Assembly (NCBI GenBank): GCA_965279375.1
Contig: OZ257156.1
Coordinates: 3,488,001-3,552,000, forward strand
Reading direction: 5' to 3'
Origin: Gemmatimonas sp.
GTDB taxonomy: Bacteria; Gemmatimonadota; Gemmatimonadetes; Gemmatimonadales; Gemmatimonadaceae
Length of the DNA: 64,000 bases
Part shown: piece after piece, positions 1 to 64,000 of the stretch
Position numbering within the stretch: position 1 is the first letter of the stretch
Layout of the letters: each line of letters opens with the position of its first letter
Position numbers and translations under genes: made by a program
Notes under the pieces: model-generated
What the model was told of the DNA's origin: nothing
What the model saw: the letters and a program-made list of their open reading frames with translations, nothing else
Databases searched by the model: none

Positions 1-215
1 TCGGCATCGCGTCGGCGCTTCGCCTTGTGATGCCGCTGCGCATTCCGGTGGACGCCGAAGTGGCGGGCATCGACATCAGCGAGCACGGCGAAGAGGCCTA
101 CCACAGCAGCGATCTCAGCGACCTGACCGGCCGAAGCACGGCACTCGGCGACTCGGTCGTGCTGTCGGCGAGCGAAATCTACGGCACTCCGGTGCCTCGC
201 AGCGCGAACGCGTAA
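1..215 (+). CDS. amtB: Ammonium transporter, C-terminal fragment (runs off window start)
   Basis: Frame 3 reads GIASALRLVMPLRIPVDAEVAGIDISEHGEEAY, matching the Amt C-terminal 'LRV..E..E..GLD..EHGE.AY' motif; stop TAA 213-215. Confidence 0.85.
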   Translation, partial: GIASALRLVMPLRIPVDAEVAGIDISEHGEEAYHSSDLSDLTGRSTALGDSVVLSASEIYGTPVPRSANA

Positions 216-247
216 CGCGTTCGCGCTCTGCGTCCGCGCGCTGCGGA

Positions 248-286
248 GACAAAAAAGGGGCGATCCGCGAGGATCGCCCCTTTGTC
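248..286. terminator. Bidirectional intrinsic terminator
   Basis: GACAAAAAAGGGGCGATCC-gcga-GGATCGCCCCTTTGTC hairpin with A and T tracts, between convergent amtB and the small minus-strand gene. Confidence 0.85.
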
Positions 287-306
287 ATTCGTGCTGCGCG
301 GTGGAC

Positions 307-465
307 TCAGCGCTTCGCGAACTTGTCCTGCGCCCACGTCATCGGAATCATGAACAACGGCGACAAGAACAGCCCGAGCAGGATGTTGATCCAGATCAGG
401 GCGCAGTAGTAGGCCGTCATGCCAAGCGAGGCCCAGATGGTGCCGAAAGTTCCGTGCGATTCCAC
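307..465 (-). CDS. Small membrane protein, 52 aa (not in ORF track)
   Basis: MESHGTFGTIWASLGMTAYYCALIWINILLGLFLSPLFMIPMTWAQDKFAKR*; GTG start with GGAG 7 nt upstream, GC3-rich codons, TACAAT -10-like hexamer (minus strand, 513-508), downstream terminator. Confidence 0.7.
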   Translation of the reverse strand: MESHGTFGTIWASLGMTAYYCALIWINILLGLFLSPLFMIPMTWAQDKFAKR

Positions 466-597
466 AGCAAATCTCCGGAGTGCGAAGTGCGGACGAGGTT
501 CGGAGTGATTGTAGCGATGTCAGCGCCGGGAAGGTAGGGGGGCGCGAAGACGGTTCCGGCAGTTGACGTAACGGCAGCCTGAGGTGATTTGTCCTCC

Positions 598-2004
598 ATG
601 GCCACCGAGGTAACGCCCGACGACCTGCTCCCCGTTCCAGACGACGCGGTCCCCACCGCGACACTATTGCGTGCCTCGCTGGACGTCGCGCTGGCCAACG
701 CGCCCGGTCCGCTGGTGCTCGCCGTCTCGGGCGGTCGGGATTCGATGGCGCTGCTGCACGCGATGGCGCGTTGGGCGCCGGAGCGGTTGGCCGCCGTCGC
801 CACGTACGACCACGCGACGGGCGGGTACGCGACCGACGCTGCGGCGCTGGTGGCCGCCGAGGCTCGCAAGCTTGGCCTGACGGTGGTTCGTGAGCGCGCG
901 CGGGTCGCTGGCGTTTCCGAGGCCGCCTGGCGTAGCGGTCGATGGAGCTTTCTGCATCGGGTGGCGCGCGCGTACCGCGGACGGATCGCGACGGCCCACA
1001 CGCGCGACGATCAGGTGGAGACCGTGGTCATGCGCCTGTTGCGCGGCGCTGGCGCGCGCGGTCTGGCGGCACTGGCTGCGCCGTCGCCAGTCGTGCGGCC
1101 ATGGCTCGCCGTCTCGCGCGCGGAGGTCGCAGCGTGGGCGCGCGCGGAGGCGCTCCAGTACCTCGAGGATCCGACCAACGCGACGCTGCATTTCCTGCGC
1201 GGGCGGATGCGGCACGATCTGCTGCCCGTGCTGGAGGCAGCGCATCCAGGGTTCGCCGATGAGATGCTGCGCGTCGGGGATCAGGCTGCGCGCTGGCGAC
1301 AGGAAGTCGAGGCATTCGTCGACGCGCTGCCGATCGTCTCGCTTGGCGCCACGCGCCTGCAACTTCCCACCCGGCCGCTCGTGCAGACCACCGACGAGGG
1401 TCGCGCGGTGCTCTGGGCAGCCCTCTTTGGTCGGGTCGGTGTGGCGATCGATGCACACGGAACTCGTGCGTTGGTTCGGTTTACTGACGGGGACCGAATC
1501 GGCGCGTATCTCTCGATTGCTGGCGGAGCGACGGTCATTCGTCGTCGGATCGAGCAGATGGACGTGTTTGAAGTGCGGGGGCCGAGTGTGGGCGCGGTTG
1601 CGCCGACGGTCGTCACGAGTGCGAGCACGGCCGCCTTGCCGGCGCGATGGGGGCGCTGGCGTTTTCGAGAAGCCGGGGGATCGAGCGGTGCGGTGTCGCG
1701 GAACACGGCAGAGGAGCGTAGTCAGAGCGCGTGGCACTGTCCCGTGCCAAGTCAGGCGCCGCTCACCGTGCGCGCGTGGAACCCGGGCGATCGCATCCGT
1801 ACGGCTGGTGCACGCGCGGGGAGACGTGTGACGCGGTATTTTGCAGAAGCAGGTGTGCCCGCACTTGACCGGCCGGGTTGGCCGGTCGTCCTGCAGGCTG
1901 AGGAGATCGTGTGGGTTCCCGGAGTTTGCCGCAGCGTCGCGGCCCCGAACCGGCCCGGAAGGTCGGATTTGATCTGGTACCGGTGTGAGCGCGAGCGCGA
2001 CTGA
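598..2004 (+). CDS. tilS: tRNA(Ile)-lysidine synthetase
   Basis: [10 protein letters not shown]-loop, [17 protein letters not shown]-terminal TilS domain; tilS-hpt-ftsH synteny. Confidence 0.93.
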
Positions 2005-2572
2005 GCACGAACAGCAGGGCAACCCCGAGCAGCCCGCCGACCCGCGTCTCGATGGACGAGCGGTCAAGCGGATCGTGTACGACGCCGCGACGATTCAGCA
2101 GCGCGTGCGCGAACTCGGCGCAGAAATCACGGCCGCGTATCCCGATGGCGACCTGCTCGTTCTCGGCTTGTTGAAGGGCAGCTTCATTTTTCTCAGCGAC
2201 CTCGTGCGCGACATCGCGCGGCCGCTTCAGGTCGATTTTCTCGTCGCCTCATCGTACGGCGACGCGATGGAATCGAGCGGAGTTGTACGTTTGCTCTACG
2301 ATCCGGAAACGGAATTGGAGGGCAAACACATTCTTCTCGTTGAAGACATCGTGGATTCCGGGCGGACGCTCAATCGCCTCATTGAACTGCTGGGCGAGCG
2401 GAAGCCGCGGTCACTCGAAATCTGCGCGTTGTTGCACAAGCACATTGCCACGGAGCTGTCGCACCCTACACAGTTCATAGGGTTTGACGCTCCACATGAA
2501 TTTCTGGTCGGATATGGTCTCGACCACGCAGAGAACTTCCGGCACCTCCCGTACGTCGCAAGCCTGCAGTAA
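1985..2572 (+). CDS. hpt: Hypoxanthine phosphoribosyltransferase
   Basis: [24 protein letters not shown]-binding loop, FLVGYGLD. Confidence 0.95.
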
Positions 2573-2584
2573 CCAGGTCACACG

Positions 2585-4573
<1,989 letters not shown>

Positions 4574-4608
4574 CCGCCGATTGCAGTGCCCGTAGTGATG
4601 CCCGTACG

Positions 4609-4651
4609 CGAGCGGGTCCGGAGACAGCTGATCCGGACCCGCTCGTCGTTT
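4609..4651 (+). terminator. Stem-loop / probable terminator after ftsH
   Basis: 14-bp perfect stem CGAGCGGGTCCGGA / TCCGGACCCGCTCG followed by TCGTTT. Confidence 0.6.
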
Positions 4652-4676
4652 CCCCTCTGCCCATCGCCTATTCCGC

Positions 4677-5477
4677 GTGAACGACCTCGAACTGCTGCGC
4701 GCGTTGCACTTCACCTGGCGGGACGGCCTCGAGATCGCGGTCGTCGCCCTGATTTTTCATCGAATCCTGCGATTGATCGAGGGCACTCGCGCGCTGCAGA
4801 TGCTGGCCGGGATCGTGGTACTGGTGGGCGCGTATGCGGTGGCGTGGTTTCTCAAGCTGACGATGATCACCTACCTGCTTGGGCTGGTGTTCACGTACGG
4901 TGCGTTCGCGCTGCTGATCATCTTCCAACCGGAGCTGCGCGCCGCGCTCGCGCACTTGGGGCAGGCGCAGGTCACGCGCTTCTTCCGGCGTCTCGATCAG
5001 GGACCCATCGAGGAGGAGATCGCCGATGCCGTGGAACGGCTCTCACGCTCGGGCATCGGTGCGATCATCGCCGTCGAGCGTGATGTGCCGCTCAGTGATT
5101 TCGTGGAGAGTGGTTCCGCAATGCAAGCCAAGCTCACCGCCGATCTGTTGGCGACGATCTTCACGCCATACTCGCCGCTGCACGATGGCGCCGTGATCGT
5201 GCGCGGGGACAGCATCGTTGGCGCGGGGTGCATTCTGCCGTTGTCGCAGTCGGTGGTCGCCGATCGGTCGCTCGGCACGCGGCATCGCGCCGCGCTGGGA
5301 TTGAGTGAAGAGAGCGACGCACTGGTGATTGTGGTGTCGGAGGAGTCGGCGAGCGTGTCGATCGCGCAGGGTGGCGTACTGCGCCAGCGACTCACCTCCA
5401 CACAGGTGCGCGATCTGTTGGCGGGTCGAGAGCCTCGTCCGACCGCGGAGTTCGCTGTCGCGGGCCGCGTGGCGTGA
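4677..5477 (+). CDS. cdaA: Diadenylate cyclase CdaA (c-di-AMP synthase)
   Basis: Three N-terminal TM helices, IIFQPELR, DAC motifs PLHDGA and LGTRHRAA. Confidence 0.93.
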   Translation: MNDLELLRALHFTWRDGLEIAVVALIFHRILRLIEGTRALQMLAGIVVLVGAYAVAWFLKLTMITYLLGLVFTYGAFALLIIFQPELRAALAHLGQAQVTRFFRRLDQGPIEEEIADAVERLSRSGIGAIIAVERDVPLSDFVESGSAMQAKLTADLLATIFTPYSPLHDGAVIVRGDSIVGAGCILPLSQSVVADRSLGTRHRAALGLSEESDALVIVVSEESASVSIAQGGVLRQRLTSTQVRDLLAGREPRPTAEFAVAGRVA

Positions 5478-7333
5478 GTGCGTTGGCTCAAGCGGCGCCG
5501 CGCGGACGCGCCCGTCGCAAGCTTCCGGCGTTGCCATCGTCGCTCGTTGCCGGCGTAGTCACCTTCGTCGTGTTGCTCGCGACGTATCTGCGCACTGCGG
5601 CGCCAGATCTCTCCTTCTGGGATGCGTCGGAGCTGACGACCGCCGCACACACCTTCGGCATTCCACATCCGCCGGGCACGCCGCTTTGGGTGGCGCTGGG
5701 GCGCGTCGCTGCGCTGGTCTTTTCGGCCGCGGGGCCTGCGCGCGCCGTGACTTTGCTGTCGGTGTGGGCCACGGCCGCGGCAGGTGCGTTGGGTGCGGCG
5801 ATGGCCACGCGATGGATTGGCGCGCGGGGCGCGGTGGCAGCGGCCGTAGGCGCCGGCACAATGATGTCGGTGTGGGCCAACGCCACGGAGACTGAGGTCT
5901 ACGCAGTCTCGCTGCTGCTGTCTGTGGCGATGCTCCTTGCCGGTGAACGGGCGGGGCGCACAACGCTCGATAAAACCGACCGCGCACGCTGGCGTGCTCT
6001 GCTCGCGTTTCTGGCAGCGCTGTCGGTGCCGGTGCATCTGAGCGCGCTGGTGGCGTTGCCTGCCGCGATGGCATTGGCATGGCATGGTCCTCGCCCGACG
6101 CGTCGTGAGGTGGCCACGTGGGTTGCGCTAATGGCGCTCGCGCTCTCTGCCGTTGCGATCCTGCCACTGCGCGCGCAGCACGCGCCTTTGCTGAACTCCG
6201 GGCGGCCCGTGTCGCTGGATGCGCTGCTCGCGGTGCTGCGCCGCGATCAATACGCCGTGGCCGGCTTGTGGCCACGTTCCGCGCCGCTGTGGCTGCAACT
6301 CGGCAACGTCTTCGAGTGGGCGGACTGGCAAGTGGCGTTCGGATTGCACCCCGTCGCGCCGCCCGCGTTCAGCCGTACCGCGTTGAGCGTGGTGTGGGGC
6401 TGGCTCTCGCTGTTGGGCGCGCGCACGCTCTGGCAACACGACCGTCGAGTGGCGCGCGGCATGGCGCTGTTGGTGCTAAGCGGAACGGTGGGCGTGGCGC
6501 TCTGGCTCAACCTCAAGGCGGGTCCGTCTTTCGGAGACGGGGTGCTGGCCTTGGGAGCAGCTCATGAAGCGCGCGAGCGCGACTACTTCTTTGCGCTGGG
6601 GTTCTGGGCGTGGGGACTGCTCGCGGGCATCGGACTGAGTGGAATCGCCACGCGCTTGCTGCGGAGCGTTCCCGCGGCCATCGCGCCGGCGATGCTGCTC
6701 GTGGCCGTAGTCCCCATGCTGGCCAACTCGCCGGTGATGGACCGCGGGCGTGAGCCGGCGTCGGTGCTGCCGCGTGCGTACGCGCGCCTGCTGCTGGACG
6801 CCGTGCCGAACGGCGGCGTACTGCTGTCGGCGGGCGACAACGACACGTTCCCGCTCTGGTACCTGCAGCAGGTGGAGGACTACCGCACCGATGTGACCGT
6901 GGTGACGGTCCCGCTGCTCGGCGCAGCTTGGTTCCGAGAGGAGCTTGCCGCGCGCTATCGACTGTTGGACTCGAGTGAGATCACGCGGTCCGGCGCGTTT
7001 GGCGCGGCCGTGGTTCGTCGGGCGGTGCGCAACGGACGCGCGGTGCGCGTGAGCGCGCTGCTGAGCGGAGCTGATCGCCGTGCGCTCGATGCGAATGCAG
7101 GGTGGGTGCTGGAAGGGCTCGTCTACGCGCCGAGTGCAGACGTCCCAATCGGGAGTGTTGGGCTGGATCTATCGCGGCTCCGGCAGGCCAGGGACAGGGT
7201 GCCGCCGGGACTGCTGGCGCCACTGGCGCCGGGAACCGATCCGGCCGGCGAGCAGCTGCAGTCGTTGTTGCGCTGCGCGACCGTCGTGCGGCTCGACGAC
7301 CCTTTACTTGTGTCCTCCTGTGGGGGCGCGTAA
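5474..7333 (+). CDS. DUF2723 / TMEM260-like multi-pass membrane glycosyltransferase-fold protein
   Basis: FWDASEL...GIPHPPGTPLW, EARERDYFF and GDNDTFPLWYLQ motifs typical of DUF2723; many TM helices. Confidence 0.8.
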   Translation: MSALAQAAPRGRARRKLPALPSSLVAGVVTFVVLLATYLRTAAPDLSFWDASELTTAAHTFGIPHPPGTPLWVALGRVAALVFSAAGPARAVTLLSVWATAAAGALGAAMATRWIGARGAVAAAVGAGTMMSVWANATETEVYAVSLLLSVAMLLAGERAGRTTLDKTDRARWRALLAFLAALSVPVHLSALVALPAAMALAWHGPRPTRREVATWVALMALALSAVAILPLRAQHAPLLNSGRPVSLDALLAVLRRDQYAVAGLWPRSAPLWLQLGNVFEWADWQVAFGLHPVAPPAFSRTALSVVWGWLSLLGARTLWQHDRRVARGMALLVLSGTVGVALWLNLKAGPSFGDGVLALGAAHEARERDYFFALGFWAWGLLAGIGLSGIATRLLRSVPAAIAPAMLLVAVVPMLANSPVMDRGREPASVLPRAYARLLLDAVPNGGVLLSAGDNDTFPLWYLQQVEDYRTDVTVVTVPLLGAAWFREELAARYRLLDSSEITRSGAFGAAVVRRAVRNGRAVRVSALLSGADRRALDANAGWVLEGLVYAPSADVPIGSVGLDLSRLRQARDRVPPGLLAPLAPGTDPAGEQLQSLLRCATVVRLDDPLLVSSCGGA

Positions 7334-7344
7334 CCTTATGTGCT

Positions 7345-8061
7345 ATGCGAATTTCGGACCTTCCAACGGATGTCGCGTCCGCGTATGACGCGACCGTGGC
7401 TGGTCGTGTGGCGGAGGTGCGCGAGCGCATGGATGCCGCGCGAGTTCGCGGCGGCCACGGCCAGTCGCTGACGCTCGTAGCGGTGACCAAGACGCACGGC
7501 CCAGAGGCGGTGCGCGCGGCGTTCAACGCCGGAGTTGCCGACGTGGGAGAGAACCGCGTCCAGGAAGCCGAATCCAAGATGGCCGTCGTCACGGAGCCCG
7601 TGCGCTGGCACCTGATCGGGCACCTGCAGCGCAACAAGGCCAAGTCGGCGGTGCGGTTCGATCTGGTGCACAGCATGGACAGCGAACGGCTCGCTGAGGC
7701 GCTGTCCGCGGCGGCTGTGGGCGCCGGACGCGTGTTGGACGTCCTCCTGCAAGTGAACGTGAGCGGCGAAGGCACCAAGAGCGGTGTCGCGCCAGCGGAT
7801 GTCGCCCCACTGGCCGACCGCCTGCGCGTGCTACCCGGACTTCGCGTCGTGGGTGCGATGACGATGGCCCCGTTCGATGCGCCCGAAGTCGTGCTGCGGG
7901 AAGTGTTTACGGGTGCGCGCGCGGCGTTGGCACTGCTCGCCGCCGCGGGTCATCCGGCGTCCGTGCTGAGCATGGGGATGTCCGGTGATTACGAGCTCGC
8001 CATCGAAGAGGGGGCCACCCACGTGCGACTCGGTACCGTGTTGTTCGGCGATCGGGGCTAG
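7345..8061 (+). CDS. yggS: YggS/PLPBP pyridoxal-phosphate homeostasis protein
   Basis: VAVTKT (PLP Lys), GENRVQEA, WHLIGHLQRNK, LSMGMSGDY, VRLGT; start inferred at ATG 7345. Confidence 0.92.
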   Translation: MRISDLPTDVASAYDATVAGRVAEVRERMDAARVRGGHGQSLTLVAVTKTHGPEAVRAAFNAGVADVGENRVQEAESKMAVVTEPVRWHLIGHLQRNKAKSAVRFDLVHSMDSERLAEALSAAAVGAGRVLDVLLQVNVSGEGTKSGVAPADVAPLADRLRVLPGLRVVGAMTMAPFDAPEVVLREVFTGARAALALLAAAGHPASVLSMGMSGDYELAIEEGATHVRLGTVLFGDRG

Positions 8062-8126
8062 CACTCGTTTATGTTTGGCATGCTCTCTCGCCCACACGCT
8101 CGCGGCCGCCATTTTCTGGAGTCTGC

Positions 8127-8765
8127 ATGACGGACGACGCCTTCCACCTGACAGCGCTGGATGTCCGGCGCTACGACTTCGGCAATGCCCTCCGGGGCTA
8201 CGACCGTGCGCGCGTCGATCAGTTCCGCGATCAGGTCGCGGAAGAGCTGGAGCGCCTGTCGCGCGTCAACCAGGAGCTCGAGACCAAGGCGCGCAACTTT
8301 CACGAGCAGCTCAAGGCATTTCGCGAGCGTGACAAGGCGCTCAACGAGGCGTTGGTGAGCGCGCAGCAGCTGCGTGGCGAAATTCGTCAGCAGGCGGAGC
8401 GTGAAGCGCAGCTGATCGTGCGAGAGGCGCAGGCGGAAGCGGGGAATGCGGTGCAGCAGGTACGCGAAGATGTGCGTCGCGCCGAGGAAGAGCTGCAGCA
8501 GCTGTGGCGCGCACGCCGGACGTATCTGGCGCAGTTGCGGCATCATCTCGAACGGCAGCTCACTGAACTTGCTGCAGCGGAAGACGAACCGGTTCCGGCG
8601 TTCGGGCAGATGCGTGAGCCGAGCAGTCGCGCGACGCCACGCGAAGCCGCTCCGACGCTGCCGCCTCGGTCTGCGCCCGAGACGACTGAAACTCCCTCTG
8701 AGCGCGACTCGTCGCGGCCGCGTATTGCGACGCCCTCGTGGCTGGACGTGGTGGAGGAAAATTGA
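8127..8765 (+). CDS. divIVA: DivIVA-domain coiled-coil protein
   Basis: [11 protein letters not shown]...[12 protein letters not shown]ivIVA N-terminal motif, then coiled coil and Pro-rich tail; GGAG RBS. Confidence 0.88.
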
Positions 8766-9660
8766 GAACGCCCGAGACGTTTCCTCAGCTGCAGTACACG
8801 CAGGAGCACAAGGCCGTCGGCCTCGCGCATCCCGCGCTGGGGCTGCACGCACGTGAGCGGATCGAGGCCTGCGCGCAGGCGGTGCGTGCGCGATTCAACA
8901 AGCCGCTCGACGCCGCGATCATCCTCGGTACTGGGCTCGGTGGGCTCGTCGACGAAATCGCCGTGGAAACGGTGATCGAGTACAGCGATCTCCCCAATTT
9001 CCCGCTCTCCACGGTGGAGTCGCACAAGGGGCGACTGCTGTGCGGAACGCTGTCGGGTAAGACGGTGATCGCCATGCAAGGGCGCTTTCATCGCTACGAG
9101 GCTATTCGCTGCAGCAGGTGACGTTCCCGGTGCGCGTGCTGCGCGCGCTGGGTGCGACCACGCTGGTGGTGAGCAACGCGTGCGGCGGCATGCATCCGTT
9201 GTGGGCGCCGGGCGATCTGATGCTCATCGCGGATCATCTCAACCTGCTGGGCGACAATCCGCTCATCGGCCCCAACGACGACGCACTCGGCCCGCGCTTT
9301 CCGGACATGAGCGCGCCGTACGACGCCGGTTTGCGCAGCATCGCACGCGAAGTGGCGACCGCCAACGGCATCATGATGCGCGAAGGAGTGTATGCAGCGG
9401 TGCAGGGGCCTAACCTCGAAACGCGTGCCGAGTATCGCTTTCTGCGCGCGGTCGGTGCGGATGTGGTGGGGATGTCCACCGTACCTGAGGTAATCGTGGC
9501 GCGACATGGCGGCATGCGCGTGCTGGGGCTCTCGATCATCACGGATCAGTGTCTGCCCGACGCGCTTGAAGAGGCGAGTCTGGAGCAGATCATTGGTGTT
9601 GCGCGCGGAGCGGAGCCCAAGCTGTCTGCGGTGGTGAAGGGCGTGATTGCCCGTCTGTAG
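8762..9660 (+). pseudogene. punA: Purine-nucleoside phosphorylase, split by a 1-nt deletion near 9100 (pseudogene or sequencing error)
   Basis: IILGTGLG...QGRFHRYE in one frame; [13 protein letters not shown]...GPNLETRAE...VGMSTVPE in another; one extra G in GAGG restores the conserved RYEGYS. Confidence 0.85.
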
Positions 9661-9737
9661 GACGTGGTTAAGGTATTTCGAACTAAGCACATCCTGACGC
9701 GCCGATTGCGGCGCACTCGTTTCTCTCTCGCTCGTCC

Positions 9738-12700
9738 ATGACAGAACCGCTGTACCCGCTGCTTCCTGATGTCGGTGCCGATGCGTTTGAGTCGGAGTTG
9801 CTGGCGCACTGGGAAGAAGAGAAGCTGTTCGAAGCCACCCTCGAGGCGCGCAAGGATGCGCAGCCGTGGGTGTTCTTCGAGGGCCCGCCGACGGCCAATG
9901 GTCGCCCTGGCATTCATCACGTCTTCGCACGCACGATCAAGGATCTCTTCTGCCGCCACCGTGCGATGCAGGGGCACTTCGTGCGTCGCAAGGCTGGCTG
10001 GGATACGCACGGCCTGCCGGTTGAGATCGAAGTCGAGAAGGAGCTGCAGCGCGAAGAAGCGGAGCGACAGGGTGTGGACGTGTCGCAGATCGCCAAGCTG
10101 GGTGGCAAGCAGCTGATCGAGCAGACGGGCGTGGCGGAGTTCAATCGCCGCTGCCGCGAGAGCGTGTGGAAGTATCGCGGCGAGTGGGAGAAGCTGTCGC
10201 AGCGCACGGCGTATTGGCTCGACTACAGCGATCCGTACGTCACGTACCACAATGACTACGTGGAAAGCGTTTGGTGGGCGCTGCGCACGCTGCACGACAA
10301 GGGGATGCTCTTCAAGGGGCACAAGATCCTGCCGTACTGCGCGCGCTGTGGCACGGCGCTCTCCAGTCATGAAGTCGCGCAGGGTTACGACGACGTCGAA
10401 GATCCGAGCGTGTACGTGGCGCTCGATCTGCTCGATGCCAACGGACAGCCCACGCCCGGCGTGCGTCGCCGCATTCTCGTGTGGACCACCACGCCGTGGA
10501 CGCTGGTGTCCAATACCGCGCTGGCCGTGCACCCCGAGCTGCACTACGTCGAGCTGCGCAAGAAGAATACTGAACCCCGTGATACTGCGTGGACGATCAT
10601 CCTCGCGGAAGCACGCGTGCCGGCAGTGCTCGGCGGAGACTGGGCCGATCGCTGGGAGCAGGTGGGCGCGCACTATGGTTCGGCGCTCGTTGGGCTTCGC
10701 TACACGCGTCCGCTCGACTGGGTGCCGTATCCGGAAGAAGGCCGACACGAAGTGATCGTCGCCGAAGACTTCGTCTCGGCGGAGGACGGTAGCGGCATCG
10801 TGCACATGGCGCCGGCGTTCGGTGCGGACGACTACGCGGCGGGACAGCGCCATGGCTTGGCGTTTCTGCAGCCGGTGAACGCGCGCGGCGAATTCACGGC
10901 CGACATCCCCGAGGTGGGCGGTGTGTTCGTGAAGCAGGCCGACGCGCGCATCATCGAAGTACTCAAGGCGCGCGACGTGCTGTGGAAGGCGACGACCTTC
11001 GTGCACTCGTATCCGCACTGCTGGCGCTGCGGCACGCCGCTGCTGTACTACGCGCGCGGCTCGTGGTTCGTGCGCACGACGGCGGTGAAGGACGACTTGA
11101 TGGCGCGCAACGCGCTGGTGAACTGGAACCCCAGCGAAGTGGGCTCCGGTCGCTTCGGCGAGTGGCTGGCCAACAACGTGGACTGGGCGGTGTCGCGCGA
11201 TCGCTATTGGGGCACGCCGTTGCCGGTGTGGGTGAACGACGAAGATCCCTCCGAAATCGACGTCATCGGAAGCTTTGCCGATCTCGCCAAGCGACTCGGC
11301 CGCGAGTTGTCCGACGACTTCGATCCGCACAAGCCGCACATCGATTCGTACACGTGGCCTTCGCCGAGCGGCAAGGGCACGATGCGTCGCGTGCCGGAAG
11401 TGATCGACACGTGGTTCGATTCGGGCTCCATGCCCTTTGCGCAGTGGCACTATCCGTTCGAGAACACGGAGCTGGTGTCGCGGCAGTTCCCGGCGGATTT
11501 CATCGCCGAAGGCGTGGACCAGACGCGTGGCTGGTTCTACTCGCTGATTGCGATCGCGACCGGGTTGGGCGATGCGCTGCCCAACAACGGAGCCGGTACC
11601 GCAGCGCCTTACAAGGCCGTGGTGGTCAATGACCTCGTGCTCGACGCGACGGGACAGAAGATGTCCAAGAGCAAGGGCAACGTCGTCAATCCGTGGGAGG
11701 TGCTCTCGCGCCATGGTGCGGATGCGGTGCGACTGTTCCTGGTCGCATCAAGTCAGGTGTGGGTGCCGCGTCGTTTCGACGAGAACGCCATTCGCGAAAC
11801 CGCAGGGCGTTTCTTGCTCACGTTCCGGAACGTCTACAACGGCATCTTTGCGCAGTATGCCAACTTCGGTTGGACGCCGAGCGACAAGGATCCCGCTGTG
11901 GCGGATCGTCCCGCGCTCGATCGGTGGATTCTGTCGCGTTTGGCGCGCGTGGAGCGCGAGGCCGACCAGCATCTGACCAACTTCGACGCGACAATGGCCG
12001 CGCGTCGCGTGATGCAGTTCATGGACGACGACGTCTCCAAGTGGTACGTGCGGCTGACGCGTGCGCGCTTCTACGAGGTGGAGACGGCGGACAATCGTGC
12101 GGCCTTCGCCACGTTGCATGAAGTGCTGGCCGTGACATGTCGCCTGCTCGCTCCCTTTGCGCCGTTCATGACGGATGCGGTCCATCGTGCGCTCACCGGA
12201 ACGTCTGTGCACCTGGCGGACTATGTGCGCAAGACGCCGGCGCAGACGGACGATGCGCTCGAGACGGCGATGCAAGACATCCGCACGCTGGCCGGACTGG
12301 CGCGCGCCGCTCGCGACGTGGCGGATGTGAGTGTGCGGCAGCCGTTGCTGTCGCTGCAGTGCGTGGTGCCGGGCGATGCGACGGCGACCGCGGCGCTCGG
12401 CGATCTGCTGGCGGCGGAGCTGAACGTGAAGTCCGTGGAGTTCGTGACGTCCACCGACGCATTGGTGTCGCTGGAAGCCAAGGCGAACTTCCGCGCGCTG
12501 GGAAAGAAATTCGCGAAGGAAACGCCGCTCGTGGCGGCGGCCGTGCCGGACATGCCGGTCGATCTGCTGCGCAAGCTGGCGGCGGGGCGATCGGTCACGA
12601 TCGAAGTTGCCGGCGCGTGGCGCTTGATCGAGCCGGACGACGTCACCATCATCCGGCGCGCGTCGGGCGCCGCGGTGGTGCAGGAAGACGGTGGGTACGG

Positions 12701-13034
12701 GGTGGCGCTCGACCCGACGATCACGCCCGAACTGCGAGCCGAAGGATTGGCTCGTGAGATCGTCAGCCGGGTACAGCGTTTGCGAAAGGAAGCACAACTC
12801 GCGGTGAGCGATCGGATCACGGTCGCCGTGGCGGGTGATGAAGAGTTGGAAAGCGCCGTGGCCGCCCATCGGGGCCGCATCGCCGAGGAGGTCCTTGCCG
12901 TCGCGTTGTTCGTCGGTGAGGAGGCGGGCTCGCCATTCCGCGACAACGGGGATGGCTCCACGTGGACAGCGACACAGGTGGCGGACGTTGAAGGACGTCC
13001 CGTCCGACTCGCGCTCTCTAAGGAAGGAATGTGA
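9738..13034 (+). CDS. ileS: Isoleucine-tRNA ligase, type 2 (IleRS2)
   Basis: EGPPTANGRPGIHH, GWDTHGLPVE, WTTTPWTL editing motif, EGVDQTRGWFY, KMSKS; long IleRS2-type C-terminus with no C-terminal Zn finger. Confidence 0.97.
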   Translation: MTEPLYPLLPDVGADAFESELLAHWEEEKLFEATLEARKDAQPWVFFEGPPTANGRPGIHHVFARTIKDLFCRHRAMQGHFVRRKAGWDTHGLPVEIEVEKELQREEAERQGVDVSQIAKLGGKQLIEQTGVAEFNRRCRESVWKYRGEWEKLSQRTAYWLDYSDPYVTYHNDYVESVWWALRTLHDKGMLFKGHKILPYCARCGTALSSHEVAQGYDDVEDPSVYVALDLLDANGQPTPGVRRRILVWTTTPWTLVSNTALAVHPELHYVELRKKNTEPRDTAWTIILAEARVPAVLGGDWADRWEQVGAHYGSALVGLRYTRPLDWVPYPEEGRHEVIVAEDFVSAEDGSGIVHMAPAFGADDYAAGQRHGLAFLQPVNARGEFTADIPEVGGVFVKQADARIIEVLKARDVLWKATTFVHSYPHCWRCGTPLLYYARGSWFVRTTAVKDDLMARNALVNWNPSEVGSGRFGEWLANNVDWAVSRDRYWGTPLPVWVNDEDPSEIDVIGSFADLAKRLGRELSDDFDPHKPHIDSYTWPSPSGKGTMRRVPEVIDTWFDSGSMPFAQWHYPFENTELVSRQFPADFIAEGVDQTRGWFYSLIAIATGLGDALPNNGAGTAAPYKAVVVNDLVLDATGQKMSKSKGNVVNPWEVLSRHGADAVRLFLVASSQVWVPRRFDENAIRETAGRFLLTFRNVYNGIFAQYANFGWTPSDKDPAVADRPALDRWILSRLARVEREADQHLTNFDATMAARRVMQFMDDDVSKWYVRLTRARFYEVETADNRAAFATLHEVLAVTCRLLAPFAPFMTDAVHRALTGTSVHLADYVRKTPAQTDDALETAMQDIRTLAGLARAARDVADVSVRQPLLSLQCVVPGDATATAALGDLLAAELNVKSVEFVTSTDALVSLEAKANFRALGKKFAKETPLVAAAVPDMPVDLLRKLAAGRSVTIEVAGAWRLIEPDDVTIIRRASGAAVVQEDGGYGVALDPTITPELRAEGLAREIVSRVQRLRKEAQLAVSDRITVAVAGDEELESAVAAHRGRIAEEVLAVALFVGEEAGSPFRDNGDGSTWTATQVADVEGRPVRLALSKEGM

Positions 13035-13453
13035 TGGCTGGATCTACGCCGGCGAAGAAGCCCAAGGCGATGCCCAAGAAGCAGCTCGCGCACTTCGAGA
13101 AGCGTCTCCTCGAGGAGCGCAAGCGCGTCCTCAAGGAGCTCGGCCACCACGGCGATACGTTCGGCCCGAACGGCGATGCGTCCGACGGAGACTCGGGCGC
13201 GTACTCGTTCCACATGGCCGATCAGGGGACCGATGCGATGGAGCGCGAGAAGGCGTTCCTGTTCGCGTCGCAGGAAGGGCGCTTTCTCTGGCACATCGAT
13301 CAGGCGCTGCGTCGGTTGTACAAGACGCCTGAGGCCTTCGGCAAGTGCCACCAGTGCGGCGAGGATATTGCTTTCGATCGCCTCGATGCGCTGCCGCATG
13401 CCCGTTTCTGCTTCGCATGCAAGACGCGCGAAGAAGAGGCGAAGAAGGGCTGA
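13034..13453 (+). CDS. dksA: TraR/DksA C4-zinc-finger protein
   Basis: Coiled coil with HMADQGT tip, CHQC...RLDALP...CFAC zinc finger. Confidence 0.85.
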   Translation: MAGSTPAKKPKAMPKKQLAHFEKRLLEERKRVLKELGHHGDTFGPNGDASDGDSGAYSFHMADQGTDAMEREKAFLFASQEGRFLWHIDQALRRLYKTPEAFGKCHQCGEDIAFDRLDALPHARFCFACKTREEEAKKG

Positions 13454-13465
13454 CGTGAGCGCACT

Positions 13466-13999
13466 GTGAAGGCACTCGTTTCCTTGCCGGTCATCATCAC
13501 CGTCCTCCTGCTCGACATCATCTCGAAGCAGGTGGCGGTGAATGTGCTGGCACCGTCCGGCATGCCGCAGTCATTTCTGGGTGAAGTCGTGCGCTTCGCG
13601 CTCGTCTACAATCCGGGTGCGGCGTTCGGACTGTACCTCGGTGGCTACTCGCGATGGATTTTCATGGCGCTGACCTTTGGCGCGCTGATCATTCTGTGGC
13701 GCTTGTATCGCGCGGCCGAGAGCACCGATCTGCGTCGGGTGCTGGCCGTGTCGCTGGTGGCGGCCGGTGCGATGGGCAATCTCGTTGATCGTATTGCGTC
13801 GGAACTTGGCGTCGTGGATTTCATCGACGTCGGTTTCGGTGCGCATCGCTGGCCGACGTTCAACGTGGCCGACATGGCGGTCAGCGTCGGTGCGTTTTTG
13901 CTGGCGTTGGTACTGTGGCGTGAGGAGCAGCACGGTGCTCAGCAGGCCGCTCCTGCGGTCGACGCAACGGTGGCCGACGCCGTGGGGGAGTCGCGATGA
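13466..13999 (+). CDS. lspA: Lipoprotein signal peptidase II (copy 1)
   Basis: YNPGAAFG, GNLVDR, VVDFID, FNVAD motifs. Confidence 0.92.
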   Translation: MKALVSLPVIITVLLLDIISKQVAVNVLAPSGMPQSFLGEVVRFALVYNPGAAFGLYLGGYSRWIFMALTFGALIILWRLYRAAESTDLRRVLAVSLVAAGAMGNLVDRIASELGVVDFIDVGFGAHRWPTFNVADMAVSVGAFLLALVLWREEQHGAQQAAPAVDATVADAVGESR

Positions 14000-14532
14000 G
14001 TGCAACGACGACCACGGGTGAGTCGCCTGCCGCGCCGCTCGGTCGCGCGGCGTCCTCTACGCCGCAGTTCTGGGTGGTCGTGGCGATCGTGACAGTGATC
14101 GACTTCATCACCAAGGCCATCGCCGCTGAGCGGTTGGTGCCGCGTCATGTGCCGCACCCGATTATCGGCGACTTTCTGCGCTTCACGCTAGCTTACAATC
14201 CGGGTGCGGCATTCGGCATGCACCTCGGACCGGCGTCGCGTTGGATCTTTGCGACGTTGAGCGTCATCATCGTCGTCGTGCTGCTGCGCGCGACGGCCGA
14301 CCTCACGCGCGAGTCGCGTCTGGCTGCGATCGGAGTGCCGATCGTCATTGGCGGAGCGATCGGCAACTTGCTCGATCGGATTCGTTATCGGGATGGCGTA
14401 GTGGATTTCATTGACATCGGAGTGGGCGACGTGCGGTTCTGGACCTTCAACGTGGCCGACTCTGCGGTGACCGTCGGGGCAGTTTGTCTGGTGCTGGCGC
14501 TGTGGCGTCAGGACCAAGACGCGCAATCATGA
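13996..14532 (+). CDS. lspA: Lipoprotein signal peptidase II (copy 2)
   Basis: YNPGAAFG, GNLLDR, VVDFID, FNVAD motifs. Confidence 0.92.
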   Translation: MSATTTTGESPAAPLGRAASSTPQFWVVVAIVTVIDFITKAIAAERLVPRHVPHPIIGDFLRFTLAYNPGAAFGMHLGPASRWIFATLSVIIVVVLLRATADLTRESRLAAIGVPIVIGGAIGNLLDRIRYRDGVVDFIDIGVGDVRFWTFNVADSAVTVGAVCLVLALWRQDQDAQS

Positions 14533-15554
14533 GCGCCCCCGACACCGTCTACACGTTCGACATCAGCGAAGAGGCAGGAGAACGCCTCGACCTCGTGGTC
14601 GCTCGTCACTGCGACACCTCCCGCACGCAGGCTGCCACGCTCATCGCGAACGGCAACGTGCTGGTCAACGCGAAGGCGTTCAAGGCGTCGTATCGCACCG
14701 AGCCGGGCGATGCGGTGCAGGTAACCGTGCCGGCCCCGCCCGGACGCGACATCGAGCCCGAGGACATTCCGCTCAACGTCGTCTTTGAAGACGAGCATCT
14801 CGTCGTCATCGACAAGGCCGCTGGCATGGTGGTGCACCCCGCGCCCGGCAACTGGTCGGGGACGCTGGTGAACGCGCTGATGGGTCGTGGGGAGCCGTTG
14901 GCCGAAGGTGGCGGTACGGATCGTCCCGGCCTCGTGCATCGGCTCGACAAGGAAACGTCCGGGCTGTTGGTGGTGGCCAAGACCGACGCCGTTCATCGCA
15001 AGCTCAGTGCGGCCATCGCGGCGCGTCGCGTCACGCGGCGCTACGCGCTTTTGAGCTGGGGACACCTCAAGGCCGATACGCTGCGCGTGGACAAGCCGAT
15101 CGATCGCGATCCCAAGGACCGGACGCGCATGGCGATCGTGGACGGTGGCAAGCAGGCACGCACCGACTTCATGCGGCTGGCCCGCTTTGATTCCGTGGAC
15201 CTGCTGCGCGCGCATCTGCACACCGGGCGGACGCACCAGATTCGCGTCCACCTGTCGTCGGTGGGGCATCCGGTGGTTGGTGACGATACTTACGGCGGGG
15301 GCGGAGGTCGGCGACTCGCGGAGTTGCCGCCCAAGCGGTTCTTCCTGCATGCGGCGTGGCTGCGCTTTCGCCATCCGGTGACGGGAGAGCTGATGGACCT
15401 GCGCTCCCCGCTTCCCGACGACTTGCGGCGCTCCATCGCGGCCATGAGCGGGATGCCGGAACTCGCCACGACGGATGCACCGCTCGATGTCTTCCGATTC
15501 TTCCAGGCCGACGAGCCTGTCGTTCCCGAACCGACCGACGACGAACTCGAATGA
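14529..15554 (+). CDS. rluD: RluA/RluD-family 23S rRNA pseudouridine synthase
   Basis: N-terminal S4 domain, HRLDKETSG catalytic motif, TGRTHQIRVH. Confidence 0.92.
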   Translation: MSAPDTVYTFDISEEAGERLDLVVARHCDTSRTQAATLIANGNVLVNAKAFKASYRTEPGDAVQVTVPAPPGRDIEPEDIPLNVVFEDEHLVVIDKAAGMVVHPAPGNWSGTLVNALMGRGEPLAEGGGTDRPGLVHRLDKETSGLLVVAKTDAVHRKLSAAIAARRVTRRYALLSWGHLKADTLRVDKPIDRDPKDRTRMAIVDGGKQARTDFMRLARFDSVDLLRAHLHTGRTHQIRVHLSSVGHPVVGDDTYGGGGGRRLAELPPKRFFLHAAWLRFRHPVTGELMDLRSPLPDDLRRSIAAMSGMPELATTDAPLDVFRFFQADEPVVPEPTDDELE

Positions 15555-15585
15555 GGGCGTGCCGGGCGCGTCCGCGCGCTCGGCC

Positions 15586-16002
15586 ATGTTGGACGACGAA
15601 GATCGGGCTTATGACGTGGTCGTGCGTGTCGCTGACCAACGCTACGGCATCCCGGTGTCGCAGGTCCGGGAGGTGCTGCGCCCGGGAGTGATCACGCGCG
15701 TGCCCGGCGCCCCCGAGATCGTGGTGGGTATCGTCAACGTGCGGGGCGCTGTCGTCACCGTGCTGGACCTTTCCGCACTGTTGACGGGAGAACGTGCCGT
15801 CACAGCGGCCTCGATCGTCCTGCTTGAGCACGGGACCCGCCTGGTTGGGCTGGCCGTGCAATCGGTGCGCGATGTCCGCACGATCCCGAGCGATGCTGAA
15901 GCCAGCAGCCTGGAGGTCGGCGCGGACGAGGACGTCGTACCGTTGGATGCGGCCGCGTTATGTGCGCGGCATCTGCTCTCTTCCGAGGAGATGCGACAGT
16001 GA
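15586..16002 (+). CDS. cheW: CheW coupling protein
   Basis: YGIPVSQVREVL, ITRVPGAP, GIVNVRGAVVTVLDL; start uncertain (15559 GTG or 15586 ATG). Confidence 0.85.
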   Translation: MLDDEDRAYDVVVRVADQRYGIPVSQVREVLRPGVITRVPGAPEIVVGIVNVRGAVVTVLDLSALLTGERAVTAASIVLLEHGTRLVGLAVQSVRDVRTIPSDAEASSLEVGADEDVVPLDAAALCARHLLSSEEMRQ

Positions 16003-16364
16003 GCCGGACGGTACTGATTTGCGACGATGCGATCTTCATGCGCACGATGGTGGGGGATATCCTCACGCAGGCGGGCTTCGAGATCATTGGCGAAGCGGAA
16101 ACGGGTGTGCAGGCGGTCGAGAAGTATCAGCAGCTCCGTCCTGATCTGGTGACGATGGACATCGTGATGCCCGACATGGGTGGCATCGACGCGGTCCGCG
16201 AGATCACCAAGCACGATCCGACGGCGCGCATTCTCATGTGCAGCGCGATGGGCCAGCAGGCGCTGGTGGTCGAAGCGATTCAGGCCGGCGCCAAGGACTT
16301 CGTCGTCAAGCCGTTTCAGCCGAGCCGAGTGCTCGAGGCCGTGACGCGCGTCCTCGCCGCGTAA
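15999..16364 (+). CDS. cheY: Stand-alone response regulator, CheY-like
   Basis: ICDDAIFMR, VTMDIVMPDMGG (phospho-Asp), CSAMGQQ, FVVKPF; resembles Bacillus/Thermotoga-type CheY. Confidence 0.92.
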   Translation: MSRTVLICDDAIFMRTMVGDILTQAGFEIIGEAETGVQAVEKYQQLRPDLVTMDIVMPDMGGIDAVREITKHDPTARILMCSAMGQQALVVEAIQAGAKDFVVKPFQPSRVLEAVTRVLAA

Positions 16365-16398
16365 GCGGCAATCGCTCCGTCGTACCGGGACGCACGCG

Positions 16399-18306
16399 AT
16401 GGACCAAGCCCGATACGCGGAGCTCTTTCGCACCGAGTCGCGCGAGCATCTCGGCGAGATCGATGCGGCGCTGCTCGAGCTGGAACAGACGACCGATCGC
16501 ACGCGCCAGAGTGCCGCGATCGCCACACTGTTTCGCGGCACCCACACCATCAAGGGGATGGCGGGGGCGATGGGCTACGCAGTCGTCGAGCAGGTCGCGC
16601 ACGCACTGGAATCACTGCTCGAACGCATGCGGTCTGCCGGTGCATCGGTTGATCGTGCGCTGACTGCGCTGCTGTTCGATGGGAGCGACGCATTGCGTGT
16701 GGCGCTCGACGAAGCCGGCGCGGGGGATGCCCCCTCGAGTTCAGTGATCGAGGTGCTGGCACGGCTGCGCAGCACTGCGGGCGCGTCCGGTGCCGCTTCG
16801 GCCGCGCCGACGCCTGCGCCCAGTGTACCCTCGCTCGAGTCCGCGTCATCCTCGCCGACTGCAGAGACGGCCGCGATCGAGTCGCGCGTAGTCGACGTCG
16901 CACTGACTGCCGATTGTCCGCTCAAGGGCGTGCGCGCGATGCTGGTGATGGCGAGACTGCGCGCCGTGGCGACGGTGCACGCGGTGCAGCCGCCCGAAGA
17001 ACGCTGGGGCGACGAACGCTTTGACGGGGTTTTCGCCGCAAGCTTCTCCGGCGCGATCGATGCGACCGAACTCGAGGCAAGCCTGCGCGCGGCCGGTGAC
17101 GTTGCCAAGGTCCGCATTCGCGCCGCCGACCAAACGAACTCATCGCGCGCCGACAATGCGGCCATGCGCACAGTTCGTATCGACTTGCGTCGTCTCGACA
17201 CGCTGCTCGATCTGGTCGGTGAGTTGGTGATCACGCGCGACCGTTTGCTGCGCGAGACCGAACGCGCGATCGACTCGGGAGCAAACCGAGCGCTCGCGCG
17301 CGCTGCGCAGGACACGGCGCGACTGGTGAGTGCGTTGCAGGACGAAGTGCTGCAGGCGCGCATGGTGCCCGTTGGCCAGGTGTTCGACCGCTTCCCGCGT
17401 CTCGTGCGTGACGTGGCGCGCGAACTGGGCAAGGAAGTGCACTTCACCACAGAAGGGCGCGACCTCGAACTCGATCGATCACTCATCGATGCCATCGGTG
17501 ATCCGATCGTGCATCTGCTGCGCAACGCGCTCGATCATGGCATCGAGGAGCCCGCGCAGCGACGGGCGGCGGGAAAGCCGTCTACGGGTGAGTTGGTGCT
17601 ACGCGCCGGCCGTGACCGCGCAACAGTGGTGCTGCAGGTGGAGGACGACGGTGGTGGCATCGATCGCTTGGCGATTCTCGCGCGGGCGCAGGAGCAGCAG
17701 ATCGTAAGCGCAGACCTGACCACCCTCGACGACGATCAGCTGCTGATGGTTCTCGCACACCCGGGCTTCTCGACGGCGCGCGCGGTCACGGCGATCTCGG
17801 GACGAGGCGTGGGTGTCGATGTCGTCATGACGCGGGTGCGCGCGCTGGGCGGCACGCTGGAGGTGGAGACGCTCGAAGGGCAGGGCACCGTGTTCACGTT
17901 GCGCCTGCCGGCAACACTGGCCATCACGCGCGCGCTGCTGGTGCACGTAGGTGACGAAACGTACGCATTGCCTGCCGCACATGTGATCGAAGTCGCAGAA
18001 TACACGCCCGGCACGATCGTCACGGAGCAGGCGCACGAGCGCATGATGTGGCGTGATGAAATGCTGCCAGTGGTCCACCTTCGCGAGCGTTTCGGACACG
18101 CGCGCGCCGAACGTGAAACGTTTGTTGCCATCGTCGAATCGGCGGGACGACGCGCGGCATTGTTCGTTGATGCATTGCTCGCGCAACAGGACATCGTGGT
18201 CAAGCCGCTCGACGTGGTGCGTGGAAGTAGCGCGCTGTTCAGCGGCGCGACTGTGCTCGGTGACGGTAGCCCCGCACTCATCGTCGATGTAGGCGCGTTC
18301 TGCTGA
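16399..18306 (+). CDS. cheA: Chemotaxis histidine kinase CheA
   Basis: Hpt FRGTHTIKGMA, P2-like region, dimerisation LDLVGELVI, HLLRNALDHG, EDDGGGID, GFSTA, SGRGVG, C-terminal CheW-like P5. Confidence 0.95.
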   Translation: MDQARYAELFRTESREHLGEIDAALLELEQTTDRTRQSAAIATLFRGTHTIKGMAGAMGYAVVEQVAHALESLLERMRSAGASVDRALTALLFDGSDALRVALDEAGAGDAPSSSVIEVLARLRSTAGASGAASAAPTPAPSVPSLESASSSPTAETAAIESRVVDVALTADCPLKGVRAMLVMARLRAVATVHAVQPPEERWGDERFDGVFAASFSGAIDATELEASLRAAGDVAKVRIRAADQTNSSRADNAAMRTVRIDLRRLDTLLDLVGELVITRDRLLRETERAIDSGANRALARAAQDTARLVSALQDEVLQARMVPVGQVFDRFPRLVRDVARELGKEVHFTTEGRDLELDRSLIDAIGDPIVHLLRNALDHGIEEPAQRRAAGKPSTGELVLRAGRDRATVVLQVEDDGGGIDRLAILARAQEQQIVSADLTTLDDDQLLMVLAHPGFSTARAVTAISGRGVGVDVVMTRVRALGGTLEVETLEGQGTVFTLRLPATLAITRALLVHVGDETYALPAAHVIEVAEYTPGTIVTEQAHERMMWRDEMLPVVHLRERFGHARAERETFVAIVESAGRRAALFVDALLAQQDIVVKPLDVVRGSSALFSGATVLGDGSPALIVDVGAFC

Positions 18307-18395
18307 GCGAACACGCGCCTGTAGTCCAGCTGGATTCCGAACGACTACCGATCTGACGTGATCGTTGCGCTGCCCGAACTGAAAGCGGAGTGAAG

Positions 18396-19016
18396 ATGGA
18401 GGCGATTCGGTCGCTCAAGACGATACAGCTCGATGCGCTGCGCGAAACGGCGAACATCGGCGCGGGGCACGCCGCAACGGCGCTGTCGCAGATGACGGGC
18501 AGCACGATCATGATCAAGGTGCCCGCGATCAGCATCGCCAGCATCGATGATCTCCCCGCGCAGTTCACGGACGAAGAGGAGCCGGTCGCCGCGGTGCTCA
18601 TGCACATGCTCGGCGATTTGAGTGGACGCACCCTGCTCGTCTTTCCGCGTCCGACGGTGATGCGTCTTGCGGAACTGATGCTGCGTCGTCCCGTGGGCTC
18701 GTCGCTCGCGCTCGGTGAGCTGGAGACCTCGGCCATCAAGGAAGCGGGCAATATTCTCAGCGGCGCGTACATGAACGCGCTCAGCGACTTCCTCGGCATG
18801 CTGCTCCTCCCGTCACCGCCCACGCTGGTGATCGACATGTCCACGGCCGTGTTGAGCAGCGCCTTCGCCGAGTTTGCACCGGACCCGGACGCGATCATTT
18901 GCGTCGAGAGCGAGTTCATGCTCACCGAGACCGGTCACACGCTCCGCGGATTCTTCTTGCTTTTGCCGGACCCCGCGTCGCTGCAGGTGATGTTGCGCGC
19001 ACTGCGTCTCGCGTAA
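18396..19016 (+). CDS. cheC: CheC phosphatase
   Basis: Two E-x2-N motifs: ETANIGAGHAATALSQM and EAGNILSGAYMNALSD. Confidence 0.92.
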   Translation: MEAIRSLKTIQLDALRETANIGAGHAATALSQMTGSTIMIKVPAISIASIDDLPAQFTDEEEPVAAVLMHMLGDLSGRTLLVFPRPTVMRLAELMLRRPVGSSLALGELETSAIKEAGNILSGAYMNALSDFLGMLLLPSPPTLVIDMSTAVLSSAFAEFAPDPDAIICVESEFMLTETGHTLRGFFLLLPDPASLQVMLRALRLA

Positions 19017-19039
19017 CCCGCAGGTCAGGCGCAGTGCAG

Positions 19040-21676
19040 ATGGAGCCGATGGCCCCCGGAGGACGCGACGCCGAGCTGCTGCGCGCGATGCTGACGCGCA
19101 TCGATCAGCAGGACCCGGGTGCGTTCAACAACCTCGGCGTGCTGTATCACAGCAAGGGACTCTACGCCGAGGCGGTGGACGCCTTCCTGCGCGCGCTTGC
19201 CCTCGATCCTCGCATGCGGACGGCGGCGCGCAACCTCGAGATTGCGGCGACACGCGACGGTGCCTGCGACTCGCGTCTTGCGAGTTTAGCGGCCCGGCTG
19301 GAGATCGATGCAGACGACGTGGTGGCGCTGCGTGAGCGTGCGCGGCTGCTGCGACTCATCGGCCGCCACACGGAGGCCTCGCAACAACTCGACGCGCTGA
19401 TCGCGGCCGATCCCGACGATACCGCCTCACTCTTCGAGCGCGGACTGATCGAGCAGCGTGCGGGCGACCTGCGTCGCGCGCAGCGGTGGTTCGAGCGCGC
19501 AGTGAACGTGTCCTCCGGTGATCCGATTCCGCGGCTGCATCTCGCCGAGGTGCTGTACCAGCGAGGGCAGAACGAGCAGGCGCTGGAGGCGCTCGAGTCG
19601 CTGTTGACGTTGTGGCCGAACATGGCCGATGCGCACCTGCTGCACGGCTTCGTGCTCGGCGACATGGGGCGCCACGAGGCCGCACGCGATGCGTCGCGCA
19701 AGGCCTCTGCGCTCAACCCGTCGTTGCAGACACTGCAGCCCGATCTCTCGCTCGACGGTGGTGTGGCTCCGATTCCGTACGCACCCGTTCAGCGCGATGT
19801 CCCCGCTGAAGGCGCGTTGGCACGCTACGGACTTGGTCTGGCGTTTCGTCAGCGTGGCTACTTCGACGAAGCCCGCCGCGAGTTCGAGCGAGCGCTCGCG
19901 CAGGGTGAGGATGCGCGCCTTGCACGACACGCGATTGCCGAGCTCGATCTCGTCGCCGGTCGTTTCGCGGATGCTCGCGCCGCGTACGAACAGCTGCTGC
20001 AGGAGCAGGCCGACCAGCCGCGGCTCTGGAACGAGCGCGGCGCGGCGCTGCATCAGGGCGGTGATGTCGAAGGCGCGGCGGAGAGCTATCGACGTGCGCT
20101 GCGCATCGATCCGCGCTACGCAATTGCGTACAACAATCTTGGCGTCGCGCTTTCCGATCTCGGCGAGGCGTCGGCCGCGCGCGAGGCACTCTTGCGTGCG
20201 GTGGAGCTGGATGCTGCGCTCGCACGCCCCAAGCTGAATCTGGCACGCTGGTACGTGCGCCATCGCGATCCACTGGCCGCGCTGTCGTTGTTGCGCGAGT
20301 TCGTGGCGTTCCACGCGGACAATGCTGACGCGTGGCATGACCTGGGTGTCGTCTTTCAGCTGCTGCATCGCACCGATGAAGCCCGCGATGCGCTGGCGCG
20401 TGCCATCGAGCTGCGTCCCGATCACGCCGAGGCGCGGTACGCGCTGGCGCAGGTGCTGGCATCGTTGGGAGATGACGATGGCGCGCTGCGCGAGACGCAG
20501 CGTGCGTTGGGGCTCGCCCCGGTTCGTGTGGAGCCGCGACTGATCATCGTGATCGCGTTGCAACTCGAGTGTCCTGAAGCGGCTGGTCTGCTGGATCTGC
20601 TGGCGATCGCCGCGGATGTGCCGCTTGCCGGTGTGTCGCTCGACGAGCAGACGGTCGCCGGGTTGCTGCCGCAGTTGGAGCCAGTCGCGCCAATTGCCAT
20701 CGTCGACGATGTGGCCGCGCGAATCACGCGATTCTGCGAAGAGGGCGATGCCTTCGCCGCGCGGCGACTGCATGGCGAGGCCGGCGATCGTTACGCAGCC
20801 GCGCGCGGCTTACTGGAGGGCGAAGGGCTTCCTGCGATCAGCGGCGACGGCTCGCTGGGGCCGCTGTGGCATCGTGCGGTCGTTGGCGAGGCGCGCTCGC
20901 TCTGCCTGCTTGGCTCGGGACATCATGCGATGTCGCGACTGCGCGGTCTCGCGGCGCAGTATCCGGAGGACGCCGAAGTTGTGGCGCTCTTCGCGTCGAG
21001 TGCTGCCGCGGCTGCAGCCCGTCAGGAGGCACCGGCTGAGGTCGTACCAGTGCTGCTGCGTCGGCTGCTGCGGCTGGAAACCGACAGTGCGGCACTGCTG
21101 CACTTCGCAGGCGACACGGCGGTGAGTATCGGAGATGGCGTCCTCGCGCTCGCCTGCTACCGGCGTGCGCTCGCGATCGACCCAACTCGGCCATCGCCGC
21201 GCGTGGCCATCGCGCGCGTGTTACGTCATCGGGGCGATCTGCAGGCCGCACGGCTGGAGCTCGTAGCGGCGCTGGCGACTGCGCCGGAGTTCCGCGATGC
21301 GCTGTTGGAGTTGGCGCGCGTGAACCTCGCGACGCGAACGGTGCGCGAGTCTGTCGCCGGACTCACGCGACATCTCGCTGCCGTACCGACAGACCTCGAC
21401 GCGCTCGTGCTGCTGATCGAACTGCTCGTGGCAGTTGACCGTGATGCTGACGCGCGTGTGGCGGTCAGTCGCGTGCTCCGGCATGACGCAGAGCATGTCG
21501 GTGCGCTCTGGTTTGACGGGGTTTTGCTCGCTCGACAGTCGCGCATGCGCGAAGCCGTCGATCGGTGGATGCGGGTGCAGCGTTCTTCCGATGACGAATT
21601 CGCGCCGCGTGCGACGAAGGCATTGGCGAAGGTCGAGGAACGTGAGCAGCTGAGCGATCTGCGGAAGGCTTCGTGA
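19040..21676 (+). CDS. Large TPR-repeat protein (~880 aa)
   Basis: Many TPR units (AFNNLGVLY, AYNNLGVAL, AWHDLGVVF, ARYGLGLAF); no signal peptide; start inferred. Confidence 0.85.
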   Translation: MEPMAPGGRDAELLRAMLTRIDQQDPGAFNNLGVLYHSKGLYAEAVDAFLRALALDPRMRTAARNLEIAATRDGACDSRLASLAARLEIDADDVVALRERARLLRLIGRHTEASQQLDALIAADPDDTASLFERGLIEQRAGDLRRAQRWFERAVNVSSGDPIPRLHLAEVLYQRGQNEQALEALESLLTLWPNMADAHLLHGFVLGDMGRHEAARDASRKASALNPSLQTLQPDLSLDGGVAPIPYAPVQRDVPAEGALARYGLGLAFRQRGYFDEARREFERALAQGEDARLARHAIAELDLVAGRFADARAAYEQLLQEQADQPRLWNERGAALHQGGDVEGAAESYRRALRIDPRYAIAYNNLGVALSDLGEASAAREALLRAVELDAALARPKLNLARWYVRHRDPLAALSLLREFVAFHADNADAWHDLGVVFQLLHRTDEARDALARAIELRPDHAEARYALAQVLASLGDDDGALRETQRALGLAPVRVEPRLIIVIALQLECPEAAGLLDLLAIAADVPLAGVSLDEQTVAGLLPQLEPVAPIAIVDDVAARITRFCEEGDAFAARRLHGEAGDRYAAARGLLEGEGLPAISGDGSLGPLWHRAVVGEARSLCLLGSGHHAMSRLRGLAAQYPEDAEVVALFASSAAAAAARQEAPAEVVPVLLRRLLRLETDSAALLHFAGDTAVSIGDGVLALACYRRALAIDPTRPSPRVAIARVLRHRGDLQAARLELVAALATAPEFRDALLELARVNLATRTVRESVAGLTRHLAAVPTDLDALVLLIELLVAVDRDADARVAVSRVLRHDAEHVGALWFDGVLLARQSRMREAVDRWMRVQRSSDDEFAPRATKALAKVEEREQLSDLRKAS

Positions 21677-22842
21677 GCCTCGAAGGACGCATCCGCGACC
21701 TCGGCCTGCCGGAGGTCTGCCAGCTGCTCGGGGCGAGCCGCAAGACCGGCACGCTGCGCGTGCTCGCACCTCTTCGAGCCCGCGACGCCGAGATTCGGTT
21801 CATAAGTGGACAGATCGCCGACGCCCGACAGTGGCAGACTGACGTGCCTCTGAACGAGCTGCCGGCGTCGGTGCCTACGCCCGATGCTCGTGCGGTCGAG
21901 GCGTGCGTGCTCGAAGTCCTCACTTGGGGGGATGGCGAGTTCCAGTTTGTGGCCGAGAAGGGAGCTACCCGATCGGCCAGTCCGGTTCGATTGAACGTGG
22001 AGCCGCTGCTCGTTGAGGCGGCGCAACGCGCCGAGGTGTGGCAGCGCGTGCGCGATCGCATCGCGGGCCCGCAGGCAGTGCCTGCCTTCGTCGACATCGA
22101 TCCGCAACAGCTCCCATTGCTACGGCTCGTGCCGCAGGAGTGGGAAGTGCTCACCCGGGTCGATGGTGCGCGGGATCTGCAGGCGCTCGCCGCGGTGCTG
22201 GGGCGCAGTTTGCTCGACGTCGCGCAGATCGTGCACGCGCTCGTCGGCGCGGGCGTGCTCGCCATTCGCGATCTGACCATCGCGCCACGGCGACACCCCA
22301 CGCCGCCGACGCAGTTGGCCGTGCCGTCATGGCCGGACGCGTTCGATCCCGACGACGATGAGCGTGTGCTCGACGCCGGTGACCTTCTCGCCGACGCGTT
22401 CCGCGCCGACGCGCTCGACGCCGGAGATTCGAGTGACATCGACGACGCCGTCTTCGATCCGATTGCCGCTGGTGTGACGGATGCGGACGGAATTCCCCGT
22501 CGACTAACGCCGCGCACCACCGACGTTATCGCCGTTTCGGATCGAGTATTGCAGGCGGCGTCGACGCTCGAATTCCCCAGTGAAAATGCCGTTGCGTCCT
22601 CGCCAGTGCAGCAGTCCTTGTCGCAGGAGACGCGGCAACGTCGTGCCAGCGGGGTGAGCGCAGTGACGCTGTGCCTGCATGGTGACGATGCCGCCCGACA
22701 TGGTGACTTGGCGGGTGCGTTGACGTGCTGGAGTGCGGCGCTACGTGCCGATGCGACGTCCATCGACGCGGATCGGGTGCGCGAGGCGATTGCGCTTGCT
22801 GCTCGTCTGCACGCGTTGCTGCACCCGTCGGGACGAAGCTAG
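21673..22842 (+). CDS. DUF4388 (PATAN-like) domain protein
   Basis: LEGRIRDLGLPEVCQLLGASRKTGTL...W.DGEFQF...LLVEAA; then HTH-like segment EWEVLTRVDG and acidic linker. Confidence 0.8.
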   Translation: MSLEGRIRDLGLPEVCQLLGASRKTGTLRVLAPLRARDAEIRFISGQIADARQWQTDVPLNELPASVPTPDARAVEACVLEVLTWGDGEFQFVAEKGATRSASPVRLNVEPLLVEAAQRAEVWQRVRDRIAGPQAVPAFVDIDPQQLPLLRLVPQEWEVLTRVDGARDLQALAAVLGRSLLDVAQIVHALVGAGVLAIRDLTIAPRRHPTPPTQLAVPSWPDAFDPDDDERVLDAGDLLADAFRADALDAGDSSDIDDAVFDPIAAGVTDADGIPRRLTPRTTDVIAVSDRVLQAASTLEFPSENAVASSPVQQSLSQETRQRRASGVSAVTLCLHGDDAARHGDLAGALTCWSAALRADATSIDADRVREAIALAARLHALLHPSGRS

Positions 22843-22867
22843 AACGCAGTCAGAGAGGAGCGGGCGA

Positions 22868-23506
22868 ATGCCCATCGTAGATCACGCCACGCGGCTGATC
22901 ACATGCAAGCTGGTCTACTACGGACCGGGTCGATCGGGAAAGACGACGAACCTGACCTACCTGCACTCGGCGTTGCCGAGCGGGCAGGTGGGCTCGCTCA
23001 CGTCACTCGCGACTCGCCGCGACCGCACGCTCTTCTTCGACTACCTGCCGGTGGATCTCGGAACGGTCGGCGCGTACAAGGTGCGCTTTCAGCTCTACAC
23101 CGTTCCCGGCCAGCCGTACTACCGCAGCATTCGCCAGCTTGTGCTGCAGGGCGCTGACGGCGTCGCGTTCGTTGCGGACAGCCAGCGCCATCGCTGGGAA
23201 GACAACATCGACAGCATGCAGGACATGCACGCGAACCTGGCCGAGCACGGCATCGACGCGCGCGCGCTCCCGATGGTCATGCAGTACAACAAGCAGGATC
23301 TTCCGCCATCGCTGGCGGCCACCGTCCCCGAGCTGTCGCGCGCGCTGAACTTTCGCGGCGTTCCTGAGTTCGGCGCCGACGCTCCGAATGGCATCGGCGT
23401 GTTCGACACGCTGCGCGCACTCGGCATGCGCGTGCTGCGTCGCCTTGGCGCCGACAGCGCAGCGGAAGACGAACGGCATGACGGCATCACGGCAGGTGCG
23501 GCATGA
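22868..23506 (+). CDS. mglA: MglA-family small Ras-like GTPase
   Basis: KLVYYGPGRSGKTTNL, DRTLFFDYLP, QLYTVPGQ, DGVAFVADS, QYNKQDL, all MglA signatures; AGAGGAG RBS. Confidence 0.9.
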   Translation: MPIVDHATRLITCKLVYYGPGRSGKTTNLTYLHSALPSGQVGSLTSLATRRDRTLFFDYLPVDLGTVGAYKVRFQLYTVPGQPYYRSIRQLVLQGADGVAFVADSQRHRWEDNIDSMQDMHANLAEHGIDARALPMVMQYNKQDLPPSLAATVPELSRALNFRGVPEFGADAPNGIGVFDTLRALGMRVLRRLGADSAAEDERHDGITAGAA

Positions 23507-25467
23507 CACCGCACCCGGAGGAGCCGGCCTACCGCTTCGACAACTTCGTGGTGGGCGCGTCAAACCGACTCGCGTCGTCCGCAGCCATGGCCGTGGCCGA
23601 TGCACCGGGGGCGGCGTACAATCCGTTGTTCGTCTACGGGGACTCGGGGCTGGGCAAGACGCATCTCGTCGCGGCGATCGCCCATCGCGCGCTGGCGTCG
23701 CGTCCGGAGTTGCGTGTCGAACTGAGTAGCGGTGAGGAGCTGGCCGAGCGATTGCACCAGGCGATCGCGACCGGGCAACAGGAGCAGTTCACCGAGCGCT
23801 ATCGACAGGTGCAGCTGCTGGTGCTCGATGACGTGCAGTTTCTCGCCGGCCAGCGGGAGACGCAGAGTGAGTTGCTGCGGCTGTTCAATCTCATGCAGGG
23901 CGCCGGCCGTCAACTGGTGATGACCAGTGATCGACCACCCAGCGAAATCCCGGACGTCGATCAGCGCCTGCTGTCGCGCTTCTCCGGTGGGTTGATCGTG
24001 GATGTGGGCGCGCCCGATTACGAGATGCGTCTGGCCATTCTGCGAAACGCGGCCGACGTACGTGCCCTGCAGTTTGGCGACGGCGTGCTCGAGGAAATGG
24101 CGCGACTTGCCTTCGGCAACGTGCGTGAACTCAAGGGCGCGCTGAACAAGATCACGGCATTCCAGCAGCTCGATGGCACGGTCATCACGCCCAATGACGT
24201 GCGCGCCGTGCTGGGCGAGCGCGCGTCGGTGGCGTCCGCTCCCGACCGTCGCGACGTCGCGCCGACGATGCTTGGCGCGGAGTATGAAGGCTTCCTCGCC
24301 GATGTGCTGCAGGAGGTCGAGACGCGCGTGGAGAAGTGGCGCGTGGTGTTGGGTGAAGCCTGCAGCTATTGGCGTGCGGAAGGGTTTGTCACGCAGGTAT
24401 TGGAGCGTGCGGTCGCGCATCCTGTCCAGCCCGACGTGAACGGACTGCTCGCCACGTTCAGCGCGGCGGTCGAGCATCTGCGCGCGATCGAGGCGCAGGC
24501 GGTGCTCCTCGATCCTGCGCTCCGCGGCCACAGTGCCTTTCGCAATCCCGAAGCGGTGGCGGAAGCGCAGGCGTTGCTCGATCGTGCGATGGCGACTGCC
24601 ATTCCGCTGCCTGCGCCCAATGCGGCGTTTACACGAGATGCTCTTGAAGTGGGCAGCGCCAATCAACTGGCGCTCAAGGCCTTCGACGCCGTGGTCGAGC
24701 ATCCGGGCGCGCGCTACAACCCGCTCTTCGTGCACGGCCCGAGTGGAGTGGGGAAGACGCACGTGCTGCACGCATTGGGCAATGCCATGCGCGCGGCGTG
24801 GCCCGAGAAGGCGATCGCGTGCGTGACCGGCGTGGCCTTCGGGGACGAATTGGTGCAGGCGCTGCAGGAGGGCGGGGTGGAGCGGTGGCGTGCGCGCTAT
24901 CGCGCCGCTGACGTGCTGCTGGTGGACGATGTCCATTCTCTGCGCGACCTCGAGCGGACGCAGGAAGAACTCTTCCACCTCTTCAATCACGTGTACGATC
25001 GCGGGGGGCAGATCGTGCTCACGGCCGATCGTCCTCCGCGTGAGTTGACGGGCTTTGCCGATCGACTGCGGTCGCGATTCGAAGGCGGCCTGGTGGTGGC
25101 GATGCATGGCCCCGATCGCGCACTCCGCGAACGACTCGTCTCGCGCTGGCTCGCTGAAGCGGCTGCTGAGCCCACGCAGGAGTTGGTCGCGATGCTCGCT
25201 GATCGCGACGTCAGCAGCGTGCGCGAGCTCAACGGACTCTTCAAGCGCATCGAAGCCGCCTCCGATCTGAACGGTTTTGCGATCAGCCTCGAGTCCGCGC
25301 AGCGCGCACTCGGCATTCAGCCGACGCGCGTCACCCGTCGTGTGCCCACACGTGTCCTATCCACCGGCGCGGACGGAGTGTCCATCGACGACTTCTTTCT
25401 CGATCGCGAGAAGATGATTCTCGATTGGCCCGAGATCGGCGGACGCGTGATCGAGGAGCTGCGCTGA
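23503..25467 (+). CDS. DnaA/Hda-family protein with two tandem DnaA AAA+ domains, lacking DnaA domains I and IV
   Basis: Two copies of YNPLF..G..G.GKTH, DDV, T.DRPP, RL.SRF.GGL and .VREL.G; no C-terminal HTH 'RDHTTV' motif. Confidence 0.88.
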   Translation: MTPHPEEPAYRFDNFVVGASNRLASSAAMAVADAPGAAYNPLFVYGDSGLGKTHLVAAIAHRALASRPELRVELSSGEELAERLHQAIATGQQEQFTERYRQVQLLVLDDVQFLAGQRETQSELLRLFNLMQGAGRQLVMTSDRPPSEIPDVDQRLLSRFSGGLIVDVGAPDYEMRLAILRNAADVRALQFGDGVLEEMARLAFGNVRELKGALNKITAFQQLDGTVITPNDVRAVLGERASVASAPDRRDVAPTMLGAEYEGFLADVLQEVETRVEKWRVVLGEACSYWRAEGFVTQVLERAVAHPVQPDVNGLLATFSAAVEHLRAIEAQAVLLDPALRGHSAFRNPEAVAEAQALLDRAMATAIPLPAPNAAFTRDALEVGSANQLALKAFDAVVEHPGARYNPLFVHGPSGVGKTHVLHALGNAMRAAWPEKAIACVTGVAFGDELVQALQEGGVERWRARYRAADVLLVDDVHSLRDLERTQEELFHLFNHVYDRGGQIVLTADRPPRELTGFADRLRSRFEGGLVVAMHGPDRALRERLVSRWLAEAAAEPTQELVAMLADRDVSSVRELNGLFKRIEAASDLNGFAISLESAQRALGIQPTRVTRRVPTRVLSTGADGVSIDDFFLDREKMILDWPEIGGRVIEELR

Positions 25468-27188
25468 TGGCCATCCGCGGCAACTTGAATGAGGCGAGTC
25501 TCGCCGACGTGCTGCAGCTCCTGGCCCTTGGTCAAAAGACCGGATGCCTCAGCGTGGCACGCGAAGGCAGCTTCGGCACCATCCACTTCGACGGTGGACG
25601 CATCGTCTTCGCGTCCATCGTCAACCGGCGCGATCGCCTTGGCGATCGGCTGGTACGCAACGGTGCTATCGCCGCCGATACGCTGGCGCGACTGGTGGGC
25701 ACCGCAGCGCCCAACGACGATCGAGCACTCGCTGTGGCGTTGCTCGATCGCGGTCTCGTGGACTTCGACCAGCTCGAAGCGATCTACCGGGTACACGTCG
25801 AAGAGTCGGTCTACTTCCTGCTCGGTTGGACACAGGGGACGTTCACCTTCGAGGCTGCGCCGCGCGCCGACGAGTCGGACATCCTCGTTTCCATCAGCGC
25901 AGATTCGCTGCTGCTGGAGGGGGCTCGTCGCGTCGACGAGTGGACGCTGGTCGCGAAGAAGATCCCGAGTCTCGATCTGATCTTCGAAGCGGACATCACG
26001 CGTCTCGCCGGCCGCGAGGCGCCGCTGAGCGCGACGCAGGAGAAGCTGCTGCCACTGCTCGATGGCACGCAGGACGTCAACAGCATCATCGAACGTTCTG
26101 GGCTCGGCGAGTTTGAGGTAGGCAAGGCGCTCTTCGGCTTGCTGACCGCGGGATACGTGCAGCGTGTCGGGCGCAGCGCGGCACGGCGTCCGCCGCCGCC
26201 AGAGAGCCGTGTGGCGGAGCACCGAAACCTTGGCGTCGCGTTCTATCGCACGGGGCTGTACGACGAGGCGCAGCGGGAATTCCGCCGCGTGCTCGAACTG
26301 CGCGACAGCGACAGTGCGGCGCGATTCCACTTGGGTCTCGTGCATCTGCGTCGCGGCGAGTGGGATGAAGCCGTCTCGGTGCTCCAGCGAGCCACCGCGG
26401 AACCGGACGCGCCGGCCGCGGCCTTTCACAATCTCGCGTACGCCTGCGAGCGGCTCGGACGATTGGACGATGCCCGAGCCATGCTGGCCGAGTCGGAGCG
26501 TCGTCAGACCGCGGGCGACCCGCGCACCCAGCTGTCGTTGGCAATCGTCGCGCTGACGGCGGGTGAGTTGGTGGCGGCGGAATCGCACTTGGCGTCGGCG
26601 CGCGAGCTCTGGGGCGCGCGCCAGCCGTCGGCGGCGTGGTTTCACGCGGCGGGGCTCACGGCGGCGCTCGCCGGCGACTTGCCACGCGCCACGCGCGTGC
26701 TGGAGGAAGGGATCGGCATGCACCCCCATGCGGCGACCTTGCACAACAATCTCGCGGTGGTGCACGAACGCCGTGGCAGCTACGAACTCGCTGCTCGTAC
26801 CATCGAGCACGCGCTGCTGGAGGACGCCAACGCTGCGCATCTGCACAAGAACCTTGGCGACTATCTGTATCGAGCGCAGAGGTACGACGAGGCGTTCGAG
26901 GCATTCACACGCGTCGTGCGCCTCGACGCCACGCACGGCGCCGATGTGCACCTCAAGCTTGGCAACATTCTCTATCGCCGCGGGGAGCTGCGTGACGCGC
27001 AACTCGCCTGGGAGCGGGCACAAGTGATCGAGCCACACAACGCTATCGTGCGAGCCAATCTCGACGCATTGGGACGTGCCGACCTTCGCGAGTCTTCGCG
27101 CGGGAGCCGGGCCACTTCACCCGCGCTGCGCACGGTCACTGATCCGTCGCCCGCGTCAACGACAGCGATGGCCGAGGAAGCGGCATGA
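25467..27188 (+). CDS. DUF4388 + TPR-repeat protein
   Basis: IRGNLNEASLADVLQLLALGQKTGCL...WTQGTFTF...LLLEGARRVDEW, followed by multiple TPRs. Confidence 0.82.
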   Translation: MAIRGNLNEASLADVLQLLALGQKTGCLSVAREGSFGTIHFDGGRIVFASIVNRRDRLGDRLVRNGAIAADTLARLVGTAAPNDDRALAVALLDRGLVDFDQLEAIYRVHVEESVYFLLGWTQGTFTFEAAPRADESDILVSISADSLLLEGARRVDEWTLVAKKIPSLDLIFEADITRLAGREAPLSATQEKLLPLLDGTQDVNSIIERSGLGEFEVGKALFGLLTAGYVQRVGRSAARRPPPPESRVAEHRNLGVAFYRTGLYDEAQREFRRVLELRDSDSAARFHLGLVHLRRGEWDEAVSVLQRATAEPDAPAAAFHNLAYACERLGRLDDARAMLAESERRQTAGDPRTQLSLAIVALTAGELVAAESHLASARELWGARQPSAAWFHAAGLTAALAGDLPRATRVLEEGIGMHPHAATLHNNLAVVHERRGSYELAARTIEHALLEDANAAHLHKNLGDYLYRAQRYDEAFEAFTRVVRLDATHGADVHLKLGNILYRRGELRDAQLAWERAQVIEPHNAIVRANLDALGRADLRESSRGSRATSPALRTVTDPSPASTTAMAEEAA

Positions 27189-27664
27189 GCGAAATCCAGG
27201 TTCGTATTGCCGACTATGCGGTGGCCGGCAGTGAGTCGGTGCTCGTGACCAACGGCATCGGCTCGTGTGTCGCGATCGCGCTGTATGAGCGCGAGGCGCG
27301 GGTGGGAGCGCTGGCGCACATTCTGCTCCCCAACGAGGTGCTCACCGCGTCGCAGGAACCGCCGGGCAAGTGCGCATCATCGGCGATTCCGGTGATGGTG
27401 CGGCGCATGCGTGAGCTCAAGGGCACTGGTGAGATCCAGGCGCGGCTGATTGGCGGCGCCAGCATGTTCGCGCCTTTGCTGATTCCCGGTGCGCTCTCGC
27501 TCGGCGCGCGGAACATCGCAGCCGCGCGGGCCGCACTCGCTGCGGCGGACATTCCCGTGGTGGGCGAAGACGTCGGCGGCGATCACGGACGGTCGGTGCA
27601 CTTCGCGCTCGAGGATGGCAGTCTGTTGGTCAGGTCCGTGGCGAAGGGCGATGTCCGACTCTAG
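27185..27664 (+). CDS. cheD: Chemoreceptor glutamine deamidase CheD
   Basis: TNGIGSCVAI (catalytic Cys), AHILLP (His), GGASMF, GARN, DVGG..GR. Confidence 0.9.
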   Translation: MSEIQVRIADYAVAGSESVLVTNGIGSCVAIALYEREARVGALAHILLPNEVLTASQEPPGKCASSAIPVMVRRMRELKGTGEIQARLIGGASMFAPLLIPGALSLGARNIAAARAALAAADIPVVGEDVGGDHGRSVHFALEDGSLLVRSVAKGDVRL

Positions 27665-28793
27665 CGCTCCACTTCGTCGCGTCGGCGAGGGCTCCCGGCC
27701 ACGCGTGCTCGTCGTGGACGACAGCGCGTTCATGCGTCGCATCGTCAGTGATGTCGTTGCATCGAGCGGCGAGTTCGAAGTGGTGGGGACGGCGCGCGAC
27801 GGCGTGGATGCGTTGCGACAGGTGACGCGCCTCGATCCAGACATCGTCACGCTCGACGTGGACATGCCCGAGATGGATGGCTTGTCCGTGCTGCGCTGCA
27901 TCATGCAGGAGAATCCGCGCGCCGTCGTCATGCTCAGTGCAGGTGGAGCAGATGGCGGGGCTGATGCGACGCTGCGCGCGCTGGAACTCGGCGCCGTGGA
28001 GTTCGTGCGCAAACCGTCGGGAGCGATCAGTCTGGATCTCGAAGACGTGTCGGAGCAGCTGCTCGACGCACTCCGCGCCGCCGCGTGCATCAACCTCGAT
28101 ATTCTTCCGCGCCCGGTCGATCGCGGTGCTATCGCCGTGGAGTTGCCGCCGCACCAGCAGCACTCAGGACGTCGGGCCACGCAGCTCGTGTGCATCGCGG
28201 CCTCCACGGGTGGCCCTGCGGCACTGGCCAAGGTCATTCCCAAGCTGCCGCGGTTTGCGCAGACGGCGGTTGTGATCGTGCAGCACATGCCCGCCGGATT
28301 CACCGCGAGCTTCGCCGCACGGTTACGCGGCGCCTCGCGCCTGCCGGTGCACGAGGCGCGCAATGGCGATGCGTTGTTTGCGGGGCACGTCTATGTCGCG
28401 CCGGGCGGCTTTCATCTGCGTGTGGGCGGTCCGGCCGGTCTGCCGGCGCTCTTTCTGGACTGCGGCCCGACGGAATGGGGCGTGCGCCCTGCCGCCGATC
28501 CGCTGTTCAAGTCTGCGGTGCCGTACTTCGGCGCGGCGATCATTGGCGTGGTCATGACCGGCATGGGCTGCGACGGCGCGGCTGGCTTGGCCGCCGTGCG
28601 CAACGCTGGCGGTCTGGCGCTCATTCAGCAGCGCGATACGGCCGTGATTCCCGGCATGCCCGATGCCGCGCTGCGCACCGCAGGTGCCGATCGCATTGTC
28701 ACGCTGGACGAAATGGCAGACGCGATCGTCGAGTGCAACGCTCTGCGCGAGTCGAGTGCGAGCGATTCGTCGCTCTTCGAGGTCGCGTCGTGA
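27651..28793 (+). CDS. cheB: CheB methylesterase (REC + esterase)
   Basis: VVDDSAFMR, TLDVDMP; ASTGGP, VQHMP, TGMGCDG (Ser-His-Asp triad). Confidence 0.93.
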   Translation: MSDSSAPLRRVGEGSRPRVLVVDDSAFMRRIVSDVVASSGEFEVVGTARDGVDALRQVTRLDPDIVTLDVDMPEMDGLSVLRCIMQENPRAVVMLSAGGADGGADATLRALELGAVEFVRKPSGAISLDLEDVSEQLLDALRAAACINLDILPRPVDRGAIAVELPPHQQHSGRRATQLVCIAASTGGPAALAKVIPKLPRFAQTAVVIVQHMPAGFTASFAARLRGASRLPVHEARNGDALFAGHVYVAPGGFHLRVGGPAGLPALFLDCGPTEWGVRPAADPLFKSAVPYFGAAIIGVVMTGMGCDGAAGLAAVRNAGGLALIQQRDTAVIPGMPDAALRTAGADRIVTLDEMADAIVECNALRESSASDSSLFEVAS

Positions 28794-29323
28794 GCACCGG
28801 TCAGTTCCGCTCGACGACCATGTTCGCGCCCCGCGCCCGCGCATCGGTTCCAGCGGTGGATCGCGCGACGTTCGTTGTCTTTGCGATGGCCGATCGGCGC
28901 TTCGCCGTGCCGGTCGAATCGGTGGAGCGGGTGCTGCGGGACTCGGTGGCGGCAGGTCCGGCGACCACTGCTGCGTCGGTGAACTACGGTGGCCAGTCGT
29001 ATGCCGTGGCCGATCTGGCCAGCGCGCTCGGTGTGGAGTTTGCACCCACGGCGGCGTCGCGTGTGCTGGTGCTGTCGGGCGGTGGAGAGCATCGCGCGGT
29101 GATCGTGGATCGGGTGCTGGAAGTCGCCACGATCGATGCCGGTATCGTGGAGGCGGCGGACGCGGTGCACGACGGGATCGCGGCGCTGCCGAACGCGGGC
29201 GTGCGCGGCGTCTTCACACGCAATGGCGCAGCGGTGATTGTTCTCGATGTCTCGCGCCTCCTCGACGAGACGTTGCACACCGCCCACGGCCCCGCCGCTT
29301 TCCGCAAGGAACGTTCGTCATGA
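28790..29323 (+). CDS. cheW: Second CheW-like protein
   Basis: FVVFAMADRRFAVPVESVERVL, VADLASALG, AVIVDRVLEV, IVLDVSRLL; GTG overlaps cheB stop. Confidence 0.72.
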   Translation: MSTGQFRSTTMFAPRARASVPAVDRATFVVFAMADRRFAVPVESVERVLRDSVAAGPATTAASVNYGGQSYAVADLASALGVEFAPTAASRVLVLSGGGEHRAVIVDRVLEVATIDAGIVEAADAVHDGIAALPNAGVRGVFTRNGAAVIVLDVSRLLDETLHTAHGPAAFRKERSS

Positions 29324-30180
29324 CGAGCAGCCCGCTGTCCGAACTGCAATCGCTGCGCGCACGACAGGCCGCGATCGCGTCGGCCTTGTCGGCCAGCCCC
29401 AGCGCGGAATCGCGAGCACAACTCAAGCAGGACATCATCGCGCTCTTTCGCGAGACCGATGCGGTCTACGCAGCGCTGGGCGAGCTAAAGTCCGACGTGA
29501 AGGCGTTGGCGGAGACGTGGAAGCAATTGGACGGCCGAAGCGCATCCAGTCCGCACGCCGGCGTCTCATCGCGGGTCGATCACTTGGGCGCGTCGACCTT
29601 CGTCGAGAAGGGGTGGTCCAAGCTCTCGCTCGGCGATGCGGCAGGCGCTGAAGTGGCGCTGCGGCGCGCGTTGGAACTGGCGCCGGCGGATGACGAAGCG
29701 GAAACGCTGCTCGGCTGGGCGCAGATGCTCCAGGAGCAGTATGACAGTGCGTTGCTCACGTTCCACAACGTGCTCATGCGCGACCCGCAGAACACGCTTG
29801 CCCGCACGAACGTGGGATTCATCTGTCTGCGCAAGAAGAGCTACGGCGAAGCCATCGAACATCTTTCGCGCGCCATTCGCATCGACAGCGATCGCAAGGC
29901 CACGCTGTACGCTCATCTCTATCTCGGCATGGTCTACCGCGAGCGTGAGATGTACGCCGACGCAGAACTGTTCTTCCGCAAGGCGATCGAGCTCGGACCG
30001 AATCTGATTCAGGCGTGGTACGAATTGGGTCGTGCCCGCTGGTTCGCCGGGGAGCACGCCGGTGCGCGCGATGCGTGGCGTGCCGGTGCGGAGGCCAACA
30101 AGTTCAATCCATGGGGAAAGCGCTGCGCCGAAACGCTGGAGTCGGTCGATCGTGGGGAGGCTCCGCCGCGCGACGCGTAG
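29320..30180 (+). CDS. Coiled-coil + TPR-repeat protein
   Basis: N-terminal amphipathic helices, then TPRs (ARTNVGFI, AHLYLGMVY, AWYELGRA). Confidence 0.8.
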   Translation: MTSSPLSELQSLRARQAAIASALSASPSAESRAQLKQDIIALFRETDAVYAALGELKSDVKALAETWKQLDGRSASSPHAGVSSRVDHLGASTFVEKGWSKLSLGDAAGAEVALRRALELAPADDEAETLLGWAQMLQEQYDSALLTFHNVLMRDPQNTLARTNVGFICLRKKSYGEAIEHLSRAIRIDSDRKATLYAHLYLGMVYREREMYADAELFFRKAIELGPNLIQAWYELGRARWFAGEHAGARDAWRAGAEANKFNPWGKRCAETLESVDRGEAPPRDA

Positions 30181-31223
30181 TTGCCTCGCTCGCGATGGTG
30201 GCGGGCCTGGCTTTCACCGCGATGTCTCAAGAGCCGATCGCCTTGCGCGGCGGCGTCCAGCTGAGTCGTGGCCGCTTTACCGTAGTGGCCGACCAGCGCG
30301 ATGCGCGACTCGCACAGTCGCTGCTCAATTCCGCGCTCGCGCAGGACAGCTTTCCGGGGCTGCCGCGCCCCAAGGCTCAAGTCCTGATCGGCGTCGCGCC
30401 CAACGCGGCGCGCTTTCGCTCCTGGGTGGGACCCAACGCGCCAGAGTGGGGCGCTGCCATCGCGTTCCCTTCGCAGCAGCGCATCGTGATGCAGGGCAGT
30501 GGAGCCGGGAGCGACGCGGGCGATCCACTGGTGGTGCTGCGCCACGAACTGGCGCATCTGGCGCTGCACGAGGCGCTGGGCCCTCTGCCGCCGCGCTGGT
30601 TCGACGAGGGCTACGCCAGTGTGAGTGCGCGTGAGTGGAGCCGAGAGCGCACCATCGAGACGTCGAGCGGGATGGTGTTCAAGTCGCTCCCCAATCTTGA
30701 GGCACTCGAAGAGGGCTTCGCGGGGCACGAAGGCGAGGCGAACTGGAGCTATGCGCTGGCCTATCGCGCCGTGGATGAGCTGGCTGCACTCGATTCCCGC
30801 AACGGCCTGACGAATTTTTTCGCCGAGTGGAAACGCTCAGGGACGTTCGAGCGGGCAGTGCGTAGCGCGTACGGGATGACGGGCGAGCAGTTCGACAAGC
30901 ACTGGCGCACGCAGACTCGGCGCCGGTACGGTGCGCTGGCCGTGCTGACGGATGCGTCCGCGGCCATCGGGTTCTTTGGGCTGCTGCTGGGGCCGCTGTT
31001 CTGGATGCGTTGGCGTCGGGACCGCCGCCGGCTGGAGGCGATGCGGGTGGCGGATCGAGCGCAGGAGCGCGCGGCGCGGGAGAGCGCGCTGGAGGCGATT
31101 TTGGCCGGTGAGACCGGTGACCAACCGGTGGGTTCGACGAGTTCGGTGAGTGAAGGCACGTCGGCGGAGGGACCGTCGGCGGAGGCCGGGTCGGCGCCTT
31201 CGAGCACGCCAATTTCCCACTGA
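30111..31223 (+). CDS. Exported/membrane HEXXH metallopeptidase (peptidase MA-like)
   Basis: LRHELAH and PRWFDEGYA gluzincin pattern, N-terminal hydrophobic signal, C-terminal TM helix; start uncertain (30111 or 30195). Confidence 0.75.
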   Translation: MGKALRRNAGVGRSWGGSAARRVVASLAMVAGLAFTAMSQEPIALRGGVQLSRGRFTVVADQRDARLAQSLLNSALAQDSFPGLPRPKAQVLIGVAPNAARFRSWVGPNAPEWGAAIAFPSQQRIVMQGSGAGSDAGDPLVVLRHELAHLALHEALGPLPPRWFDEGYASVSAREWSRERTIETSSGMVFKSLPNLEALEEGFAGHEGEANWSYALAYRAVDELAALDSRNGLTNFFAEWKRSGTFERAVRSAYGMTGEQFDKHWRTQTRRRYGALAVLTDASAAIGFFGLLLGPLFWMRWRRDRRRLEAMRVADRAQERAARESALEAILAGETGDQPVGSTSSVSEGTSAEGPSAEAGSAPSSTPISH

Positions 31224-31272
31224 TCCTGCGCTGCCCTTGTTGGGGTGGGGGCGGGTCGGGTATCCTCCCTCC

Positions 31273-31443
31273 ATGACCTCTTCCGAAAAGAACCGCTCGC
31301 GCGCTTTCCTGTACTGGGGCGCCGCTGCAGCCGCGATGGTTGGCGGCTACGTCGATCTGGCGCGCGGCGGCGAAACCGTTGCGCCCATTTTGCTCGTGGT
31401 GGGGTATGTCGTTCTGGTACCGCTGGCCATCTTGAAGGGATAG
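31273..31443 (+). CDS. Small two-TM membrane protein (DUF3098-like)
   Basis: MTSSEKNRSRAFLYWGAAAAAMVGGYVDLARGGETVAPILLVVGYVVLVPLAILKG; TATCCT hexamer 6 nt before ATG. Confidence 0.65.
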   Translation: MTSSEKNRSRAFLYWGAAAAAMVGGYVDLARGGETVAPILLVVGYVVLVPLAILKG

Positions 31444-31462
31444 GCTGCGCGGTACCCGGTCC

Positions 31463-31536
31463 GGGCGAATAGCTCAGTTGGTTAGAGCGCCTGTCTTACA
31501 CACAGGATGTCGGGGGTTCGAGTCCCTCTTCGCCCA
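31463..31536 (+). tRNA. tRNA-Val (anticodon TAC)
   Basis: Cloverleaf: GGGCGAA/TTCGCCC acceptor stem, GCTC/GAGC D stem, CCTGT-CTTACAC-ACAGG anticodon arm, GTTCGAGTC T loop; CCA not encoded. Confidence 0.97.
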
Positions 31537-31735
31537 TCCGGTCACACTCTCTGGCGGAGAACGTCTTGCGATGATTTCCGGCGGGAAGCAAGTTCTGTCT
31601 TCGTCCTCGAGTTCCCTCGACTCGCGTGGCTTTCGCACGGCCACCGAGTTGTATTCGCCCCCGACAGCACATCGCGCCGCCGCGCTGTGGACTTGTCGGT
31701 CACTACGGCTCCTCTGTGCGGAGGTTACGACATTG

Positions 31736-33439
31736 ATGTCACGGAATTTCCAGGCGCTGTCTGGGATCGGTCTCGCGCTCGGCGGCATCGTGCTGACGCC
31801 AACGCTGGCGTCCGCGCAGTACAACCGCGTGCCGGATCCCAACGCAATTCGCGTCATGGTCTCGGTCTTCAAGGCCGGGGAGAAAGGACTCGGCGTGCAG
31901 GCGGCTGATGCCGTCCGCTCGCACATGACCTCAGAATTTCCGTTCAAGCAGGTGTATGTCCTGCCCAAGCAGGACATCAATGCGACCCTCGAGGCGTCGG
32001 GCTTCCCGACGGCCGACGCGCTGCAGCCGCACGATGCGCGTGCCCTCGCCAATCTGCTCCGCGCCGACGAGTACGTGACCGGCTCGGCGACGAAGACGGC
32101 GACGGGTTACAAGGTCGAGGGCGCCCTGGTGCTGGCCCGAGACAATGCGCTGGTGCAGCCGCTCGGCAGCTATGACGCCGCCAAGGTGGACCAGGCGGCC
32201 GGCATGGTGTCCAAGGAACTCAAGGAAGCGCGCAAGCAGCTCGAGTTCGAAAAGAAGTGCATCAACGCGGCGCGCGATAACAAGTTCGATGCAGCCATCG
32301 GTTTCGCCAAGGAAGGCATCACGGCGTACCCGAAGGCGACGCTGGCGCGCATTTGCCTCGCGAACGTGCTGGTGTCGCAGAAGGCGTCCAATGACGAGCA
32401 GCTCAAGATCGCCCGCGAGATCGTCGCGATCGATCCGCGCAGCCGTCCGGGCCTCGCGCTGCTGGCCACCGCGTATCGCGCGGCCAACCAGCCGGACTCG
32501 TCGGTACTCGCACTGACCGCGCTGCTCGCCACCGACCCGTCGAACCCGCGTCTCCAGAAGGACGTCATCGACGCCGTGGCCAGCATGGCCAACCCGGCGG
32601 CCGCGCGCCCGATCATCGATTCGGCCGTTGCGCTCAACCCGGGCGACCCGGAGTTGCTTGCGCTTCGCTGGAAGATCCTCGGCGCGGTGAAGGACTACAA
32701 GGCGATGTTCGTGCAGGGTGAGGAACTGGTCAAGCTCGATACCTCGCTGGCCGACACCACCTACTTCATCCGCACCACGGCGGCCTACGCTGCCGATAGC
32801 CAGCAGCAGAAGTCGGCGGAGTTCGCGGCCAAGGGCTTGGTCAAGTTCCCGAACCAGCCGACGCTCACGTTCCAGCAGATCATCGCACTGCGCGCCGCCG
32901 GACAGGGGCAGCAGGCACTGGAAGCACTGACCAAGGCCCTCGGCGCCAAGGTCCCCGTCGAGAACGGCGCGTTCCTCCGCCTCACGCTGCTCAAGGATCT
33001 GAACCGCAACGACGAAATCGTGCCGGCGGCACGCGACCTCGTTGTGGCGGGCGATACCAGCACGACGATCCGTCAGATGGTCGTCGGTATCGGACAGCAG
33101 CAGAGCAACGCGGCTGCCAAGAGCGGAAGCGCGGACGATTACGCGTTGGCTATCAAGACGCTGCTCTATGCCGACTCGATCTCCAAGGGGCAGACCAAGC
33201 AGCAGGCTGGCTTCCTCCTCGGCTCCACGTACGTGCGCTTCGCGCAGGTGAAGCTCCAGGCGGCGCAGGCTGGCAAGTCCTGCCCGCTCGCCAAGGAAGC
33301 GAAGGACATGATCGTCAACGCGCAGATCGAACTGCCGAAGGGCGGCCAGCTCTACGCCGACACGATGCGCCAACTCATGGGCGCGGCGATGCAGCTGGAC
33401 ACCGGCGCTGATGGGTTGATCAAGGCGTACTGCAAGTAA
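31736..33439 (+). CDS. Exported TPR-like helical-repeat protein
   Basis: Signal peptide ending ASA|QY, GGAGG RBS, TPR-like helical repeats, strong codon bias. Confidence 0.8.
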   Translation: MSRNFQALSGIGLALGGIVLTPTLASAQYNRVPDPNAIRVMVSVFKAGEKGLGVQAADAVRSHMTSEFPFKQVYVLPKQDINATLEASGFPTADALQPHDARALANLLRADEYVTGSATKTATGYKVEGALVLARDNALVQPLGSYDAAKVDQAAGMVSKELKEARKQLEFEKKCINAARDNKFDAAIGFAKEGITAYPKATLARICLANVLVSQKASNDEQLKIAREIVAIDPRSRPGLALLATAYRAANQPDSSVLALTALLATDPSNPRLQKDVIDAVASMANPAAARPIIDSAVALNPGDPELLALRWKILGAVKDYKAMFVQGEELVKLDTSLADTTYFIRTTAAYAADSQQQKSAEFAAKGLVKFPNQPTLTFQQIIALRAAGQGQQALEALTKALGAKVPVENGAFLRLTLLKDLNRNDEIVPAARDLVVAGDTSTTIRQMVVGIGQQQSNAAAKSGSADDYALAIKTLLYADSISKGQTKQQAGFLLGSTYVRFAQVKLQAAQAGKSCPLAKEAKDMIVNAQIELPKGGQLYADTMRQLMGAAMQLDTGADGLIKAYCK

Positions 33440-33462
33440 CGCCAGCTCTTCTCTCGCTGGTC

Positions 33463-33498
33463 CGCGAGCCCGCCGTCGCCTGCGACGGCGGGCTCGCG
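33463..33498 (+). terminator. Stem-loop / probable terminator
   Basis: 17-bp inverted repeat CGCGAGCCCGCCGTCGC / GCGACGGCGGGCTCGCG just after the stop codon; weak U tract. Confidence 0.7.
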
Positions 33499-33610
33499 TG
33501 CATTTACCCATCGTCCGCTCTGCTTCGGTGTGTACGAGGACATCACGCGAGCGGTATCACATCCTGTTTCGCTTCGCAGTAATGCACACTCTCTCTCGAC
33601 GGAACGACGC

Positions 33611-33640
33611 TTGACGCTCCTCTGCACAACTCGATAACAT
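33611..33640 (+). promoter_or_regulatory. Putative sigma70 promoter of the dcw cluster
   Basis: TTGACG-N18-TAACAT upstream of rsmH. Confidence 0.55.
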
Positions 33641-33655
33641 GCCGAGCCCAAACCC

Positions 33656-34612
33656 TTGGCTGTGAGCCCGGTCCGTTCTATCCCATCCGGGCGCGTCGGC
33701 GCCTACCACGTTCCCGTTCTCCTCGCGGAAGTCGAGGCGCTCCTCGAGCGCGCCTCGACCGTGCTCGACTGCACGCTCGGCGGCGGCGGTCACACAGCGG
33801 CCCTGCTCGAACGCGGCAGCCGCGTCACCGGCATCGACCGTGACCCGCGCGCGTTGGCGTCTGCGCGCGAGCGATTGGCCGACTACGAACGCGCCGGCCA
33901 GTTCCGCGCCATTCTCGCCAACTACTCCGCGCTCGACAGCAGCGTGTTGGCCTACAGTGAACACTTCGACGGCATCCTGCTCGATCTGGGTGTTTCGTCG
34001 CACCAGTTCGACGATCTGGCGCGCGGCTTCACCTTCCGTGAGGGCGCGCCGCTCGACATGCGCATGGGCGACGACGCGGACGTCGATGCGGGCGAGTTGC
34101 TCAACACCATTGACGAAGTGGACCTCTCTGCGTTGCTGCGCGCGTACGCCGACGAACCGCGCGCCGCACGTCTCGCTCGCGAGATCATTCGTCGCCGCGA
34201 ACGTCGTCCGTTTGCAACGGCAGATGATCTGGTGGATGCAATTCGCGCCGTGCTCGGACCGCGCAGTGGCGCGCCCGACTTTGCTCGCATCTTTCAGGCG
34301 GTGCGTATTGCGGTGAACGACGAATTGGCGGGGCTCGAGCGTGCGCTGCCCTTGCTGCGCGATCGGCTGACGCCCGGAGGTGTGTTGGCCATCATCAGCT
34401 ATCACTCGGGCGAGGATCGGTTGGTGAAGAACGCGTTTCGCGACTGGAGCGCGAGCTGCACCTGTCCGCCCAAGCAGGTCATGTGCACCTGCCGTGGCGA
34501 GCCACTCGGGGAGACCCTGACCAAGCGGCCCATCAACGCGACGGAGAGCGAGGTGGAAGTGAATCCGCGCTCGCGCAGTGCGCGCCTGCGCGCCTGGCGA
34601 CGCGTCGGCTGA
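33656..34612 (+). CDS. rsmH: 16S rRNA m4C1402 methyltransferase RsmH (MraW)
   Basis: HVPVLL, DCTLGGGGH, DLGVSSHQ, PLDMRM, FQAVRIAVNDEL, NPRSRSARLR. Confidence 0.96.
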   Translation: MAVSPVRSIPSGRVGAYHVPVLLAEVEALLERASTVLDCTLGGGGHTAALLERGSRVTGIDRDPRALASARERLADYERAGQFRAILANYSALDSSVLAYSEHFDGILLDLGVSSHQFDDLARGFTFREGAPLDMRMGDDADVDAGELLNTIDEVDLSALLRAYADEPRAARLAREIIRRRERRPFATADDLVDAIRAVLGPRSGAPDFARIFQAVRIAVNDELAGLERALPLLRDRLTPGGVLAIISYHSGEDRLVKNAFRDWSASCTCPPKQVMCTCRGEPLGETLTKRPINATESEVEVNPRSRSARLRAWRRVG

Positions 34613-34926
34613 TGGCTACTTCCCGTCGCAAGAGCAGTGGTCCCCTGCGTGGTCGCACGCGCGTCGCGCTCGGCCTCCTGTGCTTCATGACCGTGGCGGG
34701 CGTGGTCATCTGGCGACGGAGCGCAGGGAACGCACTCACACGACAAGCGTCTGAGCTAGAGCGTGAACTGCGCTTGATCAAGTCCGATCGATTGGTCATC
34801 GAGCGGAAGATCGACAGCGCGATGAGTCGTCAGGCGGTCGTGCCGGCCGCGGAGCGTCGACTGGGGATGCATGTTGCGCCGGACGTGCAGACGCGCGCGC
34901 TCGTGGATACGGCGGGGGCTCGTTGA
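34612..34926 (+). CDS. ftsL: Cell division protein FtsL (probable)
   Basis: Basic N-terminus, one TM helix, coiled coil, AERRLGM; lies between rsmH and ftsI. Confidence 0.75.
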   Translation: MATSRRKSSGPLRGRTRVALGLLCFMTVAGVVIWRRSAGNALTRQASELERELRLIKSDRLVIERKIDSAMSRQAVVPAAERRLGMHVAPDVQTRALVDTAGAR

Positions 34927-37082
34927 ACACGTCGCCGAGCGGAGGAATGCGTATGGGAGGCAACGCGTCGGCGCCCAAGCCGTTCGAGGAGGCGGCCACC
35001 GTTGGCTCTCCGCTGGTCAATCGTATGCGTTCGAGCATTACGCATGCGTCGCTGGTGCTCTTTGCGCTCGCGCTGCTGGCGCGGTCGGTGCAGGTGCAGC
35101 TGGTCAATCGCGGCATGTGGGCGGAGCTCGCGGCTTCGCACGTCGATCGTGCCGACGTGGCCCCGCTGCGTGGCGCCATTCTGGACGCGAACGGTGACAT
35201 CCTCGTGGAGTCGCGCGAACTGGTGAGTTTTGGCCTCGACCCGCGCGGCCTCGACTCCACCAAGCAGTACGGCGATGCGCGCATCGTGCTGCGGCGTGGG
35301 CTGACCGCGTTGGGTGTGCGTGAAAAGTTGGTGAAACAGGCGCTCGATACCACCAGAAAGTGGGTGGCGATTCCTGGACTGTACGCGCCGAGCGATGTGC
35401 GCGAGCTGGTGCAGCTGCGGGCCGTGCGATCCGAGCGTGTGCTCAAGCGGTTTGTGCGCGCGCCGATCGGCATTCAGCGAATCGTCGGTACCGTGAGCAG
35501 CGAGCAGAAACCGCAAGGCGGTCTCGAGCTCGAGGCAGATTCGTTGTTGCGCGGCGTCAGCGGTCGGGACGAGTTCGTGCTCGATCGTCGCGGACGTCGC
35601 ATCGTGTCGCCCGCCCTCGAACGCGTGTCGGCGCAGCCCGGGCACACGATCACGCTGACGCTCAACAGCACGCTGCAGCAGATCGCCGAACGTCAGCTCA
35701 AGCTCGCGATGGACAGCACCGGCGCGAGTGGCGGCGACGTGGTGATCATGAACCCGCAGGATGGGTCGGTGCTCGCGCTGGCTGGTGCGCGCGACGGCAA
35801 GCCGTCGGCGAATGCCACGGCGCTGACCGAGCCGTACGAGCCCGGGTCGGTGATGAAGCCGTTTCTAGTGGCGCGCCTGATCGATCGGAAGCTCACCACG
35901 CCCGACGAAGTGGTGAACACGGAAGGTGGCACCTGGCAGGTGGACAAGCGCGTCATCACCGACGAGCACAAGGCCGCGACGATGGCGGTTCGCGATGTCA
36001 TTCGGCTGTCGAGCAACATCGGCGTGGCCAAGCTGTCGGAGCGACTGTCACCGCGTGAGGAGTACGAGGAGCTGCGTGACTTCGGCTTTGGCACCTACAC
36101 GGGCGTGCCGTATCCGGCGGAGTCGCGCGGGCGCTTGCCCCGTCCGCTCAAGTCCGATGGATGGACCGCGCAGACGCGCGCGCAGTTGGCGATGGGATAC
36201 CAGATCACGGCCACCGCGATGCAGATCGCTGCGGCCTACTCGACATTCGCCAATGGCGGCGAGCTGCTGCAGCCGGCGCTGATCGGCGAAATCAAGGATG
36301 CGAATGGCGCCGTCGTGTTTCGTCACAAGCGGCGCGTGCTGCGTCGTGTGATGAGCGAGCAGACGGCGAACACGATGCGCACGATGCTCATGTCGGTGGT
36401 GGACAGCGGTACGGCCGTTGCCGCCGGGCTCGAGACGTATGACGTGGCCGGCAAGAGCGGCACGGCGCGACGTGTGGTCGGACGGCGCTACGGAGCCGGC
36501 ACCTACAGCGCGACTTTCGCGGCCATGTTTCCCGCGCAGGCGCCGCAGTACGTGATCGTGGCCAAGCTGATCGATCCGCAGGGCCGCAAGATCTTCGGTG
36601 GCGTGGTCTCCGGCGCGATGGTGCATGGCATTCTGCAGGACGCGCAGTCCACGCGCGACAATTCGCTCAATCGCCAGGAGCTGGCCAAGTACGCGAAGCC
36701 GCTCCCGATCCCCGTCGTGAAGCCGCGGTCTCCGCAGGCGATCGCGCAGGCGGCCAAGGATTCGGCGCGACTCGACTCGCTGCGCGCGCCTGCGCCGGCA
36801 CCCGCGCTGCCGCTTGCCGTCGCGGGACGCATCGTGGTGGATCTGCCGTACAAGGCGCCAACCGCCGCACAGCGCAGCGCAGATAGCGTGCGCGCACTCG
36901 CCGCGGTGCCAGCGCAGCCGGTACCCTCGGTCTTTGGCCTCAACGTTCGTCAGGCGGTACGCACGTTGTCCGCGGCCGGCTTTCAGGTTCGAATCGCCAA
37001 GGGGCCGGTTGGTCAGACTCTCCCCGCTGCGGGCGCGAGTGCGCGCGCGGGCAGCACCGTTCTCCTGTACGCAGATCCTTGA
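34923..37082 (+). CDS. ftsI: Septal transpeptidase PBP3/FtsI with C-terminal PASTA-like domain
   Basis: RGAILDANG, EPGSVMK (SxxK), SSN (SxN), KSGTA; start uncertain. Confidence 0.92.
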   Translation: MNTSPSGGMRMGGNASAPKPFEEAATVGSPLVNRMRSSITHASLVLFALALLARSVQVQLVNRGMWAELAASHVDRADVAPLRGAILDANGDILVESRELVSFGLDPRGLDSTKQYGDARIVLRRGLTALGVREKLVKQALDTTRKWVAIPGLYAPSDVRELVQLRAVRSERVLKRFVRAPIGIQRIVGTVSSEQKPQGGLELEADSLLRGVSGRDEFVLDRRGRRIVSPALERVSAQPGHTITLTLNSTLQQIAERQLKLAMDSTGASGGDVVIMNPQDGSVLALAGARDGKPSANATALTEPYEPGSVMKPFLVARLIDRKLTTPDEVVNTEGGTWQVDKRVITDEHKAATMAVRDVIRLSSNIGVAKLSERLSPREEYEELRDFGFGTYTGVPYPAESRGRLPRPLKSDGWTAQTRAQLAMGYQITATAMQIAAAYSTFANGGELLQPALIGEIKDANGAVVFRHKRRVLRRVMSEQTANTMRTMLMSVVDSGTAVAAGLETYDVAGKSGTARRVVGRRYGAGTYSATFAAMFPAQAPQYVIVAKLIDPQGRKIFGGVVSGAMVHGILQDAQSTRDNSLNRQELAKYAKPLPIPVVKPRSPQAIAQAAKDSARLDSLRAPAPAPALPLAVAGRIVVDLPYKAPTAAQRSADSVRALAAVPAQPVPSVFGLNVRQAVRTLSAAGFQVRIAKGPVGQTLPAAGASARAGSTVLLYADP

Positions 37083-38638
37083 TGACATCCGCGGATGCTT
37101 CGACGTCGGCGCCGCGTCCGGTCGCCGAGATTGTAGATGCGTTGCGAGACGCAGGGCTGCTGGTCTCGGCGAGCGACGGACTGCCGGAGACCATTTTGGA
37201 CATCGCCGACGACAGTCGCCGCGTGGTATCGGGTGGTGCGTTCGTCGCCGTGCGTGGTCATGCGCAGGACGGACACGATTGGTTGGAGAAAGCCGCGGCA
37301 TCCGGTGCGATCTGTGCGTTGGTCGAAGACGCCGGGCGCACGTCGCTGCCGTGTATCGTGGTGCGCGATGGACGACGTGCGGCGGCAGTTGCGGCGGCGG
37401 CGTTCCATCGGTGGCCGGCGCGCGAGCTCTCGATCCTTGGCGTCACCGGCACCAACGGTAAGACCACCACGGTGGGGCTGTTGCGTCATCTCTGCCATCG
37501 CGAGGATCGACCGGCGGCATCGATCGGGACGTTGGGCGTCCTGCTCGGCAGCGAGGGTGAACCGTTCCCGGGCGGCGGCGGACTAACGACGCCGGGGCCG
37601 GTGGAGCTGCAGCGGCTGTTGCGCGCGCTCGTCGATCGCGGCGTGCGCACGGTGGCGATGGAGGTCTCGTCGCACTCGCTGGATCAGCGACGCGTGGATG
37701 GTCTCGCGTTCGACGTAGCGGTGTTCACGAACCTCACGCGCGATCACCTGGACTACCACGGCACGATGGACGCCTACCGGAGCGCGAAGCTGCGACTGGT
37801 GGGGCTTCTGTCTCGCGAGGGCACGGCGCTCTTCAACGCGGACGACAGCGCGTGGCGCGGAGCACCGACGGCGCCGCGCACGCTGAGCTTTGGGGTGGAC
37901 AGTCCAGCCGACGTGATGGCGCGCGACGTCGTCTTCTCGCCGCAGGGAAGCCGGTTCCTGCTGGTGGCGCCCACCGGCGCGCTCCCGGTGGACTTACCGC
38001 TCATCGGCGACTTCAACGTGGCCAACGCTCTCGGCGCCGCTGCCGCCGCGTTGGCGCTCGGTGTTCCGCTTGCTGAAGTCGCTGAGCGGCTGTCGTCGGC
38101 GCCGCAGGTGCCGGGGCGACTGGAGCGATTGCACACCCTGCCGACCGTGCTGCGCGACTACGCGCACACGCCAGACGCGCTCGATCGCGCGCTGCGGGCG
38201 GTGCGTCCATTCACGGTTGTGAGCTCCATCGATCGAGCGTCGTCTACGGTAGGTCGTCTGATCGTGCTGTTTGGCTGCGGTGGTGATCGGGATCGTGGCA
38301 AACGTCCGGAGATGGGACGCATCGCTGAATCGCTTGCCGATGTGGTCATCGTCACCAGCGATAACCCGCGCACGGAAGATCCGGAGCGCATCCTCGACGA
38401 CATTGAAGCGGGCATGCAGCGCGACGAGCACGCGCGGTTTGTCGATCGGCGAGAGGCCATCGCGCACGCGATCTCCATCGCGCGGCAGCACGACGTCGTG
38501 CTCCTCGCCGGCAAGGGACACGAGACATACCAGATTCGTGGCACCACCTCGTTTCCGTTCGATGAGCGCGAGATCGTGGACGACATCTTTGCGGAGCTCG
38601 ACTCCGCAACATTTGAAAGTTTTCGGGTGACGCGATAA
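37082..38638 (+). CDS. murE: UDP-MurNAc-Ala-Glu diamino-acid ligase MurE
   Basis: GVTGTNGKTT, MEVSSH, TNLTRDHLDYH, DYAHTPD, DNPR, AGKGHE. Confidence 0.97.
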   Translation: MTSADASTSAPRPVAEIVDALRDAGLLVSASDGLPETILDIADDSRRVVSGGAFVAVRGHAQDGHDWLEKAAASGAICALVEDAGRTSLPCIVVRDGRRAAAVAAAAFHRWPARELSILGVTGTNGKTTTVGLLRHLCHREDRPAASIGTLGVLLGSEGEPFPGGGGLTTPGPVELQRLLRALVDRGVRTVAMEVSSHSLDQRRVDGLAFDVAVFTNLTRDHLDYHGTMDAYRSAKLRLVGLLSREGTALFNADDSAWRGAPTAPRTLSFGVDSPADVMARDVVFSPQGSRFLLVAPTGALPVDLPLIGDFNVANALGAAAAALALGVPLAEVAERLSSAPQVPGRLERLHTLPTVLRDYAHTPDALDRALRAVRPFTVVSSIDRASSTVGRLIVLFGCGGDRDRGKRPEMGRIAESLADVVIVTSDNPRTEDPERILDDIEAGMQRDEHARFVDRREAIAHAISIARQHDVVLLAGKGHETYQIRGTTSFPFDEREIVDDIFAELDSATFESFRVTR

Positions 38639-40074
38639 TGGTCTTCACAACGGCGGGGACCGCGGTGCAAGCCGTGCGTCCGGTGCTGCCCGATGTTCCG
38701 CATCCGTACTGGACACTCGAACGCGTTGCGCGCGCCCTGGGCACCGGGCCAAAGTCGCTGACGCCGTTGGGCGGCGTGTCCACCGACACGCGCACGATCC
38801 GCAAAGGCGACCTGTTCGTCGCGCTGCGCGGTGAGCAGTACGACGCGCACCAGTTTCTCGATCGGGCGCGCGATGCGGGCGCTGCCGCGCTCGTTGTGGA
38901 CGATGCAACGGCCGCCGTGGGGCTCGGGCTGCCGGTGTACGTGGTGCCAGATACGCTGGTGGCGCTCGGTCAACTCGCCACCGCGTGGCGACGGGCGTGG
39001 GGACGCAGCGTGATTGCGGTGGCGGGCTCCAATGGCAAGACGAGCACGAAGGAGCTGCTCAAGGCTGCACTCGGGCGCACACTGGTCGTGCACGCGACCG
39101 CGGGCAATCTGAACAACCTGATCGGCGTGCCGCTGACGCTGCTCGCGATGCCATCAGAGACGGAAGTTGCGGTCATCGAGGTCGGTACGAATACGCCGGG
39201 CGAGATCGCGACGCTGCGTGCGATCGTCGAACCTGATGTCGCGCTGCTGACCTCGATCGGGGAAGAGCATCTCGAAGGGCTGGGCGATCTGGCAGGCGTG
39301 CTTCGCGAGGAGAGCGAGGTCTTTCATGGAGCAGCGCTGGCCATCGTGCCATCGGTGCATCCTGAAGTGGCCGCGATCGCTGCGACGCGCGCTCGCGCGG
39401 TGGTACGCGCCGGGTTGGCCAACACGCCAGACGGTCCGGCAGACGTCACCCCCACCGCGTGGGGGCTCGATGCGGAAGGACGCGCCTGGCTCGAGGTGGA
39501 CGGCACGCGAATCGTGCTGCCGCTTCGTGGTGCGCATCAGGCGGCGAACGCGATGCTGGCGGTCGCGGCGGCGCGGGCGTGTGGGGTGCCGCTCGCTGAC
39601 GCAGCGCTCGGGATGGCGGCGATGCCCGTGCCGAGCATGCGGGGCGTGTGGGAGAACATCGGTGAGGCCGTGCTGATCAATGACGCGTACAACGCCAATC
39701 CGGCGTCGATGCGCGCGGCGATTGCGTTGTTGGCGGGCGTCGGCGCCGGTCGGCAGCGCGTGGCCATTTTGGGCAGCATGCGGGAGCTGGGCGAACAGGC
39801 CGATACGCAGCATCGCGAAGTCGCGCGCGTTGCGCTGGCGTCGCCGGCGGAGCTGTTGGTGGGCGTAGGGGCGTTCGTGGCGGCGTTCGAAGCGGAGGCG
39901 ACCGCAGCGGATCGCGCGCCCAACGCGCGTGTCGTCCTGGCGTCGGAGTTGGATACACTCTGGCCAATCCTCGAGCCGCGCTTGGCGCGCAACGCGGTTA
40001 TCCTGCTCAAAGCGTCGCGGGGCATGCGCCTTGAACGCCTCGTTCCCACTCTTACTTCTTGGGCGTCCGCCTAG
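38638..40074 (+). CDS. murF: MurF D-Ala-D-Ala adding ligase
   Basis: GSNGKTSTKE, NNLIGVPLT, NDAYNANP, KASRG. Confidence 0.96.
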   Translation: MVFTTAGTAVQAVRPVLPDVPHPYWTLERVARALGTGPKSLTPLGGVSTDTRTIRKGDLFVALRGEQYDAHQFLDRARDAGAAALVVDDATAAVGLGLPVYVVPDTLVALGQLATAWRRAWGRSVIAVAGSNGKTSTKELLKAALGRTLVVHATAGNLNNLIGVPLTLLAMPSETEVAVIEVGTNTPGEIATLRAIVEPDVALLTSIGEEHLEGLGDLAGVLREESEVFHGAALAIVPSVHPEVAAIAATRARAVVRAGLANTPDGPADVTPTAWGLDAEGRAWLEVDGTRIVLPLRGAHQAANAMLAVAAARACGVPLADAALGMAAMPVPSMRGVWENIGEAVLINDAYNANPASMRAAIALLAGVGAGRQRVAILGSMRELGEQADTQHREVARVALASPAELLVGVGAFVAAFEAEATAADRAPNARVVLASELDTLWPILEPRLARNAVILLKASRGMRLERLVPTLTSWASA

Positions 40075-41216
40075 TGCTCTACGCGCTGCTGCAACCGTTC
40101 GCGCGCGATCTGCGTCTGCTGAACCTGCTCAACTACATCACCTTCCGATCGGCGGCGGCGTTCGTCACCGCGCTGGTGATGTCGTTCGTCTTCGGCCCGA
40201 TGATCATTCGACGCCTGCGGCGCATGTCGGTGCATCAGGTGGTGCGCGAGGGAACCCCCGACACGCACGCCGGCAAGGGCACCACGCCAACGATGGGTGG
40301 CGTGATTATTCTGGTGGCATCGATGGTGCCCGTGCTGTTGTGGGCGCGGTTGACCAATCAGTACGTGCTGTTGGCGGTGGCGGTCACCTTGTGGATGGGC
40401 GCGATCGGTTTTCTCGACGACTATCTCAAGCTCAAGCAGAAGCGCGAAGGGAAGAAGAACGAAGGACTCGTGGAGCGATACAAGCTGGCGGGGCAGGTGA
40501 CCTGCGGCGTCGGGCTCGGACTCATCCTGTGGCTCTCGCCGATTTCCACGTTGCCGGGCGCGTCCACCACGCTGCCGTTCTTCAAGTACGTGCTGGTGGT
40601 TCCGGTGACGGCGTCGCTGGCATGGCTCTATGTGCCCTGGGTGACGTTCATTCTCACGGGCTACAGCAACGCAGTGAACCTCACCGATGGGCTCGACGGA
40701 CTCTCGGCGGGGCTGGTCGCGATCGCGGTGCTCACGCTTGGCCTGTTCGCGTATCTCATTGGACGCGTGGATACGAGCGCGTACCTGCAACTGTTCTATC
40801 TGCGTGGCGCCGGCGAGTTGACGGTCTTCTGTGCGGCCGTCGTCGGGGCGTGTATCGGATTCCTTTGGTTCAACGCGCATCCGGCGCAGGTCTTCATGGG
40901 CGACACGGGATCGCTGGCGCTAGGCGGGGCCGTCGGCGCGATTGCCATTTTGCTCAAGAGCGAGTTCCTGCTGCTGATCGTGGGGTTCGTGTTCGTCGCG
41001 GAAACGATTTCGGTGATCCTGCAGCGCGGCGTCTTCAAGTACCGGCGCAAGCGCTTCGGGTTGGAGTACGCGCAACAGCATCGCGTATTCAAACGCGCGC
41101 CGTTGCATCATCACTTCGAGCTCTCGGGATGGCCCGAGACGCAGGTGGTTGTGCGATTCTGGATCGTTGGCGTTCTCTGCGCGATTCTGGCGCTGAGCAC
41201 GCTCAAACTGCGCTAG
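40074..41216 (+). CDS. mraY: Phospho-MurNAc-pentapeptide transferase MraY
   Basis: KGTTPTMGG, GFLDDY, NAVNLTDGLDGL, FMGDTGS, APLHHHFE; GTG overlaps murF stop. Confidence 0.97.
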   Translation: MLYALLQPFARDLRLLNLLNYITFRSAAAFVTALVMSFVFGPMIIRRLRRMSVHQVVREGTPDTHAGKGTTPTMGGVIILVASMVPVLLWARLTNQYVLLAVAVTLWMGAIGFLDDYLKLKQKREGKKNEGLVERYKLAGQVTCGVGLGLILWLSPISTLPGASTTLPFFKYVLVVPVTASLAWLYVPWVTFILTGYSNAVNLTDGLDGLSAGLVAIAVLTLGLFAYLIGRVDTSAYLQLFYLRGAGELTVFCAAVVGACIGFLWFNAHPAQVFMGDTGSLALGGAVGAIAILLKSEFLLLIVGFVFVAETISVILQRGVFKYRRKRFGLEYAQQHRVFKRAPLHHHFELSGWPETQVVVRFWIVGVLCAILALSTLKLR

Positions 41217-42674
41217 TTGGCGCCGAGCATCGCGGAGCCTTTCATGGGAGATGCACGTCTGCCGCAGGATTTGGCATCGGTGGTGGCACGCGCGCTTGCT
41301 GAGCGGCGCGGCGAGTTTGCCGTGATCGGACTCGGACGCAGTGGCCGTGCGGCCACGCGTCTGCTGCGCGCCGCTGGCGTGGCGGTGTACGCATCCGACG
41401 CGGGCGCGTCGGCGGCGTCGGTTGGCGCCGCCCAGGAACTCGAGACCACGGGCGCGTCGGTGCAGACCGGCGGTCACGATCTCGCGCGCATCGCCAAGGC
41501 GTCGGTCGTGGTGGTGAGCCCCGGCGTGCCGCCGGATGCGCCGCCGCTGCGCGCCGCGCGTGACGCGCACGTCCCGATCGTCAGCGAAGTGGAGGTCGCC
41601 TTGCGTCTGCAGCCCGGGCTCCGCTACATCGCGACCACGGGCACCAACGGCAAGACGACGACCACCGCACTGATCGGGCATCTGCTGCGCGCACTCGGTC
41701 ACGAGGCGGCGGATGTGGGCAACATCGGTACGCCGGTGTCGGAGTTGGCGCTGCAAAAGGTGCCGCCGGCGTGGGCATCGCTCGAGATGTCGTCCTTCCA
41801 GCTGCACGACACGCCGGGGATCTATCCCGATGTCGGAGTGCTCACCACGCTCAGCGCCGATCATCTCGATCGCTACGAGAGCGTGGCGGAGTACTATGCG
41901 GACAAGCGCCGCATCTTTCAGAATGCAACCGTGGTGTCCCAGTGGGTGGTGACGGCGGACAACGCGGACGTGGATGCGATGATGCCCGGCGTGCTGGGAC
42001 ACGTGTATCGCTTCTCCACGCAGCGCACCGATGTTCAGGCGTACTTCGATCGTGCCGATCAGATGCTGCATGTGCTCGGTGCGCCACTCGTCGCACGGAG
42101 CGCGCTCGCGCTCGCGGGCGATCACAACGTGGCCAATGCGCTTGCTGCGCTGCTGGCGGTGATGGTGGCCGACCCTGTGCACGCGACGCACTCCGCGCGC
42201 GCGGCGCTGGCGGCCGCGATCTCCACCTTTCGTGCGCTGCCGCATCGGCTGGAGCCGGTCGGCGACAACGATGGTATCCTCTGGCTCAACGACTCGAAGG
42301 CCACCAACGTGGCGTCCACGCAGGTCGCGATCGCCGGCATGACGCGCCCGACGGTGCTGCTGCTCGGCGGACGCCATAAGGGCGAGCCGTACACGTCGCT
42401 GATTCCCGAGATCACGCGCACCGGACGCGCGGTATTGGCGTACGGCGAGGCAGCGCCACTCATCGCACGGGACCTGGCGACGTCGCTGGAGGGGCAAGTG
42501 CCGTTTGAGGCGATGCCGGGTGCCACGTTCGATGCGGTGCTCACCCGAGCTCGCGCGCTCGCGCAGTCGGGCGATGTGATCCTGCTGTCGCCGGCCTGTT
42601 CGAGCTACGACATGTTCGCCAACTACGAGGAGCGCGGTCGCGCCTTCGCGCAGCGCGCGCAGGGTCGGTCGTGA
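41217..42674 (+). CDS. murD: MurD D-glutamate ligase
   Basis: GLGRSG, VSPGVP, TGTNGKTT, EMSSFQL, DHLDRY, NDSKATN, SPACSSYD. Confidence 0.96.
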   Translation: MAPSIAEPFMGDARLPQDLASVVARALAERRGEFAVIGLGRSGRAATRLLRAAGVAVYASDAGASAASVGAAQELETTGASVQTGGHDLARIAKASVVVVSPGVPPDAPPLRAARDAHVPIVSEVEVALRLQPGLRYIATTGTNGKTTTTALIGHLLRALGHEAADVGNIGTPVSELALQKVPPAWASLEMSSFQLHDTPGIYPDVGVLTTLSADHLDRYESVAEYYADKRRIFQNATVVSQWVVTADNADVDAMMPGVLGHVYRFSTQRTDVQAYFDRADQMLHVLGAPLVARSALALAGDHNVANALAALLAVMVADPVHATHSARAALAAAISTFRALPHRLEPVGDNDGILWLNDSKATNVASTQVAIAGMTRPTVLLLGGRHKGEPYTSLIPEITRTGRAVLAYGEAAPLIARDLATSLEGQVPFEAMPGATFDAVLTRARALAQSGDVILLSPACSSYDMFANYEERGRAFAQRAQGRS

Positions 42675-43909
42675 CCAGCGTCGGCAAGATGACGATGGGT
42701 GGGTCGTACGCGCCGCCGGAGTCGCGCGCGCGCGCCGCTGGCGGTACCGCCACACGCGAGCGATGGCGGATGGGCGTGGAGGCGCGTGCACTGGTGCTCG
42801 TCACCGCGGTGCTCGTGTCGTTCGGACTCGCTGTCCTGTACAGTGCGAGTGCGCTCGTGGCCAAGCCGGCGTACTACTACGCGTACAAGCAGGCGATCGG
42901 TGTGCTCGTCGGCACGGTTGTCTTTGCCGTGGCCGCCAAGGTGGACGCGGAATGGTGGCGCAAGCTGGCCTGGCCGATCATGGGGATCAGTCTGTTCCTC
43001 ATGCTGCTCACAGTGCTGCCGTTCACCAAATCGATCGTGCCGGTGGTGATGGGCTCGCGTCGCTTTCTCAAGGGTGGCTCCATTCAGCCGTCGGAGCTCG
43101 CCAAGTTCGCGGTGCTCGTGTGGGTGCCGATGCTGCTGGTCAAAAAGGGCGACGCCGTTCGACGGTTAGGAAAGGGGCTGCTGCCGTTCATTCTCGTGAT
43201 CGGCGCACTGGTCGGCATGGCCATCGGAGAGCCGGACATCTCGGTCGCGATCACCTACTGCGCGATCATGGTCGTGCTGCTGTTCGTGGGCGGCGCACGC
43301 GTCGCACACTTCTTGTTTCTCGGCATGCTCGCGATCCCGCTTTTGGTGCACGAGATCCGCGAGAAGCCGTACGTGCTGCGACGCATCACCAGCTTTGTGC
43401 TGCACGAAGAGTCCGACACCACCGGTACGGTGAAGTCCGCCGCCGCCGATCAGCAGCGCCAGTCGCTCATCGCCGTCGGATCGGGCGGGCTCTTTGGCGT
43501 GGGCTTCGGGGAAGGGAATCAGCAGCGTGGTTGGGTGCCGCTGGCCTACAACGACTTCATCGGCGCGGTGGTGGGTGAGGAGTTCGGCTTCATCGGACTG
43601 ACGGCGCTCACACTCGCGTATGCGCTCTATGGCTGGATCGGCTTTCGCATCGCCCGACAAGCACGGTCACCTTTTACCTCGCTGCTGGCTGTTGGGCTGA
43701 CGTTCACCACGGTGTTGACCGCGTTCATTCACATTGGTGTGGTGATTGGACTGCTTCCCAACACCGGCCTCACGCTGCCGTTCGTCTCATGGGGGCGATC
43801 GAATCTGATCCTCACCCTCGGCATGACGGGCATCCTCGTCAACATCGGCAGCACGCGTGAGCGCGTGTACGGCGAATCGGCCACCGATCCGCTGACGATG
43901 TCCGCGTGA
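42671..43909 (+). CDS. ftsW: SEDS glycosyltransferase FtsW
   Basis: IQPSELAK, EPD, GSGG, DFI...EEFG, PNTGLTLPFVSWG. Confidence 0.93.
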   Translation: MTSVGKMTMGGSYAPPESRARAAGGTATRERWRMGVEARALVLVTAVLVSFGLAVLYSASALVAKPAYYYAYKQAIGVLVGTVVFAVAAKVDAEWWRKLAWPIMGISLFLMLLTVLPFTKSIVPVVMGSRRFLKGGSIQPSELAKFAVLVWVPMLLVKKGDAVRRLGKGLLPFILVIGALVGMAIGEPDISVAITYCAIMVVLLFVGGARVAHFLFLGMLAIPLLVHEIREKPYVLRRITSFVLHEESDTTGTVKSAAADQQRQSLIAVGSGGLFGVGFGEGNQQRGWVPLAYNDFIGAVVGEEFGFIGLTALTLAYALYGWIGFRIARQARSPFTSLLAVGLTFTTVLTAFIHIGVVIGLLPNTGLTLPFVSWGRSNLILTLGMTGILVNIGSTRERVYGESATDPLTMSA

Positions 43910-45054
43910 GCACGCGTGTCTTCTTCGCAGGCGGAGGAACGGGAGGGCATCTGTACCCGGGGCTCGCGATTGCGCGCGCGCTGGTGCGGCTGCAGCCGGA
44001 TATCGAGCCCTTTTTCATTGGTGCGCAGCGCGGCGTGGAGAAGGACATTCTCCCCACCACGGAGTTTCCGTTCGCGCTGCTCGAGCTCCATCCACTGTAC
44101 CGACGGACACCGTGGAACAACTGGCGCACGCTGCTGGGCGGCGTGAAGGCCTGGCGCGAGGTCTCGCGCATTGCGGCGCGCGGGGCGCCGGCTGCGGTGG
44201 TGAGCACTGGTGGCTACGCAGCAGGCGTTGGGCTGGCGTGGGCTCGTGCGCATGGCGTTCCCACCATACTGCACGAATCCAACAGTCATCCCGGACTCAC
44301 CACGCGCGTCTTCGCGGGCGGTGCGACGGCGATCTATCTCGAGTTCCCCGAAGCTTCGGCACGCTTTTCCGCAGGCCCCAACACCGATGTTCGCGCGCTC
44401 GGCTGCCCCATCGATCCGCCGCCGGTGCCTGCGCCGTCGCGCAAGGACGCACGGGCGCGCTGGGATCTGCCCGAGGACGCGTTCGTCGTGCTCGTCACGG
44501 GCGGGAGTCAGGGCGCGCGCGCCATCAATGAGGCCGTCGCCGCGTGGTGTGCTCGTGGGTTGCCGGACAAGGTCGCGCTGATCTGGGGTACAGGACGCGC
44601 GCAGGCCGCAGCCTACGTGGACCGGGAGACGCGTATGGTGCGCGTGCGATCGTATCTCGCGCCCATCGCTGAAGCGTATGCCGCCGCCGATCTCGCCGTC
44701 ACACGCGCCGGCGCGATGACCATCGCCGAGTTGTGCGCGTGGGGCATTCCGTCCGTGCTGATTCCGCTGCCGACGGCGGCACAGGACCATCAGACGTCCA
44801 ACGCGCGCGCCGTGGCGGAGAACGGTGCGGCCGTACATCTGCCGCAATCCGAGCTTTCGGCGGATCGCCTCGACACAATTGTGCGAGGCGTGCTGTCGTC
44901 GCCCGCGTCGCTCGTGCAAATGGCGACGGCGGCGCGCGCGCGAGGTCGTCCGGATGCGGCGATGGACATCGCGCGTGCGCTGCAAAAGCATCTGCGTGCA
45001 CATCCGACTGCGCATCGACCGATCGACAGTGTGGCACCATCGGGGGGCCGTTGA
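43906..45054 (+). CDS. murG: MurG glycosyltransferase
   Basis: GGGTGGHLYP, TGGY, HESN, GGSQGA, RAGA, HQ..NA. Confidence 0.96.
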   Translation: MSTRVFFAGGGTGGHLYPGLAIARALVRLQPDIEPFFIGAQRGVEKDILPTTEFPFALLELHPLYRRTPWNNWRTLLGGVKAWREVSRIAARGAPAAVVSTGGYAAGVGLAWARAHGVPTILHESNSHPGLTTRVFAGGATAIYLEFPEASARFSAGPNTDVRALGCPIDPPPVPAPSRKDARARWDLPEDAFVVLVTGGSQGARAINEAVAAWCARGLPDKVALIWGTGRAQAAAYVDRETRMVRVRSYLAPIAEAYAAADLAVTRAGAMTIAELCAWGIPSVLIPLPTAAQDHQTSNARAVAENGAAVHLPQSELSADRLDTIVRGVLSSPASLVQMATAARARGRPDAAMDIARALQKHLRAHPTAHRPIDSVAPSGGR

Positions 45055-45088
45055 GCCCCCTCTCATTCTCCGGCATATTGCGCGCGCC

Positions 45089-46474
45089 ATGACTCTCGTC
45101 AATCGGTCCGACCCACGTCCTGTGCACTTCATCGGCATCGCGGGTGCCGGCATGAGCGCGTTGGCAGAACTGCTCGCGCGTCGTGGTGTGCTGATCACCG
45201 GGACAGACGCCAATCCCGCGGGTGCGCCTGATCTCGCGTTGCTCGGGATTACGGTGCATGCGCACGACGCGGCGCTGGTGTCGCAGGCGCGTGCGGTCGT
45301 GTATTCGTCCGCGATTCCCGCCGCGCACCCCGAGATGGCCGCGGCGCGCGCGCTGGGGCTGCCGCTCGTGCGACGCGCCGAAGCGCTCGCCGAGGCGGTG
45401 AGCGGCGGTACGCTGGTGGGCATCAGCGGCACGCACGGCAAGACGACCACCACCGTGATGACCACCGAAGCGCTTGCCGCCGCCGGTCGCAACCCGACGG
45501 GCGTTGTCGGGGGACGCGTAGGCCACTGGGGCGGCAATCTGCGACTGGGAGGCGACACGTACGTCGTGGAGTCGGACGAGTATGATCGTTCCTTCCTCGC
45601 GCTCGATCCGCAGGTGGCCGTCGTGCTCAACGTCGAGGCGGACCATCTCGACATCTATCGCGACCTCGACGACATCACGCGCGCGTTCGAACAGTTCGTT
45701 ACGCCGGCGCGCGTGGTCGTGCGCTGCGCCGACGATGCGGGTGCGATGGCGCTCCGCATCCGCAGCACCAGTGAAGTCATCGCGTACTCTGCCACGCTGG
45801 ACGGCACGGCGCCCTCTTCCGGGTCGGCCGACGCGCGATTGATCGCGCGCGCACTTCGGCTCGACGCCAGTGGTTCGCACTTCGTGGTGGCATTCGATGG
45901 CGAGGACGTGGGCGAGGTGTCGCTGGGTGTGCCGGGGATGCACAACGTGCGCAATGCGCTCGCCGCACTCGGATCGGGGCTGGCGCTCGGGCTCACCGTA
46001 TCGGCGATGGCGCCGGGACTTTCGGCGTTCAAGGGCGTGGAGCGTCGTTTCCAGCGCCTCGGCGAGGTCGGCGGCGTCTCGGTGGTGGACGACTATGCGC
46101 ATCATCCGACCGAAGTGCAGGCCACCATTGCGGCGGCGCGTCACGCGTTTCCGAATGCGCGCATCGTGCTCCTCTTCCAGCCGCATCTGTATTCGCGCAC
46201 GCGTGATCTGCAGGTGGAGTTCGCCGAGGCACTGTCGGGGGCCGATGCGCTCTTCCTGTGCGACATCTACGGTGCGCGTGAGCAGCCCGAGCCCGGCGTC
46301 ACGTCGTCGTTGATCGGTGCGCGTGTGCAGGCCGGAGTGCTGCAGTGGCAGGGGCCGCGCACTGACGCGGTCGATGCACTGCGCGCGTTCGTCCGCGAGG
46401 GCGACGTCGTCATTACCATGGGCGCCGGCGACGTGACGCGAACGGGACCTGAACTCATGAGCGCACTCGCCTGA
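45089..46474 (+). CDS. murC: MurC L-alanine ligase
   Basis: HFIGIAGAGMS, GTHGKTTTT, ESDEYD, DDYAHHPTE, FQPHLYSRT. Confidence 0.96.
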   Translation: MTLVNRSDPRPVHFIGIAGAGMSALAELLARRGVLITGTDANPAGAPDLALLGITVHAHDAALVSQARAVVYSSAIPAAHPEMAAARALGLPLVRRAEALAEAVSGGTLVGISGTHGKTTTTVMTTEALAAAGRNPTGVVGGRVGHWGGNLRLGGDTYVVESDEYDRSFLALDPQVAVVLNVEADHLDIYRDLDDITRAFEQFVTPARVVVRCADDAGAMALRIRSTSEVIAYSATLDGTAPSSGSADARLIARALRLDASGSHFVVAFDGEDVGEVSLGVPGMHNVRNALAALGSGLALGLTVSAMAPGLSAFKGVERRFQRLGEVGGVSVVDDYAHHPTEVQATIAAARHAFPNARIVLLFQPHLYSRTRDLQVEFAEALSGADALFLCDIYGAREQPEPGVTSSLIGARVQAGVLQWQGPRTDAVDALRAFVREGDVVITMGAGDVTRTGPELMSALA

Positions 46475-47253
46475 TGGGCGCCAGCACCACGGAACCGGCA
46501 GCGGCGGAGCCCTCCGCGCGTCGCGCTCGTCGTGAGACGGCGCGGGCGGACGCTCCGCGCGTGCGACCGACGTGGCTGCGTGTGCTGCGCGCGGTGGCCG
46601 CGCTGATCACCGCGGTCGCGCTCGTGGGCAGCCCGTGGTGGGGACCGATGGCACTCGCGCAGCTCGATTTCTTCCACGTGCGTCGTCTCGACTTCAAGGG
46701 CGTGCGCTACGCCAAGGTCGGTGAGCTGGTGGGGCTGCTCGCGGTCGATTCCACGACGAGCGTGTGGCAGTCGTTGCCGCCGCTGACGGCGCGCGTTCGT
46801 ACGCATCCGATGGTGCTCGAAGCCGAGGTCTTCCGTACGCTTCCGGGCACGTTGACCGTTGCGATCGTCGAACGCACCCCGGTGGCGTTGGCCCCCATCG
46901 ACGGTGTGTTGCGGCCGGTCGATGCGGCCGCGCGCGTCCTGCCGATCGACCTGACCAAAGTGCAGCTCGACCTGCCGGTGATCGCCACGCCGGACAGTGC
47001 GCTGTTGCGCGTGCTCGACGGACTGCGGCAGAACGCCTCGCCCCTGTATGGGCGCGTTACCGCGGCGCGACGTGTTGGCGCGGACGAAATGACCTTTGAA
47101 CTCGGCGCGTTGCGTATTCGATCGGGTGCCGACGTGACCGTAGCGCGGTTCCGGGACATATTACCGGTGGAAGGGGATCTCGCGCGGAATCATCTGCGTG
47201 CGGTGGAACTCGATCTCCGCTTCCGAGACCAGGTGATCGCCAGACTCCCATGA
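46474..47253 (+). CDS. ftsQ: Cell division protein FtsQ
   Basis: One TM helix, POTRA-like segment, ERTPVA, C-terminal DLRF. Confidence 0.85.
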   Translation: MGASTTEPAAAEPSARRARRETARADAPRVRPTWLRVLRAVAALITAVALVGSPWWGPMALAQLDFFHVRRLDFKGVRYAKVGELVGLLAVDSTTSVWQSLPPLTARVRTHPMVLEAEVFRTLPGTLTVAIVERTPVALAPIDGVLRPVDAAARVLPIDLTKVQLDLPVIATPDSALLRVLDGLRQNASPLYGRVTAARRVGADEMTFELGALRIRSGADVTVARFRDILPVEGDLARNHLRAVELDLRFRDQVIARLP

Positions 47254-48500
47254 CTTCCGAACCCATCATCGCCGCCCTCGATATCGGGACCGCCCACACC
47301 ACTGCCGTCGTCGCGACGGTGCATGGTGAGCTGCCGCGAGCGCCGCGACTTCGCATTTTGGGCGTTGGCCGCACGCGCACGCAGGGATTGCGACGCGGTG
47401 TCGTGTCGGACATCGAGGAAGCGACACGCTCCATCAAGAAGGCACTCGAAGAAGCGAGCCTGGTGGCGGGTGTGCAGCCAGAAGGACTGTTCGTCGGCAT
47501 CGCCGGCGAGCACGTGCGCGCGATGTGCTCCTCGGGCGTCGTGGCCATCAGCGGCTCGGAGATCACCGCGGCCGACGTGGCTCGTGTGAACGATGTGGCG
47601 CGCGCCATGGCGATCCCACAGGATCGTGAACTGCTGCACGCGATCTCGCAGGAGTACCGCGTCGATCGTGCCGAAGGCATTCGTGATCCCATCGGCATGA
47701 TCGGCACGCGTCTCGAGACCGAGATGTACCTGATCACGATCGGCAGCTCGCCGGCGATGAACCTGCGCAAGAGCATCGAGCGCGCGGGCTTCAAGGCGCG
47801 TGAACTGGTGCTCGAACCGTTGGCGAGCGCGTGGGCGGTGCTCACCGAGGAAGAGAAGGAACTCGGCGTCGCCCTCGTGGAGCTGGGCGCGGGTACCACC
47901 GACATCGCGGTCTTTCATGAAGGAAAGATTCGCCACCTCGGCACGATGCCGTACGGCGGCAACACGGTGACCAGCGATCTCGTGCAGGGGCTTGGCGTGA
48001 CGCAGAACGACGCGGAGCAGCTCAAGGAAGCGTACGGCTGTGCCTACGAGCCGCTGGTCACGGCCGATCAACTGATCGCATTGCCGGCCACGGCGGCTCA
48101 TGCCGAGCGGCATCTGTCGCGCGAGTTGATGACGCACATCATCCACCAACGCATGGATGAGATCTTCGATCGTGTCCAGCGCGACATTCAGACGGCGGGC
48201 TTCGCGGGCAAGCTCAACGCGGGGATCGTGCTCACCGGCGGCGGCGCATCGCTCGAAGGGGTGAGCGATTTGGCGCAGGATGTGTTTGGCGTAGGCGTGC
48301 GCGTGGGGATGCCGGCTGACAACGTGGAAGGGCTGGTGGAGTCGGTGGGCGATCCGAGTTACGCGACGGTGGTGGGGCTCGCGGTATACGGCGCGTCGCG
48401 TCTGACGGGTGGTGCGGGCACGGCGCGTCGCGCGCCGGGATCAGGTGGCGTCGACAAGCTCGCGACCAAAGTGAAGACCTGGCTGACGGAGTTTTTCTAA
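47250..48500 (+). CDS. ftsA: Cell division protein FtsA
   Basis: ALDIGT, LVELGAGTT, VLTGGG, YATVVGL, amphipathic C-terminus WLTEFF. Confidence 0.96.
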   Translation: MTSEPIIAALDIGTAHTTAVVATVHGELPRAPRLRILGVGRTRTQGLRRGVVSDIEEATRSIKKALEEASLVAGVQPEGLFVGIAGEHVRAMCSSGVVAISGSEITAADVARVNDVARAMAIPQDRELLHAISQEYRVDRAEGIRDPIGMIGTRLETEMYLITIGSSPAMNLRKSIERAGFKARELVLEPLASAWAVLTEEEKELGVALVELGAGTTDIAVFHEGKIRHLGTMPYGGNTVTSDLVQGLGVTQNDAEQLKEAYGCAYEPLVTADQLIALPATAAHAERHLSRELMTHIIHQRMDEIFDRVQRDIQTAGFAGKLNAGIVLTGGGASLEGVSDLAQDVFGVGVRVGMPADNVEGLVESVGDPSYATVVGLAVYGASRLTGGAGTARRAPGSGGVDKLATKVKTWLTEFF

Positions 48501-48509
48501 GCGTCCCGC

Positions 48510-48542
48510 TTCGATCGCGCGTGAGTATTCCGCGCGTTCGAA
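48510..48542 (+). terminator. Stem-loop after ftsA
   Basis: TTCGATCGCGCG / CGCGCGTTCGAA imperfect 12-bp stem. Confidence 0.4.
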
Positions 48543-48633
48543 GTCGTGTGGATTCAGAGTATTTGTGTGGTCACGCTGTGTTTCCTGTGTGACGTCGCAC
48601 ACCGACATCACACCAATGCGAGAACGTCGAGTG

Positions 48634-48642
48634 TGTGGATAA
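48634..48642 (-). promoter_or_regulatory. Consensus DnaA box (TTATCCACA) upstream of ftsZ
   Basis: + strand TGTGGATAA; 7/9 matches in the same orientation at 48547, 48658 and 48727. Confidence 0.55.
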
Positions 48643-48713
48643 TCCGCATTGACGCATTGTGTATCTTGCGCGTCGTCAGCGTGAGCCAACGCCATCACAA
48701 TTCGCCAGTTGCA

Positions 48714-48741
48714 TTGACACAGCGAATGTGTATTCTAGGCT
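48714..48741 (+). promoter_or_regulatory. Putative sigma70 promoter for ftsZ
   Basis: TTGACA-N16-TAGGCT in the 393-bp ftsA-ftsZ spacer. Confidence 0.55.
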
Positions 48742-48893
48742 CGTAGCAACACCGCTTCGTTCACACGCGGTGTCACGCGGACCGTCGATGTTGATGGTGC
48801 TCGCGTTTGCTCAGTGCTGGCCGTCCCGATGCACGTCGAGACGACGCGCCACTCACCCTGCGCCTTGCCAAAGCCCGTATGGAGCTACCCCGA

Positions 48894-50150
48894 ATGACCT
48901 TCGAGTTCGAAGAGAGCGCTTCGCAGAACGCCCGCATGAAGGTGGTGGGCGTAGGCGGAGGTGGCGGCAATGCCGTCAATCGCATGATCGAAGAGCACCT
49001 CGAAGGCGTCGAGTTCATTTCGGTGAACACCGACGCGCAGGCGCTCATGAACTCCAAGGCCGACGTCAAGATTCAGATCGGCAAGAAGCTCACGCGTGGG
49101 CTCGGTGCCGGCGCGCGTCCCGATGTCGGTCGCCAGGCGATCGAGGAGAACCGCGAAGACGCCAAGCGCGTGCTCGGGAACGCGGACCTCGTCTTCGTGA
49201 CATGCGGCATGGGCGGCGGCACGGGTACGGGCGCGGCACCGGTGATCTGCCAGCTCGCGCGTGAAGCGGGCGCGCTCACGGTCGGCATCGTCACTCGACC
49301 GTTCCTGTTCGAAGGGCGCAAGCGCATGCGGCAGGCGGAGGAAGGCATCGCCGAGATGCGCAAGCACGTGGACACGATGATCATCGTGCCGAACGAGCGG
49401 TTGCTCGCCGTGGTGGGCAAGGGCATCCCGTTCCACGAGGCGCTGAAAAAGGCCGACGAAGTGCTGCTGCACGCCACTCAGGGCATCTCGGTGCTGATCA
49501 GCGAGACGGGCTTGGTGAACGTGGACTTCGCCGACGTGCGCACGGTCATGCAGAACGGTGGCTCGGCGCTGATGGGCACGGGCATCGGCCGCGGCGAAAA
49601 CCGCGCCATGGAAGCCGCGCAACAGGCGATCGCGTCGCCACTGCTGGACAACGTCTCCATCTCCGGCGCCACGGGCGTGCTGGTCAACATCACCGGCGGC
49701 GAAGACCTCACGCTCGGCGAAGTGCACCAGATCAACGACATCGTGCATGACGCGGTGGGCGCAGAAGCGGAAATCATCTTCGGCGCGGTGCACGAGCCGG
49801 CGATGATGGGCGAGATCCGCGTGACCGTGATCGCGACCGGCTTCGATCGTCTGATGCAGGGAAGTCTGGGCAATGGCAGCACGCAGCCTCAGCAGTACGT
49901 CCAGTCCCCGCACAGCAGCACCTTCGCAGCCCCGGCCCCGCGGCAGGCTCCGCCTGTGCAAAAGTCGCCGGACGTACTACCTTTTCCGACGCGGGATCGG
50001 CCAGCGCCGAGACCGGCTGCTCCCGTAGCTCGACCGGCATGGGAAGGCGCCCCACCGCGCCCGCCCCGCGTGCCGCCCCCAAGTTCGACCACGAGCGCCG
50101 AGTTGGATGATATGGAAATCCCGACGTTCATTCGGAGACAGATGGATTGA
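48894..50150 (+). CDS. ftsZ: Cell division protein FtsZ
   Basis: [15 protein letters not shown] tubulin signature, NVDFADV, Pro-rich linker, [12 protein letters not shown]-terminal peptide. Confidence 0.99.
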
Positions 50151-51439
50151 ACCGGTCCGGATGGTCACTGCTCGTCGCTGCGGCGCTGGTCGCCGTCGGT
50201 GCCGGAGCAATCTCCCTCGGACGTCCGGTCCGTGAACGCCCCGCGGCGAGTGTACTCGACGCGGGGTCTCGCGCTTCCATAGCCTCGCGTTGGCGCACCC
50301 GCGTGGACACGGTCCAGCGCGGTGAACTGCTGGTCTCTGTCCTCGAACGCGCTGGACTTTCGCACGACGAAGCGGCGCTCGCGCTGCAGTCCGCCAGCAC
50401 GGTCGACGCCCGCCGCATCCGGCCGGGCACCACGATCACCACTCGGCTCAACCCCGATTCGGGCGGCGCCGAGATCGTGCTGCAGCTCGCGATCGACCGC
50501 CTGGTCCACCTGCGTCGCACCCCCGAGGCGTGGGCCGAGCGCGAAGAAAAGCTCGCGTGGCAGACGGATACCGTGGTCGTCGGTGGCGTGGTCCAGTCCA
50601 CGCTCACCGCCGCCATTGAAAGTGGCGCAGGCGCCTTTCCGGCGTCCGTGCGCGACGAAGTGGCGTACGCACTCGCAGACATTCTCGAGTACCGCATCGA
50701 CCTGAGTCGCGACCTGCGGCGCGGTGACTCGGTGCGCATGCTGGTCGAACGGCAGCGCGCGCCCAACGGCGCTGTTCGCCCGGGCAACATTCTCGCGGCC
50801 CGCATGACGGTCGATGGGCGCACCGTGGAAACGGTTCGCTTCGAAGATCGCGCGGATCGCGTCTCCTATTTCGATGGCGACGGAAAGTCGATGCGCGCCG
50901 CGTTCCTGCGCGCGCCACTCGCGTTCCGCCGCATCTCGAGCGTCTTCGGACGGCGCAAGCATCCCATCCTCGGGATCTGGCGCGCGCACCAGGGCACCGA
51001 CTACTCGGCTGCCGCCGGCACGCCGGTCCGCGCGCTCGGTGACGGTACGGTCATCTTTGCCGGCTGGAAGGGCGGCTTCGGTCGCGTCATCGAGATCCGG
51101 CATCGCAACGGCTACGTGACGCGCTATGGGCACCTCCGCGGCTTCGCATCGGGCATTCGGGCGGGTACCTCGGTCGCCATCTCGCGCACGATCGGCTTCG
51201 TCGGCTCCACCGGATTGGCCACCGCGCCGCACCTGCACTTCGAAGTGCTGGTCGGAGGCGTCCATCGTGATCCGCGCGTCGCACTCAAGTCCGTCACCAG
51301 CAATCCACTCGGCGACGTCGATCGGGGCGCGTTCAGCGCGCTCAAAGCTCGACTGTTCACGATGCTCGAAATGGGCGCGTCGGGTTCCGCCTCGCTGAAC
51401 GGCGTTCGCGGCGATACCGCACGCCACGGCGGAGACTAG
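50147..51439 (+). CDS. M23-family peptidoglycan endopeptidase (MepM-like)
   Basis: N-terminal TM, RISS.FG.R.HP, HQGTDY (HxxxD), PHLHFE (HxH). Confidence 0.88.
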
Positions 51440-51518
51440 TCGTCGCTGAGCGTGCATTGTCGAGCGGACCGCGCTCGGCCCCGTGCTCCCCACGGTATCG
51501 CCTCCTGAGGTCCCGACC

Positions 51519-53381
51519 GTGATTCGGTGGGTGATCGCGCTTGCGCTCGGCGCCGTCGTGGCGTGGCTCGCGTACGGGCGTGCCGCGCGCGGACATCGTG
51601 GCCGCGCCGCCGCCTTGGGGCTCCTGCGCGGTATCGCGGTGGCGCTCGTGACGGCCATGCTGCTTGGTGCCCCCGCTGCGCCCGCCACCCCGCTCTCGCC
51701 GTTGGTTGCGCTCGATGCGTCGGCCTCCTGGCGCCGAGCGATGGGCGATGACAGCGCCACGGTTCGCGCGTTGCGCACCGATGCCTCGAAGGCTGCGGCG
51801 AACAGTGAACAGTTCGTCTTCTTTGGCGACTCGTTGCGTGATGTGACGGCGCGTGATCTTGCGCGCGTGATGCCAAACGACGGCGCGTCGCGATTGCGCC
51901 CGGCGGTCGATCGCGCCGCAGCGTTGGGACGTCCGTTGCTGGTACTGACCGACGGCGAGGTGGACGATCCCGAGGTGATGGCCGAAGCGCCCGCTGGATC
52001 ATCGGTGCGAATCGCGCCGCGGACGCCGCGAAAGGACGCCGCGCTGGCCGAACTGGAGCTCGCGTCGAGCGCGACGTCGGGTGACACCGTGGATGTTGTG
52101 CTGTTGATCGTCGCCGGCGGCGCCGGAAGCGTGGACGGTCGCGTCTCGTTGTCGCTGGACGGTGCGCCGATGGGATCGGCCGCGGTGGCATCGCTCGCGG
52201 CGTTCTCTTCAACGCGCGTCACGCTGCCGCTGATCGTGCCGCGCGGCGCACGCCTTGGCGTCGTCCGTGCTGCGCTGCAAGTGGCTGGAGACGCCGAGCC
52301 GCGCAACGACACGCTTGCTGCGGCGCTGGAGATCGCCGACCGTCCGCCAGCCGTGTTCGTGAGCACTGCGCCCGATCTGGACGTGCGCGAAGCGCTGGTC
52401 GTGCTGCGTGGTGCGTTGCAGGTGCCTACGCGCGCCTATCTGCGCGTCGCGCCCGGCGTGTGGCGCGAAGAGGGATCGTTGGCGCCCATCCGCGAGGACG
52501 ACGTGAAGACGCGTGCCGGAGCGGCGGGCATGCTGATCGTGCATGGCGACACGACGTGGGCGAGCACGCTCAAGGCGGCGCCGCGTGGCGCGCGCGCCCT
52601 GTGGAGTGCGGCACCACCGACGGCCGTGGCGCGCGCCGGTGAGTTTGCGCGGTCGGCAGAGTGGTACGCGTCCGGTGCGCCCGCATCGCCGCTGGCGTCC
52701 TCGCTGGCCGGCTTGCCGTGGGACACGCTGCCGCCGCTTACGCTTGCCGGTCCAGCGCGCGGTCAGTTCACCGTGCTCGAGGCCAAGCTCGGCAAGTCGG
52801 GCGCGGCCGTCGCGGCGATTGCCGGTCGAGACGTGGCGGGCGCACGCACGCTGACCATTTCTGGCTCGGGCTACGCGGGCTGGTCGCTGCGCGGCGGACG
52901 CAGCGCGGAAGCGTTCACTGCGCTCTGGGGCGCCATCTTCGATTGGCTCGCGGCCGGTCGCGGAGATCAGCGCGCGGCGCGTCCGGCGCTCGGCGCAGTG
53001 CGTGAGGGTGAGGCAGTTCGCTGGCGGCGCGGCGGGTCGGACTCGCTGGTGCGGGTGGCGGTATCGCGCCGGAGCGGCGCGACCGCGGCGACGACGGATA
53101 CACAGTCGCTGCGATTTGTGGGGCCGCTCTTCGAAACCACCGGGCCCGCATTGCCGGCCGGGGTGTACGACGTGCAGACTGCAGGTGGGCCGTCGTTGCT
53201 GGTGGTGAACGCATCGCGGGAGTGGGTGCCGCGTGCGCCTGTGCTCCGGGATGGCGCGCCCACGCGCAGCGCGATGCCGGCGGACGCACCGCGTCTCTCG
53301 GACCGCTGGTGGCCGATCGTGGCGGCGCTGCTTCTGCTGTGCGCCGAATGGGTCGGCCGACGGATGACTGGGCTTCGCTGA
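51519..53381 (+). CDS. Membrane-anchored vWA-like hypothetical protein
   Basis: N-terminal TM pair, MIDAS-like LDASAS and LTDG, Ig-like segment ending RND, C-terminal TM 'LLCAEW..RR..GLR'. Confidence 0.65.
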   Translation: MIRWVIALALGAVVAWLAYGRAARGHRGRAAALGLLRGIAVALVTAMLLGAPAAPATPLSPLVALDASASWRRAMGDDSATVRALRTDASKAAANSEQFVFFGDSLRDVTARDLARVMPNDGASRLRPAVDRAAALGRPLLVLTDGEVDDPEVMAEAPAGSSVRIAPRTPRKDAALAELELASSATSGDTVDVVLLIVAGGAGSVDGRVSLSLDGAPMGSAAVASLAAFSSTRVTLPLIVPRGARLGVVRAALQVAGDAEPRNDTLAAALEIADRPPAVFVSTAPDLDVREALVVLRGALQVPTRAYLRVAPGVWREEGSLAPIREDDVKTRAGAAGMLIVHGDTTWASTLKAAPRGARALWSAAPPTAVARAGEFARSAEWYASGAPASPLASSLAGLPWDTLPPLTLAGPARGQFTVLEAKLGKSGAAVAAIAGRDVAGARTLTISGSGYAGWSLRGGRSAEAFTALWGAIFDWLAAGRGDQRAARPALGAVREGEAVRWRRGGSDSLVRVAVSRRSGATAATTDTQSLRFVGPLFETTGPALPAGVYDVQTAGGPSLLVVNASREWVPRAPVLRDGAPTRSAMPADAPRLSDRWWPIVAALLLLCAEWVGRRMTGLR

Positions 53382-53501
53382 CATGCTGCGGCCGTCGGCT
53401 GCGTACCGTGAGGTCGCGCCGCCGCCGGTCTGACTGCCGCGCTCCACTCGTCCCGCCGCAACGGCATCCGCCATTCGCAACTCGTTACCCGTAACCCGCC
53501 C

Positions 53502-54434
53502 ATGTCTCGTCTGTTTCGCAAGAAGGATGACGTCCCCAAGCGCTCGCTCTGGCAACGCGTCAAGGACCTCGTACGAACTGATGTCGGCGTGTTGCTCCGA
53601 GGTGGCGTCGACCAGGGATCGCTGGAGGCGCTGGAAGAGCTGCTGATCGAGTCGGACTTTGGCGTGCCGACGTCACTCGCCCTCGTGGCGGAAGTCGAGC
53701 GGCTGGCCAAGCGCGGCGACGTGAAGACCGAGACCGAGTTCCGCGACGCGCTGGCCAAGGGAGTGGAGCAGGCGCTCCGCTCGGGGAACTCCGATCCTGC
53801 GCTGCGGATGGCGCCGAGTGGGCCCACCGTGGTGCTGGTGATCGGCGTGAACGGGGCAGGAAAGACGACGTTTATTGGCAAGTTCGCGGCGGATTGCAAA
53901 GCTCGTGGGCAACAGGTGCTGCTGGGCGCGGCCGATACGTTCCGTGCTGGCGCGATCGATCAGCTGCGCGTCTGGGCCGAGCGTTCGGGCGTGGACTTCG
54001 TGGGTGGTGCGGCAGGGTCCGATCCCGCGTCGGTCGCGTTCGACGCCGTCGAGGCGGGCATCAAGCGCAACAAGGACGTCATCATCATCGACACCGCCGG
54101 ACGATTGCACACGAGTGACGATCTGATGACGGAGCTGCGCAAGATCAACCGGGTGATCGCCAAGCGACTTCCGGATGCTCCGCATGAAGTGTTGCTCGTG
54201 CTGGACGGTACCATCGGCCAGAACGCGCTCGCCCAGGCGCGCACCTTCTCGGCGGCGGTTCCGGTCACAGGCGTCGTCGTCACCAAGCTCGACGGAACGG
54301 CCAAGGGTGGCATCGTGGTCGCGGTGCACGAAGCGCTCAACGTACCAATCAAGTTTGTCGGACTGGGCGAGCAGGTGGGCGATCTCGCGTCTTTCGATGC
54401 GGCTGACTATGCGCGGGAGCTCGTCGAGTCGTGA
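53502..54434 (+). CDS. ftsY: SRP receptor FtsY
   Basis: GVNGAGKTT, DTFRAGA, DTAGRL, TKLDGTAKGG. Confidence 0.97.
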   Translation: MSRLFRKKDDVPKRSLWQRVKDLVRTDVGVLLRGGVDQGSLEALEELLIESDFGVPTSLALVAEVERLAKRGDVKTETEFRDALAKGVEQALRSGNSDPALRMAPSGPTVVLVIGVNGAGKTTFIGKFAADCKARGQQVLLGAADTFRAGAIDQLRVWAERSGVDFVGGAAGSDPASVAFDAVEAGIKRNKDVIIIDTAGRLHTSDDLMTELRKINRVIAKRLPDAPHEVLLVLDGTIGQNALAQARTFSAAVPVTGVVVTKLDGTAKGGIVVAVHEALNVPIKFVGLGEQVGDLASFDAADYARELVES

Positions 54435-56545
54435 AGGCGCCTGAGGGCGATCGGCGTCGGAGGCCACCCGCACGGCCCGCACCGCGCCTCGCCCTCGACA
54501 CGCCGGTTACTTACCTCAAGGGCGTTGGTCCGGTGCGCGGCGAGATGCTCGCGCGATTGGGCATCGCGGTCGCGGGCGATCTGCTGCGTCACGTGCCGCA
54601 TCGCTACGAAGACGCGACGACAGTCACCCCCATCGTCCGCGCCGACGTCGGCCTCGACGTCACCGTACTCGGCAAGGTCATCGCCAAGGGCGTGCTGCCG
54701 TCGCGCAAGCTGCGCGTGTTTCAGGCGGTGCTGCAGGATACCTCAGGGATGATCGAGGTGGCGTGGCCGGGGCAGCCGTTTCTTGACCGCTCGATTGCTG
54801 TGGGCGATTGGCTGCTCTGCACAGGAAGCGTGCGGTTCTTCCACGGTCGGCGCCTGCAGCCGCGCGAGTTCGTCAATCTCGGCCCGGAAGAGGAGGGCAC
54901 CGCCGAGGGGCGCGTGCTCGCTGTCTACTCCACCACCGAAGGGCTCTCGGTGCGCGTGCTGCGCGCACTCATTCAGCAGCATCTCGATGCGCTGCTACCG
55001 TTGGTTACTGAGCCGCTGCCGGCGGACGTGCTGCGCGAGGCAGAGGTGCCTCCGCTGCGAGAAGCGTTGCGACGCGTGCATCGACCGACGTCGGTGGCGG
55101 AAGCGCTCGAAGGACGAGCGCGTCTCGCATTCGAAGAGCTGCTCTGCGTGCAGCTGCTGCATCGCCGAGCCAATCAGCTCGCGCGCGACGCCGAAGGTGG
55201 TCGCCGCTTTGTGAATCGTCGGCAGCTGACCACGGCGTTGCGCGCCGCACTGCCGTTCACGCTCACGGGTGCGCAGGTGCGCGTGATTCGCGAGATCGTG
55301 TCCGACATGGGGAGCCCGCGCCGCATGCATCGCCTATTGCAGGGAGACGTTGGCAGCGGCAAGACGGTCGTGGCGCTCTTCGCGGCGCTCTTGGCGATGG
55401 AGAACGGCGCGCAGGCCGCGCTAATGGCCCCGACTGAATTGCTGGCCGAACAGCATGTGCGGAGCCTCGGGGCGATGCTGGCGCCGCTGTCCATCGAGCC
55501 GGTGCTGCTTACGGGCCGACTTGGGGCGAAGGAGAAGCGCGCCGCGCTCGCGCGACTGGCCGCGCCCGATCCGGTGCTCGCTGTTGGCACACACGCGCTG
55601 CTGTCGGAGGGTGTGCACTTCGCCGATCTCGGATTGGTGATCGTGGACGAGCAGCATCGCTTTGGAGTGGAGCAACGCGCGCTGCTGGGCACCAAGGGCA
55701 ACACGCCCGATGTGCTCCTGATGAGCGCCACACCGATTCCGCGATCGCTCGCGCTCACGCTCTATGGCGATCTCGATGTGAGCGTGCTTGACGAACGACC
55801 GCCCGGACGACAGCCGATTGCGACGGTGCATCGCGCGGAGAGCGCGCGTGGCCGCGTGATGGAATTTGCGAATGCACAGTTGGACGCGGGCCGACAGGTC
55901 TACGTGGTGTATCCGCTCATCGAGACGTCGGAGAAGGTCGATCTCAAGGCCGCGACGACGATGTTCGAGGAGTTGGTGGAGGGCGCGTTCGCATCGCGGC
56001 GCGTAGCTCTGTTGCACGGGCGACTGCCGGGGGAAGAACGGGACGCGATCATGCGCGCCTTTCGCGATGGTGAGATCGACGTGTTGGTGGCCACGACGGT
56101 CATCGAAGTCGGGATCGATGTCGCGAATGCGACCGTCATGATCATCGAGCACCCGGAGCGCTTTGGCCTCTCGCAGCTGCATCAGCTGCGCGGTCGCGTC
56201 GGGCGTGGCGGCGAGCAGTCATACTGCATTCTGCTGGGCGACGTGGGTGTGGAGGCCGCCGAACGACTCGCGCTGTTCACTGCCACCGAAGACGGCTTTG
56301 CGATCGCCAAGGCCGATCTGGAATTGCGCGGCATGGGTGATCTCTTCGGGGCCAAGCAGCATGGATTGCCTGCGTTCCGCATCGCCGACCCGCTTCGCGA
56401 TGAGGCGCTGAACGAGCGCGCGCGCGAGATCGCCGATCGCCTGCTCGCGGTCGATCCCGAACTGCAGCAGCCGTCGCATGCGCCGCTCCGGCACTTGCTG
56501 GCTGTGGGTTATGCGCGTGCCCTCGAGCTGTTCCGGGTGGGCTGA
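54431..56545 (+). CDS. recG: ATP-dependent DNA helicase RecG
   Basis: QGDVGSGKT, DEQHRFG, SATPIPR, QLRGRVGRG, wedge domain. Confidence 0.97.
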   Translation: MKAPEGDRRRRPPARPAPRLALDTPVTYLKGVGPVRGEMLARLGIAVAGDLLRHVPHRYEDATTVTPIVRADVGLDVTVLGKVIAKGVLPSRKLRVFQAVLQDTSGMIEVAWPGQPFLDRSIAVGDWLLCTGSVRFFHGRRLQPREFVNLGPEEEGTAEGRVLAVYSTTEGLSVRVLRALIQQHLDALLPLVTEPLPADVLREAEVPPLREALRRVHRPTSVAEALEGRARLAFEELLCVQLLHRRANQLARDAEGGRRFVNRRQLTTALRAALPFTLTGAQVRVIREIVSDMGSPRRMHRLLQGDVGSGKTVVALFAALLAMENGAQAALMAPTELLAEQHVRSLGAMLAPLSIEPVLLTGRLGAKEKRAALARLAAPDPVLAVGTHALLSEGVHFADLGLVIVDEQHRFGVEQRALLGTKGNTPDVLLMSATPIPRSLALTLYGDLDVSVLDERPPGRQPIATVHRAESARGRVMEFANAQLDAGRQVYVVYPLIETSEKVDLKAATTMFEELVEGAFASRRVALLHGRLPGEERDAIMRAFRDGEIDVLVATTVIEVGIDVANATVMIIEHPERFGLSQLHQLRGRVGRGGEQSYCILLGDVGVEAAERLALFTATEDGFAIAKADLELRGMGDLFGAKQHGLPAFRIADPLRDEALNERAREIADRLLAVDPELQQPSHAPLRHLLAVGYARALELFRVG

Positions 56546-56652
56546 GCGACGCCTACGCCTGAATGACGCGCTCCTCGGGCCGGTTGAAGTCGCTCCGAAG
56601 CGTCCCTAGCTTGCCTGTCCGCCTTCCCCCTAGCAGTCGCTCGCTGACCAGA

Positions 56653-57960
56653 ATGCCCATGCGCGCTTCGTCCGTTCGTATCGCCGATCTCAAGAACCAC
56701 GTGGGCACCGTTGTCACCGTGCGCGCGTGGGTCACCCACCTCCGCTCCAAGGGCAAGCTGGGCTTCGCCGTGGTGCGCGACGGCACGGGGCTGATGCAGG
56801 CGGTGGTGGTCAAGGCCGAAGTCCCCGAGACAAGCTGGGACGCGTTCGGCACGTTGACGCAGGAAGCGTCGCTGGCGCTCACGGGCGAAGTCCGCGCGGA
56901 CGCACGCGCTCCGGGCGGATTCGAGATGGGCGTGCAGTCGCTCGAGGTCATCGGCACCAGCCCCAACGACTACCCGATCCAGCCCAAGGAGCACGGCGTC
57001 GATTTTCTGCTCGACAACCGGCACTTCTGGCTGCGCACGCCGCGCCAGAACGCGATCATGCGCGTGCGCCACGAACTCGAACAGGCGATCCACGACTTCT
57101 TCTACGCACGCGATTTCACGCGCTGCGATTCGCCGATCCTCACCGCCGCGATTGGCGAGCGTGCTGGGCTCTTCGGCACCGAGTACTTCGAGGAAGGCAC
57201 GGCCTATCTCGCGCAGACGGGTCAGCTCTACGGCGAAGCGATGGCTGCCGCACTCGGCCGCATCTACACCTTTGGCCCGACGTTCCGCGCCGAAAAGAGC
57301 AAGACGCGCCGCCATCTGACCGAGTTCTGGATGATCGAGCCCGAGATGGCGTGGTACGATCAGGACGACAACATGGACCTGCAGGAAGAGTTCGTCCGCT
57401 ACTTGGTCGAGCGCGTGCTCGAGCGACGGCAGGAAGAGCTCAAGGTCCTCGAGCGCGATACGTCCAAGCTCGATTGCGTCACGCAGCCCTTCGTGCGTCT
57501 TGACTACGGCGAGGCGATCACGCTCGTGCAGTCCAAGGGCAGCGATGCCAAGTGGGGCGAAGATCTGGGCGCCCCCGACGAAGCGCTCATCGTCGATCAC
57601 TACGAGCGCCCGGTGTTCGTCGTGAACTATCCCAAGGAAGCCAAGGCGTTCTACATGAAGGAGAACCCGGCCGATCCGCGCACGGTGCGGTGCGCCGACC
57701 TGCTGGCGCCGGAAGGACGCGGCGAAATCATCGGCGGTTCACAGCGCGAAGACGACTACGACAAGATCCTCGCGCGCCTCACGCACGAAGGACTGCCCGT
57801 CGAGGCGTACGGCTGGTATCTCGACCTGCGGAAGTACGGCACCTTCACGCACTCGGGCTTTGGCTTGGGACTCGAGCGCACGATCGCCTGGATCTGCGGC
57901 ATCGAACACATCCGCGAGGTGATTCCGTTCCCGCGTATGATGGGGCGGCTCACGCCGTAG
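56653..57960 (+). CDS. asnS: Asparagine-tRNA ligase
   Basis: OB-fold, YLAQTGQLY, FRAEKSKTRRHLTEFWMIEPE, EIIGGSQRE, GFGLGLER. Confidence 0.95.
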   Translation: MPMRASSVRIADLKNHVGTVVTVRAWVTHLRSKGKLGFAVVRDGTGLMQAVVVKAEVPETSWDAFGTLTQEASLALTGEVRADARAPGGFEMGVQSLEVIGTSPNDYPIQPKEHGVDFLLDNRHFWLRTPRQNAIMRVRHELEQAIHDFFYARDFTRCDSPILTAAIGERAGLFGTEYFEEGTAYLAQTGQLYGEAMAAALGRIYTFGPTFRAEKSKTRRHLTEFWMIEPEMAWYDQDDNMDLQEEFVRYLVERVLERRQEELKVLERDTSKLDCVTQPFVRLDYGEAITLVQSKGSDAKWGEDLGAPDEALIVDHYERPVFVVNYPKEAKAFYMKENPADPRTVRCADLLAPEGRGEIIGGSQREDDYDKILARLTHEGLPVEAYGWYLDLRKYGTFTHSGFGLGLERTIAWICGIEHIREVIPFPRMMGRLTP

Positions 57961-57984
57961 TCGGCGCACCTTACGCTGCACTGC

Positions 57985-58015
57985 CGCGGGCGCGTCCGAT
58001 TCGGGCGCGCCCGCG
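57985..58015. terminator. Stem-loop between convergent asnS and mazG
   Basis: CGCGGGCGCGTCCGA / TCGGGCGCGCCCGCG inverted repeat. Confidence 0.65.
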
Positions 58016-58021
58016 TGCGTT

Positions 58022-58855
58022 TCAGCGCGCTTTTTCCGCTGCTTTTACCTCATCCCAGATCACGTCCTGCTGCTCGAGCGACATCTTCGTGAGCTCTTCA
58101 CCGCGCTCACGTGCGAGCGCCTCCATCGCGCCGTAGCGCGTCGTGAACTTGAGATTCGCGCGATCGAGCGCGAGCCCTGCGTGCACGCCCGTCTTGCGGC
58201 AGAGATTGACCACCGCGAACAGCAGGTCGCCGAGCTCCGACTCGAGCTTGTCCTGATGGACCACCGCGCCCTCGGGCGTGATGTGTTCGGCGACTTCGTC
58301 GATCTCTTCACGCACTTTGGCGAGGGGGCCAAGCGCGTTGGGCCAGTCGAAGCCAACGCCCGCGGCTCGATCCTGCAACCGATGCGAGCGGTGTAGCGAC
58401 GGTAGCCCGGACGGCAGCCCTTCGTCGAGCGACGAGCGACGCGACTTCTCCGCCTTCATTCCTTCCCAGGAACGCTTGACGCCGTCGCCATACAGATGCG
58501 GATGGCGCGCATGCATCTTGGCCACCAACGCGCCGGCGACGTCCTGCATGTTGAACGCCCCACGGTCCTCCGCCACGACGGAGTGAAAGAGCACCTGCAG
58601 CAACAGATCACCCAGTTCGTCGCGAAGCACGGGATCGTTGCCCTCCGCGATGGCGTCGTCCACCTCGTGCGCTTCTTCGATGAGATACGGCCGAAGCGAC
58701 TGATGCGTCTGCACGCGATCCCAGTCGCAGCGCGTGCGCAGATCGCGCATGAGGGCGAGGGCGTCGTCGAGTGTGCGCGGGGCAGGGGACGGCGCAGCAG
58801 TTCCATCCATGGGGCTCGCTTCTCCGTGCGGCGTGGCGTGCTTAGAGTCCGTCAT
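58022..58855 (-). CDS. mazG: Nucleoside triphosphate pyrophosphohydrolase MazG
   Basis: CDWDRVQT, EEAHEV, DELGDLL, GFDW, second ELGDLLFA domain. Confidence 0.95.
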   Translation of the reverse strand: MTDSKHATPHGEASPMDGTAAPSPAPRTLDDALALMRDLRTRCDWDRVQTHQSLRPYLIEEAHEVDDAIAEGNDPVLRDELGDLLLQVLFHSVVAEDRGAFNMQDVAGALVAKMHARHPHLYGDGVKRSWEGMKAEKSRRSSLDEGLPSGLPSLHRSHRLQDRAAGVGFDWPNALGPLAKVREEIDEVAEHITPEGAVVHQDKLESELGDLLFAVVNLCRKTGVHAGLALDRANLKFTTRYGAMEALARERGEELTKMSLEQQDVIWDEVKAAEKAR

Positions 58856-60068
58856 GACTGCGGCAATATATCCGGCCGGACGGGAGCGCCTCGAGCGCTT
58901 GGCGTCGCTGCACGCGCCTGCCTGGCTCGAGGTGAACCTCGATGCCCTTCGCCAAAACGCTGCGTCGTTGCGTGCGAGAGCCGGCGTTCCGCTGGTGCCG
59001 ATGGTGAAGGCAGATGGCTACGGCCTCGGTGCCGTGGCCATCGCTCGCGCGCTGGGCGCGTCGTTTGCCGATCGTCCTGTGGCGGCTGACGGTCCATGGG
59101 GCCTGGGCGTAGCGCGTGTGGCCGAAGCCGCTGCGCTGCGCGACAGCGGATGCACAGCGCGCTTGCTGTGTTCGACGCCGCTCCTGCCGCAGGAGTTCTC
59201 GGCGGCGATGGCACTCGAGCTGACTCCCACGTTGCACGGCGCCGAGTCGATCGCCGAGTGGATTGGGGGGAAGGGCGGGGCGTGGCACTTGGCGATCGAT
59301 ACCGGCATGTCACGCGCGGGCGTGCGGTGGGATCGCGTATCGACGTTGCGCAGCGCTGTCGGCGCGCTGATGGCTCAGCATCCGCCGGAGGGCGTGCTCA
59401 CGCACTTTCATTCCGCCGACGAAGGCAACAGATCGCGCGTGTTGCAGGAAGCGCGCTTCGCCGAGTCGATTGAGGTGCTGCGCGAATTCCTCACGCCGCA
59501 GACGCTGATCCACACCGACAACAGCGCGGCGATTTCAGCGCGCGGCGCGAGCCAGGCGACGCTCGTGCGCCCGGGCATCGCGCTGTACGGCGCGTACGCG
59601 GTCGCCAACGCAGCCGCTCAGGCAACTGGTGATGGCGCCGAGCGAGGGGAGCCGGCGGTGCTGCTGCAGCCGGTGGTGTCGCTGCGGGCGCGCATCGTCG
59701 ACCTGCGCGATGTGCTGCCGGGTGAGACCGTGGGGTATGGCGCGACGTGGACCGCTGCGCGTCCGAGCCGCATCGCAACCGTGCCCGTGGGGTACGCGGA
59801 CGGGTACCGTCGGCAGCTGTCCAACCGCGGCGCCGTGCTGGTGCACGGGGTACGCTGTCCCGTCGTTGGGCGCATCTCGATGGACATGGCGATGCTCGAC
59901 GTCACCGGCGTTGCCTGTGCAGAGGCGGACGTGGTCACCATGCTCGGCGCCGACGGCCCGGATCTCCTGTCCGTTGACGAGGTCGCGCGAGCTGGTGATC
60001 TGTCGCCGTACGAACTGCTGACCGGACTCGGTCAGCGTCTTCCTCGCGTGTATCTCGGAGCATCCTGA
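58854..60068 (+). CDS. alr: Alanine racemase
   Basis: MVKADGYG (PLP Lys), IDTGMSRAG, VRPGIALYG, VGYG, GYADG, GRISMD; start uncertain. Confidence 0.94.
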   Translation: MTAAIYPAGRERLERLASLHAPAWLEVNLDALRQNAASLRARAGVPLVPMVKADGYGLGAVAIARALGASFADRPVAADGPWGLGVARVAEAAALRDSGCTARLLCSTPLLPQEFSAAMALELTPTLHGAESIAEWIGGKGGAWHLAIDTGMSRAGVRWDRVSTLRSAVGALMAQHPPEGVLTHFHSADEGNRSRVLQEARFAESIEVLREFLTPQTLIHTDNSAAISARGASQATLVRPGIALYGAYAVANAAAQATGDGAERGEPAVLLQPVVSLRARIVDLRDVLPGETVGYGATWTAARPSRIATVPVGYADGYRRQLSNRGAVLVHGVRCPVVGRISMDMAMLDVTGVACAEADVVTMLGADGPDLLSVDEVARAGDLSPYELLTGLGQRLPRVYLGAS

Positions 60069-61270
60069 TGGCGGCGACGGTGAGCGATAACTCCTCGATT
60101 GGCGATCGGCGCGCCCTGATCCTCGTGCTGGACGGTGTCGGCTGCGGCGAGGCCCCGGACACGGCCGTCTACGGCGATTCGGGAAGCGACACGCTTGGCA
60201 ACGTCGCGCGCGCGGTGGGAGGTCTCACTCTCCCGAATCTGGAACGACTCGGGCTCGGCAACCTCTCGCGCATCGAGGGTGTCACGCCAGTGGCCCATCC
60301 CGTTGCGGCATGGGGCACCATGCTACCGCGGTCCTCAGGAAAGGACTCCACGACCGGACACTGGGAAATCGCCGGTCTGCACCTCGCGAAGCCCTTTCCG
60401 ACCTACCGTCACGGATTCCCTCCCGAGGTGATCGAGCGCTTCAGCGCGGCCACGGGCCGTCCAGTCATCGCCAACACGGTGACCAGCGGTACCGCGGTGA
60501 TCACCGATTTCGCTGACGAGCAGCAGCGCACCGGCGCCTGGATCGTGTACACGAGCGCGGATTCGGTTTTCCAGATCGCGGCACACGAAGAGCTGATTCC
60601 GCTGGAGGAGCTCTATCGGGCTTGCGAGATCGCACGGACCCAGCTGGTCGCACCGCACGACGTGTCGCGCGTGATTGCGCGGCCATTCACGGGAACCTCT
60701 GGGGCGTGGACGCGTACCGCCAACCGGCGCGATTACTCCATTCAGCCGCCGGGCGAAACGCTGCTCGACGCGTTGGCGGCGGCGGGGATCGATCGGGCCG
60801 GGGTGGGGAAGGTCGACGATCTGTTCGCCGGACGGTCGATCGTCTCGCAGCACACGGTGGACAACGCCGACGGGATCGAGCAGATCCTCGCGTGGCTGAC
60901 GGGCCCTTCACGTGGGTTCTGCTTTGCGAATCTGGTAGATTTTGACCAACTCTTCGGGCACAGAAACGATGTCCGCGGATTCCAGGGTGCGCTCGAGGCC
61001 ATTGATCGCGCGCTACCCAGACTGCTGTCTGCACTTCACGAGGACGACCTGCTGTTGATTACCGCCGATCATGGAAACGACCCGACGACGCCGTCCACGG
61101 ACCACGCGCGGGAGCGCGTGCCGCTGCTGGTGGTAGGAGCACGGGTGCGCGGTGGGTCGGTTGGCGAGCGCAGTACGTTCTCCGATCTTGGCGCGACGGT
61201 CGCGGAGTGGCTCGGCGTCCCCTTCAGGGGGGCAGGTACGTCGTTCCTGGCCCAAATCCAGATCGCATGA
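60068..61270 (+). CDS. deoB: Phosphopentomutase
   Basis: LDGVGCG, GKDSTTGHWE, YTSADSVFQ, NLVDFD..FGHR, TADHGNDP. Confidence 0.96.
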   Translation: MAATVSDNSSIGDRRALILVLDGVGCGEAPDTAVYGDSGSDTLGNVARAVGGLTLPNLERLGLGNLSRIEGVTPVAHPVAAWGTMLPRSSGKDSTTGHWEIAGLHLAKPFPTYRHGFPPEVIERFSAATGRPVIANTVTSGTAVITDFADEQQRTGAWIVYTSADSVFQIAAHEELIPLEELYRACEIARTQLVAPHDVSRVIARPFTGTSGAWTRTANRRDYSIQPPGETLLDALAAAGIDRAGVGKVDDLFAGRSIVSQHTVDNADGIEQILAWLTGPSRGFCFANLVDFDQLFGHRNDVRGFQGALEAIDRALPRLLSALHEDDLLLITADHGNDPTTPSTDHARERVPLLVVGARVRGGSVGERSTFSDLGATVAEWLGVPFRGAGTSFLAQIQIA

Positions 61271-61713
61271 GTGCTCCGTCGAGTGCTCCGTCGTCAGCGG
61301 TCGCCTCGCTGTCCGTCCAGGAGGCGAAGCTGCGCAGCGCGGCGGATTCGGCGCGCGCCAATGCGTGGTGCCCGTACTCCCGCTATCCTGTAGGGGCGGC
61401 GCTCGAGGCGGAGGATGGTCGAATCTTCGCCGGCTGCAACGTCGAGAACGCATCGTACCCTGCCGGAACCTGCGCTGAACGTGTCGCCCTCGGGACGGCC
61501 GTCGCAGCCGGGGCTCGGCGCTTTACGCGGGTTGTCATCACGTCGGCGGCAGCTGTGCCGACGCCTCCCTGTGGTATCTGTCGGCAGGCGCTCGTGGAGT
61601 TCGCACCTGATCTCGAGGTCATTGCGATCTCACCACACGGGCAGACAGCGCGCTGGTCGCTCGCTGAACTGCTTCCTGCTCCCTTCACGCCTGCTTCGCT
61701 CGAGAATGCCTGA
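61267..61713 (+). CDS. cdd: Cytidine deaminase (homotetrameric type)
   Basis: PYS.YPVGAA, GCNVENASY, CAER, PCGICRQ. Confidence 0.95.
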   Translation: MSAPSSAPSSAVASLSVQEAKLRSAADSARANAWCPYSRYPVGAALEAEDGRIFAGCNVENASYPAGTCAERVALGTAVAAGARRFTRVVITSAAAVPTPPCGICRQALVEFAPDLEVIAISPHGQTARWSLAELLPAPFTPASLENA

Positions 61714-63007
61714 GCGTTTTTCGCTGTCTCTCTGGTTGCGTCGTCATCGTGCGCGCGCGGCTGTCTTGCTCACCGCGTCTGTCGTCGCTGTTGCGGCCGG
61801 ATGCACGGAGTCCTTCGACGGCGGTGCGGCTTGCCCGTCCTTGTGCCCCAGCAAGCCCGTCGCGTTCAAGGACACCACCTTTGAAGCGGTGGTGCTGGAC
61901 ACGTCGATTGCCGGCTATCCGTCGCTCGGACTCTCGAGCACCCTGCTGCTCGCCAATCGACCGGACACCGTCGTGACGCGCGCCGTGCTGCGTTTTGACA
62001 TCCTTCCGACGGCGTTCAATCCCAATCGCGGCGCCGATACGGCCTCGATCACGGCGATCGATTCTGTGTTCTTGCGACTACCGCTCGACACGACCGGCCG
62101 CCGCGGCACGTCGAAGCTCACGCTCGACGTCTTCGACGTGGACACGACGGAAAGTGATTCCGTGCAGTCGGTGGTGAAGGGGCTCTTTCGTCCGAACCGG
62201 TTGATCAGTTCGTTCGACTTCACACCGTCCGCCACGACGGACACGCTCTTTGTGCCGCTCTCGCGCGCAGCGGTCCTCGCCAAGGTCGTGAACAAGTCGC
62301 GGCTCCGACTGGGACTGCAACTGCGCGGCGGGTCCGGGCAGTTGCGAATCGTGGCCTACTCACTGGGATCCGGCGCGCCGACGGTGTCCTTCGATCCGAG
62401 CTCCGACACCACGTACGCGCCGGCCACGCTGGTCACCAGCACGTCGCTCTCCTCGACCACGACGGACATCGCGCTGTCGTATCAGGTGTACGCGCTCGTC
62501 GACAAGGGATCGGCAGCGCCTGACGCATCCACGTTGATTGTCGGTGGCTATCCGGCGTATCGCAGCTACCTGCGCTTCAACGTGCCCAAGAGCATCACCG
62601 ATTCCTCCACGATCGTTCGCGCAGAAGTGTTGCTGACCCAGCGTCGCTCGACCTTCGGCAATGCCAACGACACCACGGCGATCGTGCCGTTGGTGCCAAC
62701 CACGACGACCGCGATCACCGATTTCCGCCGCATACTCGATCTCGCGGCGGAAGGAAGCTTCGCCTCGCTCGATACCACGCGGCTGGTGCCGAGTGACAGC
62801 GGCGTGCGCGCGTTGAACGTGTTGGCGCTTGTGCGTACCTGGCCGACCCTTCCGACCACGGTGCCGCGCGCGATCGCGTTCCGCATCAGCAAGGAAGGCG
62901 CGCAACCGGCCGAATTGCGCTTCTACTCCAGCAAGGCGACTCTCGCCGCGCTGCGTCCGCGTCTCCGCGTGACCTACCAACCTCGTACCGAGTTCGCGAT
63001 CCCGTGA
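61706..63007 (+). CDS. Putative lipoprotein, beta-rich, unknown function
   Basis: Basic N-terminus, hydrophobic stretch, lipobox AAG-C, then CPSLCP; Ser/Thr-rich. Confidence 0.7.
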   Translation: MPERFSLSLWLRRHRARAAVLLTASVVAVAAGCTESFDGGAACPSLCPSKPVAFKDTTFEAVVLDTSIAGYPSLGLSSTLLLANRPDTVVTRAVLRFDILPTAFNPNRGADTASITAIDSVFLRLPLDTTGRRGTSKLTLDVFDVDTTESDSVQSVVKGLFRPNRLISSFDFTPSATTDTLFVPLSRAAVLAKVVNKSRLRLGLQLRGGSGQLRIVAYSLGSGAPTVSFDPSSDTTYAPATLVTSTSLSSTTTDIALSYQVYALVDKGSAAPDASTLIVGGYPAYRSYLRFNVPKSITDSSTIVRAEVLLTQRRSTFGNANDTTAIVPLVPTTTTAITDFRRILDLAAEGSFASLDTTRLVPSDSGVRALNVLALVRTWPTLPTTVPRAIAFRISKEGAQPAELRFYSSKATLAALRPRLRVTYQPRTEFAIP

Positions 63008-64000
63008 CGATTCAGCAGCAGGACCGCGCTCGCGCTCGAAACCGTCGCGCCGCCCTCGCGGTGCTCGGCGGTCTGATGTTTCTCGGCCGCGCCGCGTCCG
63101 CACAGGGTACGCTCAGCGGCCTCGGATTCGGCTATCCGGTGGGCGGCACCAGCACGCGCTCGGCCGGTACCGCGGGCGCATTTGGCGAGTTCGATCCGCT
63201 CAGCCCGATCAACCCGGCCTCGCTCGGTGGCATCGAGCGCACGCTGATGGCGGCGCAGACCGAGCCTGAATTCCGTACCCTGCGCTTCGGCACAACGAAG
63301 GAAAGCACCACCGCGCAGCGCGTGCCGTTGCTGATGCTGATCTTTCCGGCGGGACGCGGCGTGGCGGTGTCGATGAGTGCCACGACGTTCCTTGATCGGA
63401 GCTACACCACGATCACCACGGGCTCAGTGGTGGTGGATGGACTGCCGGTTTCCACCAGCGATCGCAACGATGTGCGCGGATCGATGGGCGATCTGCGCGC
63501 GGCTGCAGGCTGGCGCATCAACGATCGTTTCAAGCTTGGCCTGGGCGGGCATCTGTTCACGGGCGACAATGTCGTCGCGCGACGCCGCACCTTCGCGGAC
63601 ACACTGGCGTTCGGCTCCGTCGAAGACTCGTCGCGCGTGACGTACTACGGCATGGCACTCTCCGTCGGCGGCGAAGTGCGCCTGGCCAAGGGCCTGTCCG
63701 CGCAAGCGTCCTATCGGGCGGGTGGTAGCCTCGACTCGCGCATTCGCGACACCGTGCGAAGTCAGGGTAGTGTGCCCGATCGCCGCGGCGTCTCGCTGCG
63801 TTACGACGGAATCACCGGCTCCACCTTCGCGGTCGGCGTCGAACAGTTGGCCTGGGCGCAGATGAAGGGATTGGGGTCGGAGCTGGTGCAGGCGCATGAT
63901 GCCACCAACATCCACGCCGGCGCCGAAGTCGCGGGGCCGCGTCTGCGCGGCTATCCGTTGCTGTTCCGCGTCGGCTACGCCAAGAACGAGCTCCCCTTCG
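63004..64000 (+). CDS. Outer-membrane beta-barrel protein, FadL/OmpP1-like (partial, runs off window end)
   Basis: Open frame from GTG 63004: signal peptide ending ASA|QG, RSAGTAGA and INPASL motifs, alternating beta-strand pattern. Confidence 0.65.
   Translation, partial: MTIQQQDRARARNRRAALAVLGGLMFLGRAASAQGTLSGLGFGYPVGGTSTRSAGTAGAFGEFDPLSPINPASLGGIERTLMAAQTEPEFRTLRFGTTKESTTAQRVPLLMLIFPAGRGVAVSMSATTFLDRSYTTITTGSVVVDGLPVSTSDRNDVRGSMGDLRAAAGWRINDRFKLGLGGHLFTGDNVVARRRTFADTLAFGSVEDSSRVTYYGMALSVGGEVRLAKGLSAQASYRAGGSLDSRIRDTVRSQGSVPDRRGVSLRYDGITGSTFAVGVEQLAWAQMKGLGSELVQAHDATNIHAGAEVAGPRLRGYPLLFRVGYAKNELPF

Follow-up and report, generated by a model that had tools for sequence, protein, structure and literature searches.

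An apparently undescribed Gemmatimonas operon uniting a chemosensory core, an MglA-family GTPase and a tandem DnaA-type ATPase

Introduction

What does a chemosensory operon control when its che genes enclose an MglA-family GTPase and a tandem DnaA-type ATPase? Such an operon lies in a 64,000-nucleotide stretch of the Gemmatimonas sp. contig OZ257156.1, which is referred to here as the 64-kb window. Genetic work on the Gemmatimonadota is sparse, and roughly half of the sampled genomes that bear the pathway lack a flagellar motor gene on which it could act. The first-pass annotation knew of no characterised system with a DnaA-type ATPase in an operon of this kind; no description of the operon was found in the literature, and the union of a che core, MglA, PATAN/TPR proteins and a tandem DnaA-type ATPase is apparently undescribed.

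Operon organization and surroundings

Thirteen ORFs, all on the plus strand and in the order first claimed for them, occupy positions 15586-30180 (ORF list and Pfam). Stop and start codons overlap at most internal junctions, as had been noted (8 of 12, by -1, -4 or -14 nt); the remaining four are gaps of 23-83 nt. The Pfam matches run CheW, receiver, CheA, CheC, TPR, DUF4388, Arf-like GTPase and Bac_DnaA twice (E 1.8e-105), followed by DUF4388+TPR, CheD, CheB, CheW and TPR. The gene string extends beyond these limits on both sides. The features are as follows.

14529..15554, +, rluD, conserved upstream neighbour, ending 31 nt before cheW (Pfam)
15586..16002, +, cheW, 138 aa (Pfam CheW, E 7.6e-24, match limited to profile positions 3-98 of 138)
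15999..16364, +, cheY, single receiver of Thermotoga type with intact phospho-Asp and Lys motifs
16399..18306, +, cheA, Hpt-P2-dimer-HATPase-CheW, His and N, G1 and G2 boxes intact
18390..19016, +, cheC phosphatase, two ExxN motifs (Pfam)
19040..21676, +, TPR1, 878-aa TPR scaffold (Pfam)
21673..22842, +, DUF1, PATAN/DUF4388 protein, MshEN-like insertion lost in this lineage (Pfam)
22868..23506, +, mglA, MglA-family GTPase, G21, R53, T54 and Q82 retained (alignment to 5YMX)
23503..25467, +, tandem DnaA-type AAA+ protein, 654 aa, domains D1 and D2 (Pfam Bac_DnaA twice)
24283..24333, +, motif A of the tandem protein, about residues 261-277, around F264/L265/D267, also present in the mini-gene form
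25399..25464, +, motif B, the C-terminal tail of the tandem protein, residues 633-654, with E636, W642 and E651 near-invariant
25467..27188, +, DUF2, PATAN/DUF4388 with a degenerate MshEN-like insertion and TPR (Pfam)
27185..27664, +, cheD, catalytic Cys/His motifs present (Pfam)
27651..28793, +, cheB, receiver and methylesterase, Ser/His/Asp motifs (Pfam)
28790..29323, +, second cheW, diverged (Pfam CheW, E 3.5e-16)
29320..30180, +, TPR2, 286 aa, N-terminal helices and TPR (Pfam)
30195..31223, +, Peptidase_MA_2 gene, conserved downstream neighbour, starting 14 nt after TPR2 (Pfam)

From this layout we infer read-through into the operon from the ileS-dksA-lspA-rluD string, and the Peptidase_MA_2 gene is probably co-transcribed with the operon. 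A sigma-70 promoter scan returned no sites (1.6 expected). The longest terminator-like stem (31362-31384) is weak as a terminator, because such sites occur at chance level (10 found vs 10.4 in shuffles).

The divIVA gene (8127-8765) upstream and the dcw cluster downstream, beginning with rsmH at about 33660, are where they had been reported to be. We rejected nearness to them as functional evidence: the position between rluD and the peptidase gene is the same for complete operons, for those reduced to two genes and where almost nothing of the operon is left, and the nearness therefore reads as inherited position.

Conservation and lineage-specific losses

Eighty genomes, hand-picked and related to one another, were surveyed for gene neighbourhood, and the loci were arranged on a quick tree; five alphaproteobacterial loci (L069-L073), each a single-domain match with none of the neighbours, were excluded from every count. 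The gene order is conserved across the Gemmatimonadetes, so that a chance arrangement is excluded and the proposal of one operon uniting the che core, MglA, the PATAN/TPR proteins and the DnaA-clade tandem ATPase gains support. Families f1-f5 and f8 all retain the interleaving and the codon overlaps. The genes cheY, cheA, cheC, mglA and TPR1 are present in 23/23 close loci that span them, and catalytic motifs are intact.

The absence of MglB and CheR is not supported as a feature of the design. Roadblock genes are found inside the operon in 30 of 32 distant loci and in none of 30 close ones, and cheR in 24/32 as against 0/34; in relatives three roadblock genes immediately follow DUF1, and cheR is placed directly after DUF2. 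Among close loci cheD is present in 24 of 34 (lost in 10) and cheB in 31. Judged by gene content, the operon here is a trimmed copy, and its lack of MglB and CheR reflects the loss of ancestral genes in this lineage.

Losses elsewhere follow other boundaries. In five genomes of family f7 the ATPase and DUF2 are all that remains, che genes and mglA both being absent; G204 has the MglA block but not cheY, cheA or cheC; G071 and G073 have che genes but no mglA; and in G042 cheY alone remains at the operon site. On this distribution the che core, the MglA block and the ATPase-DUF2 pair are separable modules, each lost independently.

Chemosensory genes and receptor

The best PDB match of CheY is 1TMY (174 bits), and orthologs of 73-96% identity occur in 55 other genomes. 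CheA carries a Thermotoga/Bacillus-type P2 domain (Pfam P2, E 2.1e-10; for the origin of the domain model see PMC10542144). Class assignment of CheA by PDB score was rejected: it scores 298 bits with 1B3Q and 279 with 8C5V, another CheA of this genome gives the same sign (305 vs 273), and the sign test failed to separate classes. CheC and CheD are both present in the operon. The two together are associated with F1-class chemosensory systems. As to a cognate cheR elsewhere in this genome, the best matches reach 34-38% and belong to other clusters or to fusions, and a match at 50%, the level usual for orthologs, was found in 1/41 genomes of the genus.

The cluster had been described as receptor-less. 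This is true of the 64-kb window, where profile searches give no match for MCP, CheR or roadblock and where none of the FliG and PilM matches of this genome falls, but not of the genome, which has 14 MCPs. Also elsewhere in it are four CheR domains, three CheA, an mglB-mglA pair, flagellar genes and type IV pilus genes, among the last PilB/PilT/PilC-like genes.

A candidate receptor pair, consisting of a periplasmic binding protein and a long-class (44H-like) MCP, is encoded 1.15 Mb from the operon (G000:C1:2355529-2358350). An ortholog of this MCP (cut-off E 1e-30) occurs in 49 of the 56 genomes with this CheY and in none of the 24 without it; of the seven CheY-positive genomes lacking one at that cut-off, two have no MCP at all. 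The binding-protein gene adjoins the MCP gene in 28/30 loci. The MCP aligns without gaps over 178 residues to 2CH7, which we take to be a 44H-class MCP; 11 of the 14 MCPs of this genome are short-class, and two are without the indels of the others.

GTPase, TPR and PATAN proteins

MglA scores 220 bits against the MglA entry 5YMX, and the G1 loop, the intrinsic Arg53, Thr54, Gln82 and G4 are all present (residue roles taken from PMC3199381). There is no coupled mglB within four genes of mglA, the 64-kb window being free of roadblock matches. TPR1 may have an SgmX-like role, by analogy; the best 60 of its 75 PDB matches are generic TPR proteins alone.

Tandem RLGxxhhxxG-type motifs like those of the MshEN c-di-GMP receptor domain lie within DUF2 of distant relatives, where a relaxed motif is found in 32/39 loci (two motifs in 13, one in 19). 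They differ from that domain in being inserted in a PATAN domain and not on a pilus ATPase, and the window's proteins are without the full motif: a search for two 24-residue motifs found none in DUF1 or DUF2, and in close-relative DUF2 proteins one in 7/37 and two in 0/37. The idea that M. xanthus SopA is a PATAN/MshEN protein proved wrong. PilM is present in 55/56 CheY-positive genomes, a co-occurrence that does not discriminate because PilM is present in 77/80 genomes overall.

Tandem DnaA-type ATPase

The tandem protein begins directly at its AAA+ domain. DnaA_N and Bac_DnaA_C are not matched among the 25 of 27 Pfam families listed, domains I and IV being absent, and its best structural matches are to DnaA domain III (199 bits for D1, vs 28 to Hda). 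D1 has a complete ATP site, with Walker A/B, sensor I, Arg finger and sensor II each kept in 68-70/71 homologs, and is followed by a helical linker (residues 260-366). D2 has a conserved Arg finger (68/71, as in D1) and variable sensors and lid (Walker 62-65/71, sensor I 37/71, sensor II 43/71). It also carries H/B-like residues, mapped by their distances of 34 and 40 residues from the Arg finger: the equivalent of V211 is hydrophobic (I/V 66/71) and that of R245 is Arg (64/71), the positions with a role in ssDNA binding (PMC10325909). D1 has lost these residues, with His (51/71) and Glu (63/71) in their places. A search with a clamp-type pattern found no sliding-clamp-binding motif (0/81). 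The canonical dnaA is 2.3 Mb away, and several single-contig genomes (G057, G063, G070, G079 and G081) have only one DnaA-domain match. The protein thus shares the initiator-clade AAA+ fold with DnaA and Hda and differs in its two AAA+ modules per chain, the missing domains and clamp motif, a conserved tail for which docking to a TPR protein is predicted, and its dispensability in some lineages.

One lineage has deleted both AAA+ domains while keeping the che genes; a mini-gene of about 70 residues is left, which retains motifs A and B only (813 short homologs). AAA+ domains and MshEN insertion are lost together in 5/5 mini loci, but this is one event on the tree and is therefore not counted as co-evolution. 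DUF2 is the constant partner of the DnaA-like gene, and two genomes from other classes have, directly after a single-domain DnaA-like gene, a gene that corresponds to the TPR part of DUF2 alone.

Complex modelling, which had been proposed as a check, predicts that the C-terminal tail of the mini-gene product docks in the TPR groove of DUF2 (ipSAE 0.87; best of three controls 0.17). The ipSAE mark is reached by 116 of 157 solved pairs and 2 of 215 mismatched pairs. The proteins modelled are those of G035 and not of this window, with custom alignments; runs share at least 70% of contacts, and the partner pLDDT is at least 53. Against the model, conservation in the predicted interface does not exceed that elsewhere in the TPR (0.57 vs 0.57; core 0.60), and TPR-peptide complexes are common among solved types. 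Because the tail motifs are conserved, the tandem ATPase is predicted to be tethered in the same way in this lineage. TPR-peptide complexes are common among solved types.

Relation to known systems

The operon shares with the M. xanthus Dif and Geobacter Dif-like clusters a CheW-CheY-CheA-CheC core (we presume the positions of difD and difG within this series), a P2-type CheA, a long-class (44H) receptor and a probably non-flagellar context, and with the Geobacter clusters also CheD. It differs from Dif in that its receptor is encoded in trans, together with a periplasmic binding protein, and in its interleaved MglA, PATAN-TPR and tandem ATPase genes. Frz, the chemosensory model named in the first-pass annotation, is less close: FrzE is a CheA-receiver hybrid (PMC3945109), while the CheA of this operon carries P2 but lacks a receiver. 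As in the M. xanthus MglA/MglB and SgmX system, MglA keeps G21, R53, T54 and Q82, has a large TPR neighbour and, in relatives, roadblock partners; in contrast, this mglA copy has no coupled mglB.

The sole tabulated trace is the neighbourhood of Gemmatimonas aurantiaca GAU_1409, PATAN>MglA>-PATAN>, among the PATAN (DUF4388)-associated Group 1 MglA loci (PMC4316618 supplement). Its local order is identical to that found here, but the table has the middle gene without a name and no che genes, and neither DnaA nor chemotaxis is mentioned in the main text (0 occurrences). The same paper places PATAN genes near MglA, and in M. xanthus and Bdellovibrio mglA away from its signalling partners. A single operon for chemosensory control of an MglA switch, scattered over the genome in Myxococcus, would be at hand, and a DnaA-derived tandem ATPase would be seen employed outside initiation.

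Proposed function

We tentatively favour, with a confidence a little short of even, a Dif/F1-like non-flagellar chemosensory pathway that feeds an MglA/PATAN-TPR polarity module, with the ATPase as a tethered accessory. Input would come from the periplasmic binding protein and long-class MCP in trans, whose co-occurrence is observed and whose binding is presumed. CheW-CheA would phosphorylate CheY and CheC would reset it, activities for which the catalytic motifs are present; CheB and CheD would tune the receptor, the cognate CheR having been lost in this lineage. Output would pass through the TPR and PATAN adaptors to MglA, which would mark a pole and, by analogy, most likely govern type IV pili or related surface behaviour. 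Pili, controlled in M. xanthus by MglA and the TPR protein SgmX (PMC7519303), are probably the output, and the steering of surface behaviour is more likely than swimming or replication. In the ancestral operon three roadblock proteins would have regulated MglA and the PATAN proteins would have borne c-di-GMP-type MshEN motifs, both now lost or degenerate here. The DnaA-derived protein, tied by its tail to the DUF2 TPR groove as modelled in a relative, would be an ATP-dependent accessory, using the ATP site of D1 and the arginine finger of D2, and not a replication initiator. The separability of the modules and the seven CheY-positive genomes that gave no receptor ortholog at the cut-off used weigh against this reading, as does the failure of PilM to discriminate.

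It is unlikely that the output is itself Dif-like, with the kinase acting through an orphan regulator on exopolysaccharide, adhesion or biofilm, CheY/CheC serving as a phosphate sink, and the MglA/PATAN block being a source of pilus or c-di-GMP information and not the output. The core corresponds to the DifC/D/E/G homologies (PMC4671073), DifC being MXAN_6694 and DifE MXAN_6692, the latter alone of eight M. xanthus CheAs listed with a response-regulator-binding domain (PMC3945109); the receptor DifA is 44H, M. xanthus Dif has been proposed to work without CheR (PMC2577667), as this lineage now seems to, and the lone cheY of G042 fits as well. Yet the operon is without polysaccharide genes, its 44H MCP gene lies outside the cluster and the window, and the published description of the Dif-like cluster (PMC2577667) names no MglA, PATAN or AAA+ gene. 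Ordinary class F1 flagellar chemotaxis with passenger genes we regard as highly improbable, because FliG is unmatched in 27/56 CheY-positive genomes (92-100% complete, 25 of the 27 with MCPs) and a separate che cluster adjoins fliC/fliD in this genome; the CheA of that cluster is nearer to that of E. coli (357 vs 320 bits), and four FliG-positive genomes are without this CheY. This stands against a CheY most like that of T. maritima, the presence of P2, CheC, CheD and a 44H-like receptor, and FliG in 9/9 tested genomes of this genus, this genome being flagellated. The pathway of the operon is probably non-flagellar.

The suggested coupling to replication or division fares poorly. A tandem protein that binds ssDNA or co-assembles with DnaA, recruited to a pole by DUF2 so as to tie initiation or origin position to polarity, would suit the DnaA-like scores of D1, the H/B-like residues of D2, the Arg fingers of both and the survival of ATPase and DUF2 alone in family f7; it is quite unlikely given the absent domains I and IV and clamp-type motif, the canonical dnaA elsewhere, the single DnaA-domain matches, the lost H/B residues of D1 and the lineage with only the tail. 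Equally doubtful is an initiator ATPase recruited as the tethered output of a chemosensory/Ras-like switch, its D1-D2 filament gripping ssDNA or capping DnaA, held at the pole by the tail in the DUF2 groove and gated by MglA and ancestrally by c-di-GMP; if true, a chemosensory pathway would act directly on initiation, origin position or pilus-imported DNA. That the che core, MglA block and ATPase-DUF2 pair share a promoter and not a pathway, as co-located modules partly decaying here, is very unlikely: blocks are lost separately among relatives, and in close relatives cheR and roadblocks are gone, cheD and cheB incomplete and MshEN degenerate, but the interleaved, overlapping order is held across families and the five core genes persist in every spanning close locus, while catalytic motifs are intact.

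For the favoured pathway, the natural deletion series (roadblocks/cheR; AAA+ domains with the MshEN insertion; che genes) points to testable interfaces. Outside the phylum, Atlas and homolog searches returned Gemmatimonadota clusters, a few single-domain relatives and ordinary DnaA; within it, a close ortholog is on record in the cultured Gemmatimonas groenlandica.

Gene content and organization

The operon is real and conserved, with relatives coming from Gemmatimonadaceae/Gemmatimonas records, and its 13 genes lie in one orientation and in the order read by the first-pass annotation. Eight of the 12 junctions overlap, the remaining gaps measuring 23–83 nt, and we infer that the genes are co-transcribed. 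The string of genes probably extends further, to rluD upstream (gap 31 nt) and a peptidase gene downstream (gap 14 nt). A motif check finds the catalytic motifs of CheA, CheY, CheC, CheD, and CheB intact, and alignment of the operon MglA with entry 5YMX (220 bits) shows that G21, R53, T54, and Q82 are kept; the roles of these residues are described in PMC3199381. Nearby lie two tandem lspA (lipoprotein signal peptidase) genes (13466–14532), a single copy in distant loci spanning the site, and tRNA-Val(TAC) (31463–31536), which follows the operon and precedes a TPR gene located ahead of the dcw cluster.

The window's operon is a trimmed copy, and the missing MglB and CheR pointed out in the first-pass annotation are secondary losses. 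In distant relatives three roadblock-type genes sit between DUF1 and mglA, the third having no Pfam match and 34% identity to the genome's mglB (E 3e-10), and cheR sits between DUF2 and cheD. Defining as close 34 Gemmatimonadota loci plus four genus-level regions, roadblocks occur in 30/32 distant versus 0/30 close loci spanning the site, and cheR in 24/32 versus 0/34; the corresponding values are 24/32 versus 24/34 for cheD and 26/32 versus 31/34 for cheB. The ten close rows placed on the tree, window included, make one group. An extra AAA_22 ATPase is present in 3/32 distant and 0/34 close loci. It is inserted after cheB (L074:15482-16282, L083:3770-4567), and we take it to be ExeA-like. Genus g39 combines a strongly diverged operon MglA (34–36% identity; L091:10546-11148, L125:7948-8553) with a shorter TPR1 of about 380 residues.

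The MshEN motif (defined in PMC5013675) lies within the PATAN helical insertion of 32/39 distant DUF2 proteins, with two copies in 13, compared to 7/37 close ones, never in two copies; the motif check finds none in the window proteins. This distribution makes c-di-GMP binding by DUF2 plausible as the ancestral state and doubtful for the window copy.

Likely receptor in trans

The genome (G000; 5.3 Mb, single contig, completeness 99.95%) encodes 14 MCPs, four CheR domains, three CheA, and one canonical dnaA. Two of the MCPs are longer than the others; eleven have in common a 14-residue gap following the hairpin, and the remaining one is part of the third che cluster. The cluster had been called receptor-less; we find instead a likely receptor in trans.

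G000:C1:2355529-2357232, long MCP (4HB-HAMP-signal), overlapping a Peripla_BP_6 gene
G000:C1:2355529-2358350 (L131), pair formed by the long-class MCP gene and the periplasmic binding protein gene that overlaps it

This MCP aligns gap-free with 2CH7 over 178 residues. In 80 genomes, hand-picked from 301 for spread and contiguity, operon-type CheY was found in 56; the long-MCP ortholog is present in 49 of these and in none of the 24 CheY-negative genomes, a pattern rather than a statistic since the sampled genomes are related. The binding-protein gene adjoins the long MCP in 28 of 30 fetched loci, and the pair at L131 is likely the operon's input. The seven CheY-positive genomes without the ortholog are G129, G276, G023, G038, G042, G068, and G153; a search of G038 and G042 gave no MCP match at all. 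The second long-class MCP of G000 (L132, G000:C1:1204150-1205889), about 4 kb from dnaA, has several hydrophobic helices and a HAMP, with no recognised sensor domain.

Tandem DnaA-like ATPase

Counted by hand, some 190 of the 301 genomes of the phylum reach E 1e-64 or better with their best match; this tally takes in four genomes marked unpublished (G155, G056, G180, G096), which enter into none of the other claims. The protein scores 199 bits against DnaA domain III versus 28 for Hda, and domains I and IV are absent. In the predicted structure (pLDDT 83, pTM 0.47), a helical linker joins two AAA+ modules and the tail forms a helix. The whole ATP site of D1, the first AAA+ domain, is kept in 68–70 of the 71 two-domain copies. 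D2 keeps the Arg finger in 68/71 and the positions equivalent to V211 and R245 of DnaA (roles in PMC10325909) in 66/71 and 64/71; sensor I is found in only 37/71 and sensor II in only 43/71, and some Gemmatimonas copies have a deletion of the lid. With D1 whole and D2 keeping its finger amid variable sensors, D1 would be the catalytic site and D2 the arginine-finger donor. A motif pattern for clamp-type motifs matched 0/81 copies. The linker of the canonical DnaA (L004, G000:C1:1198743-1200161) contains a short Q-x-D-x-F stretch, which resembles a sliding-clamp-binding motif.

Five genomes from genera g5 and g9, one clade on the tree, carry a reduced ATPase gene of 60–86 codons. It retains motif A and, at the C-terminus, motif B, and it remains next to DUF2, which has lost its MshEN insertion.

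L114:8927-9148, mini-gene, 60–73-residue hypothetical protein family
L115:3903-4085, mini-gene, same family
L117:8930-9145, mini-gene, same family

The mini form is matched by 813 database proteins of 33–128 residues, and sequence comparison identifies the family as a remnant of the tandem gene. G071 and G073 also lack TPR1, DUF1, roadblocks, and mglA. Five genomes of family f7 retain only ATPase and DUF2. In two genomes belonging to other classes, the ATPase has one domain and a similar tail, and the gene that follows encodes only a TPR part, which matches residues 246–535 of DUF2. Judged from the sequences, the ATPase tail and its DUF2 partner are the conserved elements. At L100:187-8874, in another class, a single-domain DnaA-like gene and a TPR gene are followed, some 3 kb downstream, by genes for a receiver, CheR, and two CheW.

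Complex modeling, suggested as a check in the first-pass annotation, was applied to one pair, the mini protein and DUF2 of genome G035, and scored 0.87 versus 0.17 for the best control; the mark was reached by 116/157 solved and 2/215 mismatched pairs, counts that hold only roughly because our own alignments were used. Contact agreement between runs is at least 70% and partner pLDDT at least 53. Tail residues 55–73 and a few of motif A contact TPR residues 230–408, which supports docking of the tail in the TPR groove of DUF2; the predicted interface positions are no more conserved than other TPR positions.

Relation to known systems

Our literature search, with subscription journals mostly outside its coverage, gave no description of the operon or of the ATPase, and the operon is apparently undescribed as a unit, in agreement with the first-pass annotation. 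Some MglA have PATAN genes nearby, GAU_1409 being tabulated as PATAN>MglA>-PATAN> in the supplement of PMC4316618; the main text of that paper mentions neither DnaA nor chemotaxis. Given the receptor in trans and the secondary losses, the operon is less strange than first thought. It is assembled from known modules, the new element being the tandem DnaA-type ATPase with its predicted tether.

Proposed pathway

The binding protein and long-class MCP would signal to CheW/CheA and then CheY, which CheC would reset; the adaptors TPR1, DUF1, and DUF2 would pass the output on to MglA and to a surface machine at the pole, for which analogy with MglA-SgmX (PMC7519303) makes type IV pili the likeliest candidate. 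We hold this pathway as a whole tentatively. PilM occurs in 55/56 CheY-positive genomes and also in 77/80 of the whole sample, so pili are only a possible target; G000 itself has PilM, an MshEN-bearing ATPase, and PilT/PilC-like genes. A Dif-like output to EPS or biofilm draws on the likeness of the che core, DifC/D/E/G being homologs of CheW/Y/A/C (PMC4671073), and Geobacter Dif-like clusters also contain CheD and CheR (PMC2577667). The operon cluster lacks an MCP and so falls outside Dif in the strict sense; its placement in class F1 is only a possible one. We consider the Dif-like output unlikely. According to PMC3945109, DifA is 44H and, among eight CheAs, only DifE has the regulator-binding domain.

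Coupling to the cell cycle, raised in the first-pass annotation for the double-DnaA ATPase, is distinctly unlikely, and that the modules work independently of each other seems quite improbable. Flagellar chemotaxis is very improbable: 29 of the 56 CheY-positive genomes have FliG and 27 do not, 25 of these 27 possessing MCPs, and four FliG-positive genomes of the 80 lack operon-type CheY. Flagella are recorded for G. phototrophica (PMC9862903). The operon pathway is not flagellar as a rule. Another che cluster of G000 adjoins flagellin-region genes (named from sequence), and its CheA scores 357 bits with E. coli versus 320 with Thermotoga.

For the operon MglA, which has no mglB with it, a partner may be encoded in trans by an orphan roadblock gene (G000:C1:3663714-3664067) located beside a single-domain receiver. 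A second mglA of G000, with mglB, adjoins dnaX-recR.

Follow-up and report, generated by a model that had tools for sequence, protein, structure and literature searches.

The gene at positions 23,503 to 25,467 (forward strand) of the window, i.e., the whole stretch of 64,000 nucleotides of Gemmatimonas sp. DNA analysed here, encodes a protein (P0001) with two DnaA-type AAA+ modules. With a probability of roughly 0.5, this tandem protein would be a cytoplasmic adaptor of a polarity/chemosensory hub of the Gemmatimonadota, docking on a PATAN-TPR protein and clustering it by means of ATP-driven head-to-tail assembly. Relatives without one or both ATPase engines retain two short motifs and, in consequence, an adaptor is the most likely role, rather than a replication protein. 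What is new here, from the comparison of sequences, is that the engines would be the dispensable part of the protein.

Features of the locus

The following features can be distinguished in the window:

15,580 to 19,016, + strand: cheW, cheY, cheA and cheC (starts approximate)
19,040 to 21,676, + strand: large TPR protein
21,673 to 22,842, + strand: second DUF4388 protein
22,868 to 23,506, + strand: mglA-type small GTPase, overlapping the start of the tandem gene by 4 nt (ATGA)
23,503 to 25,467, + strand: tandem DnaA-type protein gene (P0001), an open reading frame of 654 aa with no internal stop
23,521 to 24,216, + strand: AAA+ module 1 (aa 7-238)
24,277 to 24,333, + strand: acidic amphipathic helix E-[FY]-x-x-F-L-x-D (aa 259-277), present in mini-proteins without ATPases
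24,334 to 24,606, + strand: one unit of a helical repeat of ~95 aa (W-x-x-E-G ... DP), homologous to tandem repeats of Thermoplasmata
24,622 to 25,314, + strand: AAA+ module 2 (aa 374-604), complete in the window protein
25,384 to 25,464, + strand: C-terminal tail F-x3-EK-x4-WP-x4-R-x2-EE (W-x-W-P tail; aa 628-654), in all forms seen
25,467 to 27,188, + strand: DUF4388 (PATAN) protein with an MshEN-like insertion (~25,629-25,796) and TPR repeats; proposed partner, found downstream in every locus with a tail match
27,185 to 31,223, + strand: cheD, cheB, cheW, a small TPR protein and a peptidase-MA-like gene

Architecture of the tandem protein

Pfam places two Bac_DnaA stretches in P0001 (E 1.8e-105). 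The motifs that the initial annotation had read in the two modules are all where it put them: Walker A at 23,638-23,661 (module 1) and 24,736-24,759 (module 2), DDVQ at aa 109-112, DDVH at aa 475-478, sensor I, Box VII and sensor II in both modules, and the tail motif at aa 629-643. Module 1 keeps Walker A/B, sensor I, the arginine finger R159 and sensor II R208. The catalytic motifs of both sites are thus intact in P0001, and the view of a repurposed protein, rather than an initiator, appears to be sound.

The Pfam scan proposed earlier returned neither Bac_DnaA_C nor DnaA_N for P0001 among the 25 of 27 families listed, and neither occurs in the precomputed domains of 120 listed homologues. 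A custom profile of domain IV, built from canonical DnaAs, gave zero matches in P0001; domain I is also absent, module 1 beginning already at residue 7. As anticipated, a canonical full-length dnaA with domain IV is found elsewhere in the genome (G000:C1:1198743-1200161, ~2.3 Mb from the tandem gene), where dnaA and the two modules of P0001 are the only Bac_DnaA matches.

The modules share 37% identity over 230 aa, and their longest common DNA stretch is merely 11 bp, which is at chance level; hence, they did not arise by a recent duplication, nor are they a repeat introduced by the assembly. The two-module form was present in 34 of the 39 loci retrieved, the other five being ordinary alphaproteobacterial dnaA genes.

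In the AlphaFold model, both modules and the middle domain are folded (mean pLDDT 82.9), with a pTM of 0.50 that leaves the orientation of the modules not fixed. The tail is of low confidence or disordered (pLDDT below 50 in one model, 53-58 in another). Against known proteins, phmmer matched P0001 to B. subtilis DnaA 8BV3 (E 1.9e-57), and Foldseek superposed it on DnaA domain III structures with an rmsd of 1.9-2.2 A over ~235 columns, the best matches being domain III of B. subtilis DnaA.

Operon and partner gene

The overlap with mglA reported by the initial annotation is as described, and the partner gene overlaps the stop of the tandem gene by 1 nt (TGATG). In its common form, the operon comprises (i) a 5' part, cheW-cheY-cheA-cheC-TPR-DUF4388-three Roadblock/MglB-type genes-mglA-tandem gene; and (ii) a 3' part, tandem gene-DUF4388/TPR-cheR-cheD-cheB-cheW-TPR-peptidase (the Roadblock and cheR labels were judged from translations). 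In the host genus, the three Roadblock genes between DUF4388 and mglA, together with cheR, are gone from the locus.

The partner is the most faithful neighbour. Its start lies within 150 nt of the tail in all 152 loci with a tail match (163 examined), in a set that includes 14 loci either chosen via the partner (10 were fetched in this way) or duplicated from one genome, and one (L275) from an unpublished genome, and in which related loci do not count as independent. The partner occurs in 215 of 301 genomes, and these include every one of the 201 that carry the middle domain. Tight adjacency alone could, in any case, stem from translational coupling.

The other neighbours are less constant. 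The mglA gene is directly upstream in most loci; five loci of family f7 and L098 have lost mglA and the che genes while retaining the tandem gene and the partner, mglA is also missing at the locus in L240, L243 and L245, and mglA and/or che genes are missing in L240-L243 and L245. The f7 genomes carry one, more distant, mglA elsewhere (5/5), and none of the four f7 genomes tested had chemoreceptors. The idea of an operon without receptors, which the tandem protein would replace, was rejected, since there are 14 chemoreceptors in the host genome and some in 43 of 52 genomes.

As regards the partner, copy 1 of its MshEN motif (tandem RLGxxL..G) is intact and copy 2 degenerate in the host genus, both being intact in most others; against NF053729 the partner scored 19 bits (cut-off 38). 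The host genome has PilB/PilT-type ATPases. In Synechocystis, the pilus motor PilB1 and PilC are both binding targets of PATAN domains (10.1101/2021.06.11.447907). An apparent fusion of the tandem protein into the interior of DUF4388 (P0303) was discarded as a likely chimera: it is a single sequence in which the first ~30 residues of the partner are missing.

Acidic helix, tail and mini-proteins

Judging from the alignments, the linker and the tail hold the most conserved parts of the tandem protein. The initial annotation was right that a helical linker and a tail exist; its treatment of them as filler was not borne out. F264, W642, R648 and E651 are conserved in at least 90% of 58 rows covering all forms, and W642, F264, E636 and K637 are held at the amino-acid level, most of these four sites varying synonymously in their codons. 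The final tail codons (EE, GAG GAG) probably double as the ribosome-binding site of the next gene, and a stop/start overlap with that gene was seen in 38 of the 58 rows. Such a site could account for the last EE, but not for W642, F264, E636 and K637.

The partner occurs without the middle domain in fourteen genomes, from which eight loci were fetched. In six, the same gene slot holds a mini-protein of 60-73 aa that consists of the acidic helix and the tail; of the other two, one has a degenerate module with the tail, and one has both modules without the repeat. In L240, for instance, the mini-protein gene is at 7747-7926 and the partner gene at 6431-7744, both on the minus strand. Mini forms were matched in genera g5, g9, g17, g21 and g166, nested in family f1, with one or two origins (a single origin is not rejected, p-AU 0.345). 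The MshEN insert of the partner is deleted in five of the six mini-protein loci (the mini-protein locus L242 retains it); with no more than one or two origins of the mini form, this co-loss counts as one event. It is about an even chance, from these comparisons, that the helix and the tail form a docking core to which the ATPases are a dispensable, tunable add-on.

Distribution and natural deletion series

The middle-domain profile finds the gene in 201 of 301 Gemmatimonadota genomes, in tallies that include the unpublished genomes G055, G095, G154, G179, G302, G353 and G381. These genomes also enter the counts for the partner and the list of mini-form genera; apart from such tallies and L275, no claim depends on them. 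By family, it was found in 55/70 (f1), 121/125 (f2), 12/48 (f7) and 0/23 (f6) genomes, and it is near-universal in the host order (179/198). In G056, the gene is absent and there is a single DnaA-type match.

Among 117 distinct ORFs, chosen for diversity so that the counts are not frequencies, 44 were complete, 31 had a lidless module 2, 20 had no module 2 and 3 were split between frames; the remaining 19 were cut or unscored. Module 2 of family f7 retains the Box VII arginines but neither Walker A nor Walker B, and several f2/f8 lineages have both modules degenerate. That the point of the protein is a covalent pairing of two working sites, as had been suggested, is not supported, module 2 being lidless, Walker-dead or absent in many relatives.

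In a quick tree, modules 1 and 2 are each set apart by a branch (SH-aLRT 98 and 94), and each splits by host family; therefore, the tandem form predates the radiation of the class. Going by this tree, it is an old gene of the Gemmatimonadota, both of whose modules trace to the class ancestor.

Conservation of the ATPase modules

Residues were counted in 120 listed close homologues. In module 1, K52, D109, D110, D143 and R159 are conserved in 119 and R208 in all 120; in module 2, the arginine-finger face (R467, R521, R525, L530) is conserved in 120/120, and the lid with sensor II is missing in 11. The residues by which B. subtilis DnaA holds ssDNA (I190/K222/T225) correspond to H85/Q117/T120 in module 1 of P0001 and to V451/L483/T486 in module 2, where 104 of the 120 homologues have Lys at the L483 site. 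In module 1, His stands at the I190 site in 105 and Gln at the K222 site in 102 of the 120 homologues. A regular-expression search for a conserved clamp-binding motif gave two scattered, unrelated matches among the 120 proteins, in line with the earlier remark that no such motif is evident.

Middle-domain repeat and distant relatives

Sequence searches of Pfam and the PDB gave nothing above cut-off for the middle domain, and the ESM Atlas no usable match. A fold search with helix, repeat and tail gave a best Z of 6.1 and Foldseek no match at E 0.001, results which show neither a known nor a new fold. The middle-domain profile, run against 1.84 billion representatives, found long proteins matched in as many as 27 stretches, some from Thermoplasmata. 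A repeat profile made from 18 long proteins alone matched the Gemmatimonadota profile with 98.2% probability (E 5e-14). Against the repeat profile, 50 of 52 linkers scored at least 17 bits and reversed linkers at most 10.6; P0001's own linker is weak (11-13 bits), yet second among the 42,340 ORFs of its genome.

Among the matches listed, 33 proteins carry repeats ahead of a DnaA AAA+ domain that has no domain IV, two of these proteins being Thermoplasmata/Thermoplasmatota by name. The matches also include DnaA AAA+ domains joined to DUF835 or to a T2SSE ATPase, and chains of other bacteria in which MshEN precedes two such domains (P0289-P0296); Atlas look-alikes of the MshEN-DnaA fusions are commonest in Ca. 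Hydrogenedentota, which is a lead. A Gly at the position of E. coli W288 is shared by P0001 and most of these signalling-type forms. A metagenome scan for archaeal loci returned ordinary dnaA genes (79/80 with domain IV). The identification of the archaeal N-terminal domain as DUF2226/PATAN-like was dropped, Pfam having given no confirmation.

In quick trees, a single clade of all signalling forms had a p-AU of 0.41, a clade of modules 1 and 2 a p-AU of 0.845 (26.6 log units better than the free search) and a clade of both modules with their own DnaA a p-AU of 0.548. Tentatively, and with the odds somewhat against it, these domains could represent an ancient signalling/assembly-switch branch of DnaA AAA+ proteins with a helical repeat, spanning Gemmatimonadota, Thermoplasmata and Hydrogenedentota-type forms, in which DNA-free polymerisation clusters PATAN, MshEN, KaiC-like and pilus-ATPase partners and the deletion series exposes the docking core.

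Comparison with known systems

P0001 resembles DnaA domain III (B. subtilis 8BV3/8BTG; T. maritima 2Z4R; A. aeolicus 2HCB/3R8F) in fold and catalytic motifs, and canonical DnaAs are 40-47% identical to its module 1. It differs in that it lacks domains I and IV, has two modules, carries changed ssDNA residues in module 1, resides in a signalling operon and coexists with dnaA. Against the DnaA model TIGR00362 it scores 495 bits (cut-off 344) through the sum of two modules and, in consequence, pipelines mislabel it as DnaA. Hda/HdaA share with it a DnaA-type AAA+ domain without domain IV and a conserved arginine finger; in contrast to Hda, P0001 has the canonical Walker A lysine (Arg in E. coli Hda), two modules plus extra domains, and no clamp motif. 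It falls below the Hda cut-offs (TIGR03420, 162.6 versus 194.8 bits; NF005982, 59.9 versus 268), and its modules do not group with E. coli Hda in a quick tree where the latter has a long branch. By membership, P0001 is neither DnaA nor Hda. Models of IstB/DnaC/DnaI also failed (NF038214, 104.7 versus 200; DnaI, 58.5 versus 228; DnaC, 18.1 versus 357), and no transposase or helicase neighbours occur at P0001 loci. Double-ring (D1-D2) AAA+ proteins (p97/Rix7) gave Foldseek rows with an rmsd above 20 A and a TM of ~0.27, to be read with the unfixed module orientation of the model (pTM 0.50).

ATPases of the MshE/PilB type are regulated by c-di-GMP through MshEN. There, MshEN is paired with an ATPase; here it lies in the next gene, and in P0289-P0296 in one chain. 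The MshE/PilB ATPase is, however, of the RecA-like secretion type, and that of P0001 a DnaA-clade AAA+. The Thermoplasmata repeat-DnaA, DUF835-DnaA, DnaA-T2SSE and MshEN-DnaA fusions likewise combine a DnaA AAA+ domain without domain IV with signalling parts; these uncharacterised proteins differ in having several repeats, one AAA+ domain (or two far apart) and zinc ribbons, and no helix plus tail was found in them.

The Myxococcus MglA/MglB and Synechocystis PatA-type systems similarly place Group 1 MglA, Roadblock, PATAN and TPR genes by a chemosensory system, and MglA near PATAN genes is noted in PMC4316618. They differ in that no DnaA-type ATPase is mentioned for them in the text consulted, with zero matches to 'DnaA' in the main text of PMC4316618. 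The available text of PMC4158269 mentions only viral DnaA-like ATPases. No paper on the tandem family was found in the literature searched; an archaeal KaiC-like hub study or table S2 of PMC4316618 may list such proteins.

Proposed mechanism and alternatives

The adaptor mechanism, for which the evidence is entirely comparative, would proceed in four steps: (i) the acidic helix and the W-x-W-P tail would, to judge by their conservation, together serve as a bipartite docking motif that binds the PATAN-MshEN-TPR product of the next, translationally coupled gene; (ii) module 1, with its catalytic residues in place, would be an ATP switch that binds and hydrolyses ATP, and module 2 would mainly provide the arginine-finger face, so that ATP drives DnaA-style head-to-tail contacts, intra- or intermolecular; (iii) assembly would multiply the docking motif and cluster the partner, with c-di-GMP on the MshEN insert perhaps acting as a gate; and (iv) by analogy, the PATAN domain would pass this signal on, either to the motor of the type IV pili or to the polarity machinery. 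The helix and the tail may also have separate docking targets, or may bind each other.

Two alternatives start from the initial annotation, and both fit less well than the PATAN-TPR adaptor. As an Hda-like inactivator or filament cap, the protein would lend an arginine finger to DnaA-ATP and link initiation to the polarity hub. Both arginine fingers are, in fact, almost invariant, no separate Hda exists in the genome and the gene is found in 179/198 genomes of the order; nevertheless, such a regulator is unlikely, given the lack of a conserved clamp-binding motif, the scores below the Hda cut-off, the ~2.3 Mb to dnaA, a 20-kb scan around the gene that gave no perfect DnaA box, and G056, with no such gene and a single DnaA-type match. 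Both AAA+ modules are degenerate in several f2/f8 lineages and deleted in the mini forms, whose gene slot is retained, which argues against capping of DnaA. Equally unlikely is a role at the neighbouring MglA GTPase, as its effector, GAP or GEF, with polymerisation upon MglA-GTP. That reading agrees with the usual position of mglA directly upstream, with the host genus, which lost three Roadblock/MglB genes and retains mglA and the tandem gene, and with the mini-proteins of L239, L241, L242 and L244, which still follow mglA. MglA as the key partner is, however, not supported: mglA is missing at six f7 loci and in L240, L243 and L245, and the downstream partner gene never is; with one, more distant, mglA elsewhere in those f7 genomes, the MglA reading is weakened rather than refuted.

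A nucleoid or ssDNA tether, placing the chemosensory/polarity complex on the chromosome via module 2, is slightly more doubtful still. The equivalents of E. coli V211, K243 and R245 are conserved in module 2 in 120, 104 and 120 of the 120 homologues, and the archaeal and MshEN-fused DnaA-like domains retain most residues of this set. Yet P0001 itself has Leu (module 2) and Gln (module 1) at the K243 site, and K222Q blocks strand separation by B. subtilis DnaA (10.1101/2022.03.18.484894); P0001 has no dsDNA-binding domain, and module 2 is what relatives lose first (20/117 distinct ORFs without it). Finally, a decaying dnaA duplicate, retained merely to couple downstream translation, would match the repeated loss of parts, the stop/start overlap (38/58 rows) and the GAG GAG end, but it is highly improbable: 119/120 homologues show no change in the catalytic residues of module 1, W642, F264, E636 and K637 stay the same as residues with most of their codons varying synonymously, and both modules track host families to the class ancestor.

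Significance

On balance, P0001 has perhaps one chance in two of working like a DnaA-style oligomerising switch reused in signalling. To our knowledge, the DnaA-clade ATPases (DnaA, Hda, DnaC/DnaI, IstB) all act on DNA transactions; the recognised roles of this clade would be widened if a class-wide member serves pilus/polarity signalling, with archaeal parallels. The finding accounts for false 'second dnaA' and 'archaeal dnaA' annotations, and the natural mini-proteins make the core claim cheaply testable with a 60-residue peptide. It would also give a first mechanistic handle on the control of behaviour in an abundant, barely studied soil phylum.

Genomic context

In most loci, the cluster that carries the tandem gene is flanked by lspA-rluA and by the rsmH/penicillin-binding-protein division cluster; a tRNA-like stretch lies near window 31470-31550.

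Flanks of the cluster in the window
13996-15554, lspA-rluA
33656-37082, rsmH/penicillin-binding-protein division cluster

At window 21673-23506, the host genus lacks the three Roadblock/MglB-type genes that elsewhere separate DUF4388 and mglA. Roadblock genes occur in the host genome at C1:3060481 (adjoining a second mglA) and C1:3663792. The chemosensory operon (window 15580-29323) contains no receptor gene and, in the host genus, no cheR; outside the operon, there are two further cheA loci and 14 chemoreceptors.

Reduced and divided relatives

Mini-genes of 60-73 aa, which annotation could easily overlook, encode only the acidic helix and the W-x-W-P tail of the tandem protein.

Mini-genes (helix + tail)
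L240:7747-7926, minus strand
L245:7949-8131, minus strand
L241:7697-7912, minus strand
L242:8778-8984, plus strand
L239:9130-9342, plus strand
L244:8927-9145, plus strand

P0256, which has no AAA+ module, consists of a cysteine-containing N-terminal domain followed by the helix, the repeat and a tail-like end; the second match in genomes G048, G170 and G234 is possibly a protein of this type. In assemblies L072, L078, L081 and L098, the tandem gene is split between reading frames, through either sequencing error or a real split.

Other architectures with DnaA AAA+ modules

Proteins such as P0130, P0141, P0125, P0305 and P0336, frequently labelled DnaA, combine an unassigned N-terminal domain, up to eight helical repeats, a DnaA AAA+ domain that shares approximately 55-65% identity with bacterial DnaA, and also zinc ribbons; wherever the organism is named, it belongs to the Thermoplasmata. 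A further set (P0307; P0309, P0338, P0376, P0317; P0269; P0124) includes (i) DnaA AAA+ modules fused to a T2SSE ATPase or DUF835, some of them with HEAT repeats; and (ii) proteins in which the helical repeat is joined to a KaiC-like domain or to DUF835.

A second tandem design is found in P0289-P0296 (1867-1999 aa), where MshEN is followed by two DnaA AAA+ modules with a long helical stretch between them. In the tree, their two modules are sister groups (support 98) and, in consequence, they derive from a duplication separate from that in the tandem protein.
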